A stretch of 64,000 nucleotides of DNA from a virus (lineage: Duplodnaviria; Heunggongvirae; Uroviricota; Caudoviricetes), in the IMG/VR virus record IMGVR_UViG_3300042892_003817; one strand, given 5' to 3'. This document shows positions 1 to 64,000 of this stretch, in pieces. The translations under genes were made by a program, and so were the position numbers. A model generated the notes under the pieces. It searched no databases. It saw only the letters and a program-made list of their open reading frames with translations, and was not told where the DNA came from. Position 1 is the stretch's first letter; each line of letters begins with the position of its first letter.

Positions 1-85
1 ATTGCTATATCTAGCAAGGCTGCTATAAGCACACCTACCACTAAATACGGTACCGAAAAAATTGTGTTTAAAATAGATACTAACA
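1..85 (-). CDS. partial CDS, N-terminal end only; the rest of the gene lies beyond the window start. Hydrophobic N-terminus MLVSILNTIFSVPYLVVG
   Basis: ATG at 83-85 on the minus strand lies about 15 nt downstream of promoter module 96-149, and the frame stays open to position 1. Confidence 0.3.
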
Positions 86-95
86 TAACCTTTAT

Positions 96-149
96 TTTTA
101 ATTGATTTCTATACCTAAATATAAGAAGAAAGATTGGTTATAGCAACTA
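96..149 (-). promoter_or_regulatory. early promoter module; in gene orientation AGTTGCT, about 20 nt spacer, TATATTTAGGTAT, about 15 nt, ATG
   Basis: tatacctaaatataag...tagcaact motif matches the Bacteroidetes -33 TTG / -7 TAnnTTTG layout and is repeated about 30 times in the window. Confidence 0.6.
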
Positions 150-560
150 TTTCTTAAAGAAAAGTTCATAAAACTTAAAAATAATTGCACATTTCTCGTA
201 CATCTCTAATTCTTTGTAGAATTCAAGCATTTCTTCTAAAGCATATTTAATGGCCTGGGGACCAAATTCATCCTTTAGCTCTTCTACTGTATCTGCCTTT
301 ATATCCTTAACCCTCTCAAGGTAATTTACAAGGCCGTTAAAGTACTTTAGCTTTATATTTTCTCTTACGGAGCCATACCTTTCCTGATATCTATTGGCAT
401 ACATTTTGTCTATAATGAAGTAATTCTCCACACCTCTGACAACCATGCCAAAAAGTATGAAGGTATTATCCATCATATCCTCTATCTTGTGTTCTTTGTA
501 AATCTCTTCATCTCCTATGGAAAATATATTGAAAAGATCATCGCTATTTAGCTTTTTCAT
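147..560 (-). CDS. hypothetical protein (137 aa)
   Basis: ORF collinear with neighbouring genes in an AT-rich phage context. Confidence 0.5.
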   Translation of the reverse strand: MKKLNSDDLFNIFSIGDEEIYKEHKIEDMMDNTFILFGMVVRGVENYFIIDKMYANRYQERYGSVRENIKLKYFNGLVNYLERVKDIKADTVEELKDEFGPQAIKYALEEMLEFYKELEMYEKCAIIFKFYELFFKK

Positions 561-996
561 CTTATATAAATATATACTTAACCTATAACGAAAAATTTTC
601 CGGAAAAAAAACTGGGGGTAGTTGGAAAATTACCTAAAAGGTTCTATATTAAATATAAGAAACAAATCTGATAAGATACAACATAAGAGGTAGGTTAGGG
701 GTATAGGTGGTAACCGTGCTAGGGTTTAGCAGCTATATAGATCAAACTTGAGAGAGAGGACACCTTGGGCAGTAATTCTTCTTCGGAAGGACTAGGATTG
801 GATTGGTTGGGTCCATAACAACATCTCTCTTAAAGCTATGTAGTATATATAAATATATACCCCCATACCTCAATTTTCATCAGAAATATACAACTCTATG
901 TGGCTCCGGATACCCGAGTAGCTACCCGTTGAGGGAACTTAACTATCAAACTTCTCTCAACTTGACCTCACCGTGACATCACCTTGACCACCGGTC

Positions 997-1023
997 AAAA
1001 AAAAAGTTAGTCCGAAGACTAAC
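997..1023 (-). terminator. rho-independent terminator: GTTAGTC-UUCG-GACUAAC hairpin followed by U9 on the minus-strand transcript
   Basis: Perfect 7-bp stem with a UUCG tetraloop and a T9 run; it overlaps the stop codon of ORF 1019..1267. Confidence 0.65.
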
Positions 1024-1267
1024 CCTTAAAAACTTCTAGGTCCTCAAACCTAATCTTCCTATCTACTCTCTTACCTAGCATGTAAGAATAGGTTTCAAAT
1101 CTTACTCTACCTATCCTCTCTACATTCATATGATAGTCCTCCATTACTACTGTACTCCTATCAGATGTTCTAAAGACCTTTGTAATAGATCTTTGATCCC
1201 TATCCAGCTTAAAGTAATTGCCTTTAATCTCGAACTCCACTCCTGCAATAAAATCTTCTCTTGTCAT
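1019..1267 (-). CDS. hypothetical protein (82 aa)
   Basis: ORF preceded by promoter module 1279-1328. Confidence 0.5.
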   Translation of the reverse strand: MTREDFIAGVEFEIKGNYFKLDRDQRSITKVFRTSDRSTVVMEDYHMNVERIGRVRFETYSYMLGKRVDRKIRFEDLEVFKG

Positions 1268-1278
1268 AATGTATCTTG

Positions 1279-1328
1279 TTTTAATTATTGATACCTAAAT
1301 ATAAGAACTCTTATTGAGGATAGCAACT
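1279..1328 (-). promoter_or_regulatory. early promoter module
   Basis: ttaattattgatacctaaatataagaac...agcaact. Confidence 0.55.
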
Positions 1329-1510
1329 CTTTAACTAACTTTCTTCCTCTAAATCTTCTAGCCACATTCCGAAGTCTTGCTCAAATTGCCCATAAGGATG
1401 ATTGATTACCTCAGTAAGATACTTATTAAAATACTCTGCAGCTTCTAATTCATTCCATCCACACTCCCTACAAGTGTTTAATATGCTTTGTGGTATTGTG
1501 ACTTCTATCG

Positions 1511-1744
1511 TCATACTATGATTACTTTTAATGATTTAATATCTACTGAGACTAATTTATTTTCTACTGTTCTTAAGACTGCTTCATCGTTCTGATCAAA
1601 CATCTCTACTAGAACTCCTACCGTTCTTCTTCCAAAGAACTTATCAACTCCTTCATAGACCATCCCTACCATAGGGGCAGTAGACTTAGGAAGCTTACTA
1701 GGAGCTCTTAACTTCCACTTACCCTTTATACATTGCTCACTCAT
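1511..1744 (-). CDS. hypothetical protein (77 aa)
   Basis: ORF whose ATG directly abuts the stop of the upstream ORF (TAGATG), suggesting translational coupling. Confidence 0.45.
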   Translation of the reverse strand: MSEQCIKGKWKLRAPSKLPKSTAPMVGMVYEGVDKFFGRRTVGVLVEMFDQNDEAVLRTVENKLVSVDIKSLKVIIV

Positions 1745-1954
1745 CTAAACTGCCTCACTATCTAATACAGCTTGAACATTCTCTAATGCTATCTTATAAC
1801 CAAAGTTCATAGCCATCTGCATTAATAATATATCCATTGACCCTTGATTAGCTTTTGCAAATGATTCTAGATCTTCTCTCGATTTTGGAGTTGCAACTAT
1901 TCCTCTCTCTAATCCTTTAAACGATGTTTCTAAAAATTGTTTTAAATCTTCCAT
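1745..1954 (-). CDS. hypothetical protein (69 aa)
   Basis: ORF preceded by promoter module 1966-2017. Confidence 0.45.
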   Translation of the reverse strand: MEDLKQFLETSFKGLERGIVATPKSREDLESFAKANQGSMDILLMQMAMNFGYKIALENVQAVLDSEAV

Positions 1955-1965
1955 GATGTTATAGT

Positions 1966-2017
1966 TTTAATTATTAATGATACCTAAAGATAAGAAGAAG
2001 CCTCCGAAGAGGCAACT
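1966..2017 (-). promoter_or_regulatory. early promoter module with a GCCUC-UUCG-GAGGC hairpin embedded in the spacer (2000-2013)
   Basis: atacctaaagataagaag + gcctccgaagaggc + aact. The hairpin probably also terminates upstream gene 2019..2375. Confidence 0.55.
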
Positions 2018-2018
2018 T

Positions 2019-2375
2019 TTATTCATCATCTCTTTCTTCATCAACTCTCTCTAATTCAACTAAATCATCTGCTTCACCAAAGTCCATAAAGTTATTCTCT
2101 AAAGCTTCTCTTAAGTTTTCCAATTGAAGAGGAACATTAGTTACTTCAATTCTATTATTATAACTTATTTCAAACTCTACTGAATCAAAGTCAACAATAT
2201 CCGATTCATTATTATCAGCCCAGCTAATAACTTTATCAATTGCTCTTTCAATATCATCTACTGAAATTACTCTTCCTCCTCCTTCAACTGAATTGATAAG
2301 CTTAATAACATCTTCTCTACTGAAGATTGAAGATGCTGAATTTTCCACTAACTGTAATACGAATTCTTTTTTCAT
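2019..2375 (-). CDS. hypothetical, highly acidic protein (118 aa, D/E-rich C-terminus)
   Basis: ORF with strongly biased acidic composition. Confidence 0.5.
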   Translation of the reverse strand: MKKEFVLQLVENSASSIFSREDVIKLINSVEGGGRVISVDDIERAIDKVISWADNNESDIVDFDSVEFEISYNNRIEVTNVPLQLENLREALENNFMDFGEADDLVELERVDEERDDE

Positions 2376-2385
2376 AATGATTTGT

Positions 2386-2449
2386 TTTTAATTATTGATT
2401 AATTAATTTTGATACCTAAATATATGAACTAACTTTGTAACTAGCAACT
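2386..2449 (-). promoter_or_regulatory. early promoter module
   Basis: gatacctaaatatatgaactaactttgtaactagcaact. Confidence 0.55.
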
Positions 2450-2454
2450 TTATT

Positions 2455-2643
2455 TTAAAAAGATCTTTCCCAATCTCTCTCTTTGACATCATCAATAATG
2501 TCCGAAAGTGTTTGACATAATTCTTCTTCAAAGTCAACATCATCAAGAGATGTTCCTGCTTCTTTGTACTCTGCAATTAGTTCATCAATCTCTTCAATGA
2601 ATCTTGCTTTAATCAACTTTAATTCTTTAAATGCTTTTGCCAT
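2455..2643 (-). CDS. hypothetical protein (62 aa)
   Basis: ORF with promoter module 2655-2703. Confidence 0.45.
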   Translation of the reverse strand: MAKAFKELKLIKARFIEEIDELIAEYKEAGTSLDDVDFEEELCQTLSDIIDDVKERDWERSF

Positions 2644-2707
2644 GATTTTATTTGTTTTAATTATTGATACCTAAATATATGAACTAACTTTGTAACTAGC
2701 AACTATT

Positions 2708-2932
2708 TTATGCAAAAGGATCAACATATTTTTTAACCTCATGCTTCATTACTCTATATAGATTTCCATCCACTCCTTGAACAATCATAGAGACTTTGTT
2801 TATATTTCCAACTGTTCCATAAACTATTCTACGACTTGGAGAATAATTATCATCGTTATTGCTCATAGAGAATTGAACTCTCTCTCCTTGTACAAATGTA
2901 ACTTCTTTTTGATCTTTGATTAATGTAGCCAT
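2708..2932 (-). CDS. hypothetical protein (74 aa)
   Basis: ORF with promoter module 2944-2993. Confidence 0.45.
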   Translation of the reverse strand: MATLIKDQKEVTFVQGERVQFSMSNNDDNYSPSRRIVYGTVGNINKVSMIVQGVDGNLYRVMKHEVKKYVDPFA

Positions 2933-2993
2933 GATTTTATATGTTTTAATTATTGATATCTAAATATATGAAATAACTTTGTAACTAGCAACT

Positions 2994-3404
2994 TTAATCA
3001 TGACTTTTTTCCAACTCTATTAGCTCTTCCCAAAGGTCTTCTACATACCCTCTATCAGCTGAAAACATTAATTGTCTAGTCATTTGATCTTCTAGTCCAA
3101 CCTTCTCTATTATATGTTGCATTGTTTCTCCATCTATCTCCATATGTCTTAACATAGAGATTACTTCTTCTACCATTCCTGGATGTAATTGCATTAACAT
3201 TGTTTCTTCTTGTATGAAGTAAGATTTGAAATAACCTTTCTCACACCAACTAATAACTACCTCTCTTTTATCTTCAGTAGTTAATGTTATGGAATTTGTA
3301 TCATAGACCTCTATAACATCTGCGAAGTCCAATTCAAATTCTCTTTGTGTGCTATTAGAAGCCTGTACGATGTAGTAGTTTACATCTCTAAATAATTTAG
3401 TCAT
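2994..3404 (-). CDS. hypothetical protein (136 aa)
   Basis: ORF. Confidence 0.5.
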   Translation of the reverse strand: MTKLFRDVNYYIVQASNSTQREFELDFADVIEVYDTNSITLTTEDKREVVISWCEKGYFKSYFIQEETMLMQLHPGMVEEVISMLRHMEIDGETMQHIIEKVGLEDQMTRQLMFSADRGYVEDLWEELIELEKSHD

Positions 3405-3430
3405 AGTCTTATTTTTTAAATTAATATTAA

Positions 3431-3613
3431 TTACTCTTGAACATTACATAAATCCTGAGAAAGAATATAGTCATATAAACAATCCATCTTTCTTACAAAA
3501 CTTAAATCAGTCAAATAAGATCGAGATAAAAAACTCTCTAATACATGATCATCTATTCCTCCTAGATCAACATAACCATAATTCAAATCAAAGTACTCTC
3601 TAACTTCTTTCAT
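3431..3613 (-). CDS. hypothetical protein (60 aa)
   Basis: ORF with promoter module 3624-3672. Confidence 0.4.
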   Translation of the reverse strand: MKEVREYFDLNYGYVDLGGIDDHVLESFLSRSYLTDLSFVRKMDCLYDYILSQDLCNVQE

Positions 3614-3740
3614 AATATATCTTTTTAATTATTGATACCTAAATATACGAAATAGATTAGTAACTAGCAACTATTTCACAAACTATTTTAACCCAAAAAG
3701 GCCCCTAATAGGAGCCCTTTCTTCGATCAATAATTAAAAA

Positions 3741-4529
3741 CTATTCAGCTAAAGTGTGCTGAACAATATCTTTACGTAGTCCATGAACTTGATCAATTAT
3801 AGAACTAACGTTTACTTTTTCTTCTTGAGAGGCATTTCCTCCATGAGCCCATTTAAAGACTGCAGTACCTGTCTTTCCTGATTTAGAAATATCAGTTAAT
3901 CTGATGCTTACTACATTCGGAGAGTAGTTCCATTTCAATTGAATATTTCTTCCTTTCTCAAAATCAACTCCCTGCCCTTTCAAATCCATTTCAATCTTTT
4001 CTTTCTCTAAGAAAGTAATCAAATTATCAACTCCACTAATCTCTCTTCCTAAATCTTGCATTTCTTTAAACACTGCATTATATTGCTCCTTGAAAGGAAA
4101 TACAGCTTCATTTGCAGCTTCAACTATTTCATCATGCTTTTCATGAATAATTCCTGCAATCGTTCCTAACATTTGTAATCTCTTCAACTCCCAAGCATCA
4201 ACTCCTTTTGTTGAAGTTGTATAGTAAGATAAATCAATCCCTGTATAAGATCTTTTATCTTTACCTTCTTCAAAATTCCAATTCTCTCTTAAATAAAGGC
4301 TGAATAATTCCTTCTTGTAAGTAAATTCTGGATGAGCCATTTTAAAATAAACAGACCCTCTAGTTACTTCGACTTCTACATCATATGGAAATACTCCATA
4401 AAATCCTACTAAGGCATCTGATAAAGCTTTTTGCTCTCTTACATAGATGTCTCCTCTTTTACTTTCTAATGCTTCTTTCTTAACTGTAAGGATTGCTTTT
4501 TGATCCTCTAATAAATTTAATCTTGTCAT
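3741..4529 (-). CDS. hypothetical protein (262 aa)
   Basis: ORF with promoter module 4541-4590. Confidence 0.55.
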   Translation of the reverse strand: MTRLNLLEDQKAILTVKKEALESKRGDIYVREQKALSDALVGFYGVFPYDVEVEVTRGSVYFKMAHPEFTYKKELFSLYLRENWNFEEGKDKRSYTGIDLSYYTTSTKGVDAWELKRLQMLGTIAGIIHEKHDEIVEAANEAVFPFKEQYNAVFKEMQDLGREISGVDNLITFLEKEKIEMDLKGQGVDFEKGRNIQLKWNYSPNVVSIRLTDISKSGKTGTAVFKWAHGGNASQEEKVNVSSIIDQVHGLRKDIVQHTLAE

Positions 4530-4628
4530 AATGTTATATGTTTTAATTATTGATACCTAAATATACGAACATTAATTTAAACTGGCAACTATTTTAACAA
4601 CTTTTTTTAATTTATTTTTAAGCCCTTT

Positions 4629-4925
4629 TTACAGGGCTTTTAACAATTCTCTTTCAGCATCATTTGAAACTGATTTACTCATTGCTCCGATATTCCACGT
4701 TACAATTTCATCTGATGATAATGGACGATAATATTTCCAATCGTAAATCGCAAATACTTCCCCTTCATCAGTTTCCATATCCCATTCAAAATTCACTTTG
4801 TCATCTCCTGTATTATCGACAATCGTCGGATCTCCGAAAGCTTTTGTTAATTGATCAACTGAAGCTCGAATTGTAATTCCGTGAAATGACGTCCCGTCAG
4901 TGCTTTGATAAGTTTTTTTTGCCAT
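4629..4925 (-). CDS. hypothetical protein (98 aa)
   Basis: ORF with promoter module 4935-4987. Confidence 0.5.
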   Translation of the reverse strand: MAKKTYQSTDGTSFHGITIRASVDQLTKAFGDPTIVDNTGDDKVNFEWDMETDEGEVFAIYDWKYYRPLSSDEIVTWNIGAMSKSVSNDAERELLKAL

Positions 4926-4992
4926 GATTTTATATGTTTTAATTATTGATATCTAAATATATGAACTTTAATTCAATTGAGCAACTTTTTTA

Positions 4993-5265
4993 TTAATTAT
5001 TTTTCATTACTGCTTTTAAAAATTCATCAAGCAAATCTTCATCTGCTCCGAAATATCCCAATTCTTGAAGATTATCATCTTCTAAATCTTTAATAACATC
5101 TCCGAATGATTCGTAAGCGTCAATTTGAAATACTAATTCTCCGAGATTCGAATAATGAGCTCTATATGACAGAGCATCAAAATCTAAATCTTCTTTTCTA
5201 ATATCGTACAAATCATTCGCTTGAGAAATTAAAATCGCTTTTGCTTTTTCTAATAATGTTTTCAT
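4993..5265 (-). CDS. hypothetical acidic protein (90 aa)
   Basis: ORF preceded by promoter module 5275-5326 containing a GCCCC-UUCG-GGGGC hairpin (5309-5322). Confidence 0.5.
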   Translation of the reverse strand: MKTLLEKAKAILISQANDLYDIRKEDLDFDALSYRAHYSNLGELVFQIDAYESFGDVIKDLEDDNLQELGYFGADEDLLDEFLKAVMKNN

Positions 5266-5332
5266 GTTTTTATCTGTTTTAATTATTGATATCTAAAGAT
5301 AAGAAATAGCCCCCGAAGGGGCAACTATTTTA

Positions 5333-5641
5333 CTAGTTATTTTTTAAAAAGTTTTCTTTAACTGAAGTTGGAACATAATAACGATATAGATTTCTACTAT
5401 CGTTTTTCTTTTTCCATAGAAATCTTTTATACAGACCTTTTTGAAGTCCACGTCTTAATAAGTCCGCGTATTTTTTATTTGTTTCAATTTGTCTATAACC
5501 ATATCGAAAATAGTCAAAAACATTTTCTTGAATTTCAGTTTCAGTTTGAAAAGGATTTTCGATTAAATACTGAACAATTTGTTTAACTGAATTTCTTGGT
5601 TGGTCAAAACCTTTTCCCATTAACATAGTTGAATAACCCAT
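5333..5641 (-). CDS. hypothetical basic protein (102 aa)
   Basis: ORF with promoter module 5652-5702. Confidence 0.5.
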   Translation of the reverse strand: MGYSTMLMGKGFDQPRNSVKQIVQYLIENPFQTETEIQENVFDYFRYGYRQIETNKKYADLLRRGLQKGLYKRFLWKKKNDSRNLYRYYVPTSVKENFLKNN

Positions 5642-5852
5642 AGTTTATATTGTTTTAATTATTGATACCTAAATATAAGAACTAAAATTTAAACGAGCAA
5701 CTTTTTATACAACTTTTTTTAATTAATTTAAAGATAAATTTGCTTGGGCCATTCTAACAATTAATTCCTGAGGATTAAAGGACATAAAAGAAACTCCTTT
5801 TAATTCTACTTCATAGTAGATAATTCCTGGTAGTACTATTTTTTTCATATCT

Positions 5853-6227
5853 CTATTCGTTTAATAAGAAAGCTTTATCTGCCCAAGTCTTAGCATTTAC
5901 AGCTTTATATTGATTGTGATCCATTAGATTTGTATTATAGAACAATTGATTGATTGTTCCTACCTCTACCTTCTCAGCTAACTTCTCATCTAATAAGATT
6001 ACCTTTGTACCTTTCTTAGCAAATACTGTTGTCCAATAGTTAGTCCCTTTACCTTTGAACTGGATAGTCTGAAGAGCTCCTTTCTTCCATCTATTAAGAG
6101 AAGGTATATCAGAACCTATCTCTGTAGCTATCATAAAGCCTGCTGGTACTTTTGTAATGGCCTGGAAGATACCCTCTCTATCTCCTATCCAATTTACTAC
6201 CGTTAAATCTTTGATGTTGTTTATCAT
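5853..6227 (-). CDS. hypothetical protein (124 aa)
   Basis: ORF with promoter module 6237-6288. Confidence 0.5.
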   Translation of the reverse strand: MINNIKDLTVVNWIGDREGIFQAITKVPAGFMIATEIGSDIPSLNRWKKGALQTIQFKGKGTNYWTTVFAKKGTKVILLDEKLAEKVEVGTINQLFYNTNLMDHNQYKAVNAKTWADKAFLLNE

Positions 6228-6336
6228 TTTTTCTATGTTTTAATTATTGATACCTAAATATACGGACTTTATACATACGGTCCAACTCTTATACGTTATT
6301 TATACTCATTATAAATTAAAAAAAAGTTACTAAAAT

Positions 6337-6375
6337 AGTTGCTAGTAACAAAGATCGTTCGTATCTTTAGGTATG
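6337..6375 (+). promoter_or_regulatory. promoter module in PLUS orientation (AGTTGCTAGTAACAAAGATCGTTCGTATCTTTAGGTATG), the only plus-strand copy in the window
   Basis: Exact reverse-complement arrangement of the module used by minus-strand genes. No plus-strand ORF follows it. Confidence 0.5.
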
Positions 6376-6385
6376 TTAGAAGGGA

Positions 6386-6520
6386 ATACGGGGCCTGGCT
6401 TTGAAAGAGAGTCGGAAGAGTAGACGGGCCGGTACGCCATGTTCGTTACTTAAAGCAAAGCTTTAACTTAAACTGTTACTTTAACTTAAAGTGATGCTTT
6501 AACTGAATATTTTACTTAAA
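6386..6520 (+). ncRNA. candidate non-coding or antisense transcript driven by the plus-orientation promoter
   Basis: Segment downstream of the plus promoter is locally GC-rich (gggaatacggggcctggc...gacgggccggtacgcc), has no ORF, and is followed by ttaaagc/ctttaact repeats. Confidence 0.25.
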
Positions 6521-6527
6521 GGAAAGC

Positions 6528-6680
6528 TTTAGATAAAAGGAAAGGGCCCTTGTGAGGCCCCTGCTTGGAAGAGGAGTGCTTCTCCTTCCTGGTGTAGGTC
6601 TTCTTAGACTTCTGAATGGTATGCCGTGAGGCTGCCCATCGCTCTTGCATTGTAATCTGAATCTGTTTCATAGGTATAGG
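6528..6680 (-). CDS. small basic protein (about 50 aa, MKQIQITMQERWAASRHTIQKSKKTYTRKEKH...)
   Basis: ATG at 6678-6680 immediately downstream of ORF 6682..6892. Below the 60-aa cutoff of the ORF track. Confidence 0.3.
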
Positions 6681-6681
6681 T

Positions 6682-6892
6682 TTAATAAAAATACATATTG
6701 TGAACCGTCTGAATAGGAAGCTTAAATTTCTTACCCACTGAGATATTACTCCATTGGTTCCTATTATACATAGTAGGAGTTACTTCAAGTAAGCACCAAA
6801 GAGAAGTTACCGTAAGCAATTTAGCCCTCAGTGTAGGAGAATTATTACATGAACAATCCTTTCCTATTACCTTATTTAATTCCTTTACCATA
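6682..6892 (-). CDS. hypothetical protein (70 aa). The track ORF 6682..7101 is trimmed here to the first ATG downstream of promoter module 6905-6947
   Basis: The upstream part of the track ORF translates the iteron array and promoter module and is implausible as coding sequence. Confidence 0.4.
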
Positions 6893-6904
6893 TGATTATT
6901 TGTT

Positions 6905-6947
6905 TTTATATACCTAAAGATAAGAACCATAGGCCATATAAGCAACT
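6905..6947 (-). promoter_or_regulatory. early promoter module
   Basis: tatacctaaagataagaaccataggccatataagcaact. Confidence 0.5.
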
Positions 6948-7006
6948 CTTTTATAGGCTTTTTACCCCCGAAGGGGATAAGTACCTGGTTTCTACCGGGG
7001 AAAGAA

Positions 7007-7140
7007 ACGGGTTCCAAACAGGTAAAGAGAACGGGTCTCAATTGGGTCACTAGACGGGTAACAAAACGGGTAGCTAGAACGGGTTTGTAACGGGTAACCA
7101 ATCGGGTTACTAGAGAGTGAAACGGGGCTATAGAACGGGT
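7007..7140. repeat. iteron array 1: about 11 copies of (G/A)AACGGGT-like heptamers at roughly 11-12 bp centre-to-centre spacing
   Basis: acgggt at 7007, 7031, 7055, 7066, 7079, 7090, 7135 plus degenerate copies (acaggt, ttgggt, tcgggt, acgggg). Confidence 0.6.
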
Positions 7141-7410
7141 ATCTACTATAGGTTTTCCTTATTATAGAAAAAAACTATTAAGGAGACACACCCGCCACAT
7201 TTTTCCTATCCTTATTTTACCTAGCCTTATCCTCTTTCTTACACATCGTATATACTGTACAGTACCTTTTCTTACCTAGTACTCTATGTCTTTATACTCT
7301 TTGTATGGTTTTTCTACCCTTTATGTTTAATCAAAGTCCTTCACCTTTTACTATGTATCTCAGTAGTTCTCTCTATGTCTCTCCTTATATCTCCCGTACG
7401 TGATACGTAT
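7141..7410. other. 270-bp non-coding polypyrimidine (C/T-rich on the plus strand) AT-rich tract between the two iteron arrays; candidate DNA-unwinding or origin region
   Basis: Strong strand-compositional asymmetry and no ORF, flanked by iterons. Confidence 0.4.
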
Positions 7411-7416
7411 GTATAA

Positions 7417-7468
7417 ACGGGTATCGAACGGGTAGAGAAACGGGTATGGAATGGGTCTATGAATGGGT
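7417..7468. repeat. iteron array 2: five (A)ACGGGT/ATGGGT copies at 11-bp spacing
   Basis: acgggt at 7417, 7428, 7440 and atgggt at 7452, 7463. Confidence 0.55.
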
Positions 7469-7648
7469 CTCTCGCCATCTTTCCAATAGCATTTCTCCTA
7501 TCTTCATCCTGTCTTCTAGGCCCTTTAATTCCTTTATTACCTTAGGTGTCTGTTCTCTTTCCTTTAATTGTTCTCTCCTCTTTACTACCTTTCGTATTAT
7601 ATGATTTGAATTAGGATCCTTTAACTTATTTATTCCCCATACTTCCAT
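7457..7648 (-). CDS. hypothetical protein (63 aa)
   Basis: ORF. Confidence 0.35.
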   Translation of the reverse strand: MEVWGINKLKDPNSNHIIRKVVKRREQLKEREQTPKVIKELKGLEDRMKIGEMLLERWRETHS

Positions 7649-7649
7649 A

Positions 7650-7901
7650 CTATAGAATAATTGCCTTTACTATATGATAATCACTATTAGTACTGCCGTA
7701 CATATCATCTACTCTTTCATGTGTACCGTAATACCATTCTGTATTTACATCTAAGGCTACATGTATGATTGCTGGAGTATTATTATCTATACCATTTCCT
7801 ATTACCATATCATTTACTCCTCCTTCATATCCTTTTGTCATTACCTTTATGTCTTGGTCTTCTATCTTACTTAGACTTTCAATTAGTTCTTTTACGGTCA
7901 T
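7650..7901 (-). CDS. hypothetical protein (83 aa)
   Basis: ORF. Confidence 0.4.
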   Translation of the reverse strand: MTVKELIESLSKIEDQDIKVMTKGYEGGVNDMVIGNGIDNNTPAIIHVALDVNTEWYYGTHERVDDMYGSTNSDYHIVKAIIL

Positions 7902-8113
7902 ATCTTTTTAATTTGTATTTGCCAAACTTCTTTTACCTTTATATGTCCATGTTCATCTACCTTACCTATATGTTTTAATAAGGCCATATGACTATTCTTT
8001 TTTACTAGAGTGAATGTCTTTGGATCATAATAGTCTCTAAGGGTAATAATATAACCTATCCTTCTACATATTCTCCAATAAAGATTTCCTATTAGCTTTT
8101 TCATATTATTCAT
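7898..8113 (-). CDS. hypothetical protein (71 aa)
   Basis: ORF with a 4-bp overlap to its neighbour. Confidence 0.4.
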   Translation of the reverse strand: MNNMKKLIGNLYWRICRRIGYIITLRDYYDPKTFTLVKKNSHMALLKHIGKVDEHGHIKVKEVWQIQIKKI

Positions 8114-8324
8114 CCGCTGCTAAAAATATTGATACTATAAGAGCCATTACCATATACAACCTAACATAGGCCCATTCAATATTTGGTTCAAGAATACTCC
8201 ATGTCATAAAACATCCTATTGCATATAATACTATACAAAGTGCTAATGGCAAGGCTATAAAGAACCCTAAATAAATTTCTAAAAACTTTTTCATATCTCT
8301 TCCAATGTCATTATTGATATACAA
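8106..8324 (-). CDS. hypothetical membrane protein (72 aa, 2 TM)
   Basis: ORF with hydrophobic segments. Confidence 0.4.
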   Translation of the reverse strand: MYINNDIGRDMKKFLEIYLGFFIALPLALCIVLYAIGCFMTWSILEPNIEWAYVRLYMVMALIVSIFLAADE

Positions 8325-8485
8325 TGAGGGAAGTTATCATAGTCTCTGAGTATAACAAGGCCCTGAGATTCTACCACCTGTACGGCTATTCCTTCTATAA
8401 TCCTTCCTACACCTTTTCTAGAGTTGAAAGCTATTTTAACTCCCTTATACTTTTTCTTATACAATTCAACTTCCTGTATCTTCAT
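8291..8485 (-). CDS. hypothetical protein (64 aa)
   Basis: ORF. Confidence 0.35.
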   Translation of the reverse strand: MKIQEVELYKKKYKGVKIAFNSRKGVGRIIEGIAVQVVESQGLVILRDYDNFPHCISIMTLEEI

Positions 8486-8622
8486 CCTCTATAATTGTTA
8501 GTAAGTAATTAACTCCTTGTTCTGATTTCTTAACCTCTCCTGAGGCTATTAATTCCTCTACCTCTCTGGCTCTTCCATGAGACATAAGAGCAATGGTCTG
8601 TTCCATGTATATTACTTTCATA

Positions 8623-8877
8623 CTATTGTATCATTTCAAATACATGCCACACAAAATATCCTTCCATGTATGTACAAATGTATTTCATATTGTCTTCCAC
8701 TTCCCATCCTGTACCAACAGTGGATATAAATCTATCCTCTAATACATTCTCTGGATCTACTAAAGCCCATAGCATTGGTCTCCCATCTTGAATCTGTACT
8801 GTAAGTATCTCTGCCCCTTTTGGAAGCTTCATACTAGCATCTTGTGATCTTAATTCGTACTTGTAAATTGTTTTCAT
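8623..8877 (-). CDS. hypothetical protein (84 aa)
   Basis: ORF. Confidence 0.4.
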   Translation of the reverse strand: MKTIYKYELRSQDASMKLPKGAEILTVQIQDGRPMLWALVDPENVLEDRFISTVGTGWEVEDNMKYICTYMEGYFVWHVFEMIQ

Positions 8878-8927
8878 ATAGTTTTTATTTAGATTTTACC
8901 TCCAACAACCTGGAGGGTTGGGAGAAA

Positions 8928-8974
8928 TTGCGCGTGACACCTTCGGTGAGTAGTCTTGCGCCCCCTCCCCTTCG
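8928..8974. repeat. GC-rich 47-bp element, copy A: TTGCGCGTGACACCTTCGGTGAG...CGCCCCCTCCCCT
   Basis: Near-identical second copy at 30887-30927. Contains a CACC-UUCG-GUG hairpin and a G/C-rich run in an otherwise AT-rich genome. Confidence 0.5.
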
Positions 8975-8977
8975 TTC

Positions 8978-9076
8978 TTAAATCGAATCAATCTGCTCTT
9001 GCGTTAAACTATCTCTCCATTCGTTGATGTAAGTCTCTTCCTCATCAAGCAGTACTTGTAATTCTTCTTCTGTCAT
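8978..9076 (-). CDS. small ORF (32 aa, MTEEELQVLLDEEETYINEWRDSLTQEQIDSI)
   Basis: ATG at 9074-9076; lies directly upstream of GC-rich element A. Below the track cutoff. Confidence 0.25.
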   Translation of the reverse strand: MTEEELQVLLDEEETYINEWRDSLTQEQIDSI

Positions 9077-9092
9077 AGCTCTTATCCTCTAG

Positions 9093-9341
9093 TTATACAA
9101 ATACTTCATCAGTACCATCTACCAGTATACTAATACCCTGGCATACTACAACGTACTTATCCATTCCATTGTATCGGATCATTTCACATTTAACCTTAGT
9201 CTGCTTACCGCTTACTGATAGTCCATTCATCTTAAACTTATCACCTGCTTTTAAATCTTGTACTTTCATAACCTTTATTTTTAATTGATTTCTATACCTA
9301 AATATACGAAAAAAGAGCTGCGCTAGCAACTCTTTTATCAA
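9093..9341 (-). CDS. hypothetical protein (82 aa)
   Basis: ORF. Confidence 0.45.
   Translation of the reverse strand: MIKELLAQLFFRIFRYRNQLKIKVMKVQDLKAGDKFKMNGLSVSGKQTKVKCEMIRYNGMDKYVVVCQGISILVDGTDEVFV
9276..9331 (-). promoter_or_regulatory. early promoter module (variant with agagctgcgctagcaact)
   Basis: tctatacctaaatatacgaaaaaagagctgcgctagcaact. Confidence 0.5.
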
Positions 9342-9360
9342 TTATTTTTAATATATTTTA

Positions 9361-10197
9361 CTATTTTATAGTCATCATGAAGTTTCCTCCACCGCTTGTA
9401 ATATACTGAGGTACTTTAGATCCACCTTTTCTCCATGCTTCAATCCATTGTTGTTGCAATAGCATTGGAGTTAATGTTCTCTGCTTTAAAGTATTTGCTT
9501 CTGATTCAGCTCTTGCTCTTGTAAGTGTTGATTGAGCATCTCCTTCTGCTTCTGCTACTTTAATCTTTGCTTCAGCCTCTGCTTGTTTAACTCTATTCTC
9601 AGCCATTAAAGCCTTCTGTACTGCATTATTCTTAGCATTAATAGCATTCTTGAATGATGTAGGATATTCTAGATTAGTTGTAAATTGATCCAATACAAAT
9701 CCTTCTGGCTCTAATTGTTTTCTTAATGTAGCTTTTACTTTATTATCAAATGCTTCTCTACTTGAGATTAATTGATCAGCTGTATAGCCATTGGTAACGA
9801 TTCTAAATGCTTCTGTTACTGCTGTCTTAAGGAATCCATTCTCAATACCATCTAAGTCTTTTCTATATTTTGCAAAGATCTGTGTGGCTTTATCTGGATT
9901 AATTCTATAGTTGACAATTGGACTAACATGAAACTCTGATCCATCTTTACTATTCACTACAAATGATCCTTCGTCAGTATACTCTTTATGACGAATATTG
10001 ATTGGAAATTCAAAGATGTTTGTTGTGATTGGATTATAAAAGACTGTACCTGTACACTCTGTTACTCCACTTACCCCTCTTCCTGTACCAAACTTGTTTA
10101 CTTTGATACCAATGTTACCTGAGTCAATGTTCTCACATGACATGGTTACTGCAAAAACTACTAGGATTAATCCTACTGCTACTAAAATTCTGTTCAT
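9361..10197 (-). CDS. SPFH/band-7 (prohibitin/HflK-like) domain protein with signal peptide and lipoprotein-like cysteine (278 aa)
   Basis: N-terminal MNRILVAVGLILVVFAVTMSC, plus AEAEAKIKVAEAEGDAQS repeats typical of the SPFH coiled-coil region. Confidence 0.5.
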   Translation of the reverse strand: MNRILVAVGLILVVFAVTMSCENIDSGNIGIKVNKFGTGRGVSGVTECTGTVFYNPITTNIFEFPINIRHKEYTDEGSFVVNSKDGSEFHVSPIVNYRINPDKATQIFAKYRKDLDGIENGFLKTAVTEAFRIVTNGYTADQLISSREAFDNKVKATLRKQLEPEGFVLDQFTTNLEYPTSFKNAINAKNNAVQKALMAENRVKQAEAEAKIKVAEAEGDAQSTLTRARAESEANTLKQRTLTPMLLQQQWIEAWRKGGSKVPQYITSGGGNFMMTIK

Positions 10198-10228
10198 AAC
10201 TTCTTTGTTTAAATTTGATTTATAATTA

Positions 10229-10279
10229 ATTGTTTATTATTATACCTAAATATATGAAATATATTCTTAGGAGGCAACT
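10229..10279 (-). promoter_or_regulatory. early promoter module
   Basis: tatacctaaatatatgaaatatattcttaggaggcaact. Confidence 0.5.
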
Positions 10280-10667
10280 ATTCTAGCCCTAATTTTTTTC
10301 TTTTATCTGTTCTATAACTAGAATTTTCAATGTTATCTTTAAATAACTTCTTAACTCTACTATAAGATTTACTCCATATTGGAATTACTCCTACATCAGT
10401 GATATAATATGGAAATATAATAGAGTACTGTGTTTGATAAATGGAAGGATTACTATGATGTCTAATTGTATACCCTTTTACATTAAGAACATATTTGTCA
10501 TTCCATCTTAAAGTTATTCCATTTATAAGATTTTCATTTTCAATTCTATCTAAATAATCTGAGATGTCTTTGTCTGAGATTGGAGATCCTAAATCAAATG
10601 CTGTAACAGTTTCTATAATTCCTAAAACTAATAAGCCTACAATTAATATTACTAATAATACTACCAT
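10278..10667 (-). CDS. hypothetical membrane-anchored protein (129 aa)
   Basis: N-terminal TM segment. Confidence 0.45.
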   Translation of the reverse strand: MVVLLVILIVGLLVLGIIETVTAFDLGSPISDKDISDYLDRIENENLINGITLRWNDKYVLNVKGYTIRHHSNPSIYQTQYSIIFPYYITDVGVIPIWSKSYSRVKKLFKDNIENSSYRTDKRKKLGLE

Positions 10668-10669
10668 AA

Positions 10670-10903
10670 CTATTCTTCTTTTTCCTGTTTAACCTCTTCT
10701 TTTACTTCTTCCTCAGGCTTGATTATTTTCATTATATACAATCCTAAGAATCCAAATGCTACAAATACTATTCCAAGTATCAATACTCCTAAGTTGAATA
10801 GATAACTATCTGGCCTATTCAGCAGATACATTCCTAGATCTACTAACTGAACTAATCCTAATCCTAGGAAAAATCCTACTAAAACTTTAATAACTGTCTT
10901 CAT
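10670..10903 (-). CDS. hypothetical membrane protein (77 aa, 2 TM, KEE-rich tail)
   Basis: ORF. Confidence 0.45.
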   Translation of the reverse strand: MKTVIKVLVGFFLGLGLVQLVDLGMYLLNRPDSYLFNLGVLILGIVFVAFGFLGLYIMKIIKPEEEVKEEVKQEKEE

Positions 10904-11106
10904 TACTTTGAACTTGAGTTATTATTTCTAAATAAAATTCCACATAGGATATTAATTCCTAATGCTTGCCAAAAGCCAATTGGATTAAATCCATCTGCTG
11001 CTCCTACTAAAGCGTTATTCCAAAGCCATTGTGTTGGCCATGCTAATAAAATCGCTACTACAACTAGCATTCCAAATGCTGCTAATACTATTCCTAATTT
11101 TTCCAT
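10903..11106 (-). CDS. hypothetical membrane protein (67 aa)
   Basis: ORF. Confidence 0.4.
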   Translation of the reverse strand: MEKLGIVLAAFGMLVVVAILLAWPTQWLWNNALVGAADGFNPIGFWQALGINILCGILFRNNNSSSK

Positions 11107-11108
11107 AA

Positions 11109-11351
11109 CTATAATTCGTTTTCTGGTGTTCCGGTTAATGAATCTACTTCTACGTATCTTGAATTGACTTGCTCTTTAAGAACCTCTCTAAGGTATTTTA
11201 CATTATCAACTCCTCCTACTCCTCTAATCGCTCTCTGAGGATCTTTATAGAGCTTATCATGAGTCTTTCCGTTCTTTTTAATTACTTGAATGTAATTTCC
11301 TTTTAAGTCTGCCATCAATTCCTTTGGTGTTTTTACTTTGCCTTCTGCCAT
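11109..11351 (-). CDS. hypothetical protein (80 aa)
   Basis: ORF. Confidence 0.45.
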   Translation of the reverse strand: MAEGKVKTPKELMADLKGNYIQVIKKNGKTHDKLYKDPQRAIRGVGGVDNVKYLREVLKEQVNSRYVEVDSLTGTPENEL

Positions 11352-11352
11352 T

Positions 11353-11592
11353 TTAGTTTATATAAATTAAATTTCCTTGTTCGTTTTCTATTTTAGTTAC
11401 TTCCATTTTCTTATCCATATAGTCTAGAATAAAACCTCCATGCATTTGGAAGTACATATTAAAGGCCTGATGAAAAGCTTCAAAGGGAGGAGTCATTCTA
11501 TCCTTATCCTTATGCTCTAGGTAGTATTGATAGAACCAGCCAAGGTCATATTGGCCAGTTCTTCTCATCTGTAGATATTTCTCTCTATCCAT
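11353..11592 (-). CDS. hypothetical protein (79 aa)
   Basis: ORF. Confidence 0.45.
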   Translation of the reverse strand: MDREKYLQMRRTGQYDLGWFYQYYLEHKDKDRMTPPFEAFHQAFNMYFQMHGGFILDYMDKKMEVTKIENEQGNLIYIN

Positions 11593-12416
11593 TAGTTGAT
11601 CAATGCTGTAGCTAATTTGAATAGCTTTTGATTAACCTCTAGATCTTTCTCGAATGATTTAATCTTTCTAACCTTTCTTACTTTAGCACCATTCAATGCT
11701 GCTGAATATCCTCCTTGAGTAATCTTCTCTTGGATTACATTAAATACTTTCCAAAGGTCATTTCCTTTATCAGCATCTCTTGTAGGAGTTAAAACGTCCT
11801 GGATAGTCTCTTCATCCCATTCAGCATCGATTCTATTTGTTCTCAATTGCATTGCATCGATAGCCAATTGTCTTTGCTCTACCGGAGACAATTCTCTCAA
11901 CTGCATTTGATTTAAAATCATTACCTTATTAGGAAGATCAGCTACTGCTTGTGCTACTACTCCTCTTAATTCTTCGAAGGTATATCCTGTGTGACGTATT
12001 CTGAATGCTGAGAATTCCTCATCAGCTACTACCAATCCATTTGAACATACCAATCTGTAGATTCCAATTCTAAACTGAAAAGAATTAAATCCATCATGAG
12101 AGTTCGTTAAAATGATTCTTGGAAAAGCATCATCACCATTCTTACCTTTAATCATAAGGTCTGGATTCTGAAATGATACCATGTGCTTTGAGAAGATTGT
12201 AGTCTTATCAGACTTTCTAGCCTTTCTTTGAGAGGCTGTTACTGGAAGCCATCCTAACTTTTCTAAGTCATCGATGATAGTCTCAGTATTAACATGTAAG
12301 TATTTACTACTTACTTTATCGCTTGTTGGCTCTGTAGCAAATGCTACTGGTGCTAAAGCTTTTACTTGATCTTTTGTAAGGTAAGAATCTAAACCTGTAG
12401 TGAATTTTGATAACAT
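11592..12416 (-). CDS. DUF932 (phage/plasmid-like protein, TIGR03299-type) family protein (274 aa)
   Basis: ILTNSHDGFNSF and RLVCSNG motifs characteristic of DUF932. Confidence 0.55.
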   Translation of the reverse strand: MLSKFTTGLDSYLTKDQVKALAPVAFATEPTSDKVSSKYLHVNTETIIDDLEKLGWLPVTASQRKARKSDKTTIFSKHMVSFQNPDLMIKGKNGDDAFPRIILTNSHDGFNSFQFRIGIYRLVCSNGLVVADEEFSAFRIRHTGYTFEELRGVVAQAVADLPNKVMILNQMQLRELSPVEQRQLAIDAMQLRTNRIDAEWDEETIQDVLTPTRDADKGNDLWKVFNVIQEKITQGGYSAALNGAKVRKVRKIKSFEKDLEVNQKLFKLATALIN

Positions 12417-12424
12417 AACTTTTT

Positions 12425-12479
12425 GTTTTTAATTGATTTCTATACCTAAATATACGAACTAACTTCGTAACTAGCAACT
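12425..12479 (-). promoter_or_regulatory. early promoter module
   Basis: tctatacctaaatatacgaactaacttcgtaactagcaact. Confidence 0.55.
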
Positions 12480-12500
12480 AATTCACAAACTTTTTTTAAT

Positions 12501-12755
12501 TTATTTTACAAGGCCTAAATTCTTAGCTCTGTAATATCCTACTTCTTTTCCTGTTGCAGGATTTAAGAACATTTGTTTTGTTTTCGGAAGATTATTCTTA
12601 ATTTTTTCCTTTTTATTGAACTCATCTAAGTATTCTTTAGGATATTCGAACTCAGCTTTTATCATTCCATTTACAATACTTGCACCGTTATATGTATAAG
12701 TTGACTTAATTCCAGTCTTCTCACATACAAATACTTTCACATAAGGCTTTATCAT
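12501..12755 (-). CDS. hypothetical protein (84 aa)
   Basis: ORF. Confidence 0.45.
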   Translation of the reverse strand: MIKPYVKVFVCEKTGIKSTYTYNGASIVNGMIKAEFEYPKEYLDEFNKKEKIKNNLPKTKQMFLNPATGKEVGYYRAKNLGLVK

Positions 12756-13045
12756 GCTTTCAGTTCTTTGATTAGTAAATAAGTATCAATTGCTTCATCT
12801 CCCATCTCCCACTCGCTGTAATGCTTCAAGCAATTCTCTAGAGCTGTAATCCATTCTCTTTTTGAAAGTGATATTTCAAAAGAAGTCTCCATTCCATCCA
12901 TAAATATTTCAAATAAGATAGCTGTCCTCTTCTTACTCTTCATAGCTTCTTCAATACCTTCTCTGATATTGTTTGTCATATCGACTGATCTTTCTCTGAA
13001 GATAGATTCTAATTCTTCTAGAGATTCTATTTCTAATTTTCTCAT
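12752..13045 (-). CDS. hypothetical protein (97 aa)
   Basis: ORF with 4-bp overlap. Confidence 0.45.
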   Translation of the reverse strand: MRKLEIESLEELESIFRERSVDMTNNIREGIEEAMKSKKRTAILFEIFMDGMETSFEISLSKREWITALENCLKHYSEWEMGDEAIDTYLLIKELKA

Positions 13046-13371
13046 ATACGATTACTATTTGCTTCTGATTTTTGATTGACTGGCATTTTTGGATTAGTTA
13101 CAATAGTCTCTGTATCCATTCTAATTACCTCTAGATTAGTCTGAAGGATATAAACTGGGCCGTTATAGTCATACGTTCTAAATTCTATATCATTAAAGCT
13201 ATCTCCAATACCTGGCTGCTTTAAAGGCTCAGTTATTCTTCTCTTACCATCGAATGATCTGAATTCATTACAAGTAGTTCTATACCAATTTCCTTTGATA
13301 CATACTTCTAATACACCTGAGGTATTAAAATCGTGAATCTTTTTGACTGTAGCGCCTGTCTTTTCTGCCAT
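13042..13371 (-). CDS. hypothetical protein (109 aa)
   Basis: ORF with promoter module 13378-13427. Confidence 0.45.
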   Translation of the reverse strand: MAEKTGATVKKIHDFNTSGVLEVCIKGNWYRTTCNEFRSFDGKRRITEPLKQPGIGDSFNDIEFRTYDYNGPVYILQTNLEVIRMDTETIVTNPKMPVNQKSEANSNRI

Positions 13372-13537
13372 AACCTTTTTTTAATTTCTATACCTAAATA
13401 TACGAACAAAGATTCGTACTAGCAACTATTTTCCAAACAATTTCCAAAAAGAATTACTGATTGTTTTCTCTCTCAGCTTTTCATTCTGCTCTGATTGCTT
13501 TACAAGCTTGTTGGCTACAATTCTTTCTCTGGTAGGT

Positions 13538-14191
13538 TTAGTCTTCTTTTTCATTCCTCTTAAAGTTTTCTGAGATGTATTGTGAACCATCTGTTGGTAC
13601 TTCATTCCAAAGTCCTAATGATTCTAGATGCTCTTTCATTGCATCATCTACCTCCCAATCAAAATCTCTTACTTGTCTGTCTACAGAATCTTCTGCTGCT
13701 GCTACTTGCTTGTCGGTAATAGGTGATACCGAGTACAGGAAAGAACAATTGTAACACATAAGCTCTATATTAGTAAGCTCATAGTTGACTTTATTCTTAT
13801 CCTTGAATTGAAGTATCAAAGGTATTTTATGATCTGTTACTCTCTCTTCATGAAAGCCACATCGATTGCATTCCTCTTTCAAGTACCCTTCAAAGATTAG
13901 TCTCTGTTTGATCTTAGCCGGCTCAAAAGAAGCTACTGATATCTTTCCTTCTATTAATTCCTTAAGGGGTGCTTGTTTGCCTTTGTTAGGAAGATATTTA
14001 GGAATACCTATTCCGGCTGGATTCTTATGAACCTCCCATAGAGTTATTCCTTCTTCGTTTACATAAGTTCTGGCATACTTCTTATAATGGACAAAGCTGC
14101 AACGAAGAAATCGAGCTGCTCCTCTATTACTCTTAGTATTGTCCATTGCTCTGAGGCAATCATCTTTAGATATAAATTTAGCTGCTGGCAT
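13538..14191 (-). CDS. HNH endonuclease (217 aa)
   Basis: CNRCG...DHKIPL...N...LMCYNC matches the HNH beta-beta-alpha metal-finger arrangement (CxxC, DH-x-IP, N, CxxC). Confidence 0.6.
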   Translation of the reverse strand: MPAAKFISKDDCLRAMDNTKSNRGAARFLRCSFVHYKKYARTYVNEEGITLWEVHKNPAGIGIPKYLPNKGKQAPLKELIEGKISVASFEPAKIKQRLIFEGYLKEECNRCGFHEERVTDHKIPLILQFKDKNKVNYELTNIELMCYNCSFLYSVSPITDKQVAAAEDSVDRQVRDFDWEVDDAMKEHLESLGLWNEVPTDGSQYISENFKRNEKED

Positions 14192-14593
14192 TTAGTCTTC
14201 ATCTTCGTCTTCTAGATCATCTATATCTTCTAGATCTTCTAAGTCTTCTTCTACCTCTTCGATTTCTAAATCATCATCTAAGGCCTTTTCAATAACAGCA
14301 TCTAATGCTTTAGCATCATCTGTTACTTCATCTTCGTCATAGTTTAAGATCTCTAATGGAACATTTCTTACTCCTCTTGAAGTATTTTCCATCTCTTGAA
14401 GTCTTCTAGCAGTGTCTTGATCTAAGATATCAAGCTCTGTTACTGTATAGTCTCCTTCTCCTACTACTCTAATACGTCCTACCTTAGGCTTTACATCTGA
14501 GCAGTTAACACAGAAGTCGTATCCGTAACTGTCTAATCGGAGCTTTGGCATATCATTGCCACATCTTGTACAAGGAATCATTTCTAAATTCAT
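14192..14593 (-). CDS. C4 zinc-finger protein (possibly TraR/DksA-like) with an extremely acidic C-terminal tail (133 aa)
   Basis: CTRCG-x18-CVNC, and C-terminus LEDLEDIDDLEDEDED. Confidence 0.4.
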   Translation of the reverse strand: MNLEMIPCTRCGNDMPKLRLDSYGYDFCVNCSDVKPKVGRIRVVGEGDYTVTELDILDQDTARRLQEMENTSRGVRNVPLEILNYDEDEVTDDAKALDAVIEKALDDDLEIEEVEEDLEDLEDIDDLEDEDED

Positions 14594-14607
14594 AACCGTT
14601 TTTGTTT

Positions 14608-14652
14608 ATTAATTATACCTAAATATAAGAATAAAGATTCGTTCTAGCAACT
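14608..14652 (-). promoter_or_regulatory. early promoter module
   Basis: tatacctaaatataagaataaagattcgttctagcaact. Confidence 0.5.
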
Positions 14653-15061
14653 ATTTCTTTACTTCTTTTAAGCTAGTTATTACATTCCAAACCTGCTCAG
14701 GTGTTTCAAAGTCAACTGTAATCATTTTCTTTCCATCTGAGAGATCTATCTTTCCATCCCAATTATCTATTGTAGGGACTTGGTAAAGGTAGTACTGTAT
14801 TAATGCAAATTGTTCTTTGCTGAAGTGTATCTTGAATAGATTTTCTATTATTTGTAGGAACTTCTCTTCGTAGATAGACATATCTACTCCGATCTCTTCT
14901 TCCATGAAGTCTCTCCTATCCTCTATCTCTCTTAAAAGGATAATATTTTCTATGAAGAGTTTCTTTTCGATTACCTCTCTAGCCATACCCTTTTCCTTTA
15001 TACTAATACTAGCCTTTAAGAAGCTGTTTAGTGTTTTCCTTAAGTCCTTCTTGTGTACCAT
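14651..15061 (-). CDS. hypothetical protein (136 aa)
   Basis: ORF. Confidence 0.45.
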   Translation of the reverse strand: MVHKKDLRKTLNSFLKASISIKEKGMAREVIEKKLFIENIILLREIEDRRDFMEEEIGVDMSIYEEKFLQIIENLFKIHFSKEQFALIQYYLYQVPTIDNWDGKIDLSDGKKMITVDFETPEQVWNVITSLKEVKK

Positions 15062-15231
15062 ACGTGTAGTTCTTTACTTCAAAAATTGTTAGAAAATCGT
15101 TTACTGGTAACTGTTTTGATAATGAGAAGAATTTTATTGCTTCTTCTCTACTTGCTGCATGTAATACTCCTACTGGTTCTTGTGTAGGGTTATTTTTTGA
15201 ATAAAAACAAAACTGTGGCATATCTCTCTAA

Positions 15232-15585
15232 TTAGTTGTTACTTGGTTCTTGTGCTGCTTGATTTAAAGCATTGATAATAATCTTATCTAGGTATTCGAT
15301 GTATATAAAGAAGCCTACAATCGTCTTATCCTTTAATTCTCTGTCTCTCTCAACTGTTAAGCCTAGAGCCGATAGTCCTTGATTCAATTTAGCTCCTAAC
15401 TCCATAGCGATGTCGTCTTGTTGTTGCTTAGACATACCTGCAAATGTAGTTGGAAGGAATTGTACTTTGATTCCTTTCTTATTTGGATCTTCGTTTACAT
15501 CTATCTTAAGGACAAATTTGTTTCCTTTGAAGTTTACCTTTGTAACTTCAGATAGCATCTCTTTTATTTCGTTGATTAAGCTCAT
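15232..15585 (-). CDS. hypothetical protein (117 aa)
   Basis: ORF. Confidence 0.45.
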   Translation of the reverse strand: MSLINEIKEMLSEVTKVNFKGNKFVLKIDVNEDPNKKGIKVQFLPTTFAGMSKQQQDDIAMELGAKLNQGLSALGLTVERDRELKDKTIVGFFIYIEYLDKIIINALNQAAQEPSNN

Positions 15586-15604
15586 ATGTTTTTGTTATAA
15601 ATAG

Positions 15605-16795
15605 TTAATTTTTACATACTATTAGATCGTTCTGATATTCTATAAGAGAGTTAATAGTTATTTTAAATACATCTAATTCAAACTCTCCTACTTCTCCACT
15701 CTCTTTTATAATCTCTGCCAGTTGTTGTATAACGCTGAAGGACTGTTGTGTGATCTGCTTTCCATCAAACTCTACTACGATATCATTTTCTCCTTGAGGA
15801 TCGTTCCACTTCGTATTAAGTACTCGTTTCTTTAAATCGTATGATGTATTTTTATGTTCAGTTTCATAGTAGGCTGCAAACAATATTCCCAGTTCATCGT
15901 TAATATAGATTCTATCGCACCAAGGTTCAAATGCTTCTAACATCTCAGAGTTACAATTGTTAACTACAAATGCTACATTATACTTTGGAGGTACGATTGG
16001 CTTCATTAATGAATCATGCTTTATAAACGATCCCCACTTACGAATAAACTCTCTACCATTCTTAGTAGTTGTGTATAACCACTCCTCACTATTCTTTCCA
16101 GCTCCTCCTCCGGCATGTTTATTAAATCTACTTCCTCTAGAAGTAAAATGATATACTAATCCATCCCATGATTGAATTACTTTGTAACCATTTAATACAA
16201 ATCTGTTAAATAGATCTGAGTCTTCTTTTGATTGAGGTGCAAATACTTCGTCATGTCCTCCTACTGCCTGGAAGTCTTCTTTATACATACACCAGGGAGC
16301 AAATATACCCTCAGTTGTTTTATCTTTATTTTGATTTTCAAAATGACCTATAGCATTTATTACTCCGTTGAAGTCTATCTCTTCTACTTCTATTCCCCAA
16401 TCTTGAGTAATCTTCTCCGGTCCTGGTGGATGAAGAGAAGGTTCTATTCTAGTTGCACTTACAACTGTTCCTCTTTTTAAATGCTTTAATATATTCTTAT
16501 CTAGATTAGGACCTGCAATCATATCGGCATGGAAGGCAAATATGATCTCTGTTCTTGCCATCTCAATTCCTTTGTCAAACATTCCTACAATTCCTATCCT
16601 TTCTGGACCTGGATTGACATGTGTGATAAGATCTTCATCGTTAAGAGATGTAATCCATTCTGCTGTTCCATCTGTAGAAGCATCATCAAGTACTAAGACT
16701 TCATGCTTGGTTCTAAGATTTCGAATTGATTTATAAGCTAATTGTAAAAACTCTAGATTGTTTCTGGAAGGTATTACGAATGTTATTTTTTGCAT
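15605..16795 (-). CDS. family 2 glycosyltransferase (GT-A fold) with a C-terminal extension (396 aa)
   Basis: N-terminal VIPSRNN...VLVLDDASTDGT motif (GT2 DXD-type); start overlaps the next gene. Confidence 0.7.
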   Translation of the reverse strand: MQKITFVIPSRNNLEFLQLAYKSIRNLRTKHEVLVLDDASTDGTAEWITSLNDEDLITHVNPGPERIGIVGMFDKGIEMARTEIIFAFHADMIAGPNLDKNILKHLKRGTVVSATRIEPSLHPPGPEKITQDWGIEVEEIDFNGVINAIGHFENQNKDKTTEGIFAPWCMYKEDFQAVGGHDEVFAPQSKEDSDLFNRFVLNGYKVIQSWDGLVYHFTSRGSRFNKHAGGGAGKNSEEWLYTTTKNGREFIRKWGSFIKHDSLMKPIVPPKYNVAFVVNNCNSEMLEAFEPWCDRIYINDELGILFAAYYETEHKNTSYDLKKRVLNTKWNDPQGENDIVVEFDGKQITQQSFSVIQQLAEIIKESGEVGEFELDVFKITINSLIEYQNDLIVCKN

Positions 16796-17634
16796 GATAA
16801 GTATTCTTTTATGTAATCTATGATATCTTTCTCAGGATTCCAACCTAGGATGTCTCTTGCTGCTGTATCTGTACATAGAGTTATCTCTGCTTCACCTGGC
16901 TTGTTCTCTTTATATTCTACCTCTATTCCAAAAGCATCTGCTATTTCATTAACTGAATAGTTATGTCCTTTTCCTAATTCAAATATAATCCCCCAAGCTT
17001 GTTTAGTATTCACTAATACTAATCCTTCTATAATATCATCAACGTGTGTGAAGTCTCTACGCTTTGTTCCATCTCCGTAAATGATTAGTGACTTACCTTC
17101 TTCAACTCTCTTCTCCCATGCTCCTATTAGAGTAGTATATCCTCCTTCTTTTAAATGATATGGTCCGTATACATTATAAAATCGTACTATGGTAGCTTTT
17201 AAATTGTAATGTTGTTCAAATAACTGGATTACTTCTTCTCCTACATCCTTACTAAATGTATATGGATTTTTAAACTTACCTGAATGATGTGAACTACTTC
17301 CTGCATATACAAGTGGTATGTTCTTATCGGAACAATACTTAGCTATCTTCATAGTAGCATAAGCATTAGTTATAAAGTACTCTTCCGGATTGATAAAGGA
17401 TGGCTGTATTCTAGCAATTGCTGCTAAATGATATACAATATCAAATTTACCCCATGCAGAATAATCAGATATGTTTCTTATGTCTTGTTCAACATATAAG
17501 CATCCTTCTTGATGATTGCTTTTCAATCCTGTGTTGTAGTTATCAACCGATACAACTTCATGTCCTTCCTCTAGAAGTCTTTTGATTAGATTTGTTCCTA
17601 CAAATCCTGCTCCTCCTGTTACTAGTACTTTCAT
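16783..17634 (-). CDS. NAD(P)-dependent NDP-sugar epimerase/dehydratase/reductase (extended SDR family, 283 aa)
   Basis: MKVLVTGGAGFVGTNL Rossmann GxxGxxG motif and a PYTFSK (YxxxK) catalytic motif. Confidence 0.7.
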   Translation of the reverse strand: MKVLVTGGAGFVGTNLIKRLLEEGHEVVSVDNYNTGLKSNHQEGCLYVEQDIRNISDYSAWGKFDIVYHLAAIARIQPSFINPEEYFITNAYATMKIAKYCSDKNIPLVYAGSSSHHSGKFKNPYTFSKDVGEEVIQLFEQHYNLKATIVRFYNVYGPYHLKEGGYTTLIGAWEKRVEEGKSLIIYGDGTKRRDFTHVDDIIEGLVLVNTKQAWGIIFELGKGHNYSVNEIADAFGIEVEYKENKPGEAEITLCTDTAARDILGWNPEKDIIDYIKEYLSCKK

Positions 17635-17644
17635 TCTATTTTGT

Positions 17645-18217
17645 TTATAGTATTTTAGCTGGTGTTCCTATATAAGTATAAGGACCTTCTGTTGATTTTA
17701 CAACTCCGGCATTAAGTCCGATTGTAGCAAAGCTATGTACTGATAGTTTTTCTCTAATTGTTGAGTTAGTTCCCATATACACGCAGCTGTAAATTGTTAC
17801 ATTACCTGATACAATAGCTCCTGGCATTGCACTGAAGTAATCTCCGATGATGCAGTCATGCCCTATTTGATTACCTCTATTCAGTAATGCATGTTTACCT
17901 ATTTTAATATTAGTAGTAAGTATTGAATAAGCACCAATAAAACTACCCTCTCCTATCTCCACATTATTCATTATAAGAGCTGTAGGATGTATGAAGGTAA
18001 AGTATTTAGTCTCTTTTGGAAGCTTCTGAACTATGTCGTACCTGTCCTTAGAGTCTCCTACTGCTACCATTACTTCATACTCTGTAGGATCAAAAGAAGA
18101 GATAGGTAATGTACCCTCTACTACATATTGATTATCTACAAAGCATATAAGATCTTCTCCCATTTGAGCTAAGACCTCTCTAGCATGTCCCCCAAATCCT
18201 ATTAAAGCTTTTTTCAT
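17645..18217 (-). CDS. sugar N-acetyltransferase, left-handed beta-helix (hexapeptide) PglD/NeuD-like (190 aa)
   Basis: N-terminal Rossmann-like MKKALIGFGGHAREV plus C-terminal hexapeptide repeats (IGxxxxIG). Confidence 0.65.
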   Translation of the reverse strand: MKKALIGFGGHAREVLAQMGEDLICFVDNQYVVEGTLPISSFDPTEYEVMVAVGDSKDRYDIVQKLPKETKYFTFIHPTALIMNNVEIGEGSFIGAYSILTTNIKIGKHALLNRGNQIGHDCIIGDYFSAMPGAIVSGNVTIYSCVYMGTNSTIREKLSVHSFATIGLNAGVVKSTEGPYTYIGTPAKIL

Positions 18218-18858
18218 CGTGTGTATATCTCGAACTTAGATAAGTCTGGGTAAGGTAATTCTAAATCAGCATTATGTTTCTTAGTACCGTCTAGTGTGTA
18301 GAATTGATTCATTAATAACATTCCTCTTGCTGCTAACTCTGGCATCATATAGAAATTCCATCCTAACATATCCAAATCATCTTCGTGGTACGAACATTCT
18401 CTTCTTCCACTATACCTAGCTCTCTTAAACCACAAGTAAGCCTCTTCGCTATCTGTCAGTATTGCTCCTCCTTTAGATAATTTAAAATGCTTATAAGGTC
18501 CTGTAAAAGATATACACATATGAGTTCCTTGCTTATACATGTCTGCTGTAAACGATAAAGCAGAGTCCCATACATTACTTCCTTTTAGATTATAAGCTCC
18601 TTTAATAGTTCTTCCCTCTACTATTTCAAACTCTACTCTTAATCCAGCATGAATAATCTCACATGGTACTGAAGGGTATGTTCTGTTTGGTATTTTTATT
18701 GTAGGAGATGTTATGCTCTTTTTTACATAGTTCTCGTAATATAGTGCTAAGAAAAGTCCGTTACTCATATTATCTAAAGTAATTACATACTTTGCTCCTG
18801 TATAATCTCCTAAGGCTTTTTCAAAGTCTTCTGTTATTTTATAGATTCCGTTTGACAT
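18214..18858 (-). CDS. minimal DegT/DnrJ-like PLP-dependent enzyme (214 aa, about 60% of normal length)
   Basis: FEKALGDYTGAKYVITLDNMSNGLFLAL and SFTGPYKHFKLSKGGA parallel the DegT N-terminal and lysine motifs. Confidence 0.4.
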   Translation of the reverse strand: MSNGIYKITEDFEKALGDYTGAKYVITLDNMSNGLFLALYYENYVKKSITSPTIKIPNRTYPSVPCEIIHAGLRVEFEIVEGRTIKGAYNLKGSNVWDSALSFTADMYKQGTHMCISFTGPYKHFKLSKGGAILTDSEEAYLWFKRARYSGRRECSYHEDDLDMLGWNFYMMPELAARGMLLMNQFYTLDGTKKHNADLELPYPDLSKFEIYTR

Positions 18859-19826
18859 TCTCTTAATGTATTAAATTCGTTTTTAAAAGTTTCTACAACT
18901 ATAGTACTTAAATGTGTTTTCTGTACATTCTCTAAAGCTTTTCTTCCGACTTCTTTACAGAATTCATCATCAGTAGAAAGTGTTTTAATACATTTCTTAA
19001 ATCCTTCGTAGTCGTCCCATTCGAAAGAAGTGTCTGGAAATATATTTCTCTGAGCATCTAGTTGAATATTACCTACCATAGGTACTCCGAGTGATCCAAA
19101 GTCTACTGCTGTTTGTCCTGCTGAAAAGTCCCTATGAATATCTACTCCAAATCTTGAAGTATAAGCAGTGGATAAAAACTCATCATGCTGCATATAGTTT
19201 AATTTTTTAAAACCTGGCATAGAGTACGAGTCTGGTAGTGGTAACATTCTTCCAATGTGAGGAGTTCTATCATAATGCATAGTATACACTTCTAATTCTT
19301 TAGGAACACTATCGTATACTAACTTGTGAGAGATCATACCTCTCTGATATCCCTTACAGGGATTAACTATAAACACATAGTTCCCTAAATGTTCTCTAGC
19401 TGATTCTGCGAAATGCCTAGTGCAGGGCGGTACCTTTATACTATTTTCTATAAACACTTTCATCATACGTTTTTCGTATTCATTAGAGCATAGGTATGCT
19501 TTTGCTTTAGACAGTATCTTTATATACATTTCTTGTTCTGGAGCTGACCAATCTAACCAGTCCCATACGGATCCTTCCTGTACAATATACACTTCATTAC
19601 CTTCTGTAAGACTATCGGCAATCTTTAACTTAGCCAACTCATCGTGAACAGGAGTGTTTATTACGATAATATTTCCAGTACCTTTTATTACATTAGGAAT
19701 ATCTCTCCAGTTTAAGATATACCAAGGAGCTAGCTCTATGTATGCTTGTGGAAAGCGATGACGTTCGTAACTGTAATGCCCTGGGCTTACATGCCAATCA
19801 CTTATGTAGTATACTTTTTTATCCAT
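18834..19826 (-). CDS. hypothetical protein, possibly a GT-B-like glycosyltransferase (330 aa)
   Basis: Operon position; weak DFGSLGVPMVGN resemblance to GT-B C-terminal motifs. Confidence 0.35.
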   Translation of the reverse strand: MDKKVYYISDWHVSPGHYSYERHRFPQAYIELAPWYILNWRDIPNVIKGTGNIIVINTPVHDELAKLKIADSLTEGNEVYIVQEGSVWDWLDWSAPEQEMYIKILSKAKAYLCSNEYEKRMMKVFIENSIKVPPCTRHFAESAREHLGNYVFIVNPCKGYQRGMISHKLVYDSVPKELEVYTMHYDRTPHIGRMLPLPDSYSMPGFKKLNYMQHDEFLSTAYTSRFGVDIHRDFSAGQTAVDFGSLGVPMVGNIQLDAQRNIFPDTSFEWDDYEGFKKCIKTLSTDDEFCKEVGRKALENVQKTHLSTIVVETFKNEFNTLRECQTESIK

Positions 19827-19842
19827 AACTTGTTTTATTATA

Positions 19843-20544
19843 TTAGTTTTTAACTAGACCTCTTTCACATTCGTATAACCAATCGGAATCCATGTAAGTA
19901 TTTGAAAGATAGCTCATACGTTCTACTCCATATGTCTGTGTAATTTTCCACCCCAGCATTGATTGTTGCATATTACCCATAGGACCTATTGGCATATTCT
20001 CTCCTGGCTCTTCCCATACTACTTCAAAGTCATTTATATCTCTTAGATATTTTCTTACTGTACATAGGAAGCTTTCTCTAAAGGTATAGGCCATTCCTTC
20101 TTTCTGGAAGTAGTGAAGACTCTCCGGACGTGATACTTCTAGTACTGTACGTGGAAAGAACTCCTCATCGTAGATTCTAGTTGGAGACATATAGTCTGGG
20201 TAATTCATTCCATTACCTACGAAGGCAGCTCCTTGCTCTAACCTTCCTATGCATTCATTAATGAATCCCCAATCCTTAACTATGATATCGTCATGCATTA
20301 AGAACAAAATAGTATCGTCAGCAATATCTAGGTAATCTAATGCTTGTTGATAAGCTCCATCCTCTAGTCCTAAGTTAGGAAACACTTTATATTCGAAGTT
20401 AGCTTTAACTGACTCTGAAGGCTCTCTATGACATGACCAAAAGATGTTTATTGAATCTTTATTTGCCTCTTGCAATTCAATTAATTCCTGTACTAATTCC
20501 GGGTATAGGTCAAAGTGCCACCCTACTATTATAAACTGTATCAT
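19843..20544 (-). CDS. hypothetical protein in the sugar operon (233 aa)
   Basis: ORF overlapping its neighbours. Confidence 0.4.
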   Translation of the reverse strand: MIQFIIVGWHFDLYPELVQELIELQEANKDSINIFWSCHREPSESVKANFEYKVFPNLGLEDGAYQQALDYLDIADDTILFLMHDDIIVKDWGFINECIGRLEQGAAFVGNGMNYPDYMSPTRIYDEEFFPRTVLEVSRPESLHYFQKEGMAYTFRESFLCTVRKYLRDINDFEVVWEEPGENMPIGPMGNMQQSMLGWKITQTYGVERMSYLSNTYMDSDWLYECERGLVKN

Positions 20545-21143
20545 AAACTATATTTTTTGGTGTTAAAGATTATACTACAAGAGTATTTTTGATTAGGTGT
20601 GAGTAGTTGGTACCCTACTTGTTCTTTAATGTCTGTAATTTTTACTTTGTTTAGATTATTCATCCATTCAACATCGTCTCTTACTTGTGAACCTCCTTCA
20701 AAGATTACTACTGAGCCTTTTTCAATATTACTCTTGCATCCGTTATACATTTCCAGTACCTTATCTCCATCATTGTCTATGTCAAAGTACAGTAAATCAA
20801 ACTCTTTACTAGGGTCGTCACAAAATTTAAAAAAGTCCCCATAGTCCACTTTTACATAGTCTTGTAATCCGTAGTGAGCTATATTATCCACTGCTACTTT
20901 ATAGTTCGGTGATGAGCCTATTTCCCCTTTACTTTGTTTTTCAAAAGTATCATATGTGAATACAATTCCTTGATGCTGTTCCTGTTCGTACAACTCTTTC
21001 AATGCAAGTCCCATTACTATAGCCGTGCCTGCATGCTCTGTTCCGTACTCTATGACTACCTTAGGCTTTATATCAAGTACCATACTGTACAACGTCTCCA
21101 GCCAAGGATATTTGTGTTGCGGTAATATATTTGCATATTTCAT
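20541..21143 (-). CDS. class I SAM-dependent methyltransferase (O-methyltransferase-like, 200 aa)
   Basis: VIEYGTEHAGTAI (motif I-like) and LLYFDIDN (motif post-II). Confidence 0.5.
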   Translation of the reverse strand: MKYANILPQHKYPWLETLYSMVLDIKPKVVIEYGTEHAGTAIVMGLALKELYEQEQHQGIVFTYDTFEKQSKGEIGSSPNYKVAVDNIAHYGLQDYVKVDYGDFFKFCDDPSKEFDLLYFDIDNDGDKVLEMYNGCKSNIEKGSVVIFEGGSQVRDDVEWMNNLNKVKITDIKEQVGYQLLTPNQKYSCSIIFNTKKYSL

Positions 21144-21149
21144 ATCTGT

Positions 21150-21374
21150 CTACTCTTGTTTAAAAACTTCTATACATAAAACATTCTTATCATTTATCAT
21201 AATCCAAGTACCGTCCTTTTGTTTAAACTTTGTGAACTGTCCTTGCCTGATTGACGTAGATACTACATCTGTAAATGTTCTCTTCTCTCCTCCTACAAAG
21301 TGTATAATCTGAGTTGTTAATTCTCCTACTGCTTCTGTAACTGATGATTTTAAATCTACTTTAGTATCTACCAT
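21150..21374 (-). CDS. hypothetical protein (74 aa)
   Basis: ORF. Confidence 0.35.
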   Translation of the reverse strand: MVDTKVDLKSSVTEAVGELTTQIIHFVGGEKRTFTDVVSTSIRQGQFTKFKQKDGTWIMINDKNVLCIEVFKQE

Positions 21375-22567
21375 CCTTGTTTAATTAAATCTACTATGTA
21401 CTGTCTCTCTTCCTCTGTTACCCACCACCCTACTGGTATGCATATCATATCTTTTGATACTAAATCTACATTAGGAAGAGGAGCTAAGAATTCTCTTGTA
21501 CAAGTATGCTTATCATTTCTTTCATGAACTCTAGAAGTAGCCACTCCGTTCTCAGACATATACTTCATAAAAGCATCTCTGTTCTCTACTCTCATAGTAT
21601 ATAGCCAGTAAGCTGATTCTTTTCTAGGATCATTCTCCAATAGAGTAACTCCTTTTACTCCTTGCAATTCTTTATTATAGAAAGCTCCATTTGCTTTATG
21701 CTTTGATATAATCTCTTCTGCATGATTTAGATTTGAGAGTCCTACTGTTGCACAGATATCATTCATATGGAATTTAAAACCCCACTCAGGAATATCTGAT
21801 TCACATCTAAAGTCTGATCTAGGACCTTCTCTATCAATACCGTACCATCTAGTTAGTTTTGCTCTTTTGTTTAATTCTATGAAAGGTGATGTCCAGAATC
21901 CTCCATCTACAGATGTTATATGTTTAATTGCTTGTAATGAGAATGTAGTAATAGTTTCGAATGTGCCGATGTTCTTTCCATCTAATTTACTTCCCATAGC
22001 ATGAGCAGCATCATCCATAATCATAAAAGGAAAGCCGTACTTCTCTCTATATCTTTTTTGAATAGCTTGAAGTTCTACTAAGTCTACTGGATATCCTCCC
22101 CAGTGTACTACGGCTACAATTTTAGTCTTCTCTGTTAATTTACTCTCTAAATCCTTTAAGCAAATATTCATTGTAGTAGGTTCCACATCTACCCATTTGA
22201 TCTTTAATCCATTTGCTAAAATAGGCCAATTGGTTGCTGTACAAGTCAACGCTGTTGTTAATACTTCATCCCCTTCTTCAAGTCCTGGCCAGTTCTCTGT
22301 TACCATAGCCGCTCCATCAAATCCTATTGATATTTTAGAAGGCTTTTTTAATAAATGGTATGCTAAATGTTCTGCTGATGTTGCTGAATTGTAAGTAATT
22401 ACCTCTGAGTTATCTACTTTAAGGAAGTTTTGTAATTTCTTTTCAAGCTCATTAACTTTAGGTCCCTGTCCGATAAAACCGCTATTAAGTACTTCACCCA
22501 CTTCTGCTGCTGCTGTTGGTGACATAAATACTTTAAACAGATCAATTTGTTTGTTTATTTTTTTCAT
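21368..22567 (-). CDS. DegT/DnrJ/EryC1/StrS-family PLP-dependent sugar aminotransferase (399 aa)
   Basis: NSATSAEHLAYHLL and FSLQAIKHITSVDGG (PLP-lysine) motifs at full DegT length. Confidence 0.8.
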   Translation of the reverse strand: MKKINKQIDLFKVFMSPTAAAEVGEVLNSGFIGQGPKVNELEKKLQNFLKVDNSEVITYNSATSAEHLAYHLLKKPSKISIGFDGAAMVTENWPGLEEGDEVLTTALTCTATNWPILANGLKIKWVDVEPTTMNICLKDLESKLTEKTKIVAVVHWGGYPVDLVELQAIQKRYREKYGFPFMIMDDAAHAMGSKLDGKNIGTFETITTFSLQAIKHITSVDGGFWTSPFIELNKRAKLTRWYGIDREGPRSDFRCESDIPEWGFKFHMNDICATVGLSNLNHAEEIISKHKANGAFYNKELQGVKGVTLLENDPRKESAYWLYTMRVENRDAFMKYMSENGVATSRVHERNDKHTCTREFLAPLPNVDLVSKDMICIPVGWWVTEEERQYIVDLIKQGW

Positions 22568-23178
22568 AATGTATCGTAGTAGTTGTTTTGTTTCTCTTGT
22601 CTGTCAATTGTCTTTGGATGGTACAAAGCCCATTCCTCTTCTACTGGAAGCATGCCATGGATCTTAAATCCTTCTAGTACTTCATGTACCTTATTAACCC
22701 ATTTAATGTAAGGAACATTCTTATAGATTCTCATTTGCCAATCAGCCCAGTTCACCCATCCTTTTTCATTTACATTCCATCCCCACTTCTGAATATGTTC
22801 TTGAGTTAGTCCTTCTACAGTATTTACTCTAGGTATTCTGAGCATATCAACATCGTTAGTCTCTAACAGTGTAGGTAGGTTTTGAATTAAATTGAGATGA
22901 GGAATCTCATCAGCATCTATTTGGAAGATATAATTTCCTGTACAATGTGAAGTCAGTAAGTTCTTCCAATCGGCAAAGTGTCCTTCGAATTTTTCACAGA
23001 AGACTTCACAGTCGTGTACTTGAGATTCTATATAATCAAATACTTCATCTGTTCCGTTCTTCTCATCAAACAAGATTACTATCTCGTCTTCTTTTCGTTT
23101 ATGTGAAAGGAGGAAGTTGACTAGTCTTTTCACTTCCTCCAATTCATTACAAACTGTTATTGCATAACTTATTTTCAT
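22564..23178 (-). CDS. family 2 glycosyltransferase, small GT-A (204 aa)
   Basis: MKISYAITVCNE and QIDADE (DXD) motifs. Confidence 0.55.
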   Translation of the reverse strand: MKISYAITVCNELEEVKRLVNFLLSHKRKEDEIVILFDEKNGTDEVFDYIESQVHDCEVFCEKFEGHFADWKNLLTSHCTGNYIFQIDADEIPHLNLIQNLPTLLETNDVDMLRIPRVNTVEGLTQEHIQKWGWNVNEKGWVNWADWQMRIYKNVPYIKWVNKVHEVLEGFKIHGMLPVEEEWALYHPKTIDRQEKQNNYYDTL

Positions 23179-23196
23179 ACTGTAAATATACGAAAT

Positions 23197-23655
23197 CTAT
23201 TTTGATTCTGCAACTTCTACATCAAAGAAGTTTATAGCATCTAATGCTTCCATGAAGTCTTCTTTCTCAAAATGTTTAATATTTTTCATATCCATTTTAG
23301 TTGTTTGACCTTTTGGGAACTTAGATTTCTCTTCTTCTAAAATCTCTATAGAGTTTACTGCAGCCCATTTCCAATTCTCTTTTGCTGTACCATCTAAGAA
23401 TACCATTCCCTTACCAGGAAGAGTAACTGTTGAAGGGAACCATACTCTCTTATCTTCGTCAATAAACATAAGATCTTTATAAAGTTCTGGTGATGCTTCT
23501 AGTGTTTTTGCTACTAGATCTCCTCCTTCAACCATTAGAGTTGAAGTTGAATATCCACAACCAAAGCAAAAGCTTGTTGTTACTTCTTCTGTTACTGCTT
23601 GTTCATAGCAAGCATTTCCTCCACAGTGTGGACAGATTGACATTTTTTCTTCCAT
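23197..23655 (-). CDS. zinc-ribbon protein (152 aa)
   Basis: CPHCGG...CFGCG four-Cys arrangement. Confidence 0.4.
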   Translation of the reverse strand: MEEKMSICPHCGGNACYEQAVTEEVTTSFCFGCGYSTSTLMVEGGDLVAKTLEASPELYKDLMFIDEDKRVWFPSTVTLPGKGMVFLDGTAKENWKWAAVNSIEILEEEKSKFPKGQTTKMDMKNIKHFEKEDFMEALDAINFFDVEVAESK

Positions 23656-24968
23656 TATTCTATTTTTTTAAGCCTTGGTATTTCAACTTTATTAGCCTGT
23701 GGTAATTCTATTTTCTTAAGCGTAGGTAGCTTTAACTGTACTTGCTTAGGGAACTCAGGAATGTACTGTGTTAGAAGGTTATCTAGCGTCTCTCTCATCT
23801 TCTCATAAGAGAACTCAGTTCTGCTCTTATGACCCTGTCTCTTTGCTAATTCCTTATATGGTTTATAATCTTCAAAGACATCTTTTAATGCCTTGCCTAC
23901 TAGCATATCATCCGGTGTAAACCATTGACTTTCTCTTAGTATCATCTTATCAATTGCAGCTGAAGGATGTACGTTTGTGAGTTGACCTCCTATTTGTTTT
24001 GTAAATTTATTATCTAAGAAGTCTGTATGACCTGACCATCCTGATACTATAATTGGTTTGTTTACTAAACTAAACTCTAATAAAGGTCTTCCAAATCCTT
24101 CTCCTTTTGTTAGAGAGATCATTGCTTTTACTTTACCGTGATTGTATAGCTCATTCATCTCAGCATCAGATAGCTCTCCATGTAGAAGATGTATGTTTGG
24201 TAACTTTCCTTTTACAGTTTTTTTTATTTCATCAATTTTATCCAATACAGCTTCTCTATCCATAATAGATGTTCCTGATCCTGCTTGTACTTTTAAAAGA
24301 AGTGCTGGTGCTGATTTCTTATTCTTAAATGTTTCAAGGAATGCTTTGATAGTGTATCCAATATTCTTTCTATCCTCTCCAAGTACTCCCGGTAGCCAAT
24401 GTCCTACTACTAAAAAGCAAAACATTTCATCGATACTATCTAAGTCTAGTTTTACTGGCCATGCCAATGGCATATACTTCTCTATATTAGCTCCTTCAAA
24501 TACTACTTCAACTTTAGTTTTTAATTCAACTACTCCTGTTACTTGACCTGTTTTTTCATCTTGTATATTGAATTTACTTTCTTCAAATACTTTCTTAGCA
24601 TGTTGTGCTGATACAATAACTAAGTCCATATTGTTACATCCCTGTACCCAGGAAGGATCACAAAGTGTAGTCTCAATACCAGCTGTTACTCCAATATTAT
24701 ATTTACCGACCTTTTGGAATTCATTCGGTACTGTAATTTGAATCCAGATGTCTGGTTGTTGTGTTAGTTGTGTAATAACTCTAGAGTGTAGAGATTCATT
24801 TCCGTGATCTTTTAAGTATCCAAATCTAGTATTACCCCATCTCTGTGATAATATTCTAACATCATACTTATCTGTATCGATAATCGATTGTACAAAGTCT
24901 CTGGCTCTTGCTCCGTATCCTGAATATGTATCGATAGGGCAGCTTACTACTAATGTAGGTTTACTCAT
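23655..24968 (-). CDS. GT-B fold glycosyltransferase (GT4-like, 437 aa)
   Basis: C-terminal EGFGRPLLEFSLVNKPIIVSGWSGHTDFL matches the GT4 E-x7-E nucleotide-sugar binding motif. Confidence 0.65.
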   Translation of the reverse strand: MSKPTLVVSCPIDTYSGYGARARDFVQSIIDTDKYDVRILSQRWGNTRFGYLKDHGNESLHSRVITQLTQQPDIWIQITVPNEFQKVGKYNIGVTAGIETTLCDPSWVQGCNNMDLVIVSAQHAKKVFEESKFNIQDEKTGQVTGVVELKTKVEVVFEGANIEKYMPLAWPVKLDLDSIDEMFCFLVVGHWLPGVLGEDRKNIGYTIKAFLETFKNKKSAPALLLKVQAGSGTSIMDREAVLDKIDEIKKTVKGKLPNIHLLHGELSDAEMNELYNHGKVKAMISLTKGEGFGRPLLEFSLVNKPIIVSGWSGHTDFLDNKFTKQIGGQLTNVHPSAAIDKMILRESQWFTPDDMLVGKALKDVFEDYKPYKELAKRQGHKSRTEFSYEKMRETLDNLLTQYIPEFPKQVQLKLPTLKKIELPQANKVEIPRLKKIE

Positions 24969-24970
24969 AA

Positions 24971-26413
24971 CTAGTATATTAATTTATGTGTGATATATTT
25001 TTTTGGTCGGTCCTCTATTTTGTAAAGATCAAATCTAGTTCTAGGAACAAACTTCTCAAATGTTTCATCCATTGAATCAAGTACATTCTCACACATCTGA
25101 CGTGCTGACATTCCTGATTCATCTGATGTTACCCATTCTCTTGCTAGTGCTCCTCTTCTGTTTCTTTCCTCTTTACCCATGTTGTAAACTTCTTCTAAAG
25201 CTTTAGCTACATCTTCTGGTCGACATCTATCATCAAAGATATAAGGAGTTGGAACTGAGCCTACCATTGAAATGTTTGAAGGGAATACAGGGACTGCCCA
25301 CTCACCACACTCCTTATATGTTCCTCTATGATTAGAAGGGAAGTCTGAAGTGAAGTCAATCCACTTACCGTTCTCATCTGTAAATCTCATTTGATCTTGC
25401 ATACCACCTGTTACGTTGGCAATAATCATCTTACCAGCCATCATAGTTTCAGTTAAAGACAACCCCCATCCTTCATTTGAAGTGATAAGCATTCCAACGT
25501 CTGCTATATTATACAGTAAGTTCATATGTGGAGTATCTAATCTCTCTTGTGAGAAGAATACATTTACATAACTGTCATCACAAATTGCTTCTCTTACTGC
25601 ATAAAGATCTGTACCATTTTCATCTACAGCTTGTGTATGCATTACAAGGGCACATTTCTTAGCTTTCTCTTCTCCGATCAAATCACAGAACATTCTATAA
25701 GAAAGAATTACATCTCCTGGAGATTTTCTTCTAATGTTTCTAGAGTTGAAGAATGCTACGAACTCGATATCTTTTCCTTGGAATAAGTCTTTCTTAAATT
25801 TACCTAGTGTTTCTAATTCATCTACTGAAGTCATAGGAAAGAAATGCTTATCGTTTATTCCATGAGGAACATACTTAAGTAGCTTACCCTTAGCTGCTTC
25901 TCCTAAAACTATTTCATTAATATTTTTAGTTTGTTTTGAGATTGCCATCAATAAGTCACATGACTCGTAGTAAGGTTTATTATACAGAGGTGCTGGATAG
26001 TCATCCCAAATGTTTAAATACATTAAAGGAATTTCATTTCTAATCTCTCTTTCTATTTCAAACAACCAAGTCCAGTATCTTGGATCAGTAAATATAAAAA
26101 TAGCGTCTGGTTTTTCTTGAGCAATTAAATTTCTTATTTGCATAGCATCTCCATAACCATTGTTAGGAATTACCTTTACATCAGCATCTTCTATACCGTT
26201 TAACTTTCCTACCTCAGCTGAGATATTAAATGCTTTACCTGCTTCTGGATGATTGATAGCTGCTCCTAAATTGACCCAATTAAAGTGGTGAGATGTTCCT
26301 ACAACAATCTCTCTGGCCATAGTTGCGATACCGGAATGCATCCTAATATCATCGCATAACAAGAGAATCTTTTTACGATCCTCCTTCTTAACATAACGAA
26401 ATTTTTCTTTCAT
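24971..26413 (-). CDS. GT-B fold glycosyltransferase (GT4-like, 480 aa)
   Basis: SNEGWGLSLTETMMAGKMIIANVTGGMQDQM motif. Confidence 0.65.
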   Translation of the reverse strand: MKEKFRYVKKEDRKKILLLCDDIRMHSGIATMAREIVVGTSHHFNWVNLGAAINHPEAGKAFNISAEVGKLNGIEDADVKVIPNNGYGDAMQIRNLIAQEKPDAIFIFTDPRYWTWLFEIEREIRNEIPLMYLNIWDDYPAPLYNKPYYESCDLLMAISKQTKNINEIVLGEAAKGKLLKYVPHGINDKHFFPMTSVDELETLGKFKKDLFQGKDIEFVAFFNSRNIRRKSPGDVILSYRMFCDLIGEEKAKKCALVMHTQAVDENGTDLYAVREAICDDSYVNVFFSQERLDTPHMNLLYNIADVGMLITSNEGWGLSLTETMMAGKMIIANVTGGMQDQMRFTDENGKWIDFTSDFPSNHRGTYKECGEWAVPVFPSNISMVGSVPTPYIFDDRCRPEDVAKALEEVYNMGKEERNRRGALAREWVTSDESGMSARQMCENVLDSMDETFEKFVPRTRFDLYKIEDRPKKYITHKLIY

Positions 26414-26417
26414 GTAA

Positions 26418-26600
26418 CTATTTTAATTTAATATTTGTTTGTGTGTGTAACTTTTGCTTGAAGTTATCTTCTGTAAGATATAAAAAAATTGCTCTGTCTA
26501 CAAGCTTTTGTAGAGAAAATTTATGCCTTACGCACTGTTCTTTAAATTCCTGTAGAAGATCTTCTTCTACCTTAACCGATGTTAATTTTTTAGTGTTCAT
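26418..26600 (-). CDS. hypothetical protein (60 aa)
   Basis: ORF. Confidence 0.35.
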   Translation of the reverse strand: MNTKKLTSVKVEEDLLQEFKEQCVRHKFSLQKLVDRAIFLYLTEDNFKQKLHTQTNIKLK

Positions 26601-26635
26601 TGTTTATATAATTATATGTATATATAAATATACCC

Positions 26636-27577
26636 TTATCCTAAAACACCTGCATGACAGTGCTCTGTTCCTTTAAATTCACAGAACATACAATTTGATC
26701 TTGAAGGAGTCTTGTCGTACTCTTTATCGATGTACTGTCCATGACTATCAAAAGCATCGTTAATAAATTTTGTAAGTGCTGTAGTGGCTTGACCTCTTTT
26801 AATCTTTCCTGATGGAGGTACAAACTCTTGAACTCTTCTACCCATTGCTGCAAATTCTGGATCTTTAGGAACCTTTCTCTTTACAATAAAATATTTTACA
26901 TCTACCTTATCAACATCTATATCAAATTGTCTTGCTAGGAATTCTTTATAAAGAAGTAACTGTGCTAGCTTTTTATCATCTTTCTTTGCGTAGTCATTCC
27001 ATCCTGAAGTTGATGTTTTGATATCTAAAATGATATACTTATCGTCTTGGTCATCGTAGAGAACAATATCGATATACCCTTTGAAGAAAACATTGTCAGA
27101 TATTTTATGTATAAGAGGAATTTCTACTCCAACCAGCTTATAGTACTTGGTACCGAAGTAAACAGAGCGTTTCTTACGAACGTACTCTAGAATTTCAATA
27201 CCATCATTATGAAACTCAGAAAGCTCTTGAGAGGTAGAGAAATGTTTTCCGTACTTTTCTTTCTCGTGAGCATAAATTGTGTGCATTTTCTCCAGTAGAA
27301 GAGCATTCAAATTCATTTCATTTGACTTCTTTACTGTTCCTTCATAGAGTTCTGTTAACCATTCCTGCATTACTTCATGTACTGCTGTGCCAAAGACTGT
27401 ATGAATGGAAGGCTTATACTCTTGCAATCCTTTAACATATTTCAATGCCCATTGGTGTGGACAAGTATTGTATGCTAAGGTCTGACTATACGATATGGAT
27501 TTGCTGATATTGTAATCTATAACTGGATTACAGAAGTCTCTTATCAGGCTTACCTGTTTAAGAGTTTTTTTTACCAT
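26636..27577 (-). CDS. PD-(D/E)xK nuclease of the Cas4/RecB-like exonuclease family with a C-terminal Cys cluster (313 aa)
   Basis: GYIDIVLYDD...ILDIKTS (D...D/E-x-K), an N-terminal Cys and C-terminal CMFC-x7-C (Cas4-like 4Fe-4S ligands). Confidence 0.55.
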   Translation of the reverse strand: MVKKTLKQVSLIRDFCNPVIDYNISKSISYSQTLAYNTCPHQWALKYVKGLQEYKPSIHTVFGTAVHEVMQEWLTELYEGTVKKSNEMNLNALLLEKMHTIYAHEKEKYGKHFSTSQELSEFHNDGIEILEYVRKKRSVYFGTKYYKLVGVEIPLIHKISDNVFFKGYIDIVLYDDQDDKYIILDIKTSTSGWNDYAKKDDKKLAQLLLYKEFLARQFDIDVDKVDVKYFIVKRKVPKDPEFAAMGRRVQEFVPPSGKIKRGQATTALTKFINDAFDSHGQYIDKEYDKTPSRSNCMFCEFKGTEHCHAGVLG

Positions 27578-27827
27578 CCTTTAGTTTTTTGATTTCTCTT
27601 TCTAAGTACCATAAAGCTTTTTCAAGCTCTTGAACTGTAGCATCTTTCTTTCCAGCTCTGGCAATATACTTAACGGTATTTCCTAAACAGAAACCTAAAT
27701 TCCAGGCTTCAATAACTTTTATGGCTTCGTAGGGATTATCTTTTCCTCCGTAATGGTTTGGATGGTTTACTAGTTCTTTCTTTTGACTTGGCTCGTCAAT
27801 AGTAAAGATCGCTTCTCTGTCGTTCAT
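27558..27827 (-). CDS. DUF3310-family phage protein (89 aa)
   Basis: NHPNHYGG...IEAI...GNTVKYIARAGKK pattern. Confidence 0.45.
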   Translation of the reverse strand: MNDREAIFTIDEPSQKKELVNHPNHYGGKDNPYEAIKVIEAWNLGFCLGNTVKYIARAGKKDATVQELEKALWYLEREIKKLKDGKKNS

Positions 27828-27890
27828 AATAACATTTTTATATAACTATAATATAAGAAAAAAGGCCTGTAAAAACAAGCCTTATTTAAT

Positions 27891-28289
27891 TTATTTTGCG
27901 AAGTATAGTGTTGTGGATATGCTTACAAAAGCTAACACTTTATACCAGAATGTTTTATTCCTTTGACCTTTTAATTCTTTCTTTAAGTCATCAGTCATTC
28001 CTTTGTACTCTCCAATTTGAACATCTTTCTGTCCAATGATGAACTGATTGTTCTTATCTTTAACAGTTAAGAAGTTGATGATAGTATCTTTTTGTACTTC
28101 TCTTTCCTGTAATTTAATTACTTTATCTTGAGTAAGTTTTAATTCTACCTTACATCCATCATAGCGAACTAAATCTTTTGCTGCTAGTCTTACTACCTTA
28201 GTTGGCAGTGTTACCTTGGTGGTATCTGTTTGTGAAAAAGAATTCAAGCTCAGCATTAGAAAACTTATCAACAGTATTAATTTTTTCAT
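27891..28289 (-). CDS. secreted protein with signal peptide (132 aa), candidate outer spanin-like lysis component
   Basis: MKKLILLISFLMLSLNSFSQ signal peptide; overlaps the upstream gene by about 90 bp. Confidence 0.35.
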   Translation of the reverse strand: MKKLILLISFLMLSLNSFSQTDTTKVTLPTKVVRLAAKDLVRYDGCKVELKLTQDKVIKLQEREVQKDTIINFLTVKDKNNQFIIGQKDVQIGEYKGMTDDLKKELKGQRNKTFWYKVLAFVSISTTLYFAK

Positions 28290-28551
28290 CTGTTTGTTTT
28301 TTTACAATTGTTATGGTATTATCTATGTGGTGTATTTCTTTTGTAATAGAAATTACATTTTCTTTTACTGAATCGATCTTAACATCGATTTGTTTATTGA
28401 TTACTTGTGCTGAATCAATTTTAGTTTGGACTGAATCTATTCTGGCTTCATATCCTTTAACGTCTGTTCTAATACTGTTTGTAGTAAATATATTATAACC
28501 TATTAATACAATTACTATAACCAATAATAAGTTTTGCTTATTTTGTAACAT
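28198..28551 (-). CDS. N-terminal TM plus coiled-coil protein (117 aa), candidate inner spanin-like
   Basis: One TM helix followed by heptad-like repeats; position within the lysis cassette. Confidence 0.35.
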   Translation of the reverse strand: MLQNKQNLLLVIVIVLIGYNIFTTNSIRTDVKGYEARIDSVQTKIDSAQVINKQIDVKIDSVKENVISITKEIHHIDNTITIVKKQTDEKINTVDKFSNAELEFFFTNRYHQGNTAN

Positions 28552-28963
28552 CTCTGTCTCCTTTGTGTTTATCTAATCTGTCTAGTATTTGTGTTACTAG
28601 TTCGTTTTTAACTATACCTACCATTGAGGCATTTTTCAATATAGAGACTAACTGGAACACTAAGAAAGGAGCCATAATGGTTTCACTCAACCAAGATGTT
28701 CCAGTAAATCCTTTTTCTATTGATAAGATGGCTGCCAGCATTACTGTCCAGAAACCAAATGTCTTTAATACACTTAATGCTTTACAAGTCTGAAATCCTT
28801 CTCTCTTAACTCCGGCCCATATGCCAAAGAAGCCATCAGCAAAGACAACCAATCCTACTGCTAGGAATTGCTCGATGTTATCGGCTGTTAGGTGCATAAA
28901 ATATGTACCAATAAATGCTAATGCTGTTGTCAATGATAATGTAATTAATAGTGAAGTTTTCAT
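28538..28963 (-). CDS. four-TM membrane protein (141 aa), candidate holin
   Basis: Hydrophobic profile; sits immediately downstream of the endolysin. Confidence 0.4.
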   Translation of the reverse strand: MKTSLLITLSLTTALAFIGTYFMHLTADNIEQFLAVGLVVFADGFFGIWAGVKREGFQTCKALSVLKTFGFWTVMLAAILSIEKGFTGTSWLSETIMAPFLVFQLVSILKNASMVGIVKNELVTQILDRLDKHKGDRDVTK

Positions 28964-28974
28964 CTTATATTTAC

Positions 28975-29586
28975 CTATTTAACGTATTCGTAATACTTTT
29001 TAGTTTTCTCTGAACGATCTGCTAATCCGTGAGTACCCCCGTTAATTCTTTTTGTAAGAGCTAATATGGCTGCATCATTAATTCCTTTGTCGCATATCTC
29101 CCACAATTTATTTTTGTCAAAGAAGAACATTGCTGATTCAAATGAATAAGTTGTTGCTACTAAGTCTGGATTAGTCATAATTTCTGGCTTGTTTAAATAC
29201 TTAGCAAATGCTGCGTAGTTTTCTTTACCAGTTAATTGAAGAGCACCTCTTCCTCTAAATTTGAAACCATCTCCTGATTTTTCATCACCGTTACCCATTC
29301 TAGATGCGTAAACTCTATTGGCAATCTTCTCTGGATTTCTAGCGTAAGACTCTTCTAAGTTACCTGGAAAGTATTTTCCAAAGATACCTTGAAGTCCTTG
29401 TGCTGAGTAGTTTAAGTTTTCAGAGAATGCTTTAAATCCTCCTGATTCGTGTGACGTTTGAGCAAAGAAGTGAGCCGCTCTAACTGGTGTTAGTTTGTAA
29501 AACTCCATTGCTTTTTTCATTGTTCCAGGACCGAAAGCTCCATCTGCAGCTACTCCGATCTTTTCTTGTAAACTTTTTAAGCTCAT
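28975..29586 (-). CDS. endolysin, GH19/COG3179 chitinase-like muramidase (203 aa)
   Basis: FFAQTSHESGGF...ENLNYS and FRGRGALQLTGKENY signatures of GH19-type phage endolysins. Confidence 0.65.
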   Translation of the reverse strand: MSLKSLQEKIGVAADGAFGPGTMKKAMEFYKLTPVRAAHFFAQTSHESGGFKAFSENLNYSAQGLQGIFGKYFPGNLEESYARNPEKIANRVYASRMGNGDEKSGDGFKFRGRGALQLTGKENYAAFAKYLNKPEIMTNPDLVATTYSFESAMFFFDKNKLWEICDKGINDAAILALTKRINGGTHGLADRSEKTKKYYEYVK

Positions 29587-29596
29587 AATCTAATTT

Positions 29597-29905
29597 TTAT
29601 TCTTCGTTATTTGATTTGTTTCCGTTTTTCATTGCTGCAAACTTCTCTAATACATCTGGAAGGAATGAACCTAATGTGATGTACATAAATGCATCAAAGA
29701 TGTACTCGTTTAATTCTAACGCTTTACCTAGGTAACCTGTTACAAGGTCTACTGCAATTGCAATTACCATTACCATGAACGACATGAATCCAATTACAAC
29801 TTTCTCGTTGTAATCATTTGATTTTTTAAAGATACTGAAAAATCCCATAAAATAATTATTTAGTTTAGTTAAGATGTAACTAATTGGTAATAACAAATTT
29901 TTCAT
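29597..29905 (-). CDS. small membrane protein (about 102 aa from the internal ATG)
   Basis: The track ORF starts at a TTG that overlaps terminator hairpin 29943-29959; the ATG at 29903-29905 (MKNLLLPISY) is more plausible. Confidence 0.4.
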   Translation of the reverse strand: MKNLLLPISYILTKLNNYFMGFFSIFKKSNDYNEKVVIGFMSFMVMVIAIAVDLVTGYLGKALELNEYIFDAFMYITLGSFLPDVLEKFAAMKNGNKSNNEE

Positions 29906-29936
29906 AGTAACTGGTTTAATTTCTAATAAATAGCAC

Positions 29937-29959
29937 AAAAAAAAGAGGCACAAGGCCTC
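29937..29959 (-). terminator. rho-independent terminator (AGAGGC-CUUGU-GCCUCU hairpin plus U8 on the minus transcript)
   Basis: aaaaaaaagaggcacaaggcctctt downstream of ORF 29984..30220. Confidence 0.55.
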
Positions 29960-29983
29960 TTTGATGTTTAAGTAAAGTCTCTC

Positions 29984-30220
29984 TTACTCTCCTATATTCA
30001 TGTGCTTTAATTCCTTTGGAAGGAACTCAGTATTGACATGGCCGCAGGCCTTGCACGCAAATACCGGAATAGGCATGTAGGTTGTTTGACCTGTTCCTGT
30101 AAGGATTCCACTTGCCTTTCTAATGTGAAGAGCTTCTTCAAAAAATGTATGGTTACATTTTTCGCACTCTACCGGAAGTGTTTGATCAATCGATAGATTC
30201 ATTCTTGGTTGTTGTTCCAT
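29984..30220 (-). CDS. zinc-ribbon protein (78 aa)
   Basis: CEKC...CKAC. Confidence 0.45.
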   Translation of the reverse strand: MEQQPRMNLSIDQTLPVECEKCNHTFFEEALHIRKASGILTGTGQTTYMPIPVFACKACGHVNTEFLPKELKHMNIGE

Positions 30221-30477
30221 TGTTCTTGTTTTTCTTTACCACATAACTCGTCTACCTTTACCTCATCACCTGCAATTTGAAATACAGTGGCCGGGGTAAG
30301 GTTCGGACTTTTTTTGCATATGTCTGTTGCTTTCTCTAGAAGTGTTTTCATATTACCGGCACAATCGGAAGCACGAAGTATCTCTATGATGGTCATAGTA
30401 CTTCTCTGATGTGCTGTAACGGTAAACGTTCTACCTTCTTCTAGTAACTCTTGATATTTTTTTATTGAGTCTGACAT
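30199..30477 (-). CDS. hypothetical protein (92 aa)
   Basis: ORF. Confidence 0.45.
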   Translation of the reverse strand: MSDSIKKYQELLEEGRTFTVTAHQRSTMTIIEILRASDCAGNMKTLLEKATDICKKSPNLTPATVFQIAGDEVKVDELCGKEKQEQWNNNQE

Positions 30478-30489
30478 ACACTTTACGTA

Positions 30490-30855
30490 TTATTTTTTCT
30501 TAGGGTAGTACTTTCTTTTTTTCTTTGGCTTTGCTGCTTCTACTACTGCTGTTACTTCTGGAGATATTTTGTTAATCTCTTCTACCAAAGTATCGTGTGC
30601 TTCTACTACTTTTTTCATAGACTCTACCTGCTCTGTTACTTTGTCTTTCTTAGGTGCTTTCTTTGCTACAATAGGACGTAAGTCTTTATTGTACAATTCT
30701 TTAGATAACTCTACTAACTCTTGAGCTTCTTTGTTGTTGTCAAAGTCCATTTTAAATTCTTTTAAGGGCTTTGTTCCTCTTTGCATATAGTATGCAAGGA
30801 ATGCTGTTCCTGCTACTATAACTAACACTAAAATAATTGATGTTAAAATTGTCAT
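30490..30855 (-). CDS. membrane-anchored protein with a lysine-rich C-terminus (121 aa)
   Basis: N-terminal TM, then KPKKKRKYYPKKK. Confidence 0.45.
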   Translation of the reverse strand: MTILTSIILVLVIVAGTAFLAYYMQRGTKPLKEFKMDFDNNKEAQELVELSKELYNKDLRPIVAKKAPKKDKVTEQVESMKKVVEAHDTLVEEINKISPEVTAVVEAAKPKKKRKYYPKKK

Positions 30856-30886
30856 ATGTTTGTTTATTTGTTAAATTTGCGCGTGA

Positions 30887-30927
30887 CACCTTCGGTGAGG
30901 AGGTTTTGACGCCCCCTCCCCTCTCGG
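30887..30927. repeat. GC-rich element, copy B
   Basis: TTGCGCGTGACACCTTCGGTGAGGAGG...GCCCCCTCCCCTCTCGG, near-identical to 8928-8974. Confidence 0.5.
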
Positions 30928-30934
30928 TCCTTGC

Positions 30935-31102
30935 TTACTTGCTCTCTGCTGTTGAAGCTTTTCTATAATCTGTGATTAATTTCTTAACCTCTCCGATAGA
31001 CTTTCTTGCTTGTGCTTGCGATTTTTTAGTAGTTCCGTTATGGCTTGCTACAAAACTTTGATACAATTCATCGATTTGTTCGAATAATTCTTGCTTGTTC
31101 AT
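30935..31102 (-). CDS. small ORF (55 aa, MNKQELFEQIDELYQSF...)
   Basis: ATG at 31100-31102; lies directly upstream of GC-rich element B, the same arrangement as at 8978..9076. Confidence 0.3.
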   Translation of the reverse strand: MNKQELFEQIDELYQSFVASHNGTTKKSQAQARKSIGEVKKLITDYRKASTAESK

Positions 31103-31124
31103 CTTTTTTTCTTTTTAATTAATA

Positions 31125-32759
31125 TTACATGAACTGAGAAGGATCGATTCCTGCTCCTTGTTCATCTTTTGGTTTTATACTTGTGATAACACACTCTGTG
31201 ATTAACATTGTTCCTGCAACTGATGCTGCATTCTCTAAAGCTAGTCTTGTTACTTTAGTTGGATCAATAATACCTTCCTCTAACATATCAACATACTCCC
31301 CTGTTCTTGGATTAAATCCAATCCATTTGTGATTGTCAAAGATGTAGTTTACTCTCTCTTCAATTACTTCTGAAGTCTCTCCTGCATTTGCTAAGATCTG
31401 TTTGAATGGCTTCTGAAGTGCTTTGATTATAATGTCAAATCCTTTTTCTTGATCTGGATGTTGAGCTACTAATGGATGCTCTGTTAAGTGGAAAGAAGCA
31501 TTTAGTAAAGCAATTCCTCCTCCAGGTAAAATACCTTCTTGTAAAGCTGCTTTAGTTGCATGAAGAGCATCATCTACTCTATCTTTTTTCTCTCTCATTT
31601 CAACCTCTGTATGACCTCCAACATGAATCATAGCTACTCCTCCGATAAGTTTTGCTAATCTGTCTTGTAAGATTTCAATCTCGTAAGGTGAAACTGTATT
31701 CTCGATTTGTTCTTTTAATTGCTCAATTCTCTCTGCAATAGCTTCTTCAGTTCCTTTACCATCTACAATGGTAGTATCATCTTTACCTACTGTTACTTTT
31801 CTTGAATTACCAAACCACTGTAAATCGAATTTGTCTAGCTTCATTCCTTTCTCCTCCGATACAACTGTACCTCCTGTTAGAGCTGCAATGTCTTCAAGCA
31901 TAGCTTTCTTCTTATCTCCAAATTCAGGAGCTTTAACTGCTACTACTCTAAGAATTCCTCTCATTTTGTTTACAACAAGTGTCGATAAAGCCTCTCCGTC
32001 AATATCATCTGCAATGATAAGTAAGTCTTTATTTTGTTGTGATACTGATTCCAATAAAGGAAGCATCTCTTTTACGTGCTGGATTCTTTTATCTGTGATA
32101 AGGATTAAAGGATTGTTCAATACTGAAGTCATAGTATTGTTATCTGTAACGAAGTAAGGTGACTTGTATCCTCTGTTGAATTGCATACCCTCTACAGTTT
32201 CGAGATAAGTCTCTCCTGTTTTAGATTCTTCAATAGTTACTAATCCATCTCTACCAACTTTATCCATTGCTGTTGCAATAAGATTTCCTACTTCTGGGTC
32301 ATTATTACCTGAGATTGTTGCTACTTGTTTGATTTGTTCTTCTTCTGTAACTTCTTTAGAGTACTTCTCTCTTAAGTATTCGACTACTGCTTTAGTGGCA
32401 ATATCGATTCCTCTTTTTACTTCTACTGCATTTGCATTTTGTAGCTCAGATAATCCTTGGCTATAAATTTCTCTTGCAAGTAATGTTGCTGTTGTAGTAC
32501 CATCTCCAGCCAATCTAGCTGATTCGATTGCTACTTGTTTTACAGCTTGTGCTCCAGTATTCTCAATTGGATCTTCCAATTCTACTTCTTTGGCTACTGT
32601 TACACCATCCTTTGTTGAGGTTGGATTACCTCCTTGTTGTTGAATAAATACATTCCTACCTGACGGTCCCAATGTACATACTACTGCGTCTGCTAGTTGG
32701 TTTACTCCTGATAGTAATTTCTCTCTAGCTTCTTTTGAAAAACTAATTTGTTTTGACAT
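31125..32759 (-). CDS. groEL: chaperonin GroEL (Cpn60, 544 aa)
   Basis: Full-length match to GroEL including the ATP-binding [10 protein letters not shown] region; lacks the GGM tail. Confidence 0.9.
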
Positions 32760-32761
32760 AA

Positions 32762-33067
32762 CTACTCTTGTGATTTTCTGATTGTTGCTAAAATTTCTCT
32801 GTCTGGAAGTATAAAGTATTCTTGACCTTCAAAGTCAATACGGATTGTTCCTATCTTAGGAATCAATACCACATCTCCTACACTGGCTTCTACTCTAATA
32901 AATTGTCCAAATTCAGACTGGCGTCCTGGACCTACGGAAACTACTTCACCCATTTCTGGCTTTTCTTTCCCCATATCCGGAATGATAATACTTCCGAATC
33001 TTTCTTCTCCTGATTCAACAGGCTTTACAATAACTCTGTCGCTGTTAGCTGATAACTCTTGTGACAT
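32762..33067 (-). CDS. groES: co-chaperonin GroES (Cpn10, 101 aa)
   Basis: Cpn10 fold sequence (IIIPD...GEVVSVGPG) directly upstream of groEL with a 2-nt gap. Confidence 0.85.
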   Translation of the reverse strand: MSQELSANSDRVIVKPVESGEERFGSIIIPDMGKEKPEMGEVVSVGPGRQSEFGQFIRVEASVGDVVLIPKIGTIRIDFEGQEYFILPDREILATIRKSQE

Positions 33068-33097
33068 AAACTTGATTTGGTTAATAACTTATTTTAA

Positions 33098-33130
33098 TAA
33101 TATATGAATAAATATCTAAGGAAACAACTT
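33098..33130 (-). promoter_or_regulatory. variant promoter module upstream of groES-groEL
   Basis: aatatatgaataaatatctaaggaaacaactt. Confidence 0.35.
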
Positions 33131-35464
33131 CTAATGACCTTCTGCAAAGTTATTTGCTATCTGTGGTGGTGCCTTTAGAGTTACTCCCGGTAGTTGTGTT
33201 GTTAATTCCATCAACTCTTGAACGTAAGGCATAAACATTTCTGCTTGATCTTCTCTTACATTTATGATCAACTGGTCATGAATCTGAGCTTGTACTCTAC
33301 CGTCTATTCCTAACTCTTTTGCTTTTCTATTAATCTGAATTGCTGCTCTATTCACAACCGCTGCCGCTAAAGACTGTAACTGGTAGTTCAAGCAGTTGTT
33401 TAATCCATTTCGATAATCTCTATACATCTGCATTACAGGATCTTTTCCGTACTGCTGTTCAAGACTCTTTCTAAATCTCCAATCCAATACTTGATCTCCA
33501 AACTTTTCAAAGATCAATTTCACTTTTGGTAAGTGTCTGATTCGTCCTACTTTATTTTGGATATACCCTAGCCTTTTTACTTGCTCTCTAGAGTTAACTC
33601 TCCACTCTTTTAATTGAGGAAAACCATCTAGGTAACCTGCTACAAGAGTATCAGCTTCTTTCTGAGATATATTTAAAGTCTTTGCCAGAGCATATGCTTC
33701 CATTCCGTATGCAATTCCTAGAGAGTAAGCCTTAGCTTGATTTCTTTTTACTGGATCTAATTTCTTTAAGAAGATAGGAGATTTAGTATCAGGTGAAACA
33801 CCGTCTGGATATTTTACTTTATCTTGATCAAGCTTCTCAGTTCTAATAGCAACAGTAGAATAGAAATCCCATCCGTTGTTAAAAATCTCTTGAAGATTAA
33901 TATCACCTGCTACAGAAGCAAAGCAGTGAGGTTCTAGAGAAGTATAGTCATTATCGATTAACTTTCTTCCTTCTCCTGCAATTAAGAACTCTCTTACTAC
34001 ATTTGTATACTTTACAAGTAGCGGGGTATCTTCTCCTTCTTCTTTAGGCTTTGGTAATTGCTGAGCATCTGATCCATACCTTCCTGATACCGTACCATGC
34101 TGCTTGTAGTAAAAGTAGTATCTTCCGTCCTCTTGACCGTCTAGGAATCTATCGATGTAAGTTGATTTAATTTTTAGTAACTTATTATATGTTCTAAGGT
34201 TATTTGCCCATTCATAAGTCTTAGATAACTCCTCTAACATATCCATGTCAAATTGATCTTGACCTTTTTTAGTCTGAGTAAGAGGTTTGATTCCCATATA
34301 CTTGAATGCAATCTCACCTAAGTGTTTCTTAGATTGAATATTCAAATAGTCTCCTTCATTCTCTTCCTTCCACATCGACATAGAAATTCTAACAACTTCC
34401 ATTTCGTCTAGTAGGTTTAAGTCTCCTGTTAGTAGAAATTGTTTTATATTACTCTCTTCTAATTCGTCAATAGCTTTTTTAGTTAAAGAATACTTTCCAG
34501 TCTTTTCGCTTCTCTCTAAAGGAAGAGAGTGAAGCATAATTAAATTCTGTGCCCAGTTACCTTTGTGTGAAGGAGGGTAAGTATAAAGTGCTGTATCAAC
34601 TACCCATTCCTTTGCCTCTGGAATGCTTAGTATACTGTCAATTACTATCTTTTTATTCGATTGTAGGTCATTTGTAATATCATCTCTAGTCTTTTCTAGT
34701 AACGGAAGATTTAATGCTACTCCTATCTCTTCCATTGGAACAGTTACTTCTTTGTAAAGAGGCATTACTTCTTCTTCAAAGAAGAATTTCTCTAGTCCTT
34801 CTTCCTTTAATACTTTTAAGAAGTGATTACAAACTCTAAGGGTTAAATCCGTATCGGCTGCAGCATATTTGGAAAGAATTGCCATATCTGCTTTAAAGAT
34901 CTCGTAAAGATCTTTTGTAGTTGATCCTCCATTTGCTTTAATAGATTCTTTTAGCTCTACTTGCTCTTTGTTAGCTGCTTCTTCTACATTTAGTCCGATC
35001 TCTTTCTGAATAGAGATAGCTAATGCCTTTAGTCCAAACACTCCCATACCAGCTCCTTCTTCCTGTACTGTATGAACAAGGAGAGCTGTATCTACCCAAA
35101 GATCTTCTAATAAAGATACTCCGTAATAGTTCTTAGTAATTCGGCAGTCAAAAGAAGCATTGTGCATTACTAGTCTCTTACCCTTAAGCAGCGGGAGTAA
35201 CTTTTTAGTAATGTCATGTGCTCCTTTTCCGCCAATAATACATTCCTCTAATTGATTTGTTTCTGTATTCCATTTCTGAGTTGGAAGATAGAATCCTATT
35301 CCTTCTTCTCCTGATACGGACCATCCTACGATTCCATCTCTTCGGACATTTAATCCAGTTGTCTCAGTATCATAAGCAAGAACCTCTGACTGATTAATAT
35401 GCTCGATAAGAAGGTTGATAGTCTCGATACTATCGACGTGGTAATACTTTTTTTCTATTTGCAT
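33131..35464 (-). CDS. polA: family A DNA polymerase (PolA-like) with a 3'-5' exonuclease domain and no 5'-3' exonuclease domain (777 aa)
   Basis: Exo motifs YDTETTGL, HNASFD, YAAADTD; polymerase motifs DYTSLEPH (A), RNQAKAYSLGIAYG (B), QIHDQL (C). Confidence 0.9.
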   Translation of the reverse strand: MQIEKKYYHVDSIETINLLIEHINQSEVLAYDTETTGLNVRRDGIVGWSVSGEEGIGFYLPTQKWNTETNQLEECIIGGKGAHDITKKLLPLLKGKRLVMHNASFDCRITKNYYGVSLLEDLWVDTALLVHTVQEEGAGMGVFGLKALAISIQKEIGLNVEEAANKEQVELKESIKANGGSTTKDLYEIFKADMAILSKYAAADTDLTLRVCNHFLKVLKEEGLEKFFFEEEVMPLYKEVTVPMEEIGVALNLPLLEKTRDDITNDLQSNKKIVIDSILSIPEAKEWVVDTALYTYPPSHKGNWAQNLIMLHSLPLERSEKTGKYSLTKKAIDELEESNIKQFLLTGDLNLLDEMEVVRISMSMWKEENEGDYLNIQSKKHLGEIAFKYMGIKPLTQTKKGQDQFDMDMLEELSKTYEWANNLRTYNKLLKIKSTYIDRFLDGQEDGRYYFYYKQHGTVSGRYGSDAQQLPKPKEEGEDTPLLVKYTNVVREFLIAGEGRKLIDNDYTSLEPHCFASVAGDINLQEIFNNGWDFYSTVAIRTEKLDQDKVKYPDGVSPDTKSPIFLKKLDPVKRNQAKAYSLGIAYGMEAYALAKTLNISQKEADTLVAGYLDGFPQLKEWRVNSREQVKRLGYIQNKVGRIRHLPKVKLIFEKFGDQVLDWRFRKSLEQQYGKDPVMQMYRDYRNGLNNCLNYQLQSLAAAVVNRAAIQINRKAKELGIDGRVQAQIHDQLIINVREDQAEMFMPYVQELMELTTQLPGVTLKAPPQIANNFAEGH

Positions 35465-35467
35465 AAC

Positions 35468-35923
35468 TTAGTCAAGTTCTATAATTAAATTATTCTTATT
35501 TACAGGAATCCATACTCCAACACTTCCGTCCTTAACTGTACTAAAGTTTATAGACTTACTCTCAATTCTACTATTGATATAATTTCTCATCTCTTTTAAG
35601 TTGCAGTAGTACAGCTTCTTACTATATACGCTGAATAGAACTAATATATCTGCAGTAGAGGTATTAAACCATCCTAGTTCCTGCTTCTTATTATACAGTT
35701 CAAAAAACGTTAAATTATTCTCTCTTATATTAGTTTTTACTTCTGCTCTATCCCAAGTCTGTGTTTTTCTATTTAGAAATTCGAAATCAAATCCTTTCTT
35801 CTGGTAGAATTTATGCTCAGTATAATCTGTGCGATCTTTTACTTCAGTTATCTTACTGAAGTATTTTAATGCGACCTGTTCTCCAACTTGCCCTTTCTTA
35901 AGTAGTAATTCGAAATCTGTCAT
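35468..35923 (-). CDS. hypothetical protein (151 aa)
   Basis: ORF with promoter-like module 35930-35980. Confidence 0.45.
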   Translation of the reverse strand: MTDFELLLKKGQVGEQVALKYFSKITEVKDRTDYTEHKFYQKKGFDFEFLNRKTQTWDRAEVKTNIRENNLTFFELYNKKQELGWFNTSTADILVLFSVYSKKLYYCNLKEMRNYINSRIESKSINFSTVKDGSVGVWIPVNKNNLIIELD

Positions 35924-35987
35924 AACCTTTTTGTTTTTATATTATGTAAAGATAAGAAAAGAGCTGCGGTTAAGCAACTCTTTTATA

Positions 35988-36257
35988 CTAAAATTCCCCG
36001 TAAAGGTCAAATTTTTCTGGCTCTGGAGGTGTCCAGGTAACTGTCTGAGTTCTTATGGCGTATAGTTCTCCTTTTAGAGGTTCTAACCTGTAAGCTCCTT
36101 TAAACTCTGTCGCTCTCATATAAGCTGATAGAGTTGGTACCAGTCCTTCAATTGTATGTAAGGGTGCTGATGGCCATTGTCCTTTCCAGTTATCTCCTGG
36201 TGGTGTTCTTAAGGCAATAAGCTCTAATACTTCTTCTTGTCTTGAGTTAGCTTCCAT
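35988..36257 (-). CDS. hypothetical protein (89 aa)
   Basis: ORF. Confidence 0.4.
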   Translation of the reverse strand: MEANSRQEEVLELIALRTPPGDNWKGQWPSAPLHTIEGLVPTLSAYMRATEFKGAYRLEPLKGELYAIRTQTVTWTPPEPEKFDLYGEF

Positions 36258-37183
36258 TACTGACGTAATGTTTTAGCCATTCTACAAGTAATATCTGTAA
36301 AGAATCCTGGGATTAATTTCTTATGGGAAGCTCTAATTGGATTAATATCCAATCCTCCTCTACGAGTATAAAGACAAGCTACCATTAATTCTTCTGGATT
36401 GTAAGCTTCTTTTAAGTGCATGTAGATCATTTCACAAATCTCTTCGTGGAAGTGACTTACTTGTCTGTGACTTACAATATATTTTGCTAATGATTCTAAA
36501 TCAGGAACAACTCCTGCTGTTGGTTTAATATGAATAAATACATCACCCCAGTCTGGTTGGTTTGTTACTCTACAATTTGATCTTAAAAGATTAGACTGTA
36601 TTTTTATTTCTCCAATTTCAAAGTCTTCAGATACTTCTTCTGACTGTAACTGTGTAGCGTCTGAATGGTAAGAAGTAAATTCAATTTTGTTTAAGTCAAC
36701 CAAAGCATCCAATGGTGCATATCCTTTAAAGGCATAGCTTGGAGAATGCTCTGATGTAAACATCTCTACCTGTACTTTTGTCTGTAGTAAGTCAGATAGG
36801 TCTTTCTTTACTCTTTCTTTTAGTAACTTAATACATTCATGATCTGTATCTCCCAATTGAGTCATATTGAATGAATTCAAATACAATTTAATTGATTTAG
36901 ACTCTACGTGAAGTTTTGAATCGGCTGGATACCAAATCTTTAACATTCCTACTACTGGTAATCCTTTTGTAGTGATTGCAGATACTTCGTATGCATTCCA
37001 AACATCTCCTCCAACAAATGGAAGGTTATTATCGTCAATTCCATACGCTTCTCTATTCAAGTAACGTGGAATTTCTACCAATAGACTTGGATCGTAAGTA
37101 TCGCTATATCCTGCTCCACCTACTTGTCCTAGATGCTTTCCTGCAATCTTTACAACTTCTGCTTGATTTAATTCTTGTGTCAT
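36257..37183 (-). CDS. queF: NADPH-dependent 7-cyano-7-deazaguanine reductase QueF, two-domain type II (308 aa)
   Basis: Collinear with E. coli QueF (YqcD): DTYDPSLL, ESKSIKLYLNSFN, CRVTNQPDWGDV, SHRQVSHFHEEICE, TRRGGLDINP. Confidence 0.8.
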   Translation of the reverse strand: MTQELNQAEVVKIAGKHLGQVGGAGYSDTYDPSLLVEIPRYLNREAYGIDDNNLPFVGGDVWNAYEVSAITTKGLPVVGMLKIWYPADSKLHVESKSIKLYLNSFNMTQLGDTDHECIKLLKERVKKDLSDLLQTKVQVEMFTSEHSPSYAFKGYAPLDALVDLNKIEFTSYHSDATQLQSEEVSEDFEIGEIKIQSNLLRSNCRVTNQPDWGDVFIHIKPTAGVVPDLESLAKYIVSHRQVSHFHEEICEMIYMHLKEAYNPEELMVACLYTRRGGLDINPIRASHKKLIPGFFTDITCRMAKTLRQ

Positions 37184-37184
37184 T

Positions 37185-37736
37185 TTATTTTATATAGTTT
37201 AATATTTGTTCAACTCTTTGATTAGGACTTCCTGTTACTGTTAAGTAATCTCCTCCAGCAAACTTAATTGACTTTAAGTTAATTTCAAACTGCTTATCAA
37301 TTGCTTCTCTCCATCCTTCATTTACACTCCTTACTCCATCATCTACAGAAGCAAATTCAATAGGGAAATAAATAAAATGTGTATATTGATCTTTAACTCT
37401 TAACCAAGTATCTAAGATGTATGTATAAGCACTATCGGATAAATTATCCATATAAGTAGAATAAACTAATAGATCTAAATAACATCTATCAAGTATTACA
37501 TCTTTAGTAGCTAATAATGCCTCTAAATGGAAAGAAGAAATAGCAAGCTGTGTTTCAGAAGTTCCTGCTTCATTAATAGGAAATCCATAACTACCAACCG
37601 TTCTTGTTGATTCATTTATAAAATCATACTCAGGTAATTTACTTTTAAGTAATTCGTATACTGTAGTCTTCCCTACTGATGATGCTCCTACTAATGCTAT
37701 TCTTTTCATAACTAATTTTTTAAAAAGTCTACCCAA
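37185..37736 (-). CDS. P-loop NTPase/kinase (AAA_28 / nucleoside-kinase-like, 183 aa)
   Basis: Walker A IALVGASSVGKTT; small single-domain kinase-like protein. Confidence 0.5.
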   Translation of the reverse strand: MGRLFKKLVMKRIALVGASSVGKTTVYELLKSKLPEYDFINESTRTVGSYGFPINEAGTSETQLAISSFHLEALLATKDVILDRCYLDLLVYSTYMDNLSDSAYTYILDTWLRVKDQYTHFIYFPIEFASVDDGVRSVNEGWREAIDKQFEINLKSIKFAGGDYLTVTGSPNQRVEQILNYIK

Positions 37737-38239
37737 AGACTTACTGATATACTATGTAAGATATGAAATAATTCTCCTATTTCCAACCCTTTTATAGAAA
37801 CTTGTCTCTGTAAAAGTATAGCTCCTTCATCCACTCCTTCTGTTACTCTATGAATAACACATCCAGAATGTTCTAATCCTAAGTCAAAAGCTTTTTGCTG
37901 AGGATCTTTTCCTTTTAGTTCTGGATACTGAGTTATAAGTCCTGGATGTCCATTATAGATTTCAAATCGATTACAAATACCTGGTGGCATAATCCTTAAC
38001 CATCCATGAAGAGTTACTAAAGCATTATCATACTGAGCCAATAGAGGAAATAGTTCTTCTTCTGAAGGCTTATTGTCTACGAAGATTAAGTGCTTATTTT
38101 CTAAAGCAGGATGAATCTTTCTAAGATGTTCTGGTCTTTCGTTTGTAATAATAAGGTCAGGCCATCTTCCTAGTAGCTTTGATACTTCTACGATCTCTGA
38201 TCCTGTTTGACTAAAGAATGCTATCCAAGGTCTATTCAT
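37712..38239 (-). CDS. formyltransferase (PurN/Fmt N-terminal-domain fold, 175 aa); candidate preQ1-DNA formyltransferase (DpdN-like)
   Basis: IAFFSQTGSE...ITNERPE...LHGWLRIMPPGICNRFEIYNGHPGLITQYPELKGKDP...GCVIHRVTEGVDEGAIL matches the formyl-transferase catalytic core. Confidence 0.55.
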   Translation of the reverse strand: MNRPWIAFFSQTGSEIVEVSKLLGRWPDLIITNERPEHLRKIHPALENKHLIFVDNKPSEEELFPLLAQYDNALVTLHGWLRIMPPGICNRFEIYNGHPGLITQYPELKGKDPQQKAFDLGLEHSGCVIHRVTEGVDEGAILLQRQVSIKGLEIGELFHILHSISVSLWVDFLKN

Positions 38240-38397
38240 GTGATATACTTATTATTCTATCCTCATTCATAAAGATAAAATTTCCTTTCACTCTTAAACT
38301 GTACGAAGGTTTTCCTCCTGAATTACTGTCTACTATTCCAAATACTTCGGCATCTATAATCTCATTATCGAGATTTATAATAACCATTTCCCCTATC

Positions 38398-39192
38398 TTA
38401 TACTTTGCGTCCATTTGCAAACCATCTGAATTTATGAATGTTCTGAAGAATCATATTCGTATCTTCCGGTACGTAGTTGATTAATTCAAATAACTTTTGA
38501 GACTCTTTTGACCATAATCCATCTGCTCTATACTCAACTCCTTTTATACCATGTACAACTGGATTAGAAGTATCTAAAGAATAGATCCATTTATAGTCTG
38601 AGTAGAAAGAAAACTCTTGAGGTAATCCACATCCCAATAGGTGATGCTTCTTCTCTTCGTTTATAACACCGTCTCTCAATAGATCTCCTAGTAGCTTAAC
38701 CCTTCCTAGCATCCAACTAACATACTTGTTAGGATGTGAAATAGTATTTGTATAGTACGAGTAGTCGAATGAAATTGCAATCATATCTACATTTGCAATC
38801 TTATCCATATACTCATAACAAGTCTTAATTTGACTGTAAGTCTTTCCTTGAACAACTCCTATTTTCTTTCCTGGAAGATTTTTATACTTGTTATTCCATT
38901 CTGTCATTTGCTGTACAGTCTTCTTTGCATCCTCTAAAGCATCCGGAACTATATACCAATCTGGCTTTAATTCTAATACCCAGCCTGCAAACTTCTCTGC
39001 ATCAAAAGCTTCTTCTAATTCAAAGATAGAATTATCTAAAATAATTTCTCTACCTGCTTCTTTAGCATCTTGAAACTGTTTTAAGTATTCTGGATCTTCT
39101 TCAAATAAATGCACTAATGCATAATCATAGTCAGTATACTTCTGTACTTCTTTAAAGATACTCTTCGGTGATTCGTGTGCTATCTTAATCAT
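38398..39192 (-). CDS. candidate DpdA (tRNA-guanine transglycosylase-like DNA 7-deazaguanine transglycosylase, 264 aa)
   Basis: Context inside the que cluster; HHLLGCGLPQEF resembles the TGT RYLMGVGKPED loop; predicted alpha/beta fold. Weak. Confidence 0.35.
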   Translation of the reverse strand: MIKIAHESPKSIFKEVQKYTDYDYALVHLFEEDPEYLKQFQDAKEAGREIILDNSIFELEEAFDAEKFAGWVLELKPDWYIVPDALEDAKKTVQQMTEWNNKYKNLPGKKIGVVQGKTYSQIKTCYEYMDKIANVDMIAISFDYSYYTNTISHPNKYVSWMLGRVKLLGDLLRDGVINEEKKHHLLGCGLPQEFSFYSDYKWIYSLDTSNPVVHGIKGVEYRADGLWSKESQKLFELINYVPEDTNMILQNIHKFRWFANGRKV

Positions 39193-39388
39193 TATCTTCT
39201 GGTGTTATATCTTGTAAATCTTCTACTAATCCTCCTAACTGTGCTTGTAATGTTTCCATAACTTCTGCCAGTTGACTATCGATAGACTTCTCAACTGCTT
39301 TATATGCCTCTGATAAAGGAATCATATCTATACCTAAAGTATCAATAAACACTTTATGCTTTTCTAAATGGTCTAGTGCTGCTTGCAT
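39185..39388 (-). CDS. hypothetical acidic protein (67 aa)
   Basis: ORF. Confidence 0.35.
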   Translation of the reverse strand: MQAALDHLEKHKVFIDTLGIDMIPLSEAYKAVEKSIDSQLAEVMETLQAQLGGLVEDLQDITPEDND

Positions 39389-39900
39389 TATTTAATTCTA
39401 TTAAATTTACTTAACTGCTCTTGAGTAAAAAACTGAGAAAGATCTGGTCGGAAGTAATTTACATTCTTCATTACTTTTCTATCTCTTGTTCTATAAACAA
39501 CGTAATACTCTCCAACTTTTTCGTAATGACACTCCTCACCTTGCTCACTCGATCTCTGAATGACAGTTGCTTTAGCGTCTTCTTCTGTTTGGCAAGCTTT
39601 TGATAGATTTGAAGCTTGAACTTCTTGATATGCTGGCCATATCTTATCCTTAAGGCCATGTAACATAGTACCGTTCCCAGTGGCAACATAAGTAATATCG
39701 CACAAAGCATCCAGAACCTCAACGATGTCTCCTGCTTCGCAAGCTTCTCTATATTCTTCCAATTCCTCAAGGATGAAATTGTATACAAATTCCCATTCTT
39801 TTCTTTCGGGGATAGTTGGTTCATAGTTATTAGGTTTACCCATTACGGCATTAAATTCCTCTACCTCATCAATAAAAGGTACTTTTGGATCTGTAATCAT
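39388..39900 (-). CDS. mazG: MazG-like nucleoside triphosphate pyrophosphohydrolase (170 aa)
   Basis: EELEEYREACEAGDIVEVLDALCDI (E-x2-E...E-x2-D MazG motif). Confidence 0.6.
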   Translation of the reverse strand: MITDPKVPFIDEVEEFNAVMGKPNNYEPTIPERKEWEFVYNFILEELEEYREACEAGDIVEVLDALCDITYVATGNGTMLHGLKDKIWPAYQEVQASNLSKACQTEEDAKATVIQRSSEQGEECHYEKVGEYYVVYRTRDRKVMKNVNYFRPDLSQFFTQEQLSKFNRIK

Positions 39901-39909
39901 AACTTTTTA

Positions 39910-39951
39910 CTTTTTTATTAATATAAGAAATTGGCTCCGAAGAGCCAACTT
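39910..39951 (-). promoter_or_regulatory. promoter module with an embedded GGCUC-UUCG-GAGCC hairpin (39933-39946)
   Basis: atataagaaattggctccgaagagccaact. Confidence 0.45.
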
Positions 39952-39952
39952 A

Positions 39953-40150
39953 TTATTCAATTACTTTAATAATTTTAGATTGATTAACTCCTACTACTGC
40001 GAAGTTAGACTCTCCTTCGAACTCTGTATAGATCTTTGCTTCAGCTTCTGTTGCTGAAATTGCATCTACTAAATAAAGTTCTTTTACTCTTTGAATACGA
40101 CCTCGGTCATTTTCGTGCTCCAATTGCACAGTTACTTGCCAATAATTCAT
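39953..40150 (-). CDS. hypothetical protein (65 aa)
   Basis: ORF. Confidence 0.4.
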   Translation of the reverse strand: MNYWQVTVQLEHENDRGRIQRVKELYLVDAISATEAEAKIYTEFEGESNFAVVGVNQSKIIKVIE

Positions 40151-40165
40151 AATGTTTGGTTTTAG

Positions 40166-40873
40166 TTATTTTTTTCCAAGTTTAATATTTGTATAGAATT
40201 CTGCTCTTGCTGATGCTTCATCTAAGAAACACCCTGTTAACTTTGCTGTTTGCATTGAAGCTCCCTGATGTTTAATCCCTCTACACGATACACAGTTATG
40301 TGTTGCTGAAATTGCTACTGCTACTCCTAGATTACCTTCACAGATTTTATCTACTGCATTATGAATTGCAACTGTTAACTGCTCTTGAATAGCTCCACGT
40401 CTAGCAAACTGCTCTACAATTCGATTTAATTTTGAAAGCCCAACTACCTTTCCATCTGCTGAAGGAACATAAGCTATACTTACCTCTCCTGAAATTGTTT
40501 GGTGGTGATGTGAGCACATTGAGGTAACTGGTATATTACTCTCTTGTACTATTCCATCATAACCATCAGAAGGGAATGCTGTAATTCTTGTTAGTGGTTC
40601 AAATCGACCTGCCCATAAATCGTTTACGTATGCTTTTGCAACTCTTTTAGGAGTATCAGATGAATTTGGATCATTCTGCCAATCACATCCTAAAGCTGAA
40701 AGGAATTGTCCGAAAGCTTCTGCTGCATCTTCAATGATGTGTTGCTTTTCTACTTCAGTTAATCTTGCTTCTGGACCTTCTGTTAGTTGTTTTTTTGCCA
40801 ATTGAGAGGAAATACCATTAGCGAATCCGGCTTGTACTAATTCTGTACCGTCGATAAATTTTTTATTTGACAT
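40166..40873 (-). CDS. folE: GTP cyclohydrolase I FolE (235 aa)
   Basis: MCSHHHQTISGEVSIAYVP parallels the FolE catalytic MCEHHLVPF..AYIP segment. Confidence 0.8.
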   Translation of the reverse strand: MSNKKFIDGTELVQAGFANGISSQLAKKQLTEGPEARLTEVEKQHIIEDAAEAFGQFLSALGCDWQNDPNSSDTPKRVAKAYVNDLWAGRFEPLTRITAFPSDGYDGIVQESNIPVTSMCSHHHQTISGEVSIAYVPSADGKVVGLSKLNRIVEQFARRGAIQEQLTVAIHNAVDKICEGNLGVAVAISATHNCVSCRGIKHQGASMQTAKLTGCFLDEASARAEFYTNIKLGKK

Positions 40874-40944
40874 ATAAGATTGTTTTTATGGAGGTTCTAC
40901 GACTCCGTTTTATTTAATATAACATTTTTTACTTTATCCTGCAA

Positions 40945-41340
40945 CTATTTTTTCAAATAATCTTGAATAGTTTCTGAGTCATTTCTTTCCCAAGGGTATA
41001 CAATCCACTCTGTTCCTACTTCTTTTGAGTAGAAGTCTGGAGTAAAGATTGCTGTTGGTTTGTAATGAAGCGTTGCAGTATACATTCCAATAGTATTTTT
41101 TAACGTCTCTCCTGTATCACAAATATCATCTACTACCAAAGTATCTTTATTTATTCTACTAACGTAAGGTATGTGGAGCTTGTGGGAGATCATTACTGCT
41201 GGTATTAATCCTCCTCTTTGAATACCTGTTATCGATTTAATCTCTGCTCCTGATGCTGCTATTGTATTTGCTAAATCTTCTACTAAGATGTTGATATCAT
41301 CCCAGCTTAAATAAACTTTATTTCCTATTTTTAGTGCCAT
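40945..41340 (-). CDS. gpt: xanthine-guanine phosphoribosyltransferase-like type I PRTase (131 aa)
   Basis: QRGGLIPAVMIS, VVDDICDTGETL (PRPP motif) and WIVYPWE align with E. coli Gpt SRGGLVPGALLA, VIDDLVDTGGT, WIEQPWD. Confidence 0.75.
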   Translation of the reverse strand: MALKIGNKVYLSWDDINILVEDLANTIAASGAEIKSITGIQRGGLIPAVMISHKLHIPYVSRINKDTLVVDDICDTGETLKNTIGMYTATLHYKPTAIFTPDFYSKEVGTEWIVYPWERNDSETIQDYLKK

Positions 41341-41342
41341 AA

Positions 41343-41927
41343 CTATTTAATTTTTACTTGATAATCTACAAACGTTGCTTTCTTTGGTGCTTCATTTAGA
41401 AAGTAAAAAGCAATTGTCTTACTCTTAGTTTTGATAATCTTATAGAAAGCCGTAGGAATAGCTGCACCTGCCGGAACTCGTCTGGGATTTTTATCAAATA
41501 CTATTTTTATTTCAACGTTGACTGGTCCTTCTGAAAAGGCTAAAAGTCTTTCATAGTCTTCTAATAGTCTCCAATGAACTCTATTTAGTCTTTCATTTTG
41601 AAGAGTACAGTTTAGGTATGAGAATGTTTTAAATAACATTTCTCTAGTACAGTTAAAGTCAGCTGCTGGTGCACAATGTCCTTTGTCGTAGATATTGAAT
41701 GCATAGTCTTTTTCATCTGAGGTATGAATTGTTTTATCTTTATAGAAATCCATTCCTTTTCTAGATGCTCCTACTCCAGTGCACAGTACTTGGTACTTTA
41801 CCCACAATGGTTGCTCTAATGTCTCTGAATACATTACCTCGTATATGTCTGTCTTTACATAAACGCTATCTCTTAACTGTCCAAACCCTAATAACGGAAG
41901 TAAGAGTAATAATAAAAACTTCTTCAT
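41343..41927 (-). CDS. secreted Endonuclease_NS-family (DNA/RNA non-specific) nuclease (194 aa)
   Basis: Signal peptide MKKFLLLLLLPLLGFGQL; YDKGHCAPAAD matches the DRGH-x-AP active-site motif. Confidence 0.5.
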   Translation of the reverse strand: MKKFLLLLLLPLLGFGQLRDSVYVKTDIYEVMYSETLEQPLWVKYQVLCTGVGASRKGMDFYKDKTIHTSDEKDYAFNIYDKGHCAPAADFNCTREMLFKTFSYLNCTLQNERLNRVHWRLLEDYERLLAFSEGPVNVEIKIVFDKNPRRVPAGAAIPTAFYKIIKTKSKTIAFYFLNEAPKKATFVDYQVKIK

Positions 41928-41928
41928 A

Positions 41929-42222
41929 CTATACCTTTGCGATTGTAATTCCTTCCACGTCTACAATTTGTAGTTGTGAGATAACTTCGTCTCCTGATAC
42001 TTCTGGATCTGTTGACTCCAATACGTAATTTACTAATTCTTCGATAGATACTTTATCTTTAAATCCTGTCTTACCTGAGTCACTTGGTATTAATACTAGC
42101 TCTAAATTAAGGTCTTGATTGAATTGTAACTTATAATCCCAGATGTAAAGGCCATCTGCTTTTGGATATGATTTTGATAGTTCTCTATCCCCTGCTAAAT
42201 CGATTAGATCTTTTAATGTCAT
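41929..42222 (-). CDS. hypothetical protein (97 aa)
   Basis: ORF. Confidence 0.4.
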   Translation of the reverse strand: MTLKDLIDLAGDRELSKSYPKADGLYIWDYKLQFNQDLNLELVLIPSDSGKTGFKDKVSIEELVNYVLESTDPEVSGDEVISQLQIVDVEGITIAKV

Positions 42223-42234
42223 AACTTTGTTTTT

Positions 42235-42456
42235 TTATTTAATTGTATATTTAGTTTTTCCGTCTGGTGATTGTGCTGATATTTCTCCGTTTGCTAGAAC
42301 TGTTAGTTCTAAATCAAACTCTTCCTTTAAAAGTCTTTTTACTGTTGCTGCTTCAAGCCCTCTACTTTTCCATAGTGTATGAAATACTGTTAGTACTTCA
42401 AACTCTGTTGCTCTTTTTACTGCCATCTTACACTTCTCTTTGGTCTTCAAATGCAA
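42235..42456 (-). CDS. hypothetical protein (73 aa)
   Basis: ORF. Confidence 0.4.
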   Translation of the reverse strand: MHLKTKEKCKMAVKRATEFEVLTVFHTLWKSRGLEAATVKRLLKEEFDLELTVLANGEISAQSPDGKTKYTIK

Positions 42457-43201
42457 TGATGTGAGGTCTCCAGGTCAATCTATAACCGTTATCTCTAACC
42501 CAATCAAACATTTTTGGATATGATTTGAATAAAGCTTCTCTTGAATCTCCTGCTGGCATGAACCATACTTTATCTTCTGGTATGTCTAGCATTTTAATAC
42601 AATTCATAATCTCTTTTAATGCTTCTTGATCCTCTCCATCCCATACCGGTTTTAAATGGTAGTCTGAATGATAAGAGATTGATTTGGATATTGCATCGTA
42701 GTTTAATCTTAGCTTGTTATGCTGTTTAATCATTTTCTCATCTGTAATGTCTCCTTGAGGTGTTGCAATGCCAACCTTAGGGACAGAATTACTGAACTTA
42801 GGGGAGATTGATAATAGATTAATTGGGTAATCTGTCTCAAGAAAATGACTTCCTTCGGTCTCAATCGTAATGAAAATATTTCTTTCATGTGCAAAATGTG
42901 TTAATTCGTTTACTAATGCTGGATGCATTGTTGGTGATCCTCCTGTTAGCATCATCTCTGTGATGTGGGGATTGGCATCATACATGTTAATAATATCTTG
43001 AAAACTGATATGTCCTTTTTCAGGATGTATACTTGTGTACCAAGAATCGCACCATCCACCATCACCAAACCAACATCTGTGAGTACAGCCTGTTGTTCTG
43101 ATTACTACGGTTGGATAACCTGCTCTACTTCCTTCTGATTGTACTGCTGTATAAAGCTCTACAATGGGAAGTGTTTTGTTATAATCTTCTATTCTTTTCA
43201 T
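42428..43201 (-). CDS. queE: 7-carboxy-7-deazaguanine synthase QueE (radical SAM, 257 aa)
   Basis: LYTAVQSEGSRAGYPTVVIRTTGC-x3-C cluster-binding segment and MLTGGSP motif. Confidence 0.8.
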   Translation of the reverse strand: MKRIEDYNKTLPIVELYTAVQSEGSRAGYPTVVIRTTGCTHRCWFGDGGWCDSWYTSIHPEKGHISFQDIINMYDANPHITEMMLTGGSPTMHPALVNELTHFAHERNIFITIETEGSHFLETDYPINLLSISPKFSNSVPKVGIATPQGDITDEKMIKQHNKLRLNYDAISKSISYHSDYHLKPVWDGEDQEALKEIMNCIKMLDIPEDKVWFMPAGDSREALFKSYPKMFDWVRDNGYRLTWRPHIIAFEDQREV

Positions 43202-43202
43202 C

Positions 43203-43397
43203 TTAATATAAATTGTATTGACAATATTTTATGTAAAATTCAGTTCTTCCTATTTCTTGCAGCTCTTCTACATACTCCCATACTTCAGAAGCATATTTTT
43301 CCTTTCCATACAAATCATCTCCGTACTTTAGAGTTTCAAAGTCCCATCCTTTATCGAATGCTTTTGTTGCTAGGTAAATTATTTCACTCAGTTTCAT
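43203..43397 (-). CDS. hypothetical protein (64 aa)
   Basis: ORF. Confidence 0.4.
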   Translation of the reverse strand: MKLSEIIYLATKAFDKGWDFETLKYGDDLYGKEKYASEVWEYVEELQEIGRTEFYIKYCQYNLY

Positions 43398-43514
43398 CTT
43401 CCTGTTATTTGTTTTATATACCTTTCTACCGCTACTACTTTCTGTCTTAGATCTAATTTAGAGTCTATTACATTTTGTAAGTACTGATGAAACTCGTCCA
43501 TTGTTAAGTTAGGC

Positions 43515-43976
43515 TTACTCACCATAAGATGCTGAGTTCCTTTCATGTTCGTAAACTTCTACCTTAGTAGCTCTTACTCTACTGTTTGTTTCTTCAAGTA
43601 AAAATGTATTGATTTTTAAATGTAAGTATTCTGCAAATCGTTCACATCCTGTAGCAGGAAGTATTCTTAACTGTATAACGCCGTCGTTATGCATTTGTTT
43701 AAATGTATCCATATAAGGATCATCCTCTGCTACAATAGTTGTATGATCTAATAGGTAATCGAAAAATGCTTTTGGAGAATATCCTTCGATGTTTCCTTTA
43801 GCTCTTTTCATTCCTCCGAAGTCCCATACCCAGTTTCTTTCGTCTAGTTCTCCTTCGAACCATACTCGGAATGATACGGCATAGCCGTGAAGAAATCTGC
43901 AATGTGTACCCTCTGCTTTCCATTGTCGAAAGCATGCTGAGTAGCCGTCAAATAGTTTTGTTGCTTGAAATTTCAT
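43515..43976 (-). CDS. queD: 6-carboxy-5,6,7,8-tetrahydropterin synthase QueD (PTPS fold, 153 aa)
   Basis: FSACFRQW...HCRFLHGYAVSFRVWFEGELDERNWVWDFGGMK parallels the PTPS/QueD core. Confidence 0.75.
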   Translation of the reverse strand: MKFQATKLFDGYSACFRQWKAEGTHCRFLHGYAVSFRVWFEGELDERNWVWDFGGMKRAKGNIEGYSPKAFFDYLLDHTTIVAEDDPYMDTFKQMHNDGVIQLRILPATGCERFAEYLHLKINTFLLEETNSRVRATKVEVYEHERNSASYGE

Positions 43977-44138
43977 TTGTTAAAATATTAAATTGTAAAT
44001 TGTTGTCCATATAGCAATTGTGATTAGAGCAAGCCCTATCCATACAAATGCTTTTGTGTAGTCTTTCTTAAATCTCTTCTTAGGCTTTATACCTAAAGCT
44101 TCTTTTACGTGATCGTTCACCTCTCTCATAACTCTAAT

Positions 44139-44462
44139 TTAAACTAATTCTTCGTAAATTCCAACTATTTCACTTAAAATTAATACTCCAGCTCCTAATA
44201 AAAGATTAAAAGGTAATAGAAAGTATCCAAGTATTCTTATACCGGATTTGATAAATGAAATTTGTTGATGTAGTTTTGGATCTGGAATTGCTAATAGATT
44301 TCTTCTAGTTGCTTCTTCAAGCAGTTCTTGCTGAGTAGTAAAGTTTGCATAGGTTTTGAAATCTCCTGGTGAGAGTTCTTTCTTTTTTTGTTCTAGAACT
44401 CTATCCATTATAACCGATTGTTCTGCTTTCTCTATGGAAGGCTTCTTAAAATATGTTGCCAT
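44139..44462 (-). CDS. membrane protein (107 aa)
   Basis: C-terminal TM helices. Confidence 0.4.
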   Translation of the reverse strand: MATYFKKPSIEKAEQSVIMDRVLEQKKKELSPGDFKTYANFTTQQELLEEATRRNLLAIPDPKLHQQISFIKSGIRILGYFLLPFNLLLGAGVLILSEIVGIYEELV

Positions 44463-44529
44463 AAGGTGTGTTTTTAAAGTGGTGCTACGACACTGTTGTT
44501 ATATGTTAATAAATATAAGAAATATCTTT

Positions 44530-46200
44530 TTATGATCCTACTCTAGTTAAAAAGAGCTTGTTCATACGGAACCATCCCATGTACTCTCTTCCTTGATCAA
44601 AATAATCTTCCCAATCCTTCTCTGCTTTTAAATCTCGGACTAATCCTTTTTCTGCAAACTTCTCCCACCAGTAGTCTTTTGTTTGACAGTTTATATGACC
44701 TATTCCTTGCTGTCCTGGATGTGCTGCTGTGAAGATTAAAGTACCTCCTGGTTTAAGGTTTTCGTATAACTTTTCAACAATACTGTCGTTGTGTTCTGTC
44801 TCTATGTGCTCGGCTACTTCCAGGCAGATAATTAGTTCTGATTTATGGTTTAGGTCAAAGATACTCTTTTTAAAGAGAAAGTCCTGATCTTCTACTACAT
44901 CGTTAATATCGTACCCAATAGCATCAATTTTTTCTTTTCTTAAGGACCTTACATAAGTCCCACTCCCGCAACCTACATCGACTACTTTTTTAGGATTGTA
45001 ATACTTTTTAATCCACTTAGCTAGATTATCTGCAAATGGCTTTTCTTCTTCCTCCATATTTGTATAATTGAAAGCATCAGTCTTCCCTCTAGGAATATCT
45101 GTTTGATACCATCCTTCTCCTTCATAAACATTTAAAATATCTTTAAAATATTTTTCGTACATAGGAGCTACATTCTCTAATGAAAACTTTTCTCCATACT
45201 CTCTACAAGTCTTGTAATCTATTTCTCCGTTGTTAATTTTTATAGTTGCCTGCAAGTAATCATCAAACGTTCTACATCTGTAACCAGTTACTCCGTTTAT
45301 ATTATTCTCTGCAAAGGCTCCCCAGTCTGAGGTAATTGTTGGTGTTCCTGATAGTAAATTTTCTATTTGAACTCCTCCAAATGGTTCAACATATTGTGAA
45401 GGTAGGAAGCATCCTTTTGCACTCTTCATCAGTTCTTTTCTCTTTTCGGTTCCAGCATACCCTACAAACTCTACATGAGGAGGAAACTTTCCATCCTTAT
45501 AAGGTCCATCGGCGTCAATCTGTCCTGCTATCTTTAATTTATACCCTAAGTGTTCAGTAACCTGGATTGCTATATTAACTCCTTTTCCGTCAAAGACTCT
45601 TCCTAAATAAAGAAAGTAATCTTCTTTTTTATCGCTAAATTCAAAATCAGAGAGGTCGAAGTAGTTTGGAATTACTACTTCGTAGTTTTTCATATCGCAA
45701 TAATTCACTCCCATCAGTCCGTAGTATGCATGGTAGATTGCATAAGATTCAAATACTTTCCAATTTGCCCAATGCCCTCCTGCATAGCCTATTCCTGGTT
45801 CAACAGTTATTAAATCTGGATGTCCGTCACATACCGGCCTTACTCCTGACCCCCAGAATGGTAAAATGAAATCATTCTTCTGTTTTCTCTTTCCTATTTC
45901 CTTTATAGCATTTTTATAGAAGGTTTGATAGGCTTCATCCTCTACATTATATTTAAAGAATTTAGATTTATAGTCATGAGTACCGTATACTTTTTTCCAT
46001 ACCTTATTGGTGATAACTGTTACGTTTTCCGCATATGGAGCGTCGCTCTCCTCATGTCCGTAATGGTAGATAGTATGCCCTCTTTCCCCCATCATCTTAC
46101 AGAATTTCCAAGCCTTTTGTGTATAAGCACATGCTACAAATTCTCTATTAGTGATTGTATGAGGAAGTCCTAATACGTGGAATGTAAATTTATTATTCAT
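44530..46200 (-). CDS. bifunctional GT-B glycosyltransferase / class I SAM-dependent methyltransferase fusion (556 aa)
   Basis: N-terminal region with EPFGGVQIENLLSGTPTITSDWGAFAENNINGVTG (GT4 motif); C-terminal VVDVGCGSGTYV methyltransferase motif I. Confidence 0.6.
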   Translation of the reverse strand: MNNKFTFHVLGLPHTITNREFVACAYTQKAWKFCKMMGERGHTIYHYGHEESDAPYAENVTVITNKVWKKVYGTHDYKSKFFKYNVEDEAYQTFYKNAIKEIGKRKQKNDFILPFWGSGVRPVCDGHPDLITVEPGIGYAGGHWANWKVFESYAIYHAYYGLMGVNYCDMKNYEVVIPNYFDLSDFEFSDKKEDYFLYLGRVFDGKGVNIAIQVTEHLGYKLKIAGQIDADGPYKDGKFPPHVEFVGYAGTEKRKELMKSAKGCFLPSQYVEPFGGVQIENLLSGTPTITSDWGAFAENNINGVTGYRCRTFDDYLQATIKINNGEIDYKTCREYGEKFSLENVAPMYEKYFKDILNVYEGEGWYQTDIPRGKTDAFNYTNMEEEEKPFADNLAKWIKKYYNPKKVVDVGCGSGTYVRSLRKEKIDAIGYDINDVVEDQDFLFKKSIFDLNHKSELIICLEVAEHIETEHNDSIVEKLYENLKPGGTLIFTAAHPGQQGIGHINCQTKDYWWEKFAEKGLVRDLKAEKDWEDYFDQGREYMGWFRMNKLFLTRVGS

Positions 46201-46224
46201 AGTTTTTAATATAGTAAATTTATT

Positions 46225-46674
46225 TTAAGGTACCAAATGTTTTGGGTAATATTTTTCATAAAGCTCTGATTCTTTCTTTCCGCAGTCATTACATTGAACT
46301 CCTCTTCCAATACTGTTTAACATCTGATCATATAAAGAAAGCTTATCTAGTTCTTCTAGTTCTTCCTCAGTAAGATCTTCTCTTTCTAAATTGTTAAACC
46401 ATTTATTGGTAAACCATTCCAGTGAAAATTCTGAGTCTGTTTTTATTTTACTATTAAATTCTTCCTGAGTTAGGCAAGTATCAGTATAAGGACCAGCAAA
46501 TGGAGGATTTTCTAACATCCATTCCTTTTCGTAGCTTTTATAAGCATCAATCAGATTCCACTTATTAATCTTTTCTTCCATTTCAGGAATAGGGATACAC
46601 ATTGTTATAAATCCGTGATAGCAATTTTCTTTTTCTTCACCGCAGTGATGACATGTTTCTAATTTACTTTCCAT
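46225..46674 (-). CDS. Cys-rich zinc-ribbon protein (149 aa)
   Basis: CHHCGEEKENC near the N-terminus and CNDCG near the C-terminus. Confidence 0.45.
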   Translation of the reverse strand: MESKLETCHHCGEEKENCYHGFITMCIPIPEMEEKINKWNLIDAYKSYEKEWMLENPPFAGPYTDTCLTQEEFNSKIKTDSEFSLEWFTNKWFNNLEREDLTEEELEELDKLSLYDQMLNSIGRGVQCNDCGKKESELYEKYYPKHLVP

Positions 46675-46942
46675 TACCTATATCTTTTTTTACTTGATCA
46701 TCCCACTTTTTATTCATTTCATCTAACTTATCTGCTATAAGCCTTAAAGCATATGAACTCCAGTATCCAGAGTCACTTTCTGTATAGAATCCGTAGTATC
46801 CATCCTCCTGTATAAGGAAGGTACCTATTCTTTTTTCACTAAAATACACCTCATATACTCCATGTATTCTGTCTGTAGATTTAAGTTGTATCATTTCCAA
46901 AATAATTGAACCATCATTATTGCAAAAGCTAATCCAAGACAT
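46664..46942 (-). CDS. hypothetical protein (92 aa)
   Basis: ORF. Confidence 0.4.
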   Translation of the reverse strand: MSWISFCNNDGSIILEMIQLKSTDRIHGVYEVYFSEKRIGTFLIQEDGYYGFYTESDSGYWSSYALRLIADKLDEMNKKWDDQVKKDIGNGK

Positions 46943-47229
46943 ATAAGTGTCTTAAGGGTGAATGGTTCTTGAAACCATAAATGTGCCATGTAACTAAATA
47001 CTATTGCTCCGATTGAGAATCCCATTAGTCTTGAAGGCCATAACTCTCCTCCAAAATGTGATACCATATACTTTACAGACATAATATAAAGAAATGAGAT
47101 TGGTACTCCCATCAATGAAACTGCCCATGGATGTTGCTTGAACCATTCCCATCTGAATTGTCCCTGTAGTTGAACAAATGTAAGTATTTGTGCTAGTACT
47201 CCAAAGCTAAAACCTATTATAAAATTCAT
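46891..47229 (-). CDS. membrane protein (112 aa)
   Basis: Multiple TM segments. Confidence 0.4.
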   Translation of the reverse strand: MNFIIGFSFGVLAQILTFVQLQGQFRWEWFKQHPWAVSLMGVPISFLYIMSVKYMVSHFGGELWPSRLMGFSIGAIVFSYMAHLWFQEPFTLKTLICLGLAFAIMMVQLFWK

Positions 47230-47540
47230 ATGTACTGTAATAAAATGTAACTTAATTTATACCCGGTAAATGCTCCAAGTGCTGAAGGGAATGGAAATAC
47301 TATTAGCTTTCCTAAATCTGTTACGTACTTTGGACGGTTAACTATTTTACCTACAAAGAAGTAGTAGGCTAGATATCCTAGCAATACTGCAAGGTCTGTC
47401 TTTGTTGCAATGAATACTACTAGAGTTGCTCCTATGAATCCAAAAGTAAAATTATCTCTAACTCCTTCCCAAATTTCTCTATTGGTTGCTTCTTTATACT
47501 CCTTGATAATCTTATTTACTTTTATCTTCTGTGCTCTCAT
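47226..47540 (-). CDS. membrane protein (104 aa)
   Basis: TM segments. Confidence 0.4.
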   Translation of the reverse strand: MRAQKIKVNKIIKEYKEATNREIWEGVRDNFTFGFIGATLVVFIATKTDLAVLLGYLAYYFFVGKIVNRPKYVTDLGKLIVFPFPSALGAFTGYKLSYILLQYI

Positions 47541-47735
47541 TTATCTTTTTGTTTTATAGTATTTATGACTTGAGTAAACTAATAATTTTCCTGTTAATTC
47601 CCAATCATCATATACTCTATCGAAGTTTGTTATAAGAGCATCTACACTCTTAAAATGAAAATAAGTAGTACAAGAATCAATTACTTTTTCTATCCAATTG
47701 TATACATCGTACTTATTATCTGTTAGTGCTGCCAT
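47541..47735 (-). CDS. hypothetical protein (64 aa)
   Basis: ORF. Confidence 0.35.
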   Translation of the reverse strand: MAALTDNKYDVYNWIEKVIDSCTTYFHFKSVDALITNFDRVYDDWELTGKLLVYSSHKYYKTKR

Positions 47736-47953
47736 TATAGTCTGCTGAATTTTAATACTTTAGTCGCTTTTACTGCTTCTAGGAACTGTCTGTGTGCTGA
47801 TTTTTGTGAAGGCTTTCTTCCAGTTGGAGTTGTTATCTTCTTTACTGCTCTAGGCTTTCCTTGTTCTCCCCAATGAATAAAATAATGTTCTCTATCTTTT
47901 ACAAATGCAATTTCATTTCCATTCACCGTCACTGTCAATAATGTTTTTTTCAT
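47735..47953 (-). CDS. hypothetical basic protein (72 aa)
   Basis: ORF. Confidence 0.4.
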   Translation of the reverse strand: MKKTLLTVTVNGNEIAFVKDREHYFIHWGEQGKPRAVKKITTPTGRKPSQKSAHRQFLEAVKATKVLKFSRL

Positions 47954-48279
47954 TTTATATAATTTCTATCTATTAAATCATTCCAGGTTAAAATTCCTAC
48001 TAAATGTATAATTGAATAGGAGTCTGTGTAGGTTGAAACAGCTCCATACTCTGGATGATCAAAGTCAATCTGATAGCATTCATCTAGAACTGTTATAATG
48101 CATTCTAGATTATGGTATACATTGTTATCAAGTACATCTTTTGAAAATCCATTCTTAAGAAGAAATGATCCTATGTAAGGATTTTTATCTTCAACTAACC
48201 TCTTACCCCAAGTATCTGAGTTGCCTATTGGAGATTTATCATTATCAAATCTCTCAGAATATTTTTCAAGTCTTTGCAT
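47950..48279 (-). CDS. hypothetical protein (109 aa)
   Basis: ORF. Confidence 0.4.
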   Translation of the reverse strand: MQRLEKYSERFDNDKSPIGNSDTWGKRLVEDKNPYIGSFLLKNGFSKDVLDNNVYHNLECIITVLDECYQIDFDHPEYGAVSTYTDSYSIIHLVGILTWNDLIDRNYIK

Positions 48280-48281
48280 TA

Positions 48282-48629
48282 CTATAAGCTTGTTAATACT
48301 GTATCCAGCATATTTGTTTCATTTACAAATAGTTTGTCTTCTAAGGCTTGTCTATTCTCTTCCATGTGAGCATGAATTATTTTTATGATCATATCATAAG
48401 CTTTTGAATGCAAAGACTTTGCAAAAGAAAACTTAGAGTTAGTAATCTGAATTCCATTCTCTTTTAGCAAAACATAGTAATGTTTCTGCTCATTGATAAG
48501 AAAATACTTATCTGTTAGAGGTGTCATCCTTAAAGATGTTTTAGGATGTGCTAATAATTTAGTAACAATATCTATGAATTGTTGCTCTTGCTGTGTTGGT
48601 GTGTACTTGAAAAATCTTTTGAATATCAT
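48282..48629 (-). CDS. hypothetical protein (115 aa)
   Basis: ORF. Confidence 0.4.
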   Translation of the reverse strand: MIFKRFFKYTPTQQEQQFIDIVTKLLAHPKTSLRMTPLTDKYFLINEQKHYYVLLKENGIQITNSKFSFAKSLHSKAYDMIIKIIHAHMEENRQALEDKLFVNETNMLDTVLTSL

Positions 48630-48634
48630 AACCT

Positions 48635-48871
48635 TTATTTTTTAATTACTACTTGTTTTATTCTATCAAATAATGTTTCTAGTTCCTCTATTGAACCTAC
48701 TGACCATTTGTCTGTTTTTAGTATAAAGAAACAATCCTCGTCTCTATCAATTCCTATACTTGAACGTGCTTCTATCTCTAAAGATTCATACTCATCCCTG
48801 TCTGATAAACAATTAGCATCTTGTGAGAATATAAATGATGCTTGTTCTAATAATGTACCTTGATCTTCCAT
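48635..48871 (-). CDS. hypothetical protein (78 aa)
   Basis: ORF with promoter module 48877-48925. Confidence 0.4.
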   Translation of the reverse strand: MEDQGTLLEQASFIFSQDANCLSDRDEYESLEIEARSSIGIDRDEDCFFILKTDKWSVGSIEELETLFDRIKQVVIKK

Positions 48872-48876
48872 AACCT

Positions 48877-48925
48877 TTTTAATTATACTTAAAGATAAGA
48901 AAAAGGCTCCGAAGAGCCAACTTTT
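48877..48925 (-). promoter_or_regulatory. promoter module with an embedded GGCUC-UUCG-GAGCC hairpin (48905-48918)
   Basis: tatacttaaagataagaaaaaggctccgaagagccaact; the hairpin is identical to the one at 39933-39946. Confidence 0.45.
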
Positions 48926-48926
48926 C

Positions 48927-49643
48927 TTAAATAAATTTTACTGTATTTGTTTCCTTGTCCCAATCAAACGTCATTGGCTTTTGAGTGTACTCGTAAGCCT
49001 CATCCAATACTGATGCATTAAAGAAGTGAGTACCATTTTTAAACTCATAACCATATCCTGAATGAATATGTCCACATACATGGATCTTTGGTTTAATAAT
49101 TTCAATTCTTTGAGCTAACAATTCGCATCCTAATCCGTCCCAAGGTCTTCCTGCTACTGTATCTAGAGTTCCAAATGAAGGACCATGTGTAACCAAGATG
49201 TCTGTGTTGTCAGGAATACCTTCCCACTTACCTGCTATTTCAATTCCATTTTTTGGTAAATTGAATGCCCAAGAATAGAATTCCGGTTGCCAAGGTGATC
49301 CGTAAATGCGAATATTGTCTTGAGGAGAATCTCCATTTGGACCATCTCCGTATAGTACTAAGTCATCATCTTGAAGATAGATTATATCTCCAAACTTGTC
49401 TACCCATTCCTTTACATCCTCAGGATGATTTTCAAACATTCGATCGTGGTTACCTGCTATGAATACTTTGTCTTGGTATTGCTTTAGAGATTGGAACCAA
49501 TGACAGAAATCCCAGATGTCGTTCTTGTTGTACCCTGAATTCATTATGTCTCCAGCATGAATAAGAAGATCACCTCCAGGTAAATCTTCCATAGGAATCA
49601 ATCCATGTCTTGTATGTGTGTCTGATAGTACTGTTATTCTCAT
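48927..49643 (-). CDS. calcineurin-like metallophosphoesterase (238 aa)
   Basis: LSDTH, HAGD, GNHD, GH-x-H metallophosphoesterase motif series. Confidence 0.7.
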   Translation of the reverse strand: MRITVLSDTHTRHGLIPMEDLPGGDLLIHAGDIMNSGYNKNDIWDFCHWFQSLKQYQDKVFIAGNHDRMFENHPEDVKEWVDKFGDIIYLQDDDLVLYGDGPNGDSPQDNIRIYGSPWQPEFYSWAFNLPKNGIEIAGKWEGIPDNTDILVTHGPSFGTLDTVAGRPWDGLGCELLAQRIEIIKPKIHVCGHIHSGYGYEFKNGTHFFNASVLDEAYEYTQKPMTFDWDKETNTVKFI

Positions 49644-49873
49644 TATAGTTTTTTGTTTTTAAAGTTTTGCCAAGATTCATCTTCTTCTAAAAATTTCTCA
49701 ATAAAAATAACTAACCCTGCTCCTAAGGCTGCAATGTTCATTATAGGAATGAATAAAAAAGGAAGTGGTTCTAAAAAGTCTTTTACTGACCCTCCTTCTT
49801 TTTTTATTAGGAAATATGCCACTAACATACTAAGTACTAGTGGTAAAACGTAAAGTAATAATATCCAAATCAT
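49643..49873 (-). CDS. small membrane protein (76 aa)
   Basis: 2 TM. Confidence 0.35.
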   Translation of the reverse strand: MIWILLLYVLPLVLSMLVAYFLIKKEGGSVKDFLEPLPFLFIPIMNIAALGAGLVIFIEKFLEEDESWQNFKNKKL

Positions 49874-49876
49874 AAT

Positions 49877-50233
49877 CTATATTTTAAATAATTCGTAGTT
49901 ACTATTTTCTGTATTAAATTTAATATAATCTTCTCTTTGCTCTACAATCTCTGTTACTAGAGTTGTTTGCCAAGTAAATGAAGGTCCGAATGGAGACATT
50001 AATAAACTTCTTCCAACAGCAATGTCTTCAAAGTCTGCTTTATACCTTCCTTCCTCGTTAAACTCTAACCATTTTACTCCTACTGATGTTTTAGTTAGAC
50101 CGTCTCTTTCTCTTACTAATTTGTAGTTTGGTTTTAATTCTTTACCAAATATGGACTTAAATGCTTCATCTAGATCAAATGTACCTTCCTCAGTTTGAGT
50201 TAGTAATACTTTTGGTTGTGCTCCTCCTATCAT
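49877..50233 (-). CDS. hypothetical protein (118 aa)
   Basis: ORF. Confidence 0.4.
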   Translation of the reverse strand: MIGGAQPKVLLTQTEEGTFDLDEAFKSIFGKELKPNYKLVRERDGLTKTSVGVKWLEFNEEGRYKADFEDIAVGRSLLMSPFGPSFTWQTTLVTEIVEQREDYIKFNTENSNYELFKI

Positions 50234-50236
50234 AAC

Positions 50237-50647
50237 TTATACTGTATGTTCAATTTGTACTCTTACACAATTCTGAGGTAATCTGTGGATATGTCTGTAG
50301 TTGTTTATGTACCCCATCATGTTAGCACTCCCCACAGCATTTGCAGAATGTATTACAACATCAACAACAGGAGCTCCGTCCAACCATTTATCCACCAGCC
50401 ATTTAGTGCAATCCATTCCAGTTTTCTCTTCAATGTTATCATAATTTAATTCATAATTGTGATACACGTTTGAGTGCCATTCAGCCATTGCCGAAGGTCC
50501 TAAATCGTGATCTAATGAAATTATATCAATGTTTTCCAGTCCTAAGTCTTGTACCTTTTGTACAAACTCTTCGTAATTTCTTACCACGATCCAAGTTGGA
50601 TCAACTGGTGTTCTTACGTCGTCTAAGTATATTCTATGTCTTAGCAT
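50237..50647 (-). CDS. hypothetical protein with LDHDLG / VHSAN-x2-G motifs (136 aa)
   Basis: ORF; the motifs suggest a small alpha/beta nucleotide-processing domain. Confidence 0.4.
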   Translation of the reverse strand: MLRHRIYLDDVRTPVDPTWIVVRNYEEFVQKVQDLGLENIDIISLDHDLGPSAMAEWHSNVYHNYELNYDNIEEKTGMDCTKWLVDKWLDGAPVVDVVIHSANAVGSANMMGYINNYRHIHRLPQNCVRVQIEHTV

Positions 50648-50773
50648 CTTCTTTTTCTTCGTTAAATAAATCTTCTCCTTTGTAGTCTGGATGATTTGTA
50701 TTCATGTAATCAATTCCTTCTACCCACAGTCCTACTGCTATTATAAAAGCTGCTGCTACTACTGATACTATTA

Positions 50774-51391
50774 CTAATCCCACCATCCTTCAATATTTTC
50801 TTCCATTATTTTAAATAGCAATTTTCTTGCCCTATCTTGATTTATATGTGCAATGCTCATTGCAATGATTCTTTTCATTTCAGATTCATCTCTACCATCT
50901 AGAGTAAATGGCCCTTCACCTTTTAATACTCTTTTATAAACTAAAGGATACTTTTTAAAGAACTCATCATAATTTTCCCATACCTCTTCTGAATTATATA
51001 AAGATGATCCTGGTCTGTCTTCACAATCAGTAAACCAAACTCTGTCTTTATGGTAATCCATATACTCCATTGAGTAAGGCTCTTCCTGACATGCTTTAAT
51101 TAATTTAACACATAGTCTCATTCTACGAGCGTCTTGTTGTGCTCTTGTATGAAAATCTCTTCTACCGATATAATTGGCTTGAGCTTTCAATTTATGCTTC
51201 ATTATTTCATAGATGTAATGTCCATCCCAATTTCTGTCTTTCCAGATGATTGGAAACCAATAGACAATGTTCTTTACTCCTTGTATGAAGTATTTGTGAT
51301 AATACTTTCCGTCATGCTCCCACCACAGCCATATTCTTCTAAAGAAGTTTGGTCTTGGTTGGTTTTTTAAATCTTCAAAAAAATCTTCCAT
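50774..51391 (-). CDS. hypothetical protein (205 aa)
   Basis: ORF. Confidence 0.45.
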   Translation of the reverse strand: MEDFFEDLKNQPRPNFFRRIWLWWEHDGKYYHKYFIQGVKNIVYWFPIIWKDRNWDGHYIYEIMKHKLKAQANYIGRRDFHTRAQQDARRMRLCVKLIKACQEEPYSMEYMDYHKDRVWFTDCEDRPGSSLYNSEEVWENYDEFFKKYPLVYKRVLKGEGPFTLDGRDESEMKRIIAMSIAHINQDRARKLLFKIMEENIEGWWD

Positions 51392-51392
51392 A

Positions 51393-51953
51393 CTAGAATT
51401 TATTTTTTAATTCTTCTTTTTTAATTATCTCTTTTAATCTCTGAACGTAAGTTAAATCCTCAGCATAATTCTGTCTTAAGTATTCAAAATACTCTCCTTC
51501 AGTTTTAATACTTCTTAAGTAAGATGAATAGTATAAAGCATAATCGATAACTGATTCTTGCCATGTTTCATAATAGGCATGACCTCTATTTGTTCCTTTT
51601 GCTAAATTAGCTCTTAACTTAGCTTCTTTCATACCGAACATGTTATTGTTCTCTAGAAAGATAGTTGATTTAAAATGCCCTGATTCTAATTTAGCTTGTG
51701 CTAAAATAATATAAGGATACTTAAAATTTAACTCTGTAATCTTTTCAATTAGTTTAGTCTCACTAAACTCGTTATATTCTCTAACTACAATCAATTTCTC
51801 TTCCTGAGAAAGATTCTGTACTTCATTAGCTGGATTAGATGTAAATCCAAATACTAATAGTAATCCTACTGCTGCTCCGAATCCTAGTAATGACTTGTTG
51901 GTCAATTTAACTTTTTCTGGTAACAGTGTCTGTTCATTAAATTTGTAATACAT
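51393..51953 (-). CDS. membrane-anchored peptidoglycan hydrolase, mannosyl-glycoprotein endo-beta-N-acetylglucosaminidase (FlgJ-like) domain (186 aa)
   Basis: N-terminal TM; ILAQAKLESGHFKS...NNMFGMK matches the glucosaminidase-domain signature. Confidence 0.55.
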   Translation of the reverse strand: MYYKFNEQTLLPEKVKLTNKSLLGFGAAVGLLLVFGFTSNPANEVQNLSQEEKLIVVREYNEFSETKLIEKITELNFKYPYIILAQAKLESGHFKSTIFLENNNMFGMKEAKLRANLAKGTNRGHAYYETWQESVIDYALYYSSYLRSIKTEGEYFEYLRQNYAEDLTYVQRLKEIIKKEELKNKF

Positions 51954-51961
51954 AACCTTTT

Positions 51962-52013
51962 TGTTTAATTATTATACCTAAATATATGAAAAAAGAGTTG
52001 AACTAGCAACTCT
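51962..52013 (-). promoter_or_regulatory. early-type promoter module
   Basis: tatacctaaatatatgaaaaaagagttgaactagcaact. Confidence 0.5.
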
Positions 52014-52026
52014 TTTAACAATTATT

Positions 52027-53154
52027 TTAGTGAGAATCTCCTACATCATTCTTCTCTCCGTAGATCAAATAGTCTGGATTGATTACCTTTGCTACCTTTT
52101 GACGTTCACCGGTGAAGTATTTAATTACAATTCCTTCATGTGGTACTTTAGTTCCTTCAATGAAGTTGTTGAATGTAAATTTATCTTGGATTTCTTGTGT
52201 CCAATCCCCATAATGTAAAACCTCTACATAAGGTAATTTTAAATGGTTTTCAATTAAAACCCAAGCATCATATGTACTTACGTATTCTCCTTTAAGTTTC
52301 ACATCAAACCCTGCAAACTCAATATCAGTCAAACCATAGTCATAGTTTTTCTGAATACCTGCTCCGTAAATCTCTCCGTATAGGATAATACCTTCACCTA
52401 TTTCAATATTTCTGTTTTTAATATAACTCCAAAGTTTTTCTTTGATGTTATACTTTTCAGCGATTGTTCTCCAAACATCAGTTGAATAGAATCCTTGAGA
52501 GTCACTTCCTTTTTCACAGTTATGAGATCCATAAATGTATTCATAGTCAATCCATTCATCAGCTAGTCTAAAGAATTTTTTTACTTTATCCCAGAATGAT
52601 AATTTACCTTTCTTTACAATACCGTATCTAGCATTTGTACCGTGAACCTTTCTAGTAATTTCTACTAAATCTTCTTCAGTAAACATTCCTGCTACGTTTT
52701 TAAGGTTTGGGAATTTGTAGTAGATATGGAAGTTTTGATTGTCTCTCCATTTAATTTTTCTACCTGAAGCAAGTTGAATTTGCTTAACTGGTGGTTCGTA
52801 TTTTACAATACCAAATTTTTCCATCATGTCATCTCCATCTTGGTATCTGTCTCCATATCCTGGAATGTATTTGGTTGGAATGATTAGACATTCAGAATAA
52901 ACTCCTCTTAATTTTACAGTTCTTACTCTACCTCCTTTTCTTAGATAAGAAGTAACTCCCATTTTTTCAGAAAATGCTTCTGGAATTACTGCATCCGTAG
53001 TTGCAATAACTGTTAAGTCACCTTCTTTAAATTCACCTTTTTTGGTAATAGCATTCCATCCTCCAACAACTACTTGTTCGATGTTGTCAGCTCCTTCGAT
53101 TGCTTTTACTTCTTTGATTGTTGCTACAAAGCAAACACTATTTTGATTTTCCAT
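52027..53154 (-). CDS. ATP-dependent RNA ligase, Rnl2-like nucleotidyltransferase with an N-terminal extension (375 aa)
   Basis: Motif I KVHGTN (Rnl2 KIHGTN), motif IV-like EGIVIKY, motif V KVAKVINPD. Confidence 0.6.
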   Translation of the reverse strand: MENQNSVCFVATIKEVKAIEGADNIEQVVVGGWNAITKKGEFKEGDLTVIATTDAVIPEAFSEKMGVTSYLRKGGRVRTVKLRGVYSECLIIPTKYIPGYGDRYQDGDDMMEKFGIVKYEPPVKQIQLASGRKIKWRDNQNFHIYYKFPNLKNVAGMFTEEDLVEITRKVHGTNARYGIVKKGKLSFWDKVKKFFRLADEWIDYEYIYGSHNCEKGSDSQGFYSTDVWRTIAEKYNIKEKLWSYIKNRNIEIGEGIILYGEIYGAGIQKNYDYGLTDIEFAGFDVKLKGEYVSTYDAWVLIENHLKLPYVEVLHYGDWTQEIQDKFTFNNFIEGTKVPHEGIVIKYFTGERQKVAKVINPDYLIYGEKNDVGDSH

Positions 53155-53253
53155 TTTTTATTTCTTTTTAAGTTCATTTAAAATATCATGCAATTTAAAA
53201 CCTATGTACCATAAAGACACTACTATTAACCATACTTTCCAAAATTCCATTTC

Positions 53254-53661
53254 TTATAATTTTATTTCGAATCTATTTTTCATTTGTACTAATTTTTCTT
53301 CTGGGACTCCATGCTCGTTTACTCCTCCATGTCTATTTTCTACAATCAAAGAATAAACTCTGTATCTGTATTTTTCTGCTAGATCAAAGTATGGTTGCAT
53401 TTCCCATTCCTGAGTGAATGTATTCGACACTACAATCCTGTTTGCTGGGTGTATATGTGCTCCAAATCCTTTCATAATAGCTTCTACACGATCTTGGCAC
53501 CACTTATGAGCGTCTTTTAATTTAGAAGCATCAAATCTATACTCTCCTTTCTCATCTAAGAAAAAAAGATCTGCTTCAAAAAAAGATCCTCCTGTTAAAG
53601 ATTCTGCTAATGTTGATTTACCTGATCCAGGTAATCCTCTTAATAAAAATAACTCTTTCAT
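53254..53661 (-). CDS. P-loop polynucleotide 5'-kinase-like protein (AAA_33 / T4 Pnk kinase-domain-like, 135 aa)
   Basis: LLRGLPGSGKSTLAESL Walker A and FEADLFF acid motif resembling the T4 Pnk N-terminus. Confidence 0.55.
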   Translation of the reverse strand: MKELFLLRGLPGSGKSTLAESLTGGSFFEADLFFLDEKGEYRFDASKLKDAHKWCQDRVEAIMKGFGAHIHPANRIVVSNTFTQEWEMQPYFDLAEKYRYRVYSLIVENRHGGVNEHGVPEEKLVQMKNRFEIKL

Positions 53662-53873
53662 ATTTTCTTTTTTAACATCATATTACTATGGTCTCCATGT
53701 TTACGTAAAAACTCTTGAGTAAAACATTTAGGTTCTGGTATTAGATCTAACCTAGATGCAGCTCTTGCTGTATAATCTCTCTGAGTAGTTATGTTAAACT
53801 CTTCAGTATTATAAAATTTATACCATTGAGGTTCTTTAACCTTTTGTGGACTGTATGAGTATATTATATTCAT
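53658..53873 (-). CDS. hypothetical protein (71 aa)
   Basis: ORF within the RNA-repair operon. Confidence 0.35.
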   Translation of the reverse strand: MNIIYSYSPQKVKEPQWYKFYNTEEFNITTQRDYTARAASRLDLIPEPKCFTQEFLRKHGDHSNMMLKKKI

Positions 53874-53874
53874 A

Positions 53875-54525
53875 TTAAATTCTCTTTTCGTGATGATCCT
53901 TTGGTAAAGCTAATTTTTTAACTGGACGATCTTTCATCAATTCTACTATTTCATCTAATGATAAAGGCTCTAAACCATTTCCATCTACTCCAACATCCAT
54001 TGCCTTACCTTCTGCTATTCTTAGGTGTGAAGGTAAATGAACGTGGCCATGCAAGTGAATTACTCCTTGGTTCATATCATGCCATGACGCTATTGGATAG
54101 TGCATACAAACGAAAATAAACTTTTCAGTTGTTGCTTTATTGATTGGTCTTTGTACTTCTAATCTCAAATAGTTTTGTACTGAAGAGAATAGTTTTTGTA
54201 CTCCCTCTTTGTTTCTTTCGATGTGATGATCATGGTTTCCAAATGTCAAGTGAATGTTTTTACAGTTGATTTGACTTCTGAATTCTTCAATCTTATCAAA
54301 TCCTCCAAATGACCAGTCACCTAAATGGATTAAGATATCATCTTCACCGACCATGTTGTTAATGTTATCAACTAGTCTTTGGTTCATATCTTCCAATGAA
54401 TCAAACTTACGAGCATATCCATCATTCACTGACCAGTTTGTAGTAGCACTACAAATGTTTGAGTGTGAGTAATGTGTGTCTGATGTAAAGAACAATTGCT
54501 GTCCTTTTTCTAATACTAGTTTCAT
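53875..54525 (-). CDS. calcineurin-like metallophosphoesterase (216 aa); candidate 2',3'-phosphatase partner of the kinase and ligase
   Basis: FTSDTHYSH, HLGDW, GNHDHH, HGHVH motifs. Confidence 0.65.
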   Translation of the reverse strand: MKLVLEKGQQLFFTSDTHYSHSNICSATTNWSVNDGYARKFDSLEDMNQRLVDNINNMVGEDDILIHLGDWSFGGFDKIEEFRSQINCKNIHLTFGNHDHHIERNKEGVQKLFSSVQNYLRLEVQRPINKATTEKFIFVCMHYPIASWHDMNQGVIHLHGHVHLPSHLRIAEGKAMDVGVDGNGLEPLSLDEIVELMKDRPVKKLALPKDHHEKRI

Positions 54526-54526
54526 T

Positions 54527-54817
54527 TTAATCTATTGTATTAACTGGGAATAACATATTTCCTTTTATTGATATTTTTTTACTTGATGTAGAATCTATTA
54601 CCAAGTCTGCACTGTATAATGCTCTCTTTGTAATCTCTACATCCATTGTTACTGTCTTTTCATTTACCTTACTTATAGTACCTATTCGTACATAAGTAAA
54701 TCCATTTTCATTTCTGGAGTATCCGTATCGCTGTCCTATTTGAATCTCTATTCCTAATGCATCTTTCATAATCTTTTTTCTATACCTAAATATACGAATA
54801 AAAGCCTGCCTAAGCAA
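54527..54817 (-). CDS. hypothetical protein (96 aa)
   Basis: ORF with promoter module 54775-54822. Confidence 0.4.
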   Translation of the reverse strand: MLRQAFIRIFRYRKKIMKDALGIEIQIGQRYGYSRNENGFTYVRIGTISKVNEKTVTMDVEITKRALYSADLVIDSTSSKKISIKGNMLFPVNTID

Positions 54818-55158
54818 GCTTTTTGTTAATTATTTTTAAAAAAATGTTGCTGGGATGTAAAGCATATAGCCTAGGTCAAATGCAAAATCAAAGTCAAAAA
54901 CCTTCCACTACCACAAGGGCAAGGACAAAAACTAAGTCTTAGAGTCGCTAGCCACTTTTAGTCTCCCTCAAGAGTAACATGTCTAGCTGTTGAGTTCTAT
55001 CTCAGTTTGGTTTAAGTTGTAGGGAAGCGAGTTTTAAAGGGCCCATGGCCGTTTAGTCTGTAGATGATTACATATATCATATAGTTTATATTTAAAACTC
55101 TACTATCCCAGCATAAAGCTTTGGAGGATCGGCTTGTGCTTACCTCCTTAGCACCAAA

Positions 55159-56070
55159 TTATTTTAGTTGATTCAAGAATTCATCTACTACGTCCTGGAA
55201 TCTTTCTGCTACTTCAATTTTTAAATTGACAGCTTCTTGGATTCTTGCTTGACGTTTTTCTTCAAACTCGTGTTGTGCTTGACGTTCCTCTCCAGACCAC
55301 TTATCATAAGCTAACTTATAATTGTTTGCAGCTTCTGCATTCTCGTTATTCACTCTTGCTTGAATGATACCTCTCTCTTTCTGAATTCTAGCATTCTCAG
55401 AAGTAGTAGCATTTTTTACTTTAGATTTAAAGTAATTTACTCTTTGTTCAAATCCTCTATGAAGAGCTGCTAATTGTTCATGAACTGAAAGCAATTGTTC
55501 TGCTGTATGGTGAATAGATACTTTCATAGGAGTTTTCTTTCCTACTTCTATTTCCATAAACTCTAAAGTTTTAATGGTAGGAAGTTCTCCTCTCAACTTA
55601 TCCAATTTTCCTCCTTTATGGATGAATTGTCCGATATGTGAAGCATAAGCTTCTGCCTCTAGGTATTCGTTGTATTCGGCTGTAGATAAAGTATCCCAAC
55701 CAAAATCTTCATCCACTTCTGTTGGAATTACTTCTGAGATTAGTTTTGGTCTCTCTGGAGATTCAACCTCGTAGTTATACTTTTCAAATTTGATTTTAGT
55801 AATCAATTCATCCTTTGCTTTGATATTCTCCATCAAGAAAGCTTGAGTGGCAGATAATCTTGCCTTAGCAGTTAATAGCTCAACTACGTTTACTGGGATA
55901 GGATTCCCATTAGTCTCTACATAGGTTTCTGAACCTATTACTAGTTCTTTAGAAACGTTATTGATATCAGCCAATTTCGCTGTAATATCTTTTGAACGTT
56001 GATTGCACAAGTTTGAGATTGATTGTGCTTGAGACATTGATAACCCTTTTGTAGATAACGAATTTTTCAT
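55159..56070 (-). CDS. hypothetical protein with a coiled-coil C-terminus (303 aa)
   Basis: ORF. Confidence 0.45.
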   Translation of the reverse strand: MKNSLSTKGLSMSQAQSISNLCNQRSKDITAKLADINNVSKELVIGSETYVETNGNPIPVNVVELLTAKARLSATQAFLMENIKAKDELITKIKFEKYNYEVESPERPKLISEVIPTEVDEDFGWDTLSTAEYNEYLEAEAYASHIGQFIHKGGKLDKLRGELPTIKTLEFMEIEVGKKTPMKVSIHHTAEQLLSVHEQLAALHRGFEQRVNYFKSKVKNATTSENARIQKERGIIQARVNNENAEAANNYKLAYDKWSGEERQAQHEFEEKRQARIQEAVNLKIEVAERFQDVVDEFLNQLK

Positions 56071-56085
56071 AACTATGATTTTTAT

Positions 56086-56301
56086 TTAATTATTTCTATA
56101 TGTTTTTATTGGTTCTTTTAATGGAAATTCTGGGTTGTCAATAAAACCTAAGAATATACAATTCCTTCTTTTTCCTTTAACATCACAAAATCTCCAATCT
56201 GTTGTAAGATCTATATTAGATAGATCGCCCATAAATAGTCTAGTATGTATTGTCCATGCTAATTGCTCTTTTACTTCAATACTAAATACAGACCAGACCA
56301 T
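56086..56301 (-). CDS. hypothetical protein (71 aa)
   Basis: ORF. Confidence 0.35.
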   Translation of the reverse strand: MVWSVFSIEVKEQLAWTIHTRLFMGDLSNIDLTTDWRFCDVKGKRRNCIFLGFIDNPEFPLKEPIKTYRNN

Positions 56302-56368
56302 ATTACCTTTATTTTTATTTAATATAAGAAGAAAGGTTCAGGTTTCCAAACCTTTCTCCGAATATTTC

Positions 56369-56602
56369 TTATTGGTGATGTTTGATATACCTCCCATGTC
56401 TGTCTACTCTGACATTCATTCTTGTTAAATCAAAATACCAATTGTTAAACTTACCCAAGCGAGATTTTTGTCTTGCTTGTAGGTTTGCAGATTTTTCTGC
56501 TTCTTCTCTACCATTTTCTGTAGTTTCTACAAAAAACGTGGGAGCCTGAACACCAGTCATGCTGGTTGGGACTACTCTCCAAATTCTCAATTTCTGAGTC
56601 AT
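56369..56602 (-). CDS. hypothetical basic protein (77 aa)
   Basis: ORF directly downstream of the tRNA array; hairpin GTTAGC-AAUA-GCUAAC at 56605-56620 lies between them. Confidence 0.35.
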   Translation of the reverse strand: MTQKLRIWRVVPTSMTGVQAPTFFVETTENGREEAEKSANLQARQKSRLGKFNNWYFDLTRMNVRVDRHGRYIKHHQ

Positions 56603-56666
56603 AAGTTAGCAATAGCTAACCTACATTGGAGACGAAGGAATTGACCTCATAGTGGATAAAATTTAG

Positions 56667-56739
56667 TGTCCTATACAGGGCTCGAACCTGTGACCTTCTC
56701 GTTATGAGCGAGCTGCTCTCACCATCTGAGCTAAAAGGA
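56667..56739 (-). tRNA. tRNA-Met/Ile2 (anticodon CAT)
   Basis: Cloverleaf read by hand: D-arm GCTCAGATGGTAGAGC, anticodon loop CTCATAA, T-arm ACAGG-TTCGAGC-CCTGT. Confidence 0.7.
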
Positions 56740-56744
56740 CATTA

Positions 56745-56818
56745 GTAGCGAGTGAGGGATTCGAACCCCCGACCTCTAGGTTATGAGCCTAGCGAGATAC
56801 CATCTTCTACCAACTCGC
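56745..56818 (-). tRNA. tRNA-Met/Ile2 (anticodon CAT), second copy with unpaired C1:U72
   Basis: Anticodon arm CTAGG-CTCATAA-CCTAG, T-arm GGGGG-TTCGAAT-CCCTC. Confidence 0.65.
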
Positions 56819-56824
56819 GATATA

Positions 56825-56896
56825 GCGGTCTATGAGAGAATCGAACTCTCATCCCTACCGTGACAGGGTAGTATCCTAGCCGTTGAACGAATAGAC
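56825..56896 (-). tRNA. tRNA-Asp (GTC)
   Basis: Anticodon arm CTACC-CTGTCAC-GGTAG, T-arm GAGAG-TTCGATT-CTCTC. Confidence 0.75.
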
Positions 56897-56901
56897 CTTT
56901 T

Positions 56902-56974
56902 GTGGAGCTACCGGGATTCGAACCCGGAATAACAGAATGCAAATCTATCGTGATGCCAATTTCACTATAGCCCC
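56902..56974 (-). tRNA. tRNA-Ala (TGC)
   Basis: G3:U70 identity pair present; anticodon loop TTTGCAT; T-arm CCGGG-TTCGAAT-CCCGG. Confidence 0.75.
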
Positions 56975-56978
56975 TTTT

Positions 56979-57050
56979 GTACTGCCACGGAGAATCGAAC
57001 TCCGATTTTATGGATGAAAACCATAGGTCCTAGCCGTTAGACGATGGCAG
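56979..57050 (-). tRNA. tRNA-Glu (TTC)
   Basis: Anticodon arm TATGG-TTTTCAT-CCATA; T-arm CGGAG-TTCGATT-CTCCG. Confidence 0.75.
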
Positions 57051-57101
57051 CAAATTGTAGGCGTATGCTCATCACATACTCTTGGGCTCCTACACACCCC
57101 T

Positions 57102-57173
57102 GAGCGACTAGAGAGAATCGAACTCTCATCTTCAGATTGGAAGTCTGAAGTAATGACCATTATACGATAGTCG
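57102..57173 (-). tRNA. tRNA-Gly (TCC)
   Basis: Acceptor GCGACTA/TAGTCGC; anticodon arm TCAGA-CTTCCAA-TCTGA. Confidence 0.75.
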
Positions 57174-57180
57174 CAGTTGA

Positions 57181-57253
57181 GCTTCTGGACGGGATCGAAC
57201 CGACTCTATTCTGGGTTACAAATCCGGTGCACCACCATTTGTGCGTCAGAAGC
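57181..57253 (-). tRNA. tRNA-like, possibly tRNA-Thr (TGT), with a degenerate anticodon stem
   Basis: Good acceptor (GCTTCTG/CAGAAGC), D-arm and T-arm; anticodon loop TTTGTAA, but only 3 of 5 stem pairs. Confidence 0.4.
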
Positions 57254-57328
57254 AGATAATTAGAGCCGGTTTTCGTATCCGTTCTGCAGGTTAGCCCCTG
57301 CTGCTTTACTATAAGCTAACTCTAATTT
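57254..57328 (-). pseudogene. degenerate tRNA-like remnant (acceptor TTAGAGT/GCTCTAA, D-arm GCTT-ATAGTA-AAGC, aberrant 6-nt anticodon loop, decayed T-arm)
   Basis: Hand fold; lacks the TTCGA T-loop. Confidence 0.3.
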
Positions 57329-57402
57329 GTACCCAAGGAGAGACTCGAACTCTCAGTTTACGACTTCTAAGGCCGCCGTGTCTGCCAATTCCACCACTCG
57401 GG
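57329..57402 (-). tRNA. tRNA with anticodon TAG (Leu-like), short variable loop
   Basis: 5' half resembles bacterial tRNA-Leu (GCCCGAGTGGTGGAATTGG...); anticodon loop CTTAGAA; T-arm GAGAG-TTCGAGT-CTCTC. Confidence 0.5.
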
Positions 57403-57497
57403 CATTTGCCGCATGTGCGGCCACTTATCAATCGGTAGCTCCCTCTCGTTGTCCATTTGTGGGTGTAACACATTTGGTAGAGGGTCGAACCTTAAAT

Positions 57498-57568
57498 GAG
57501 GGCAGTGTTGGAATCGAACCAACCTAACAGAGTTTGCAATCCTGTGCCTAACCAATCGGCCAACTGCC
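57498..57568 (-). tRNA. tRNA-Cys (GCA)
   Basis: Anticodon loop TTGCAAA; T-arm GTTGG-TTCGATT-CCAAC; acceptor GGGCAGT/ACTGCCC. Confidence 0.65.
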
Positions 57569-57654
57569 CATTTTCACCTAGCCTGACCTTCCAGACAGTA
57601 CAAGTCGGGATTCTATTGTTTCGCGCGCCGTTTTGTAGTAGGTGATATATTTTA

Positions 57655-57703
57655 CTTTCTTATACCTTAATATATGAAACTATTTCTGGTTTTCCAAACC
57701 TTT
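57655..57703 (-). promoter_or_regulatory. promoter module (TTTCCAAACC variant) positioned to drive tRNA block 1
   Basis: ataccttaatatatgaaactatttctggttttccaaacc; the GGTTTGG -33 element is on the minus strand. Confidence 0.45.
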
Positions 57704-57838
57704 ATTGCAATACTTACAATTATTTTTTTCCTTTTCTGATTGATGGATTCTTTTATTTTCATTACAATACCATTTTTTATCATAAGGAATAAAATTCTCC
57801 CATTTATCATAATATCCTGGCTTCCACTCTTCCATTAT

Positions 57839-58345
57839 TTAAAAGAATAAAAATGTTTCCCATTCTTTAGGTATGTATGTCATACTTCTCATTAACATTA
57901 AATAATGAGGTCTTTTTGGTTCTGGAATTTCCTTACCATATTCCTCTAATGTTAAATCTGCTTTCTCATGATTACATGGTCTACAAGCTGTTACTAAATT
58001 ATCCCAAGCATCTTTTCCTCCTTTTGATTGAGGGATAACATGGTCAAGTGTTAATATTCTTTGATTTGAACTACCACAATAAACACATTCATAATTATCT
58101 CTTCGGTAAATATTCTCTCTTGTTAGAGGTACTTTTTGAATGTTTTGTTTTACATACTTAGCTACTCTAATAATAGAAGGTTTGTAAATGGTTAGTTCAG
58201 GATTAATTAAACTAAATGTTTCTGGATGCTCTGCTACTACTTCAGCATTACCCTTATAAAAAATCACGAACGCTCGTTCGGTACTTATAACTGATCTTGC
58301 TGTAAAGCTTGCATCCACTACTAGTGCTTTTTGATACTTACTCAT
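57839..58345 (-). CDS. HNH homing-type endonuclease inserted between the two tRNA blocks (168 aa)
   Basis: CVYCGSSNQ...LDHVIPQSKGGKDAWDNLVTACRPCNHEK HNH signature. Confidence 0.65.
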   Translation of the reverse strand: MSKYQKALVVDASFTARSVISTERAFVIFYKGNAEVVAEHPETFSLINPELTIYKPSIIRVAKYVKQNIQKVPLTRENIYRRDNYECVYCGSSNQRILTLDHVIPQSKGGKDAWDNLVTACRPCNHEKADLTLEEYGKEIPEPKRPHYLMLMRSMTYIPKEWETFLFF

Positions 58346-58350
58346 GATTT

Positions 58351-58542
58351 TTAATTTAAAGGTTTATACTGTGTTTTTCTGTTGTACTTCCAAGTACGGT
58401 ACTCTCTGTACTTGAAGGCCCATATTCCGGATTTACATTTACTCCAATAGTCTTCAAACCACATTCCACCATCTTTGGATTGTTTTCTTTTTTCTTTTTT
58501 ATACTCTTTCTGAGTATAGTTTTTGATTCTCATCTTGCTCAA
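58351..58542 (-). CDS. small basic protein (63 aa)
   Basis: ORF. Confidence 0.4.
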   Translation of the reverse strand: MSKMRIKNYTQKEYKKEKRKQSKDGGMWFEDYWSKCKSGIWAFKYREYRTWKYNRKTQYKPLN

Positions 58543-58600
58543 ATTTTAGGTTAATAAACCTAATGAGCATCGAATTTCTTTTTCATAATTAATAATTTTG

Positions 58601-58671
58601 CGCAGACCGTAGGAATCGAACCTACCCGTAGCAGTTTTGGAGACCGTACCGACACCTTGTCTGTGACCCGC
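58601..58671 (-). tRNA. tRNA-like with unresolved anticodon (canonical T-arm GTAGG-TTCGATT-CCTAC, acceptor with three G:U pairs, no clean anticodon stem)
   Basis: Hand fold. Confidence 0.3.
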
Positions 58672-58677
58672 TTGTTG

Positions 58678-58749
58678 TACCCCATCCAGGAATCGAACCT
58701 AGAATTAATCTTTAGAAGAGATTCGTTATATCCGTTTAACTAATAGGGC
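58678..58749 (-). tRNA. tRNA-Arg (TCT)
   Basis: Anticodon arm AATCT-CTTCTAA-AGATT (perfect); D-arm GTTA-AACGGATA-TAAC; T-arm CTAGG-TTCGATT-CCTGG. Confidence 0.75.
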
Positions 58750-58909
58750 GGTTAAAATATAATTAGTAAGTTTTATCAGGAATCTGGGATCTAATTTCTT
58801 AGTGCTTCACACACCCTTAGAGAGTTGAGTATAAATACTTATCCTTAGTGTGTACCCTTGCGCAACGTCTCTCCACGTCTTCTTACCTACGCTTTGTAAT
58901 TATATTTTG

Positions 58910-58981
58910 AGGTCTTAGTAGGAGTCGAACCTACGTTCTATCGTTCGTAGCGATAAGTTTTTCCAATTAAACTATAAGACC
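58910..58981 (-). tRNA. tRNA-Arg (ACG)
   Basis: Acceptor GGTCTTA/TAAGACC perfect; anticodon arm TATCG-CTACGAA-CGATA. Confidence 0.75.
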
Positions 58982-59070
58982 AGTTGTAGGATATCGCTTA
59001 ACCTACGATGTTTATATCATTACACATCTTCAATGTCGAACAATTAAAGAGGACATCAGCGATTTTTTTG

Positions 59071-59150
59071 TACCCCTGACTGGAGTCGAACCAGCAAGCC
59101 TGAGCGCCAAGTTTTAAGCCTGGTGTGTTTACCTATTTCACCACAGAGGC
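59071..59150 (-). tRNA. tRNA-Leu (TAA), class II with a long variable arm
   Basis: D-arm GTG-AAATAGGTAAA-CAC; anticodon arm CCAGG-CTTAAAA-CTTGG; 11-nt variable region. Confidence 0.7.
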
Positions 59151-59545
59151 ATGTTGGGTGTAAGGACGGTACCGCCCCGTCTTCTCAAGATTCACAGTCT
59201 TGCGCTTCACTAAAAAGCTTCGAACACCATATAAAATTATACTACTTTAATAACGCTTACTCAATTTTACTACTCTAACGCTTTACCTCATTAAGTCGTT
59301 TTTTGAGAAACGTTTCTTAACTTCCTACCTACCCATATAATTTAGTACCGACTACAAGTTACGCTCTTGTCTGAGAATACTTATGAGATATTCTCGATCC
59401 TAGATCAAGTCGGTAGTTGATAGGGAACCTCTTACCCTATCGCTGTACTATCTGATTTTAATGTGTCTTACCACGGGGCCCCGTTCGTACTTCCTTCTCC
59501 TGCATTCCTTAGATGCGTTGTGAGGACGGTGAGGAGGTTTTTTTG

Positions 59546-59628
59546 AGGAAAGCAGAGGTATCGAACCCCATGCCCGAAGGCACGATACGCTTAGCAAGCG
59601 GTCTCAACTCCTAGTTGATTTACTTTCC
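59546..59628 (-). tRNA. tRNA-Ser (GCT)-like, class II, weak anticodon stem; variable arm is a UGCC-UUCG-GGCA hairpin
   Basis: Acceptor GGAAAGT/GCTTTCC; anticodon loop TTGCTAA. Confidence 0.45.
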
Positions 59629-59633
59629 CTTTG

Positions 59634-59707
59634 TAGGTAATATAGGAATCGAACCTATAACCTCTCACGTATCAGGCGAGTGCTCTAACCAATTGAGCTA
59701 ATTACCT
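59634..59707 (-). tRNA. tRNA-Ile (GAT)
   Basis: D-arm GCTC-AATTGGTTA-GAGC; anticodon arm CTCGC-CTGATAC-GTGAG; T-arm ATAGG-TTCGATT-CCTAT. Confidence 0.75.
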
Positions 59708-59713
59708 ATTTTG

Positions 59714-59785
59714 CGGGCCTGGAAGGAATCGAACCTTCATAAGATGATTAACAGTCATCCGTAATAGCCGTTATACGACAAACCC
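59714..59785 (-). tRNA. tRNA-Asn (GTT)
   Basis: Anticodon arm GATGA-CTGTTAA-TCATC; T-arm GAAGG-TTCGATT-CCTTC. Confidence 0.75.
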
Positions 59786-59823
59786 AAGAAAGCGTTACTA
59801 CCGTTATACTACCGCGCCGCTAA

Positions 59824-59862
59824 CGGCCCGGATGGGACTCGAACCCATACCTCTCTACTTCG
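59824..59862 (-). pseudogene. tRNA 3'-half fragment (T-arm ATGGG-TTCGAGT-CCCAT plus acceptor 3' strand CCGGGCC-G) with no matching 5' half
   Basis: Only 39 nt lie between tRNA-Phe and the next spacer. Confidence 0.35.
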
Positions 59863-59935
59863 TGGACCCTGTAGGAATCGAACCTACTCCTCTAGTTCTT
59901 CAGACTAGCGTACGCACCAGCTATACCAAAGGTCC
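59863..59935 (-). tRNA. tRNA-Phe (GAA)
   Basis: Anticodon arm CTAGT-CTGAAGA-ACTAG (perfect); T-arm GTAGG-TTCGATT-CCTAC. Confidence 0.75.
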
Positions 59936-59997
59936 ATTGTCTCCCGTCACTCGTATACAAGCCATGGCATTACGGGAGCGATGTTATTCCATATTTG

Positions 59998-60078
59998 TGG
60001 GACACTGTGGAATCGAACCACACCTTCTTACAGAACGATTTTACAGACCGCTTATCACACCAGTGACTGAAGCATCCC
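59998..60078 (-). tRNA. tRNA-Tyr (GTA), class II
   Basis: Anticodon arm GCGGT-CTGTAAA-ATCGT; 12-nt variable arm; T-arm TGTGG-TTCGATT-CCACA. Confidence 0.6.
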
Positions 60079-60084
60079 AATTTG

Positions 60085-60156
60085 ATCATTCTACAGGAAT
60101 CGAACCTGCTTCTCCACCCTCCGCGGGCAGCGTAGTCACCAATCTACCAAGAACGA
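60085..60156 (-). tRNA. tRNA with anticodon CGG (Pro-like), non-canonical G33 and U1:A72
   Basis: D-arm GTAG-ATTGGTGA-CTAC; anticodon loop CGCGGAG; T-arm GCAGG-TTCGATT-CCTGT. Confidence 0.45.
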
Positions 60157-60255
60157 AACTATAACAAGCTTTCATCGGCAAATTAATAACTCATAATAGA
60201 CTCCATATAGACTTGAAAATACTTGCCGGTATTTTACTTGCTACCCAGAATTTTG

Positions 60256-60326
60256 TACCTCGTAGTAGAATCGAACTACTGCCATTTCCATGTAAAAGAA
60301 ATACGCTCCCATTACGCCAACGAGGC
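60256..60326 (-). tRNA. tRNA-Val (TAC)
   Basis: Anticodon arm TTTCT-TTTACAT-GGAAA; T-arm AGTAG-TTCGATT-CTACT. Confidence 0.6.
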
Positions 60327-60427
60327 TGGTGCTACACCTGATCACAACTAACAAGCATATTGGCTTATTACTTGATCTTACAACAGCTTTTAACTGAGAG
60401 ATTGTAAGGTTGTGTATGTAGCTTTTG

Positions 60428-60499
60428 TACCCCCACCAAGAATCGAACTTGGATTCCTATATTAAAAGTATAGTACTTTAGCCGTTAAGTTATAGGGGC
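60428..60499 (-). tRNA. tRNA-Lys (TTT)
   Basis: Anticodon arm CTATA-CTTTTAA-TATAG; D-arm ACTT-AACGGCTA-AAGT. Confidence 0.75.
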
Positions 60500-60505
60500 A
60501 ATTCG

Positions 60506-60581
60506 TCGGGTAAGCAGGATTCGAACCTGCGTGCTCTAGCGTCCAAGGCCAGCGAGATAAACCAGACTCCTCTACTACCCG
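60506..60581 (-). tRNA. tRNA-Pro (TGG)
   Basis: C1:G72; anticodon arm CTGGC-CTTGGAC-GCTAG; T-arm GCAGG-TTCGAAT-CCTGC. Confidence 0.7.
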
Positions 60582-60590
60582 AAATTATTG

Positions 60591-60662
60591 TTGGCTTACT
60601 AGGATTCGAACCTAGACTAAAACAGTCAAAGTGTTTTGTGCTAACCGTTACACTATAAGCCA
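60591..60662 (-). tRNA. tRNA-Gln (TTG)
   Basis: U1:A72; anticodon arm AAACA-CTTTGAC-TGTTT; T-arm CTAGG-TTCGAAT-CCTAG. Confidence 0.75.
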
Positions 60663-60668
60663 ATATTG

Positions 60669-60752
60669 AGGAAGACATGGGAATCGAACCCACAACGGTG
60701 TTACCCGCTACTTGTTTTCAAGACAAGCTCCTCGTCCATTCGGCCGCCTTCC
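60669..60752 (-). tRNA. tRNA-Ser (TGA), class II
   Basis: Anticodon arm CTTGT-CTTGAAA-ACAAG (perfect); long variable hairpin; T-arm GTGGG-TTCGATT-CCCAT. Confidence 0.7.
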
Positions 60753-60789
60753 TTATGCTTTATCCAATATGTCAATGAACTCTTATTCT

Positions 60790-60834
60790 TTATTTATATA
60801 CCTAAAGATACGATCTTTAATTCTTTCTAGCAAC
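60790..60834 (-). promoter_or_regulatory. promoter module positioned to drive tRNA block 2
   Basis: tatacctaaagatacgatctttaattctttctagcaact, immediately upstream (minus sense) of tRNA-Ser(TGA). Confidence 0.5.
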
Positions 60835-60841
60835 TTTTTTT

Positions 60842-60880
60842 AAATAAAAAACCCGAATCTTTTTTATTTGATCCGGGTTC
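60842..60880 (-). terminator. rho-independent terminator (8-bp stem CCCGGAUC/GAUUCGGG with a U-rich tail on the minus transcript)
   Basis: aacccgaatcttttttatttgatccgggtt. Confidence 0.45.
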
Positions 60881-61055
60881 TTATTAGAATTTATATGTAT
60901 AAGTTAATTATATCATACCCCGGTCTTGCCTTTTTTCGGTTCGTTATTATACGTAAAGCCTACAATCACATCTCCACATAACGAATCCGACCATATACTA
61001 ATGGCTCTCTGCGCTGTAAGATTAAGTTGATGTATGTTTTGTTGTGCTTTCATTT

Positions 61056-61105
61056 TATTTGTTTCTATATATAAATATATGAACTTTTCCTTTCCAAACC
61101 AACTA
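61056..61105 (-). promoter_or_regulatory. promoter module (TTTCCAAACC variant)
   Basis: tatatataaatatatgaacttttcctttccaaaccaact. Confidence 0.4.
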
Positions 61106-61114
61106 TTAAATAAA

Positions 61115-61597
61115 TTATTTTAAAATATTATCTAATTGTTGTCCTATTGTTTTATAGATTGTTAAATTCTGGTGAGGTTCATTTCTTCCTATTGCTGGAT
61201 TTATTATGATTCCTCCTTCTTTTTCGTACTGTTTATAATAATTATTTACTTTTTCTTCTGTTATTCTTTTGTTTCCTCCCCAACCCCATGATCCTTTTAT
61301 TACATAAATGGTAGCATTTGGAAAAGTTTTCTTTACTGCTTTGAATAATTCTTTAATATTTCCTGTTCGGAAATTGTTATTTGTTCCTATACATAAAATT
61401 ATATTTTTTACTTTAGGAGATGTTTTATAATTTGAAACCATTGAGGTCAATTTATCAACTCCTATCCCTCCCTTCCATAAAGAGCTTACTTTTTCTACCT
61501 TATTTGAATTTTTATCAATGTAAGGTGTTTGTGAGTCTCCTATTATGATATTCTGAGAATAGCATAGTAATGGGATGAAATATATTATGTATAATAG
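61115..61597 (-). CDS. putative secreted lipoprotein; the reading frame is open about 50 codons upstream of the track start and encodes a KKLLYIIYFIPLLC signal peptide with lipobox, but no in-frame ATG
   Basis: Frame stays open from 61450 back to about 61620. The track start is a TTG; the true start may be a non-ATG codon, or there may be a sequence error. Confidence 0.35.
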   Translation of the reverse strand, partial: LLYIIYFIPLLCYSQNIIIGDSQTPYIDKNSNKVEKVSSLWKGGIGVDKLTSMVSNYKTSPKVKNIILCIGTNNNFRTGNIKELFKAVKKTFPNATIYVIKGSWGWGGNKRITEEKVNNYYKQYEKEGGIIINPAIGRNEPHQNLTIYKTIGQQLDNILK

Positions 61598-61628
61598 TTT
61601 TTTAATAATTACCGTTCTTTGGGTTAAT

Positions 61629-61958
61629 TTATCCTTTTAATAACTTGTCTTTAACTGGCTCACATCCGTTTCTGTCAATTGATGTAAGTTTTTGTTCTAA
61701 TTTATCTACTCTTGAATCTGTATGTCTGATACAGTCATTGAAGACATTATTTGTTCGATCAACTTCTTGATCTATTCTACGATTCACCATCTCATCGTTT
61801 CTTTGAATCCACTCTTGATGTCCTGCAATCTTTTGTTCAATCTGCTTTACTTTCTTTACTGTCTTAAACGCTACCACAACTCCCCATACAAGAAGAGCTA
61901 TACTAACACCTAAAACAAATGCTAAAATTTGTTCCATAGTTTTGTTTTTTAAATTCAA
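61629..61958 (-). CDS. membrane-anchored coiled-coil protein (109 aa)
   Basis: N-terminal TM then heptad-rich region. Confidence 0.45.
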   Translation of the reverse strand: MNLKNKTMEQILAFVLGVSIALLVWGVVVAFKTVKKVKQIEQKIAGHQEWIQRNDEMVNRRIDQEVDRTNNVFNDCIRHTDSRVDKLEQKLTSIDRNGCEPVKDKLLKG

Positions 61959-61980
61959 AGAACGGTAATCTTAAAATTTG

Positions 61981-62065
61981 GAATCGGTGAGGGATTCGAA
62001 CCCTCATCCAGACTTATCGTCCATGTTAACCCTAGCAGGAACTTTCCCGTTGACACTAACCGATT
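61981..62065 (-). tRNA. class II-length tRNA-like element (85 nt) with a perfect acceptor (AATCGGT/ACCGATT) and T-arm (GAGGG-TTCGAAT-CCCTC), but unresolved D and anticodon arms
   Basis: Hand fold; it stands alone outside the main array. Confidence 0.4.
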
Positions 62066-62278
62066 CTTTTTTTACCAACCTTGGTCTTTCAGGGTTTCTG
62101 ATTGAGTGCAATAAGTGACGCCTTCCTACTATAAACCCTTGTTCGGAAATTAATACACTCTACTTCTCAATTAACAGCGAGCATTGGTAATTTTAAAACA
62201 TTCCAGCCACATTGGGAGAGCCGCAGTTCCCACGTTGTTTAAAGACTTTCTTGGCGGACCTATCTACTGGGGTGTGTT

Positions 62279-62479
62279 TTACTTTGTGGTTGCAGCGTCG
62301 ATTGAATCCTGAACTTTTTCAGTTTCAATGATTGCACCTTCTTCTGTTGTATCAACTGATGCTGAATCAACTACTACTGCTGTTGAGTCTACTGTTGTTA
62401 ATCTTGCAGGTGCTTCTACTTTTTTACAAGACACTAATACTGCTGATACTAATGCTAATACTAAAAATACTTTTTTCAT
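62279..62479 (-). CDS. small lipoprotein (66 aa)
   Basis: MKKVFLVLALVSAVLVSC signal peptide with LVSC lipobox. Confidence 0.5.
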   Translation of the reverse strand: MKKVFLVLALVSAVLVSCKKVEAPARLTTVDSTAVVVDSASVDTTEEGAIIETEKVQDSIDAATTK

Positions 62480-62495
62480 TTTTACTTTCTTTTGT

Positions 62496-62541
62496 TATTA
62501 ATAATACTTAAAGATACGAACTTTAATTCAATTGAGCAACT
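62496..62541 (-). promoter_or_regulatory. promoter module
   Basis: atacttaaagatacgaactttaattcaattgagcaact (close copy of module 4935-4987). Confidence 0.45.
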
Positions 62542-62547
62542 TTTTTA

Positions 62548-63018
62548 TTAAAAAGATACTGTTGAAAGTACTTTAATAATTGTAAATTCAGGATCAAAAT
62601 CTTTATCTAATTTTTTTGCAACAATTAAATCGATTGATGTTCCGTTTTTTTGCTCAACCCATAATTCTTTTACAAATGTTGTTGAATTGATTTCATTTGT
62701 ATCTACATCTCTTGTGATTGTGAATACTGCTACTTGTACTTGTCTTGGTGCCATGTTATTTTGAATTTGATTTGTTGAATAATTAATTGTTGAATTTCCT
62801 TGTAGGGTTAATCCTTGGTTAAAGTTTGTTCCCGATATTGTAAGTTTTTCTGAAGGATTAATACATCCCATTCCTACTGTTCCGTTTATATGTGTTGTAG
62901 AATTTCCGGATATTGTTGTTCCTGAGTATCCGTTTATAGTGGATGTTCCTGTTGTTATTCCTGTTGTAGTTATATTACAAGGATTGTTTGTCAGCCAGTT
63001 GCTGTTTGTTTCGTTCAT
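62548..63018 (-). CDS. hypothetical T/G/N-rich protein (156 aa), possibly a virion or fibre-associated protein
   Basis: Low-complexity TTGITTGTSTINGYSGTTISGNSTT repeats. Confidence 0.4.
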   Translation of the reverse strand: MNETNSNWLTNNPCNITTTGITTGTSTINGYSGTTISGNSTTHINGTVGMGCINPSEKLTISGTNFNQGLTLQGNSTINYSTNQIQNNMAPRQVQVAVFTITRDVDTNEINSTTFVKELWVEQKNGTSIDLIVAKKLDKDFDPEFTIIKVLSTVSF

Positions 63019-63022
63019 AATC

Positions 63023-63913
63023 TTAATTGTTATGGTTATCTAATACTTTTGTTACCTCTGCTACCACATGTTCCCATGTTACTGGTCCTGTTTCGTCTGC
63101 ATAAGGAGCTGGATCTTTTCTTCCTAATTTAATAAATGCTTCTACTCTTTCAACTGATGAAGCTGATTTATAATCTGAGTACCATTCTCCAAATTTAGTT
63201 CTAAGTGTTTCTTCTACTCTTGAGTTACTTTCAGGTCCAGGTATCCAAATTGGTTTATAAGATGTGTTAGTTCTTTTATAAACTTCATCAAAATTTAATC
63301 CTAATTCTTCACATAATACTTCTCCGTCTTGTAAGATAGTAAATTTATCTCCTTTCAAGTAAGGTGTAAAATACCCTACATTTTCAGCTCCCCAATTTCC
63401 TATTCTAAATGCATAATCATCAGCATCACGGAATTCTTGTCTACAATCAGGATAAATTGCATGATCTCCAGCGTGAATACCTAAAGCAATACTACAAAAT
63501 TCACCTGTTCTTTGAGCAACTGATAAAGCTATTGCTTGAGTAATAGAAGCAAATATTTTGTTTCTGTTAGGAACAACTGTTGCTTTCATATTATCTTCTG
63601 CATAGTGACCTTCTGGTACATCTTCACCTCCAGTTACTAAAGCTGAATCTAGTAAGTCAACTAATCCGTCTAGTTTGATTTGGCGATAGTTTACTTTTGG
63701 GTAAAATATGTAATTACTTCCATTAGCTTCAATAGAATCGTTTGAATTTATATAATTCACCAATGATTGAGCTCTATCTAGCTCTACTCTGTGTTTTTGA
63801 CCATAGTCAAATGAGATAGCTGTTACACTATCATACTCTTTTAGACATCTAAGTAATAATGTACTTGAGTCCATTCCTCCACTTAAGGATACTACAACAT
63901 GTTTTTTAGACAT
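63023..63913 (-). CDS. queC: 7-cyano-7-deazaguanine synthase QueC (PP-loop ATPase) with a C-terminal extension (296 aa)
   Basis: VVVSLSGGMDSSTLL PP-loop SGGxDS motif and QueC-like core. Confidence 0.75.
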   Translation of the reverse strand: MSKKHVVVSLSGGMDSSTLLLRCLKEYDSVTAISFDYGQKHRVELDRAQSLVNYINSNDSIEANGSNYIFYPKVNYRQIKLDGLVDLLDSALVTGGEDVPEGHYAEDNMKATVVPNRNKIFASITQAIALSVAQRTGEFCSIALGIHAGDHAIYPDCRQEFRDADDYAFRIGNWGAENVGYFTPYLKGDKFTILQDGEVLCEELGLNFDEVYKRTNTSYKPIWIPGPESNSRVEETLRTKFGEWYSDYKSASSVERVEAFIKLGRKDPAPYADETGPVTWEHVVAEVTKVLDNHNN

Positions 63914-64000
63914 AATTTATAATTTTAAATAAGCCAGGTATTTTAAGCGTATAGGCAAACGCTATAGTTGTTGAGTTTTAAAATACTCTTGTAAGAACTC

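Follow-up and report, generated by a model that had tools for sequence, protein, structure and literature searches.

In mycobacteriophages, soluble phage-encoded glycosyltransferases, in some cases accompanied by methyltransferases, reportedly attach O-glycans to capsid and tail-tube subunits within the cytoplasm (Freeman et al. 2023, Cell Host Microbe). The glycosylation of Megavirinae virion fibrils is encoded in clade-specific clusters of 6–33 genes at a conserved genomic position, and the tailoring genes of Mimivirus include those for a Vio4NAc aminotransferase (L136), an N-acetyltransferase (L142) and a methyltransferase (R132) (PMC10117803). Among the cyanomyoviruses, S-SCSM2R carries 13 glycosyltransferases and 22 genes for "LPS / cell-wall synthesis and modification", and the host surface, DNA and the virion have all been proposed as targets of cyanomyovirus glyco-genes (PMC12801897). 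Here we describe an Immutovirus-like Flavobacterium myovirus with a modular island for building glycans in the cytoplasm, a variable version of this kind of system already known in large viruses.

Organization of the island

The window, that is, the whole stretch of viral DNA analysed (64,000 nt, IMG/VR record IMGVR_UViG_3300042892_003817), contains 13 ORFs packed within positions 15605–26413, all on the minus strand and separated from their neighbours by overlaps of 1–25 nt or gaps of at most 18 nt. This layout bears out the 11-kb island of 13 tightly packed genes proposed in the initial annotation. The island sits among genes for replication, nucleotide metabolism and lysis, with 20 kb or more between it and the structural module; it adjoins a PD-(D/E)XK nuclease and DUF3310, in a genome with a complete DNA 7-deazaguanine system. 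The features considered here are the following:

26418..26600, minus strand: 60-aa protein, directly upstream of the first GT-B gene
24971..26413, minus strand: core GT-B glycosyltransferase, 480 aa (PF00534, 29.5 bits, cutoff 26.4; phrog_2170, 1.8e-14)
23655..24968, minus strand: core GT-B glycosyltransferase, 437 aa (PF00534 weak, 23.0 bits, cutoff 26.4; phrog_2170, 3.9e-16)
23197..23655, minus strand: 152-aa protein with an N-terminal CxxC...CxxC zinc ribbon (weak matches, to Lar-type zinc ribbons only)
22564..23178, minus strand: GT2b, core minimal GT2 (GT-A) glycosyltransferase, 204 aa (PF00535, 7.9e-10)
21368..22567, minus strand: core PLP-dependent sugar aminotransferase, 399-aa DegT of the CalS13/AtmS13-like subfamily (PF01041, 1.2e-67)
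21150..21374, minus strand: 74-aa protein that travels with the aminotransferase
20541..21143, minus strand: probable class I SAM methyltransferase of Methyltransf_24/CmcI type (PF13578, 1.9e-5, 25.9 bits, cutoff 26.3; weak CmcI match, PF04989, 9e-4)
19843..20544, minus strand: 233-aa GT-A-fold protein (AF2 pLDDT 94.5; invariant H84-D85-D86)
18834..19826, minus strand: 330-aa GT-B-fold glycosyltransferase (AF2 pLDDT 90.8), first gene of an accessory three-gene cassette
18214..18858, minus strand: compact DegT-like protein, 214 aa (PF01041, 2.3e-9, 37.4 bits, cutoff 19.8), second gene of the cassette
17645..18217, minus strand: left-handed beta-helix N-acetyltransferase of the NeuD/PglD/VioB family (hexapeptide repeat PF00132 and PglD_N PF17836), third gene of the cassette
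16783..17634, minus strand: compact extended SDR acting on NDP-sugars (PF01370, 6.4e-44)
15605..16795, minus strand: GT2 glycosyltransferase, 396 aa, with an extra C-terminal domain of ca. 170 aa (PF00535, 6.6e-16)
44530..46200, minus strand: GT-B/SAM-methyltransferase fusion, 556 aa, accessory, beside the que cluster (PF00534, 3.6e-16; Methyltransf_23 PF13489, 1.4e-12)

The reading of the region as a phage-borne island for nucleotide-sugar tailoring and glycosyl transfer is upheld by the family assignments. Searches of Pfam, NCBIfam and the PDB agree with two GT2 enzymes, two GT-B enzymes, an extended SDR and a full-length DegT; the 214-aa DegT-like protein, the N-acetyltransferase, the probable SAM methyltransferase and, in the profile search, both domains of the fusion were likewise matched. 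Two of the initial counts require correction: the ORFs lacking a Pfam match are four (330, 233, 74 and 152 aa) and not three, and the four glycosyltransferases initially listed stand, but become six (three GT-B and three GT-A) once the folds of the 330- and 233-aa proteins are added, plus the GT-B/methyltransferase fusion. None of the 72 homologues of the 330-aa protein and none of the 147 of the 233-aa protein is annotated. The model of the former matched TarM, Gtf3/GtfC, SenB, SdgB and PglA in Foldseek (TM ca. 0.6). For the latter, PDB matches include chondroitin synthase, KfiA, WrtF, GtrB and KdsB, and its viral matches are GT-A proteins of giant viruses and phages; judged from this model, it is probably a glycosyltransferase and less likely a nucleotidyltransferase.

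No membrane segment was found in the island, with no hydrophobic 19-residue stretch above 1.6 in 14 proteins (maximum 1.29), and no flippase, polymerase, phosphoglycosyl transferase or GT-C enzyme is present with it.

A conserved core flanked by variable cassettes

The 13 genes are colinear with gp169–181 of phage immuto, with an overall nucleotide identity of 88.8 %, indicating that both phages carry the same island. Amino acid identity is 87–97 % per gene, except for GT2b, a divergent allele with 64 %, whose nucleotide identity is 61–76 % against 83–98 % in its flanks. The island genes of immuto were already annotated as glycosyltransferases, aminotransferases, epimerase and "pilin glycosylation protein", and no functional study of them was found in the literature searched. 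The whole genome of immuto shows no match to the GT-B/methyltransferase fusion.

In about 12 IMG/VR or ENA loci, a core formed by the PD-(D/E)XK nuclease, the 60-aa protein, both GT-Bs, in some cases the zinc ribbon, the GT2 and the DegT is retained with 40–60 % identity. Conservation is 43–57 % for the 480-aa GT-B (in 12 related loci), 40–57 % for the 437-aa GT-B and 49–59 % for GT2b, while the 152-aa zinc-ribbon protein occurs in a subset of relatives (32–46 % identity). The family profiles of both GT-Bs have as top PDB match the chlorovirus NY-2A protein B736L (3oy2; 4.8e-16 and 1.2e-3, respectively), which is thus the closest solved relative of these core enzymes. The 60-aa protein is found at the same position in related viral loci (32–58 % identity); it had no match in a Pfam search and, judged by eye, may be a small ribbon-helix-helix-like regulator. 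The 74-aa protein, also without a match in family searches, has copies 79–86 % identical directly after the DegT gene in two of the related loci, L002 and L007.

The core (GT-B, GT-B, GT2 and DegT) occupies one genomic position in the related phages and is flanked by highly variable tailoring cassettes. Between or after the core genes these contain extra GT2s, HAD phosphatases, GNATs, SAM methyltransferases, nucleotidyltransferases, formyltransferases, APS kinases and 2OG oxygenases. In L007, the DegT is 94 % identical and the upstream content is different; in L002, a GNAT replaces the cassette of the 330-aa protein, the compact DegT-like protein and the hexapeptide acetyltransferase, and the 330-aa gene is absent at that position. 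Both loci retain the pair formed by the SDR and the 396-aa GT2, the latter without a match in a PDB sequence search. The initial annotation had considered an island of this kind rare in phages, which holds for isolates, with Immutovirus as the only case among 50,697 records, but not in general: metagenomic relatives are numerous and larger glyco-gene sets have been published for cyanomyoviruses (PMC12801897).

Predicted donor sugars

The 399-aa DegT has 6310 homologues at E ≤ 1e-20 among 8000 candidates scored, and its bacterial relatives neighbour GT2, GNAT and Rml-type genes. Its PDB matches 4zwv, 4xau and 4zas (1e-93 to 1e-98) place it closest to CalS13/AtmS13 (ca. 1e-98), aminotransferases of natural-product sugar pathways, rather than to PglE, PseC or WecE. 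The 214-aa DegT-like protein, probably also an aminotransferase by sequence, had been regarded as its paralogue; with a BLASTP E value of 0.43 between them, it is not a recent one. Its family comprises 689 representatives at E ≤ 1e-3, most of those among the best matches listed having ca. 200–220 aa, and includes natural fusions to GNAT acetyltransferases, to GT1 plus FkbM methyltransferase, and to homing endonucleases. The N-acetyltransferase scores just below the cutoff of TIGR03570 (NeuD/PglB/VioB; 2.6e-45, 154.5 bits, cutoff 160.8), and is nearer to VioB (7txp, 3.8e-29, its top PDB match) than to 4m9c and PglD, which follow.

A dehydratase, aminotransferase and acetyltransferase trio directed to bacillosamine had been proposed. 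The SDR, which reached no NCBIfam equivalog, aligns best with the NDP-hexose 4-epimerases 4zrm, 7ys8 and 6dnt; its active site (S-S-S...YxxxK) lacks the Asp/Glu pair that serves 4,6-dehydratases as acid and base, and the loop from the catalytic Ser to YxxxK is ca. 12 residues shorter. By sequence it therefore looks like a 4-epimerase and not a demonstrable dehydratase, leaving the island without a recognisable 4,6-dehydratase. Bacillosamine is then not specifically indicated: the 4-epimerase-like SDR, the VioB-like acetyltransferase (VioB acting on dTDP-viosamine) and the CalS13/AtmS13-like DegT make an N-acetylated 4-amino-4,6-dideoxyhexose, formed from a host-supplied keto-sugar, the likelier product. 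The source of the keto-sugar is not encoded, so that the identity of the sugar is inferred from similarity.

The pathway could start from host keto-sugar nucleotides, most probably dTDP-4-keto-6-deoxyglucose from host RmlA and RmlB. One of these would be aminated by the CalS13-like DegT and, separately, the compact DegT-like enzyme and the VioB-like N-acetyltransferase would yield a sugar of the N-acetylated 4-amino-4,6-dideoxyhexose type. The SDR would interconvert C4 epimers of a donor sugar and the methyltransferase or methyltransferases would cap the sugars; sugar O- or N-methylation is the likely role of the enzyme at 20541..21143, whose homologues in relatives are flagged PF13578. The six glycosyltransferases, all soluble and equally divided between GT-B and GT-A, would then build a short oligosaccharide directly on a cytoplasmic acceptor, to which the fusion may contribute in the window phage.

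The acceptor

Three glycosyltransferases and the aminotransferase are conserved while the tailoring genes are swapped, which suggests a glycan with a constant inner part and a variable outer part, built on an acceptor that is likewise conserved. A phage-encoded acceptor is therefore the most likely one, and we tentatively favour, at somewhat short of even chances, an island that works in the cytoplasm to glycosylate a conserved acceptor, probably of the virion, namely phage-encoded surface proteins of the particle. Candidates in immuto are gp064, beside the major capsid protein, with 34 % Ser+Thr, and the tailspike gp101, with 28 %, a richness that is common in tail fibres and non-specific. 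If true, this would parallel the fibrils of Megavirinae, the capsids of chloroviruses and the capsids and tails of mycobacteriophages. The distance of the island from the structural module weighs against the virion-protein reading, since mycobacteriophage glycosyltransferase genes adjoin structural ones. The general O-glycosylation system of Bacteroidetes, also invoked initially, is periplasmic and lipid-linked and does not match a soluble cytoplasmic enzyme set.

Virion proteins and host surface glycans, both put forward in the initial annotation, remain live candidates, and the main rival to the virion-protein reading is remodelling of the host envelope, which we consider somewhat less likely. 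In that case, undecaprenyl-linked host intermediates of O-antigen, capsule or glycolipid, or else a core structure that is conserved, would be glycosylated at the cytoplasmic face, altering the surface of the infected cell to exclude superinfection or to stop progeny from adsorbing to infected cells and debris. The enzyme families are typical of bacterial surface-polysaccharide loci, where the bacterial homologues of the DegT reside, the cassette-type variability resembles that of O-antigen loci, and this is the standard hypothesis for cyanophage LPS-gene clusters (PMC12801897). Membrane segments are also missing from peripheral glycosyltransferases that work on undecaprenyl-linked intermediates in the cytoplasm, so that solubility is compatible with a lipid-linked host acceptor, and a conserved host molecule would be just as good a target for the conserved core. 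However, the window has no initiating phosphoglycosyl transferase, flippase, polymerase, ligase, GtrA or GtrC, and the conservation of three glycosyltransferases across phages of varied samples would be unexpected for a hypervariable host glycan. Scanning of the window ORFs and the immuto annotation likewise showed no integrase or lysogeny gene; the seroconversion systems known to us are those of temperate phages. A soluble product, either a small-molecule glycoside (of a pterin or deazapurine, a compatible solute or an antibiotic-like aminoglycoside) or a host cytoplasmic protein glycosylated during takeover, is improbable. Every enzyme is soluble, the aminotransferase has CalS13 and AtmS13 as closest solved relatives, and the fusion matches glucosylsucrose synthase (7fg9, 1.6e-19) and tetrahydrobiopterin glucosyltransferases (1e-8 to 1e-9), but these likenesses are confined to the generic nucleotide-sugar-binding domain (in the fusion, to the donor-binding domain only), genes for aglycone biosynthesis are absent, and six or seven glycosyltransferases are excessive for a simple glycoside.

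Bulk glycosylation of DNA is unlikely, and we regard as very improbable any nucleic-acid target, be it an RNA or phage DNA that is modified at low stoichiometry or in specific motifs, with possible participation of the fusion beside the que cluster. The nuclease, DUF3310 and the 7-deazaguanine system would be in keeping with it, and phage glycosyltransferases of LPS/teichoic-acid type are known to attach one to three sugars to 5hmC or 5hoC (bioRxiv 10.1101/2023.12.21.572611; PMC13326640). Additionally, 7fg9 tops both the PDB matches of the fusion and the structural matches of the Rhizobium phage RL38J1 glycosyltransferase, annotated as a DNA glycosyltransferase (PMC13326640). Nevertheless, LC-MS of virion DNA from immuto, which has the same island, found only dA, dC, dT and 7-(formylamino)methyl-7-deazaguanine (fdPreQ1), with all G replaced and the preQ1 amine formylated (PMC10516641). 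This contradicts, for a near relative, the initial suggestion that the preQ1 amine is the target; the DpdN formyltransferase is kept in the window phage (86 % identity). In agreement with the initial annotation, scanning the window ORFs revealed no hydroxymethylpyrimidine synthase. The scan likewise gave no ThyA-type hydroxylase or hydroxymethylase, TET dioxygenase or C5-methyltransferase, and where synteny would place the 423-aa ThyA homologue of immuto, the window has none. We know of no precedent for the synthesis of an amino-sugar or methylated oligosaccharide on DNA by six or seven glycosyltransferases.

Comparison with known systems

The island shares with the bacillosamine pathway of Campylobacter/Neisseria (PglF-PglE-PglD) and the dTDP-viosamine pathway (RmlA/B-VioA-VioB) a DegT aminotransferase and an N-acetyltransferase of the PglD/VioB family, but not a recognisable 4,6-dehydratase or a nucleotidyltransferase. 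Like T4 alpha/beta-GT on 5hmC, RB69/DLP3 arabinosyl-5hoC and the MT/TET/GT clusters, which make mono- to trisaccharides, it encodes phage GT-B and GT-A enzymes, and DNA glycosylation systems sometimes carry their own NDP-sugar pathway; these systems need a hydroxylated pyrimidine, from a ThyA homologue or a methyltransferase plus TET dioxygenase, that the window does not provide, and the DNA of island-bearing immuto has no sugar-adducted nucleoside (PMC10516641). P-SSM2, S-SCSM1 and S-SCSM2R are large lytic marine myoviruses that, like the island, have many glycosyltransferases, NDP-sugar epimerases and DegT-family genes, although from different gene families and in a different host phylum; a sequence search did not detect a homologous island in cyanomyoviruses. 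Mycobacteriophages reportedly have 1–4 glycosyltransferases and no amino-sugar pathway, and their glycosyltransferase genes adjoin the structural genes, in contrast to the 6–7 of the island, which come with tailoring enzymes and lie far from the structural genes. The Megavirinae clusters, as the island, combine nucleotide-amino-sugar tailoring with several glycosyltransferases; they differ in encoding a 4,6-dehydratase (R141), in their eukaryote hosts and in having virion fibrils as a demonstrated target.

Organization and family content of the island

Region 15605-26413 carries 13 ORFs, all on the minus strand, with overlaps of 1-25 nt or gaps of no more than 18 nt between adjacent genes. Pfam and other family searches bore out the sugar and glycosyltransferase island proposed in the initial annotation, and a family search likewise confirmed the separate GT-B/methyltransferase fusion at 44530-46200. 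Proteins were assigned to GT2 when their whole-protein score was over the PF00535 gathering threshold (23.3 bits), as occurs with the products of 15605-16795 and 22564-23178, and to GT-B group 1 (PF00534, GT4-like) when they scored above the 26.4-bit gathering threshold or had the GT-B two-Rossmann fold.

Genes of the island with an assigned family or fold, and the separate fusion gene
15605-16795, minus strand: GT2, 396 aa (PF00535, 6.6e-16, 59.1 bits)
16783-17634, minus strand: extended SDR (PF01370, 6.4e-44)
17645-18217, minus strand: hexapeptide/PglD_N acetyltransferase (family searches)
18214-18858, minus strand: short DegT-like protein, 214 aa (PF01041, 37.4 bits, cutoff 19.8)
18834-19826, minus strand: GT-B fold by predicted structure, 330 aa, without Pfam match
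20541-21143, minus strand: probable Methyltransf_24/CmcI-type methyltransferase (25.9 bits, slightly below the 26.3 cutoff)
21368-22567, minus strand: full DegT, 399 aa (1.2e-67)
22564-23178, minus strand: second GT2, GT2b (PF00535, 7.9e-10, 39.4 bits)
23655-24968, minus strand: GT-B (PF00534, 23.0 bits, below 26.4; phrog_2170)
24971-26413, minus strand: GT-B (PF00534, 29.5 bits; phrog_2170)
44530-46200, minus strand: GT-B/methyltransferase fusion (PF00534, 59.6 bits)

The two adjacent GT-B proteins (23655-24968 and 24971-26413) have in common their match to phrog_2170 and, in profile searches, to structure 3oy2. Six of the ten island proteins scanned against PHROGs gave no match, and neither did the 396-aa GT2 in a PDB sequence search. 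Four ORFs, instead of the three unknowns counted initially, had no Pfam match, and two of them were given a fold by structure prediction on deep alignments. For the 330-aa protein, the prediction was a GT-B fold (pLDDT 90.8), with TarM, Gtf3/GtfC, SenB, SdgB and PglA as Foldseek neighbours. The 233-aa protein, in which an H-D-D motif is invariant, was predicted to be GT-A-like (pLDDT 94.5), and it has GT-A enzymes and, less closely, nucleotidyltransferases as structural neighbours. The island thus contains, counting predicted structures, six glycosyltransferase-fold proteins in all. The two unannotated glycosyltransferase families represent new enzyme material.

The GC content of the island (0.34-0.35) is the same as in the rest of the window, so that it bears no mark of recent import. 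A scan of 14500-28500 that does not cover Bacteroidota promoters found no excess of promoter-like sites (53, versus 57.4 in shuffled sequences), and the only decent terminator-like hairpin in this interval (27883-27862) is upstream of DUF3310.

A conserved core with exchangeable cassettes

The gene content of the island is already deposited and annotated for Flavobacterium phage vB_FspM_immuto (Immutovirus; hereafter immuto), a 160 kb phage from the Baltic Sea whose host is Flavobacterium sp. LMO8. The island shows 88.8% nucleotide identity to that of immuto over its full length and is colinear with gp169-gp181, annotated as glycosyltransferases, aminotransferases and epimerase; a literature search found no paper on the immuto island. 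The exact version present in the window was also found in JGI metagenomes. Of 50,697 phage records, only those of Immutovirus contain the island, which is common in metagenomes; its supposed rarity therefore holds for isolates and not for metagenomes, while its supposed completeness fails because there is no recognisable keto-sugar-forming enzyme in it.

The whole window is syntenic with immuto and corresponds to the half of the genome devoted to replication, nucleotide metabolism and lysis, with genes for a PD-(D/E)XK nuclease, DUF3310, a GH19 endolysin, GroEL/ES and PolA. Two peptidoglycan hydrolase genes are present, for the GH19 chitinase-like endolysin and for a glucosaminidase-domain protein (28975-29586, 51393-51953). 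Several differences from immuto lie away from the island. An array of 21 tRNA genes (56666-60752, minus strand; GC 0.39-0.40) occupies a region with four annotated tRNAs in immuto, and a block of ca. 9.1-11.1 kb lacking an immuto counterpart includes a 278-aa SPFH/Band_7 family protein (9361-10197). Likewise, 48927-54525 looks like a putative RNA-repair module, containing two metallophosphoesterases together with an RNA ligase (52027-53154) and a cyclic-phosphate-processing receiver domain protein (cREC, 50237-50647) that have no counterpart in immuto.

The same layout appeared in about a dozen of 18 IMG/VR loci found through the aminotransferase, as well as in the related ENA/Logan contigs L002 and L003. 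These loci keep a core with 40-60% identity that comprises the PD-(D/E)XK nuclease, a 60-aa protein, the GT-B proteins of 480 and 437 aa, sometimes a Zn-ribbon protein, the 204-aa GT2 and DegT, whereas the genes between and after the core vary from locus to locus. A Pfam scan of 146 variable ORFs identified additional GT2s (9), HAD phosphatases (5), GNATs (5), formyltransferases (2), APS kinases (2) and 2OG oxygenases (2), in addition to several SAM-methyltransferase families and nucleotidyltransferases, with many ORFs having no family at all. The island of L002, a 152-kb relative, contains DegT, a GNAT, a 74-aa gene, a methyltransferase, a GT-A-like gene, the SDR, a GT2 and a Ugd-like gene. 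In the window the GNAT is missing, and there is instead a cassette with the 330-aa GT-B, the short DegT-like protein and the VioB-like acetyltransferase between the GT-A-like gene and the SDR. Variation is also apparent at closer range. Within flanks of 83-98% nucleotide identity to immuto, the GT2b segment (22487-23061) drops to 61-76% (64% for the amino acid sequence), a pattern suggestive either of allele replacement in one glycosyltransferase or of its rapid divergence. In contig L007, DegT is 94% identical and the downstream genes 92-99%, whereas the SDR is different and the upstream 10 kb completely different.

Predicted sugar-making pathway

The dehydratase, aminotransferase and acetyltransferase of the island had been read as a bacillosamine trio, with its sole SDR as the dehydratase. 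Extended SDRs carry characteristic catalytic motifs, such as the dehydratase Asp/Glu pair and the decarboxylase Ser-Glu. The catalytic region of the island SDR (A-G-S-S-S-H-H-S-G...N-P-Y-T-F-S-K), with a Ser-to-Tyr loop ca. 12 residues shorter than usual, contains neither the Asp/Glu (or TDK) motif of RmlB/GMD-type dehydratases nor the Ser-Glu of UXS/ArnA decarboxylases. It did not reach any NCBIfam equivalog, the scores for GalE (106 bits), heptose epimerase (102) and RmlB (99) remaining well under the respective cutoffs; PseB and Polysacc_synt_2 scored 32 and 43 bits, respectively. Among solved structures, the SDR is nearest to 4-epimerases acting on UDP-hexose, UDP-GlcNAc and UDP-GlcA. Lacking the catalytic acid/base residues and aligning best with 4-epimerases, the SDR is, as judged from its sequence, not a recognisable 4,6-dehydratase.

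The 399-aa DegT is most similar to the TDP-sugar aminotransferase CalS13 and to AtmS13 (1e-93 to 1e-98), with the next DegT structures only at ca. 1e-28; a literature search gave no paper on the function of either protein. In 33 bacterial loci with this DegT subfamily, the nearest neighbours are GT2s, GNATs, Rml-type SDRs, RmlC, RmlA and Methyltransf_24, as is classical for loci of surface polysaccharides with 6-deoxyhexoses. The acetyltransferase with hexapeptide repeats belongs to the family expected of a PglD-type enzyme (TIGR03570, 154.5 bits, cutoff 160.8), but its best solved relative is VioB, a dTDP-viosamine N-acetyltransferase, followed by WeeI and, in third place, PglD. By similarity only (CalS13, 1e-93; VioB, 3.8e-29), these two enzymes may catalyse a viosamine/fucosamine-type step consisting of a 4-aminotransferase and an N-acetyltransferase. 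With these affinities and the dehydratase missing from the trio, bacillosamine is a possible but not favoured product.

The 214-aa DegT-like protein had been considered a paralogue of the 399-aa DegT. The two have no significant pairwise similarity, which, together with the large family and fusions of the short protein, also rules out that it is a decayed duplicate. This compact family (ca. 205 aa) comprises 689 cluster representatives at E<=1e-3, most of the best matches listed being 200-220 aa long, and its natural fusion partners are GNAT acetyltransferases, a GT1-FkbM methyltransferase protein and homing endonucleases (with HNH, EndoVII or AP2 domains). These fusions argue for a putative working, phage-associated amination module, and the family, large and uncharacterised, is likewise new enzyme material.

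Neither a nucleotidyltransferase nor a dehydratase was detected in the scanned ORFs of the window; RmlA and RmlB, which would provide dTDP-4-keto-6-deoxyglucose, would have to come from the host. We also considered a route from UDP-GlcA to an aminopentose, prompted by the similarity to CalS13/AtmS13 and ArnB and by the Ugd-like gene beside the SDR-GT2 pair in contigs L002 and L027. It was downgraded because the window has no Ugd, the SDR has no UXS/ArnA Ser-Glu and in bacteria this DegT subfamily has Rml-type and GNAT genes as neighbours, not Ugd/UXS. In both contigs, the Ugd-like gene (15196-16053) encodes a 285-aa UDP-glucose/GDP-mannose dehydrogenase-like product and may be truncated or split; it is a hint of uronic-acid or pentose chemistry in some islands. 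On our reading, the island in the window would draw on keto-sugar nucleotides of the host to make one or two amino-deoxy sugars, including at least one that is N-acetylated and of the 4-amino-4,6-dideoxyhexose type, with further tailoring by epimerisation and methylation.

Published DNA chemistry and the nucleic acid hypothesis

The DNA of immuto_2-6A, digested and analysed by LC-UV-MS/MS, contains only dA, dC, dT and one more nucleoside, 7-(formylamino)methyl-7-deazaguanine (fdPreQ1), which replaces all dG and whose formylation was assigned to DpdN, a PF00551 protein (Cui et al., PMC10516641). The absence of any sugar-adducted nucleoside argues against DNA as the target. Since immuto has the same sugar island, this result, measured on immuto, contradicts the earlier idea that the preQ1 amine is the glycosylation site and makes bulk DNA glycosylation very unlikely. 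Newer routes to glycosylated DNA require a ThyA-type 5hmC/5hoC synthase, or a C5-methyltransferase plus a TET dioxygenase (bioRxiv 10.1101/2023.12.21.572611; PMC13326640). Neither a ThyA-type hydroxymethylase/5hoC synthase nor a C5-methyltransferase or TET dioxygenase was found among the window ORFs scanned, in agreement with the initial annotation, which saw no 5-hydroxymethylpyrimidine synthase. With no sugar adducts in immuto DNA and no source of hydroxylated pyrimidines among these ORFs, we regard nucleic acid glycosylation, for instance at low stoichiometry in the window phage itself, as a highly improbable function of the island.

The window contains a complete DNA 7-deazaguanine system (36257-43976 and 63023-63913), with QueF, an AAA_28 kinase-like protein, DpdN, DpdA, FolE, QueE and QueD, and a distal QueC. 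Its DpdN (37712-38239) is 86% identical to the immuto orthologue, and homology to immuto predicts that the DNA of this phage would also carry fdPreQ1. An Endonuclease_NS (DNA/RNA non-specific endonuclease) gene lies within the que cluster (41343-41927), its 82% identical immuto orthologue being situated elsewhere (9935-10510). Beside the cluster there is a variable spot (44530-46200 and junction 47540/47541 in the window, 26884-28917 in immuto), where the GT-B/methyltransferase fusion has no immuto counterpart, and immuto has an unusually long, 423-aa ThyA homologue and gp221-223, which are missing at the corresponding place in the window. The similarity of the fusion to pterin/BH4 glucosyltransferases covers the donor-binding domain only and was not taken to indicate that its acceptor is a pterin or a deazapurine.

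Candidate acceptors of the glycan

The island proteins and the fusion have no hydrophobic segments (maximum 19-residue Kyte-Doolittle mean, 1.29), and the island contains no flippase, polymerase, phosphoglycosyl transferase, GtrA or GtrC. From these predictions, all its chemistry would be cytoplasmic. Conserved glycosyltransferases with a swappable periphery are expected for a conserved acceptor bearing a glycan with a conserved inner and a diversifying outer part, and a phage-encoded acceptor, that is, virion proteins, fits this pattern best. Among the structural proteins of immuto, gp064, encoded just after the major capsid protein (contig L026, 8875-10515), and the tailspike gp101 (L025, 18759-21920) are rich in Ser/Thr (34% and 28% S+T, respectively), which is only a pointer to them as candidate O-glycan acceptors. 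We tentatively propose, as a possibility well short of even odds, that in one lineage of large aquatic Bacteroidota myoviruses the virions bear a coat of glycan assembled in the cytoplasm. The inner part would be conserved and derive from both GT-B proteins, the GT2 and the DegT amino sugar; the outer part would be hypervariable and cassette-encoded, constituting a phage "serotype" locus under diversifying selection.

Remodelling of the host envelope, with the glycosyltransferases acting peripherally on lipid-linked intermediates, is a serious alternative, if a rather unlikely one. Cyanophage LPS clusters are usually explained in this way (PMC12801897), and a conserved host molecule would also fit the comparative pattern; a hypervariable host O-antigen fits it less well. 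A soluble glycoside or host-protein target is poorly supported, and we consider it improbable.

"LPS-like" sugar genes are often numerous in large marine phages, and their target has never been settled, with host surface, DNA and virion all having been proposed. The same island occurs here in a cultured pair, immuto and Flavobacterium sp. LMO8, with published DNA chemistry, which makes it a tractable case; together with the comparative pattern, this makes the question of the target directly testable in that pair. What our analysis adds to the deposited annotation is the corrected pathway, two extra glycosyltransferase folds, the compact DegT-like family, the core-and-cassette architecture and the link to the published DNA chemistry, a strong argument against a DNA target. 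If virions are indeed glycosylated, virus-encoded glycan shields, known from giant viruses and mycobacteriophages, would also occur in aquatic phages of Gram-negative bacteria. This would be, to our knowledge, the first known virion-glycosylation system with its own amino-sugar pathway among phages of Gram-negative bacteria, and would open to experiment the glyco-gene clusters that marine phages carry and that still lack an explanation.

Comparison with known glycosylation systems

The island differs from the seroconversion Gtr system (GtrA/GtrB/GtrC) in that it contains neither a membrane flippase, nor a membrane-anchored bactoprenol glycosyltransferase, nor a GT-C, consistent with its lack of hydrophobic segments; a match to the "GtrB-like" phrog_841 covers only the generic N-terminal part of a GT2. 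With the virion glycosylation systems of Megavirinae, chlorovirus and mycobacteriophage it shares soluble virus-encoded glycosyltransferases, with or without sugar tailoring, and among solved structures its core GT-B family is closest to the chlorovirus protein B736L (3oy2). Analogous or larger glyco-gene sets occur in cyanomyoviruses, such as S-SCSM2R with 13 glycosyltransferases (PMC12801897). The Megavirinae fibril-glycosylation clusters contain 6-33 genes, are clade-specific and have a fixed genomic position, and they include a Vio4NAc aminotransferase, an acetyltransferase, a methyltransferase and glycosyltransferases (PMC10117803). By analogy, these clusters appear as the best-documented counterpart of the island.

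Follow-up and report, generated by a model that had tools for sequence, protein, structure and literature searches.

The window, by which we mean the whole 64-kb stretch of viral DNA analysed here, carries an intact gene cluster of the Flavobacterium phage type which, judged from its coding content, should convert genomic G into a formylated 7-deazaguanine. The window is collinear over its whole length with positions 18.5-75 kb of phage immuto_2-6A, to which about 72% of it can be aligned; nucleotide identity is 86% across the cluster, and the amino-acid identity of the orthologues, which occur in identical order, ranges gene by gene from 61% to 96%. In immuto_2-6A all dG was found by LC-MS to be replaced by fdPreQ1, in the study that also named DpdA3 and DpdN (Cui et al., NAR 2023): LC-UV-MS/MS gave 345,000 fdPreQ1 per 10^6 nucleotides, no dG and no detectable dPreQ1 intermediate, and the DNA withstood restriction enzymes with G in their recognition sites (PMC10516641). 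For the window's phage fdPreQ1 is a prediction by homology, and the base probably occupies essentially every G. An earlier note on this DNA had proposed a route from preQ0 through preQ1, DpdA and a formyltransferase to fdPreQ1, together with resistance to restriction; both proposals are supported by the measurements on immuto_2-6A, the closest relative in which the base has been measured. The call of fdPreQ1 is right but not new, the system having been published in 2023. What goes beyond Cui et al. is the occurrence of natural DpdA3::DpdN fusions, of an AAA_28 gene beside DpdA3 and of a GNAT acetyltransferase at the DpdN site.

Gene content and conservation of the cluster

Every cluster gene lies on the minus strand. 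The features are as follows (gp numbers are those of immuto_2-6A; percentages are identities to them).

31125-32759: GroEL, beyond the polymerase
32762-33067: GroES, beyond the polymerase
33131-35464, minus: family A DNA polymerase with 3'-5' exonuclease (Pfam DNA_pol_A and DNA_pol_A_exo1; 96%, gp72)
35988-36257, minus: 89-aa ORF between QueF and the polymerase (74%, gp70; no family match)
36257-37183, minus: QueF, bimodular NADPH-dependent preQ0 reductase (82%, gp69)
37185-37709, minus: AAA_28 P-loop protein, nucleoside/nucleotide kinase-like (Pfam AAA_28, 1e-11; 86%, gp68)
37712-38239, minus: DpdN, PurN-like formyltransferase (Pfam Formyl_trans_N, 2e-15; 87%, gp67, the founding DpdN)
38232-38420, minus: small ORF between DpdA and DpdN (86%, gp66; no Pfam or PHROG match; confined to the closest relatives)
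38398-39192, minus: DpdA3-type guanine transglycosylase, 264 aa (assigned from orthology, structure and motifs)
39185-39388, minus: small acidic ORF, pI 4.1 (46%, gp64; no family match)
39388-39900, minus: MazG-like nucleoside triphosphate pyrophosphohydrolase (Pfam PRA-PH, 5e-10; PHROG nucleotide pyrophosphohydrolase, 1e-28)
39953-40150, minus: fragment-sized DUF4494 ORF (Pfam DUF4494, 2.5e-11; 94%, gp62)
40166-40873, minus: FolE, GTP cyclohydrolase I, first step from GTP (Pfam GTP_cyclohydroI, 3e-44; NCBIfam FolE models, about 1e-43)
40945-41340, minus: Gpt-like (xanthine-guanine type) phosphoribosyltransferase (Pfam Pribosyltran; NCBIfam xanthine PRTase, 1e-15, under cutoff; PRPP motif VVDDICDTGET)
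41343-41927, minus: non-specific DNA/RNA endonuclease (Pfam Endonuclease_NS, 6e-25)
41929-42222 and 42235-42456, minus: two small ORFs (84%, gp59, and 67%, gp58; no family matches)
42428-43201, minus: QueE, radical-SAM 7-carboxy-7-deazaguanine synthase (Pfam Radical_SAM; 95%, gp57)
43515-43976, minus: QueD, 6-carboxytetrahydropterin synthase (Pfam PTPS, 5e-15; gp55)
44139-44462, minus: 107-aa protein, hydrophobic at its C-terminus and conserved next to QueD
44530-46200: glycosyltransferase-methyltransferase fusion, large ORF adjoining QueD
63023-63913, minus: QueC, preQ0 synthase (Pfam QueC, 6e-34; 82%, gp28)

Window and immuto_2-6A share the order QueD-QueE-PRT-FolE-DUF4494-MazG-DpdA3-DpdN-AAA_28-QueF-PolA, with QueC set apart in both. 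At 86% nucleotide identity, however, the window belongs to a different species-level lineage. Its single-copy non-specific nuclease (74% nucleotide identity to gp12) is inserted in the cluster, whereas in immuto_2-6A the gene is found at 9.9 kb; the glycosyltransferase-methyltransferase gene and the 107-aa membrane protein flank QueD in place of gp50-54; QueD, at only 61% identity, has diverged more than any other of the enzymes; and QueC lies 19 kb from the main cluster as against 10.5 kb, a 21-gene tRNA array accounting for part of the difference. An uncultured IMG/VR relative, L011, is nearer to the window than immuto_2-6A (90-96% nucleotide identity).

In 60 IMG/VR loci that extend 2.5 kb or more downstream from DpdA, the genes that follow it include DpdN in 58, QueF in 58 and AAA_28 in 54. 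The cluster is not a chance arrangement: dozens of independent viral contigs share its order of genes. In 30 well-covered related loci we counted FolE in all 30, the MazG-like gene in 25, the polymerase adjoining the cluster in 25, a homologue of the 107-aa protein adjoining QueD in 23, one of the 89-aa ORF after QueF in 20, the Gpt-like gene in 18 (it is also present at the distant DpdA3 loci L093 and L095) and the endonuclease, in varying positions, in 16.

Predicted synthesis of preQ0 and preQ1

The ORFs listed in the earlier note are each intact, match the coordinates given there and contain the predicted domain. All four genes assigned to preQ0 synthesis, FolE, QueD, QueE and QueC, are present with Pfam or NCBIfam matches, and the five best NCBIfam matches of QueE are all QueE models. 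QueF does have the two domains claimed for it (Pfam QueF_N, 8e-34, and QueF, 8e-21), with the motif ESKSIKLY at residue 94 and Cys204 within CRVTNQPDW; its NCBIfam match, TIGR03138 (E 5e-78), is under the equivalog cutoff. Two observations weigh against our main explanation: the NCBIfam scores of all the que genes are under their equivalog cutoffs, and the window's QueC has other residues in place of all four cysteines with which the E. coli enzyme binds zinc.

From these genes, GTP would be converted to preQ0 by FolE, QueD, QueE and QueC, and preQ0 would be reduced to preQ1 by QueF with NADPH. For what follows we lean towards an account, in our estimate somewhat probable, in which the phage's own G is exchanged by DpdA3 after replication for a base that DpdN later turns into 7-(formylamino)methyl-7-deazaguanine. 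The analysis establishes gene content, orthology, fold, catalytic residues and a conserved gene order; which of insertion and formylation comes first, what donates the formyl group and what the accessory genes do is what we infer. DpdA3 would swap guanine in the phage DNA for preQ1 by way of a covalent aspartyl-deoxyribose intermediate, with D207 as nucleophile and D53 as general acid/base; DpdN would formylate the exocyclic aminomethyl nitrogen, 10-formyl-tetrahydrofolate being the presumed donor, most likely with the base already on deoxyribose phosphate. DNA of this kind would be resistant to restriction enzymes that require G. The Gpt-like phosphoribosyltransferase plausibly recycles the released guanine through GMP to GTP, the pathway's own precursor, and the non-specific nuclease could degrade unmodified host nucleic acid.

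The DpdA3 transglycosylase

Orthology, structure and motifs show the product of 38398-39192 to have the TGT/DpdA fold, as a minimal TIM barrel without the zinc subdomain. The ORF has no match in Pfam, NCBIfam or a single-sequence search of the PDB, and it reaches no curated TGT HMM, which weighs against our main explanation; its hhalign alignment to E. coli TGT is partial and of low probability. The best PDB sequence match of its family profile is 7ui4, the DpdA of Salmonella Montevideo, spanning HLLG...D(S/T)xxP: D207 aligns with Asp256, the validated nucleophile, and L186 with Leu236, and LDNSIF corresponds to TDSGGF of TGT. Orthology, fold and catalytic residues agree on the candidate put forward in the earlier note; this assignment was the weak point of the note's argument, and it held up in the test named there. 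The Salmonella enzyme (PMC10164549) is only 13% identical to the window's DpdA3 and has about 410 residues against 264, the difference including a C-terminal zinc subdomain and DpdA-specific insertions; its partner DpdB, a ParB-like ATPase, is not related to AAA_28; and bacterial DpdA uses preQ0 to modify specific sites, which make up less than 0.1% of G.

The Campylobacter phages of the CP220 group, with dADG in their DNA, and Cellulophaga phage phiST, with dDG, have DpdA3 of the window's subfamily and reportedly complete replacement of G (PMC10516641). CP220 gp056 is 44% identical to the window's DpdA3, while phiST was not retrieved by tblastn with that query. Unlike the window, these phages stop at CDG-derived bases and are without QueF or DpdN. 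The earlier note had cited Cellulophaga and Flavobacterium phages and 9g as known cases in which a formyltransferase yields the formylated base; this stands for the Flavobacterium phage alone, since phiSM has dPreQ1 and mdPreQ1, phiST dDG and 9g dG+ (PMC10516641).

The DpdN formyltransferase

Between DpdA and QueF, as the earlier note had it, lies an intact ORF for a PurN/Fmt-fold formyltransferase. The best PDB sequence matches of DpdN are GAR transformylases; its N96, H98 and D137 align with N106, H108 and D144 of E. coli PurN and show conservation of 95% or more across 60 sequences. Its highly conserved N-terminal motif FFSQTGSE aligns with the SGNGSN loop of PurN, which binds the substrate phosphate. 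The resemblance to PurN extends to fold, catalytic Asn-His-Asp and loop, but DpdN has 175 residues rather than 212, is tied in the genome and sometimes physically fused to DpdA3, and has as its predicted acceptor the 7-aminomethyl group of preQ1. DpdA3 and DpdN also occur as natural fusion proteins; the C-terminal half of one of these is 40% identical to the window's DpdN over the full length of the latter, and such fusions are present in a contig with the order QueC-x-DpdA3::DpdN-AAA_28-QueF.

It is highly improbable that the gene is an ordinary auxiliary purN, with the que genes boosting a precursor of host queuosine-tRNA or the DNA containing plain dPreQ1. GenBank does label an orthologue phosphoribosylglycinamide formyltransferase, PurN is the best NCBIfam match, a 2019 survey considered such boosting in phages without a known DpdA, and the window's tRNA genes include tRNA-Asp, Asn and Tyr with GUN anticodons. 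The PurN score, however, is 59 bits against an equivalog cutoff of 150, DpdN comes after DpdA in 58 of the 60 loci and is joined to DpdA3 as one protein in other phages, and the window encodes a DpdA-fold enzyme whose catalytic residues are intact; given the mass spectrometry of immuto_2-6A, whose DNA has fdPreQ1 but neither dPreQ1 nor dG (PMC10516641), this reading is close to refuted.

In two related contigs, whose DpdA is 70-75% identical to that of the window, a GNAT acetyltransferase occupies the usual site of DpdN. Such a swap is more readily understood where acylation comes after the insertion of preQ1 by DpdA3. It argues against the rather improbable reverse order, in which DpdN formylates free preQ1 and DpdA3 inserts the formylated base, as do the PurN-like loop, which suggests a phosphorylated acceptor, and the proposal that the sister enzyme DpdM acts on preQ1 already in DNA (PMC10516641). 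Formylation of the free base would nevertheless fit the discoverers' wording, 'preQ1 or dPreQ1 formylase', the undetected dPreQ1 in immuto DNA and the apparent acceptance of CDG, ADG or DG by DpdA3 relatives in other phages (PMC10516641); the fusions would also suit channelling of the base product to the transglycosylase.

The AAA_28 protein and the nucleotide pool

The AAA_28 gene between the formyltransferase and QueF was absent from the earlier note. Its product has a PHROG match to 'thymidylate kinase', and the nearest solved relatives of its family profile are small-molecule kinases: the ribosylnicotinamide-kinase domain of NadR, deoxyguanosine kinase and deoxynucleoside kinases. The gene lies next to DpdA3 in several divergent lineages (window and immuto, CP220, L005, L007 and L008), directly so in CP220, and in L093 only QueC separates the two; the CP220 neighbour, gp057, is 29% identical (E 1e-16). 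AAA_28 is a conserved partner or neighbour of DpdA3 that Cui et al. do not mention.

The kinase-like protein, the phosphoribosyltransferase, MazG and the polymerase look like nucleotide-pool enzymes, and post-replicative base exchangers do not usually replace their target completely and regardless of sequence; both points weigh against our main explanation. In a pre-replicative reading, which we think unlikely, a 7-deazaguanine dNTP would be incorporated by the adjacent polymerase while MazG removes dGTP. DpdA3 would act much as a deoxyribosyltransferase does, swapping bases on nucleosides or nucleotides, or else the ribonucleotide would come from the Gpt-like enzyme; AAA_28 would be the dedicated kinase, DpdN would formylate a nucleotide as PurN does glycinamide ribonucleotide, and the final fdPreQ1 DNA would be the same. 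Replacement is complete in every DpdA3 phage tested but at most 30% with other DpdA subfamilies, and DpdA3 alone was inactive in the E. coli assay of Cui et al. (PMC10516641), which also weighs against our main explanation. Further points in the same direction are the recurrence around distant DpdA3 genes of phosphoribosyltransferases and of MazG, NUDIX or dUTPase/DCD-type NTP pyrophosphatases, the bare 264-aa barrel, the phosphate-binding-type loop of DpdN, the kinase relatives and position of AAA_28, the ADG nucleoside reported from the cytoplasm of cells infected with CP220 and the modified-dGTP route earlier proposed for Campylobacter phages. Against this, all characterised members of the TGT/DpdA superfamily act on polynucleotides. 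The discoverers argue from the presence of DpdA in all such phages that modification is post-replicative (PMC10516641). Large phages often have MazG and dUTPase-like genes anyway, and 6 of the 60 loci are without a detectable AAA_28. Homologues in about 89 Streptomyces phage records show that the AAA_28 family is not specific to the 7-deazaguanine pathway; in Samisti12, the one such neighbourhood inspected (±6 kb), no que or dpdA gene is annotated.

As to the surroundings, the earlier note placed the polymerase, GroES/EL and MazG alongside the cluster; this holds for the polymerase and MazG, while GroES and GroEL lie on the polymerase's far side. The family A polymerase must copy or make modified DNA. 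The 107-aa protein beside QueD has no family match, nor did we find it within the first 100 kb of the immuto genome. The AAA_28 reading frame extends mechanically to a TTG at 37736, but the ATG at 37709 is the start used in immuto.

The 7-deazaguanine cluster and its closest relative

All the ORFs that the earlier note had listed for a cluster making formylated preQ1 in DNA were recovered at exactly their coordinates, and for all but the 264-aa DpdA candidate Pfam found the predicted domains; a P-loop kinase-like gene (AAA_28), a DUF4494 ORF, a Gpt-like phosphoribosyltransferase, a nuclease and several small ORFs of the cluster were absent from its list. The cluster is part of a minus-strand gene run in which most genes touch the next one or share a few bases with it, an operon-like arrangement.

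Genes of the cluster and its surroundings (coordinates, strand, product; percentages are amino acid identity to Flavobacterium phage vB_FspM_immuto, hereafter immuto)
31125-32759: GroEL, after the cluster
32762-33067: GroES, after the cluster
33131-35464, minus: family A polymerase, after the cluster; 96%
36257-37183, minus: QueF (Pfam QueF_N and QueF); 82%
37185-37709, minus: AAA_28, P-loop kinase-like; 86%
37712-38239, minus: DpdN, predicted formyltransferase (Pfam Formyl_trans_N, 2e-15); 87%
38398-39192, minus: DpdA, predicted transglycosylase, 264 aa; 96%
39388-39900, minus: MazG-type pyrophosphohydrolase, within the cluster; 95%
40166-40873, minus: FolE (Pfam GTP cyclohydrolase I); 89%
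40945-41340, minus: Gpt-like phosphoribosyltransferase, within the cluster; 85%
41343-41927, minus: non-specific DNA/RNA endonuclease, within the cluster
Within the cluster: DUF4494 ORF
42428-43201, minus: QueE (Pfam radical SAM); 95%
43515-43976, minus: QueD (Pfam PTPS/QueD); 61%
63023-63913, minus: QueC (Pfam QueC); 82%

When the cluster was compared by megablast with 50,697 phage records, the sole matches were the three vB_FspM_immuto isolates of the genus Immutovirus, represented by four records; they share 86.4% identity with it across 85% of the query. In the annotated region of immuto_2-6A the gene set and order are those of the cluster, and the placement of QueC apart from the main cluster is common to both. 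Over its full length the window is collinear, in inverted orientation, with immuto_2-6A from about 18.5 to 75 kb, and 46 of its 64 kb align by blastn at roughly 70-96%. By ICTV convention a genus corresponds to about 70%, and a species to 95%, genome-wide nucleotide similarity; the window and Immutovirus immuto are clearly not one species, the similarity being that over the 64-kb window. We therefore regard the window as a relative, new at the species level, of phages that are already known. Nearer to it than immuto is the uncultured IMG/VR contig L011 (90-96% nucleotide identity), whose gene order is identical, down to the nuclease and the glycosyltransferase gene.

The DNA of immuto_2-6A resists restriction enzymes with G in their site; dG and the unformylated base dPreQ1 are undetectable in it, and it contains 345,000 7-(formylamino)methyl-7-deazaguanine (fdPreQ1) bases per 10^6 nucleotides, as confirmed with a synthetic standard (Cui et al. 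NAR 2023, PMC10516641). The same paper placed the immuto transglycosylase in a new subfamily, DpdA3, tied to complete replacement, and gave the name DpdN to the PF00551 protein next to it, which is predicted to be a 'preQ1 or dPreQ1' formyltransferase; four DpdN proteins were known at that time (PMC10516641). Both the observation of the earlier note and its fdPreQ1 interpretation are correct, and we are highly confident that the end product of the cluster is fdPreQ1 DNA. The system is already known from the close relative immuto; the window adds a second lineage and is no discovery. We found no literature later than that paper on DpdA3, DpdN or fdPreQ1. As the earlier note had foreseen for digestion and sequencing, the DNA of the window is expected to be without ordinary G and to withstand most restriction enzymes, and abnormal results are to be expected from native-DNA nanopore reads and from some enzymatic library preparations.

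Enzymes of preQ1 synthesis

[quoted passage not shown] The best NCBIfam matches of QueF, DpdN, FolE, QueE, QueD and QueC are to the corresponding models (PurN-like for DpdN). None of these six reaches its NCBIfam equivalog cutoff (for example 262 vs 293 for QueF, 150 vs 202 for FolE and 118 vs 150 for QueC), as is expected because the phage copies have diverged. The predicted function of the five preQ1 enzymes is supported by the end product of the relative.

The QueF motif E(S/L)K(S/A)hK(L/Y)(Y/F/W) is present as ESKSIKLY, together with Cys204. In QueC, all four cysteines that bind zinc in the E. coli enzyme (TCY...CGHCAAC region) are replaced in the window (TSY...YKSASS) and likewise in immuto gp28; they are kept in two other phage QueCs, both from DpdA3 contigs. 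The window QueC also carries an insertion of about 30 residues and a C-terminal extension. QueE (42428-43201) has only three N-terminal cysteines, spaced C39-x3-C43-x7-C51; the usual radical-SAM spacing is CxxxCxxC.

The 264-residue transglycosylase

The earlier call of the 264-aa ORF as a TGT-like DpdA, the weakest part of the case made in the note, stood by orthology, fold and catalytic residues, and found no backing in curated TGT HMMs. The protein had no match in Pfam (PF01702), NCBIfam (TIGR models) or, by phmmer, the PDB, and in PHROGs it matched only a family of 'unknown function'. When a DpdA3 alignment was compared by hhalign with the single sequence of E. coli TGT, only part of it aligned, at 8.5% probability, and nothing beyond the motifs GVVQG and KPHHLLG was of use. 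The family itself is large (3,180 matches in a 90%-clustered database, or about 1,560 clusters at 50% identity). The window protein is 96% identical to immuto gp65 and 43-44% identical (E 1e-50) to the Campylobacter phage CP220 group that defines DpdA3; this comparison with the founding members covers gp65 and the CP220 group, phiST CGPG_00065 not having been retrieved.

An AlphaFold model built from a 62-sequence alignment reached a pLDDT of 96.8, and all of its top 50 Foldseek matches were TGTs; the predicted fold is a TGT-type (beta/alpha)8 barrel. With a profile of 56 diverse members, the best PDB sequence match was the Salmonella DpdA structure 7ui4, weakly (E 0.084) and on an HLLG...D(S/T)xxP motif. 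In that enzyme the key residues are Asp95 (acid/base), Asp256 (nucleophile), Asp130, Phe99 and Leu236 (PMC10164549). Once the numbering of the PDB chain, which is shifted by 20 residues, is corrected for, D207 falls on Asp256 and L186 on Leu236 in the HMM alignment to 7ui4. By motif inspection, without residue-level superposition, LDNSIF (D53, F57) corresponds to the TDSGGF of TGT (E. coli D89/F93) and IVPD84 to IFD143. D53, D84 and D207 are invariant in the 62 DpdA sequences. Sequence comparison thus predicts an active site with all three aspartates (general acid/base, base recognition and nucleophile) and the base-stacking Phe and Leu.

The protein stops at residue 264 and has no zinc-binding C-terminal subdomain (no CxCxxC...H region). 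The published DpdA3 subfamily was itself detected by HHpred only (PMC10516641). Since DpdA3 proteins likewise have neither the zinc subdomain nor a curated HMM match, these absences exclude a canonical TGT and not a DpdA3. Judged by its sequence, the 264-aa protein falls within DpdA3 and outside the canonical TGTs, and guanine exchange on DNA is its predicted activity. Its pI (5.6, against 6.0 for E. coli TGT) is no guide to DNA binding.

DpdN and its natural fusions to DpdA3

DpdN is 87% identical to KNV73_gp067 of immuto over all 175 aa, and among PDB sequences it matches GAR transformylases best. The catalytic N106, H108 and D144 of E. coli PurN have aligned counterparts in its N96, H98 and D137, which are at least 95% conserved among 60 distinct DpdN sequences. 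The N-terminal FFSQTGSE aligns with the PurN SGNGSN loop, which we take to bind the ribonucleotide phosphate. Its gene directly follows DpdA in the window, where the full FolE-to-QueF pathway accompanies the pair, and does so in 58 of the 60 related loci as well.

Two 447-aa metagenomic proteins, P0180 and P0185, are natural fusions of an N-terminal DpdA3 and a C-terminal Formyl_trans_N domain of the DpdN type (L005:2262-3605, NCBI GCA_036681025.1 contig JAXDEL010746375.1). Across its full length the window DpdN shares 40% identity (E 2e-37) with the C-terminal half of P0180, and the gene order on the P0180 contig, QueC-x-DpdA3::DpdN-AAA_28-QueF, is as in the window. The fusion and the matching gene order speak independently for a functional tie between DpdA3 and DpdN, and the fusions also for the predicted role of DpdN, which is that of a formyltransferase acting on the 7-aminomethyl group of preQ1 or dPreQ1. 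The fusion, the gene order and the mass spectrometry of the relative also essentially rule out that the formyltransferase is an ordinary PurN or that the cluster serves to boost queuosine in tRNA.

Order of events and complete replacement

[quoted passage not shown] We hold this particular route with moderate confidence. We place formylation after attachment because DpdN keeps the loop aligned with the presumed phosphate-binding loop of PurN and because two relatives swap DpdN for a GNAT acetyltransferase domain while their DpdA is still 70-75% identical. One of these, L030 (IMG/VR UViG 3300010885_041689), encodes a 508-aa GNAT protein (L030:3327-4853, E 2e-11) followed by a glyoxalase-fold ORF; the other, L045 (IMG/VR UViG 3300024264_002661), encodes an AAA_28::GNAT fusion (L045:6123-7079) with a weak GNAT match (E 2e-3). 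The exchange suggests that such relatives would make an undescribed DNA base, N-acetyl-dPreQ1. That the free preQ1 base is formylated first and then inserted seems to us unlikely.

Residual interest lies in how DpdA3 phages achieve complete replacement. In one hypothesis DpdA3 would not act alone on finished DNA: with AAA_28, the Gpt-like phosphoribosyltransferase and MazG it would supply a 7-deazaguanine dNTP to the adjacent polymerase and remove dGTP. A route through the nucleotide pool, proposed earlier for Campylobacter phages, draws support from the kinase-like neighbour, the completeness of replacement, the minimal architecture of DpdA3 and the free ADG nucleoside reported in infected cells (PMC10516641); it would explain both why 100% replacement occurs in DpdA3 phages alone and why DpdA3 expressed alone, as in the authors' E. 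coli assays, was inactive (PMC10516641).

In several lineages that are otherwise little related, AAA_28 is an immediate neighbour of DpdA3 (the window and immuto, where it adjoins the DpdA-DpdN pair, CP220, L005, L007 and L008), and in L093 and L094 QueC alone lies between the two. Four of five located copies (window 37185-37709, L004:8813-9355, L007:2664-3203 and L008:2057-2617) are beside DpdA3, and the fifth (L093:7529-8080) is one gene away. CP220 gp057 is 29% identical to the window protein (E 1e-16). The nearest solved relatives of the family profile are the ribosylnicotinamide-kinase domain of NadR, deoxyguanosine kinase, deoxynucleoside kinases and thymidylate kinases, and distant DpdA3 loci repeatedly hold phosphoribosyltransferases and MazG, NUDIX or dUTPase/DCD-type NTP hydrolases. 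Against a specific link, AAA_28 is not confined to DpdA3 phages: homologues occur in about 89 Streptomyces phage records, and in the one such neighbourhood inspected, that of Samisti12, no annotated que or dpdA lies within 6 kb. We consider the nucleotide-pool route, the main alternative, improbable; in a weaker form of the idea, AAA_28 may be the missing ATP-dependent cofactor of DpdA3, by analogy with DpdB. The 2023 paper nowhere mentions a kinase, a phosphoribosyltransferase or DpdA3::DpdN fusions (PMC10516641). A part for AAA_28 in complete replacement is a testable lead, and its conserved pairing with DpdA3 offers a way into why DpdA3 resisted reconstitution and how replacement becomes complete.

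Distribution of the module

A scan of IMG/VR confirmed at least 536 stretches encoding DpdA relatives, and the best 80 of these loci (DpdA identity 51-98%) were compared for gene order, which was nearly constant as DpdA-DpdN-AAA_28-QueF. Sixty of these best-matching loci extend for 2.5 kb or more beyond DpdA; of them, 58 have DpdN, 58 have QueF and 54 have AAA_28 there. Where at least 8 kb was available on both sides (30 loci), FolE, DpdN, AAA_28 and QueF were each present in all 30, QueD in 26, QueE, MazG and PolA each in 25, a 107-aa membrane protein in 23, QueC in 19, the phosphoribosyltransferase in 18 and the nuclease in 16. Among viral contigs of aquatic origin the fdPreQ1 module is common.

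Neighbouring genes

The 107-aa protein (44139-44462), which has a hydrophobic C-terminal segment and no family match, adjoins QueD in 23 of the 30 well-covered loci; no homologue was found within the first 100 kb of immuto. The 556-aa ORF beside QueD (44530-46200) was considered as a GroEL or a DNA-modifying enzyme and rejected as either, being a fusion of a GT1-family glycosyltransferase (phrog_3408, E 9e-172) and a SAM methyltransferase. We do not count it in the system because it lies near the cluster in only 2 of 30 related loci (L011 and L048) and does not occur within the first 100 kb of immuto. The nuclease gene (41343-41927) lies inside the cluster in the window and, with a variable place in the gene order, in many IMG/VR relatives, whereas its immuto orthologue, gp12 (74% nucleotide identity), is some 20 kb away beside ribonucleotide reductase genes.

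The immuto thymidylate synthase gene gp47 and its neighbours are absent at the syntenic position of the window (47518-47669), and tblastn found no ThyA anywhere in the 64-kb window. An RNA ligase of 375 aa (52027-53154; PHA02142 OB-fold and RNA_ligase domains) lies upstream of a minus-strand tRNA array (56666-60752), whose run of 21 genes is interrupted where an HNH endonuclease ORF lies (57839-58345); immuto has 4 tRNAs in the syntenic region. The anticodons Asp(GTC), Asn(GTT) and Tyr(GTA) are normal queuosine targets, and all three tRNAs are in the array of this phage that makes preQ1. The array coincides with a local rise in GC to 0.39-0.40.
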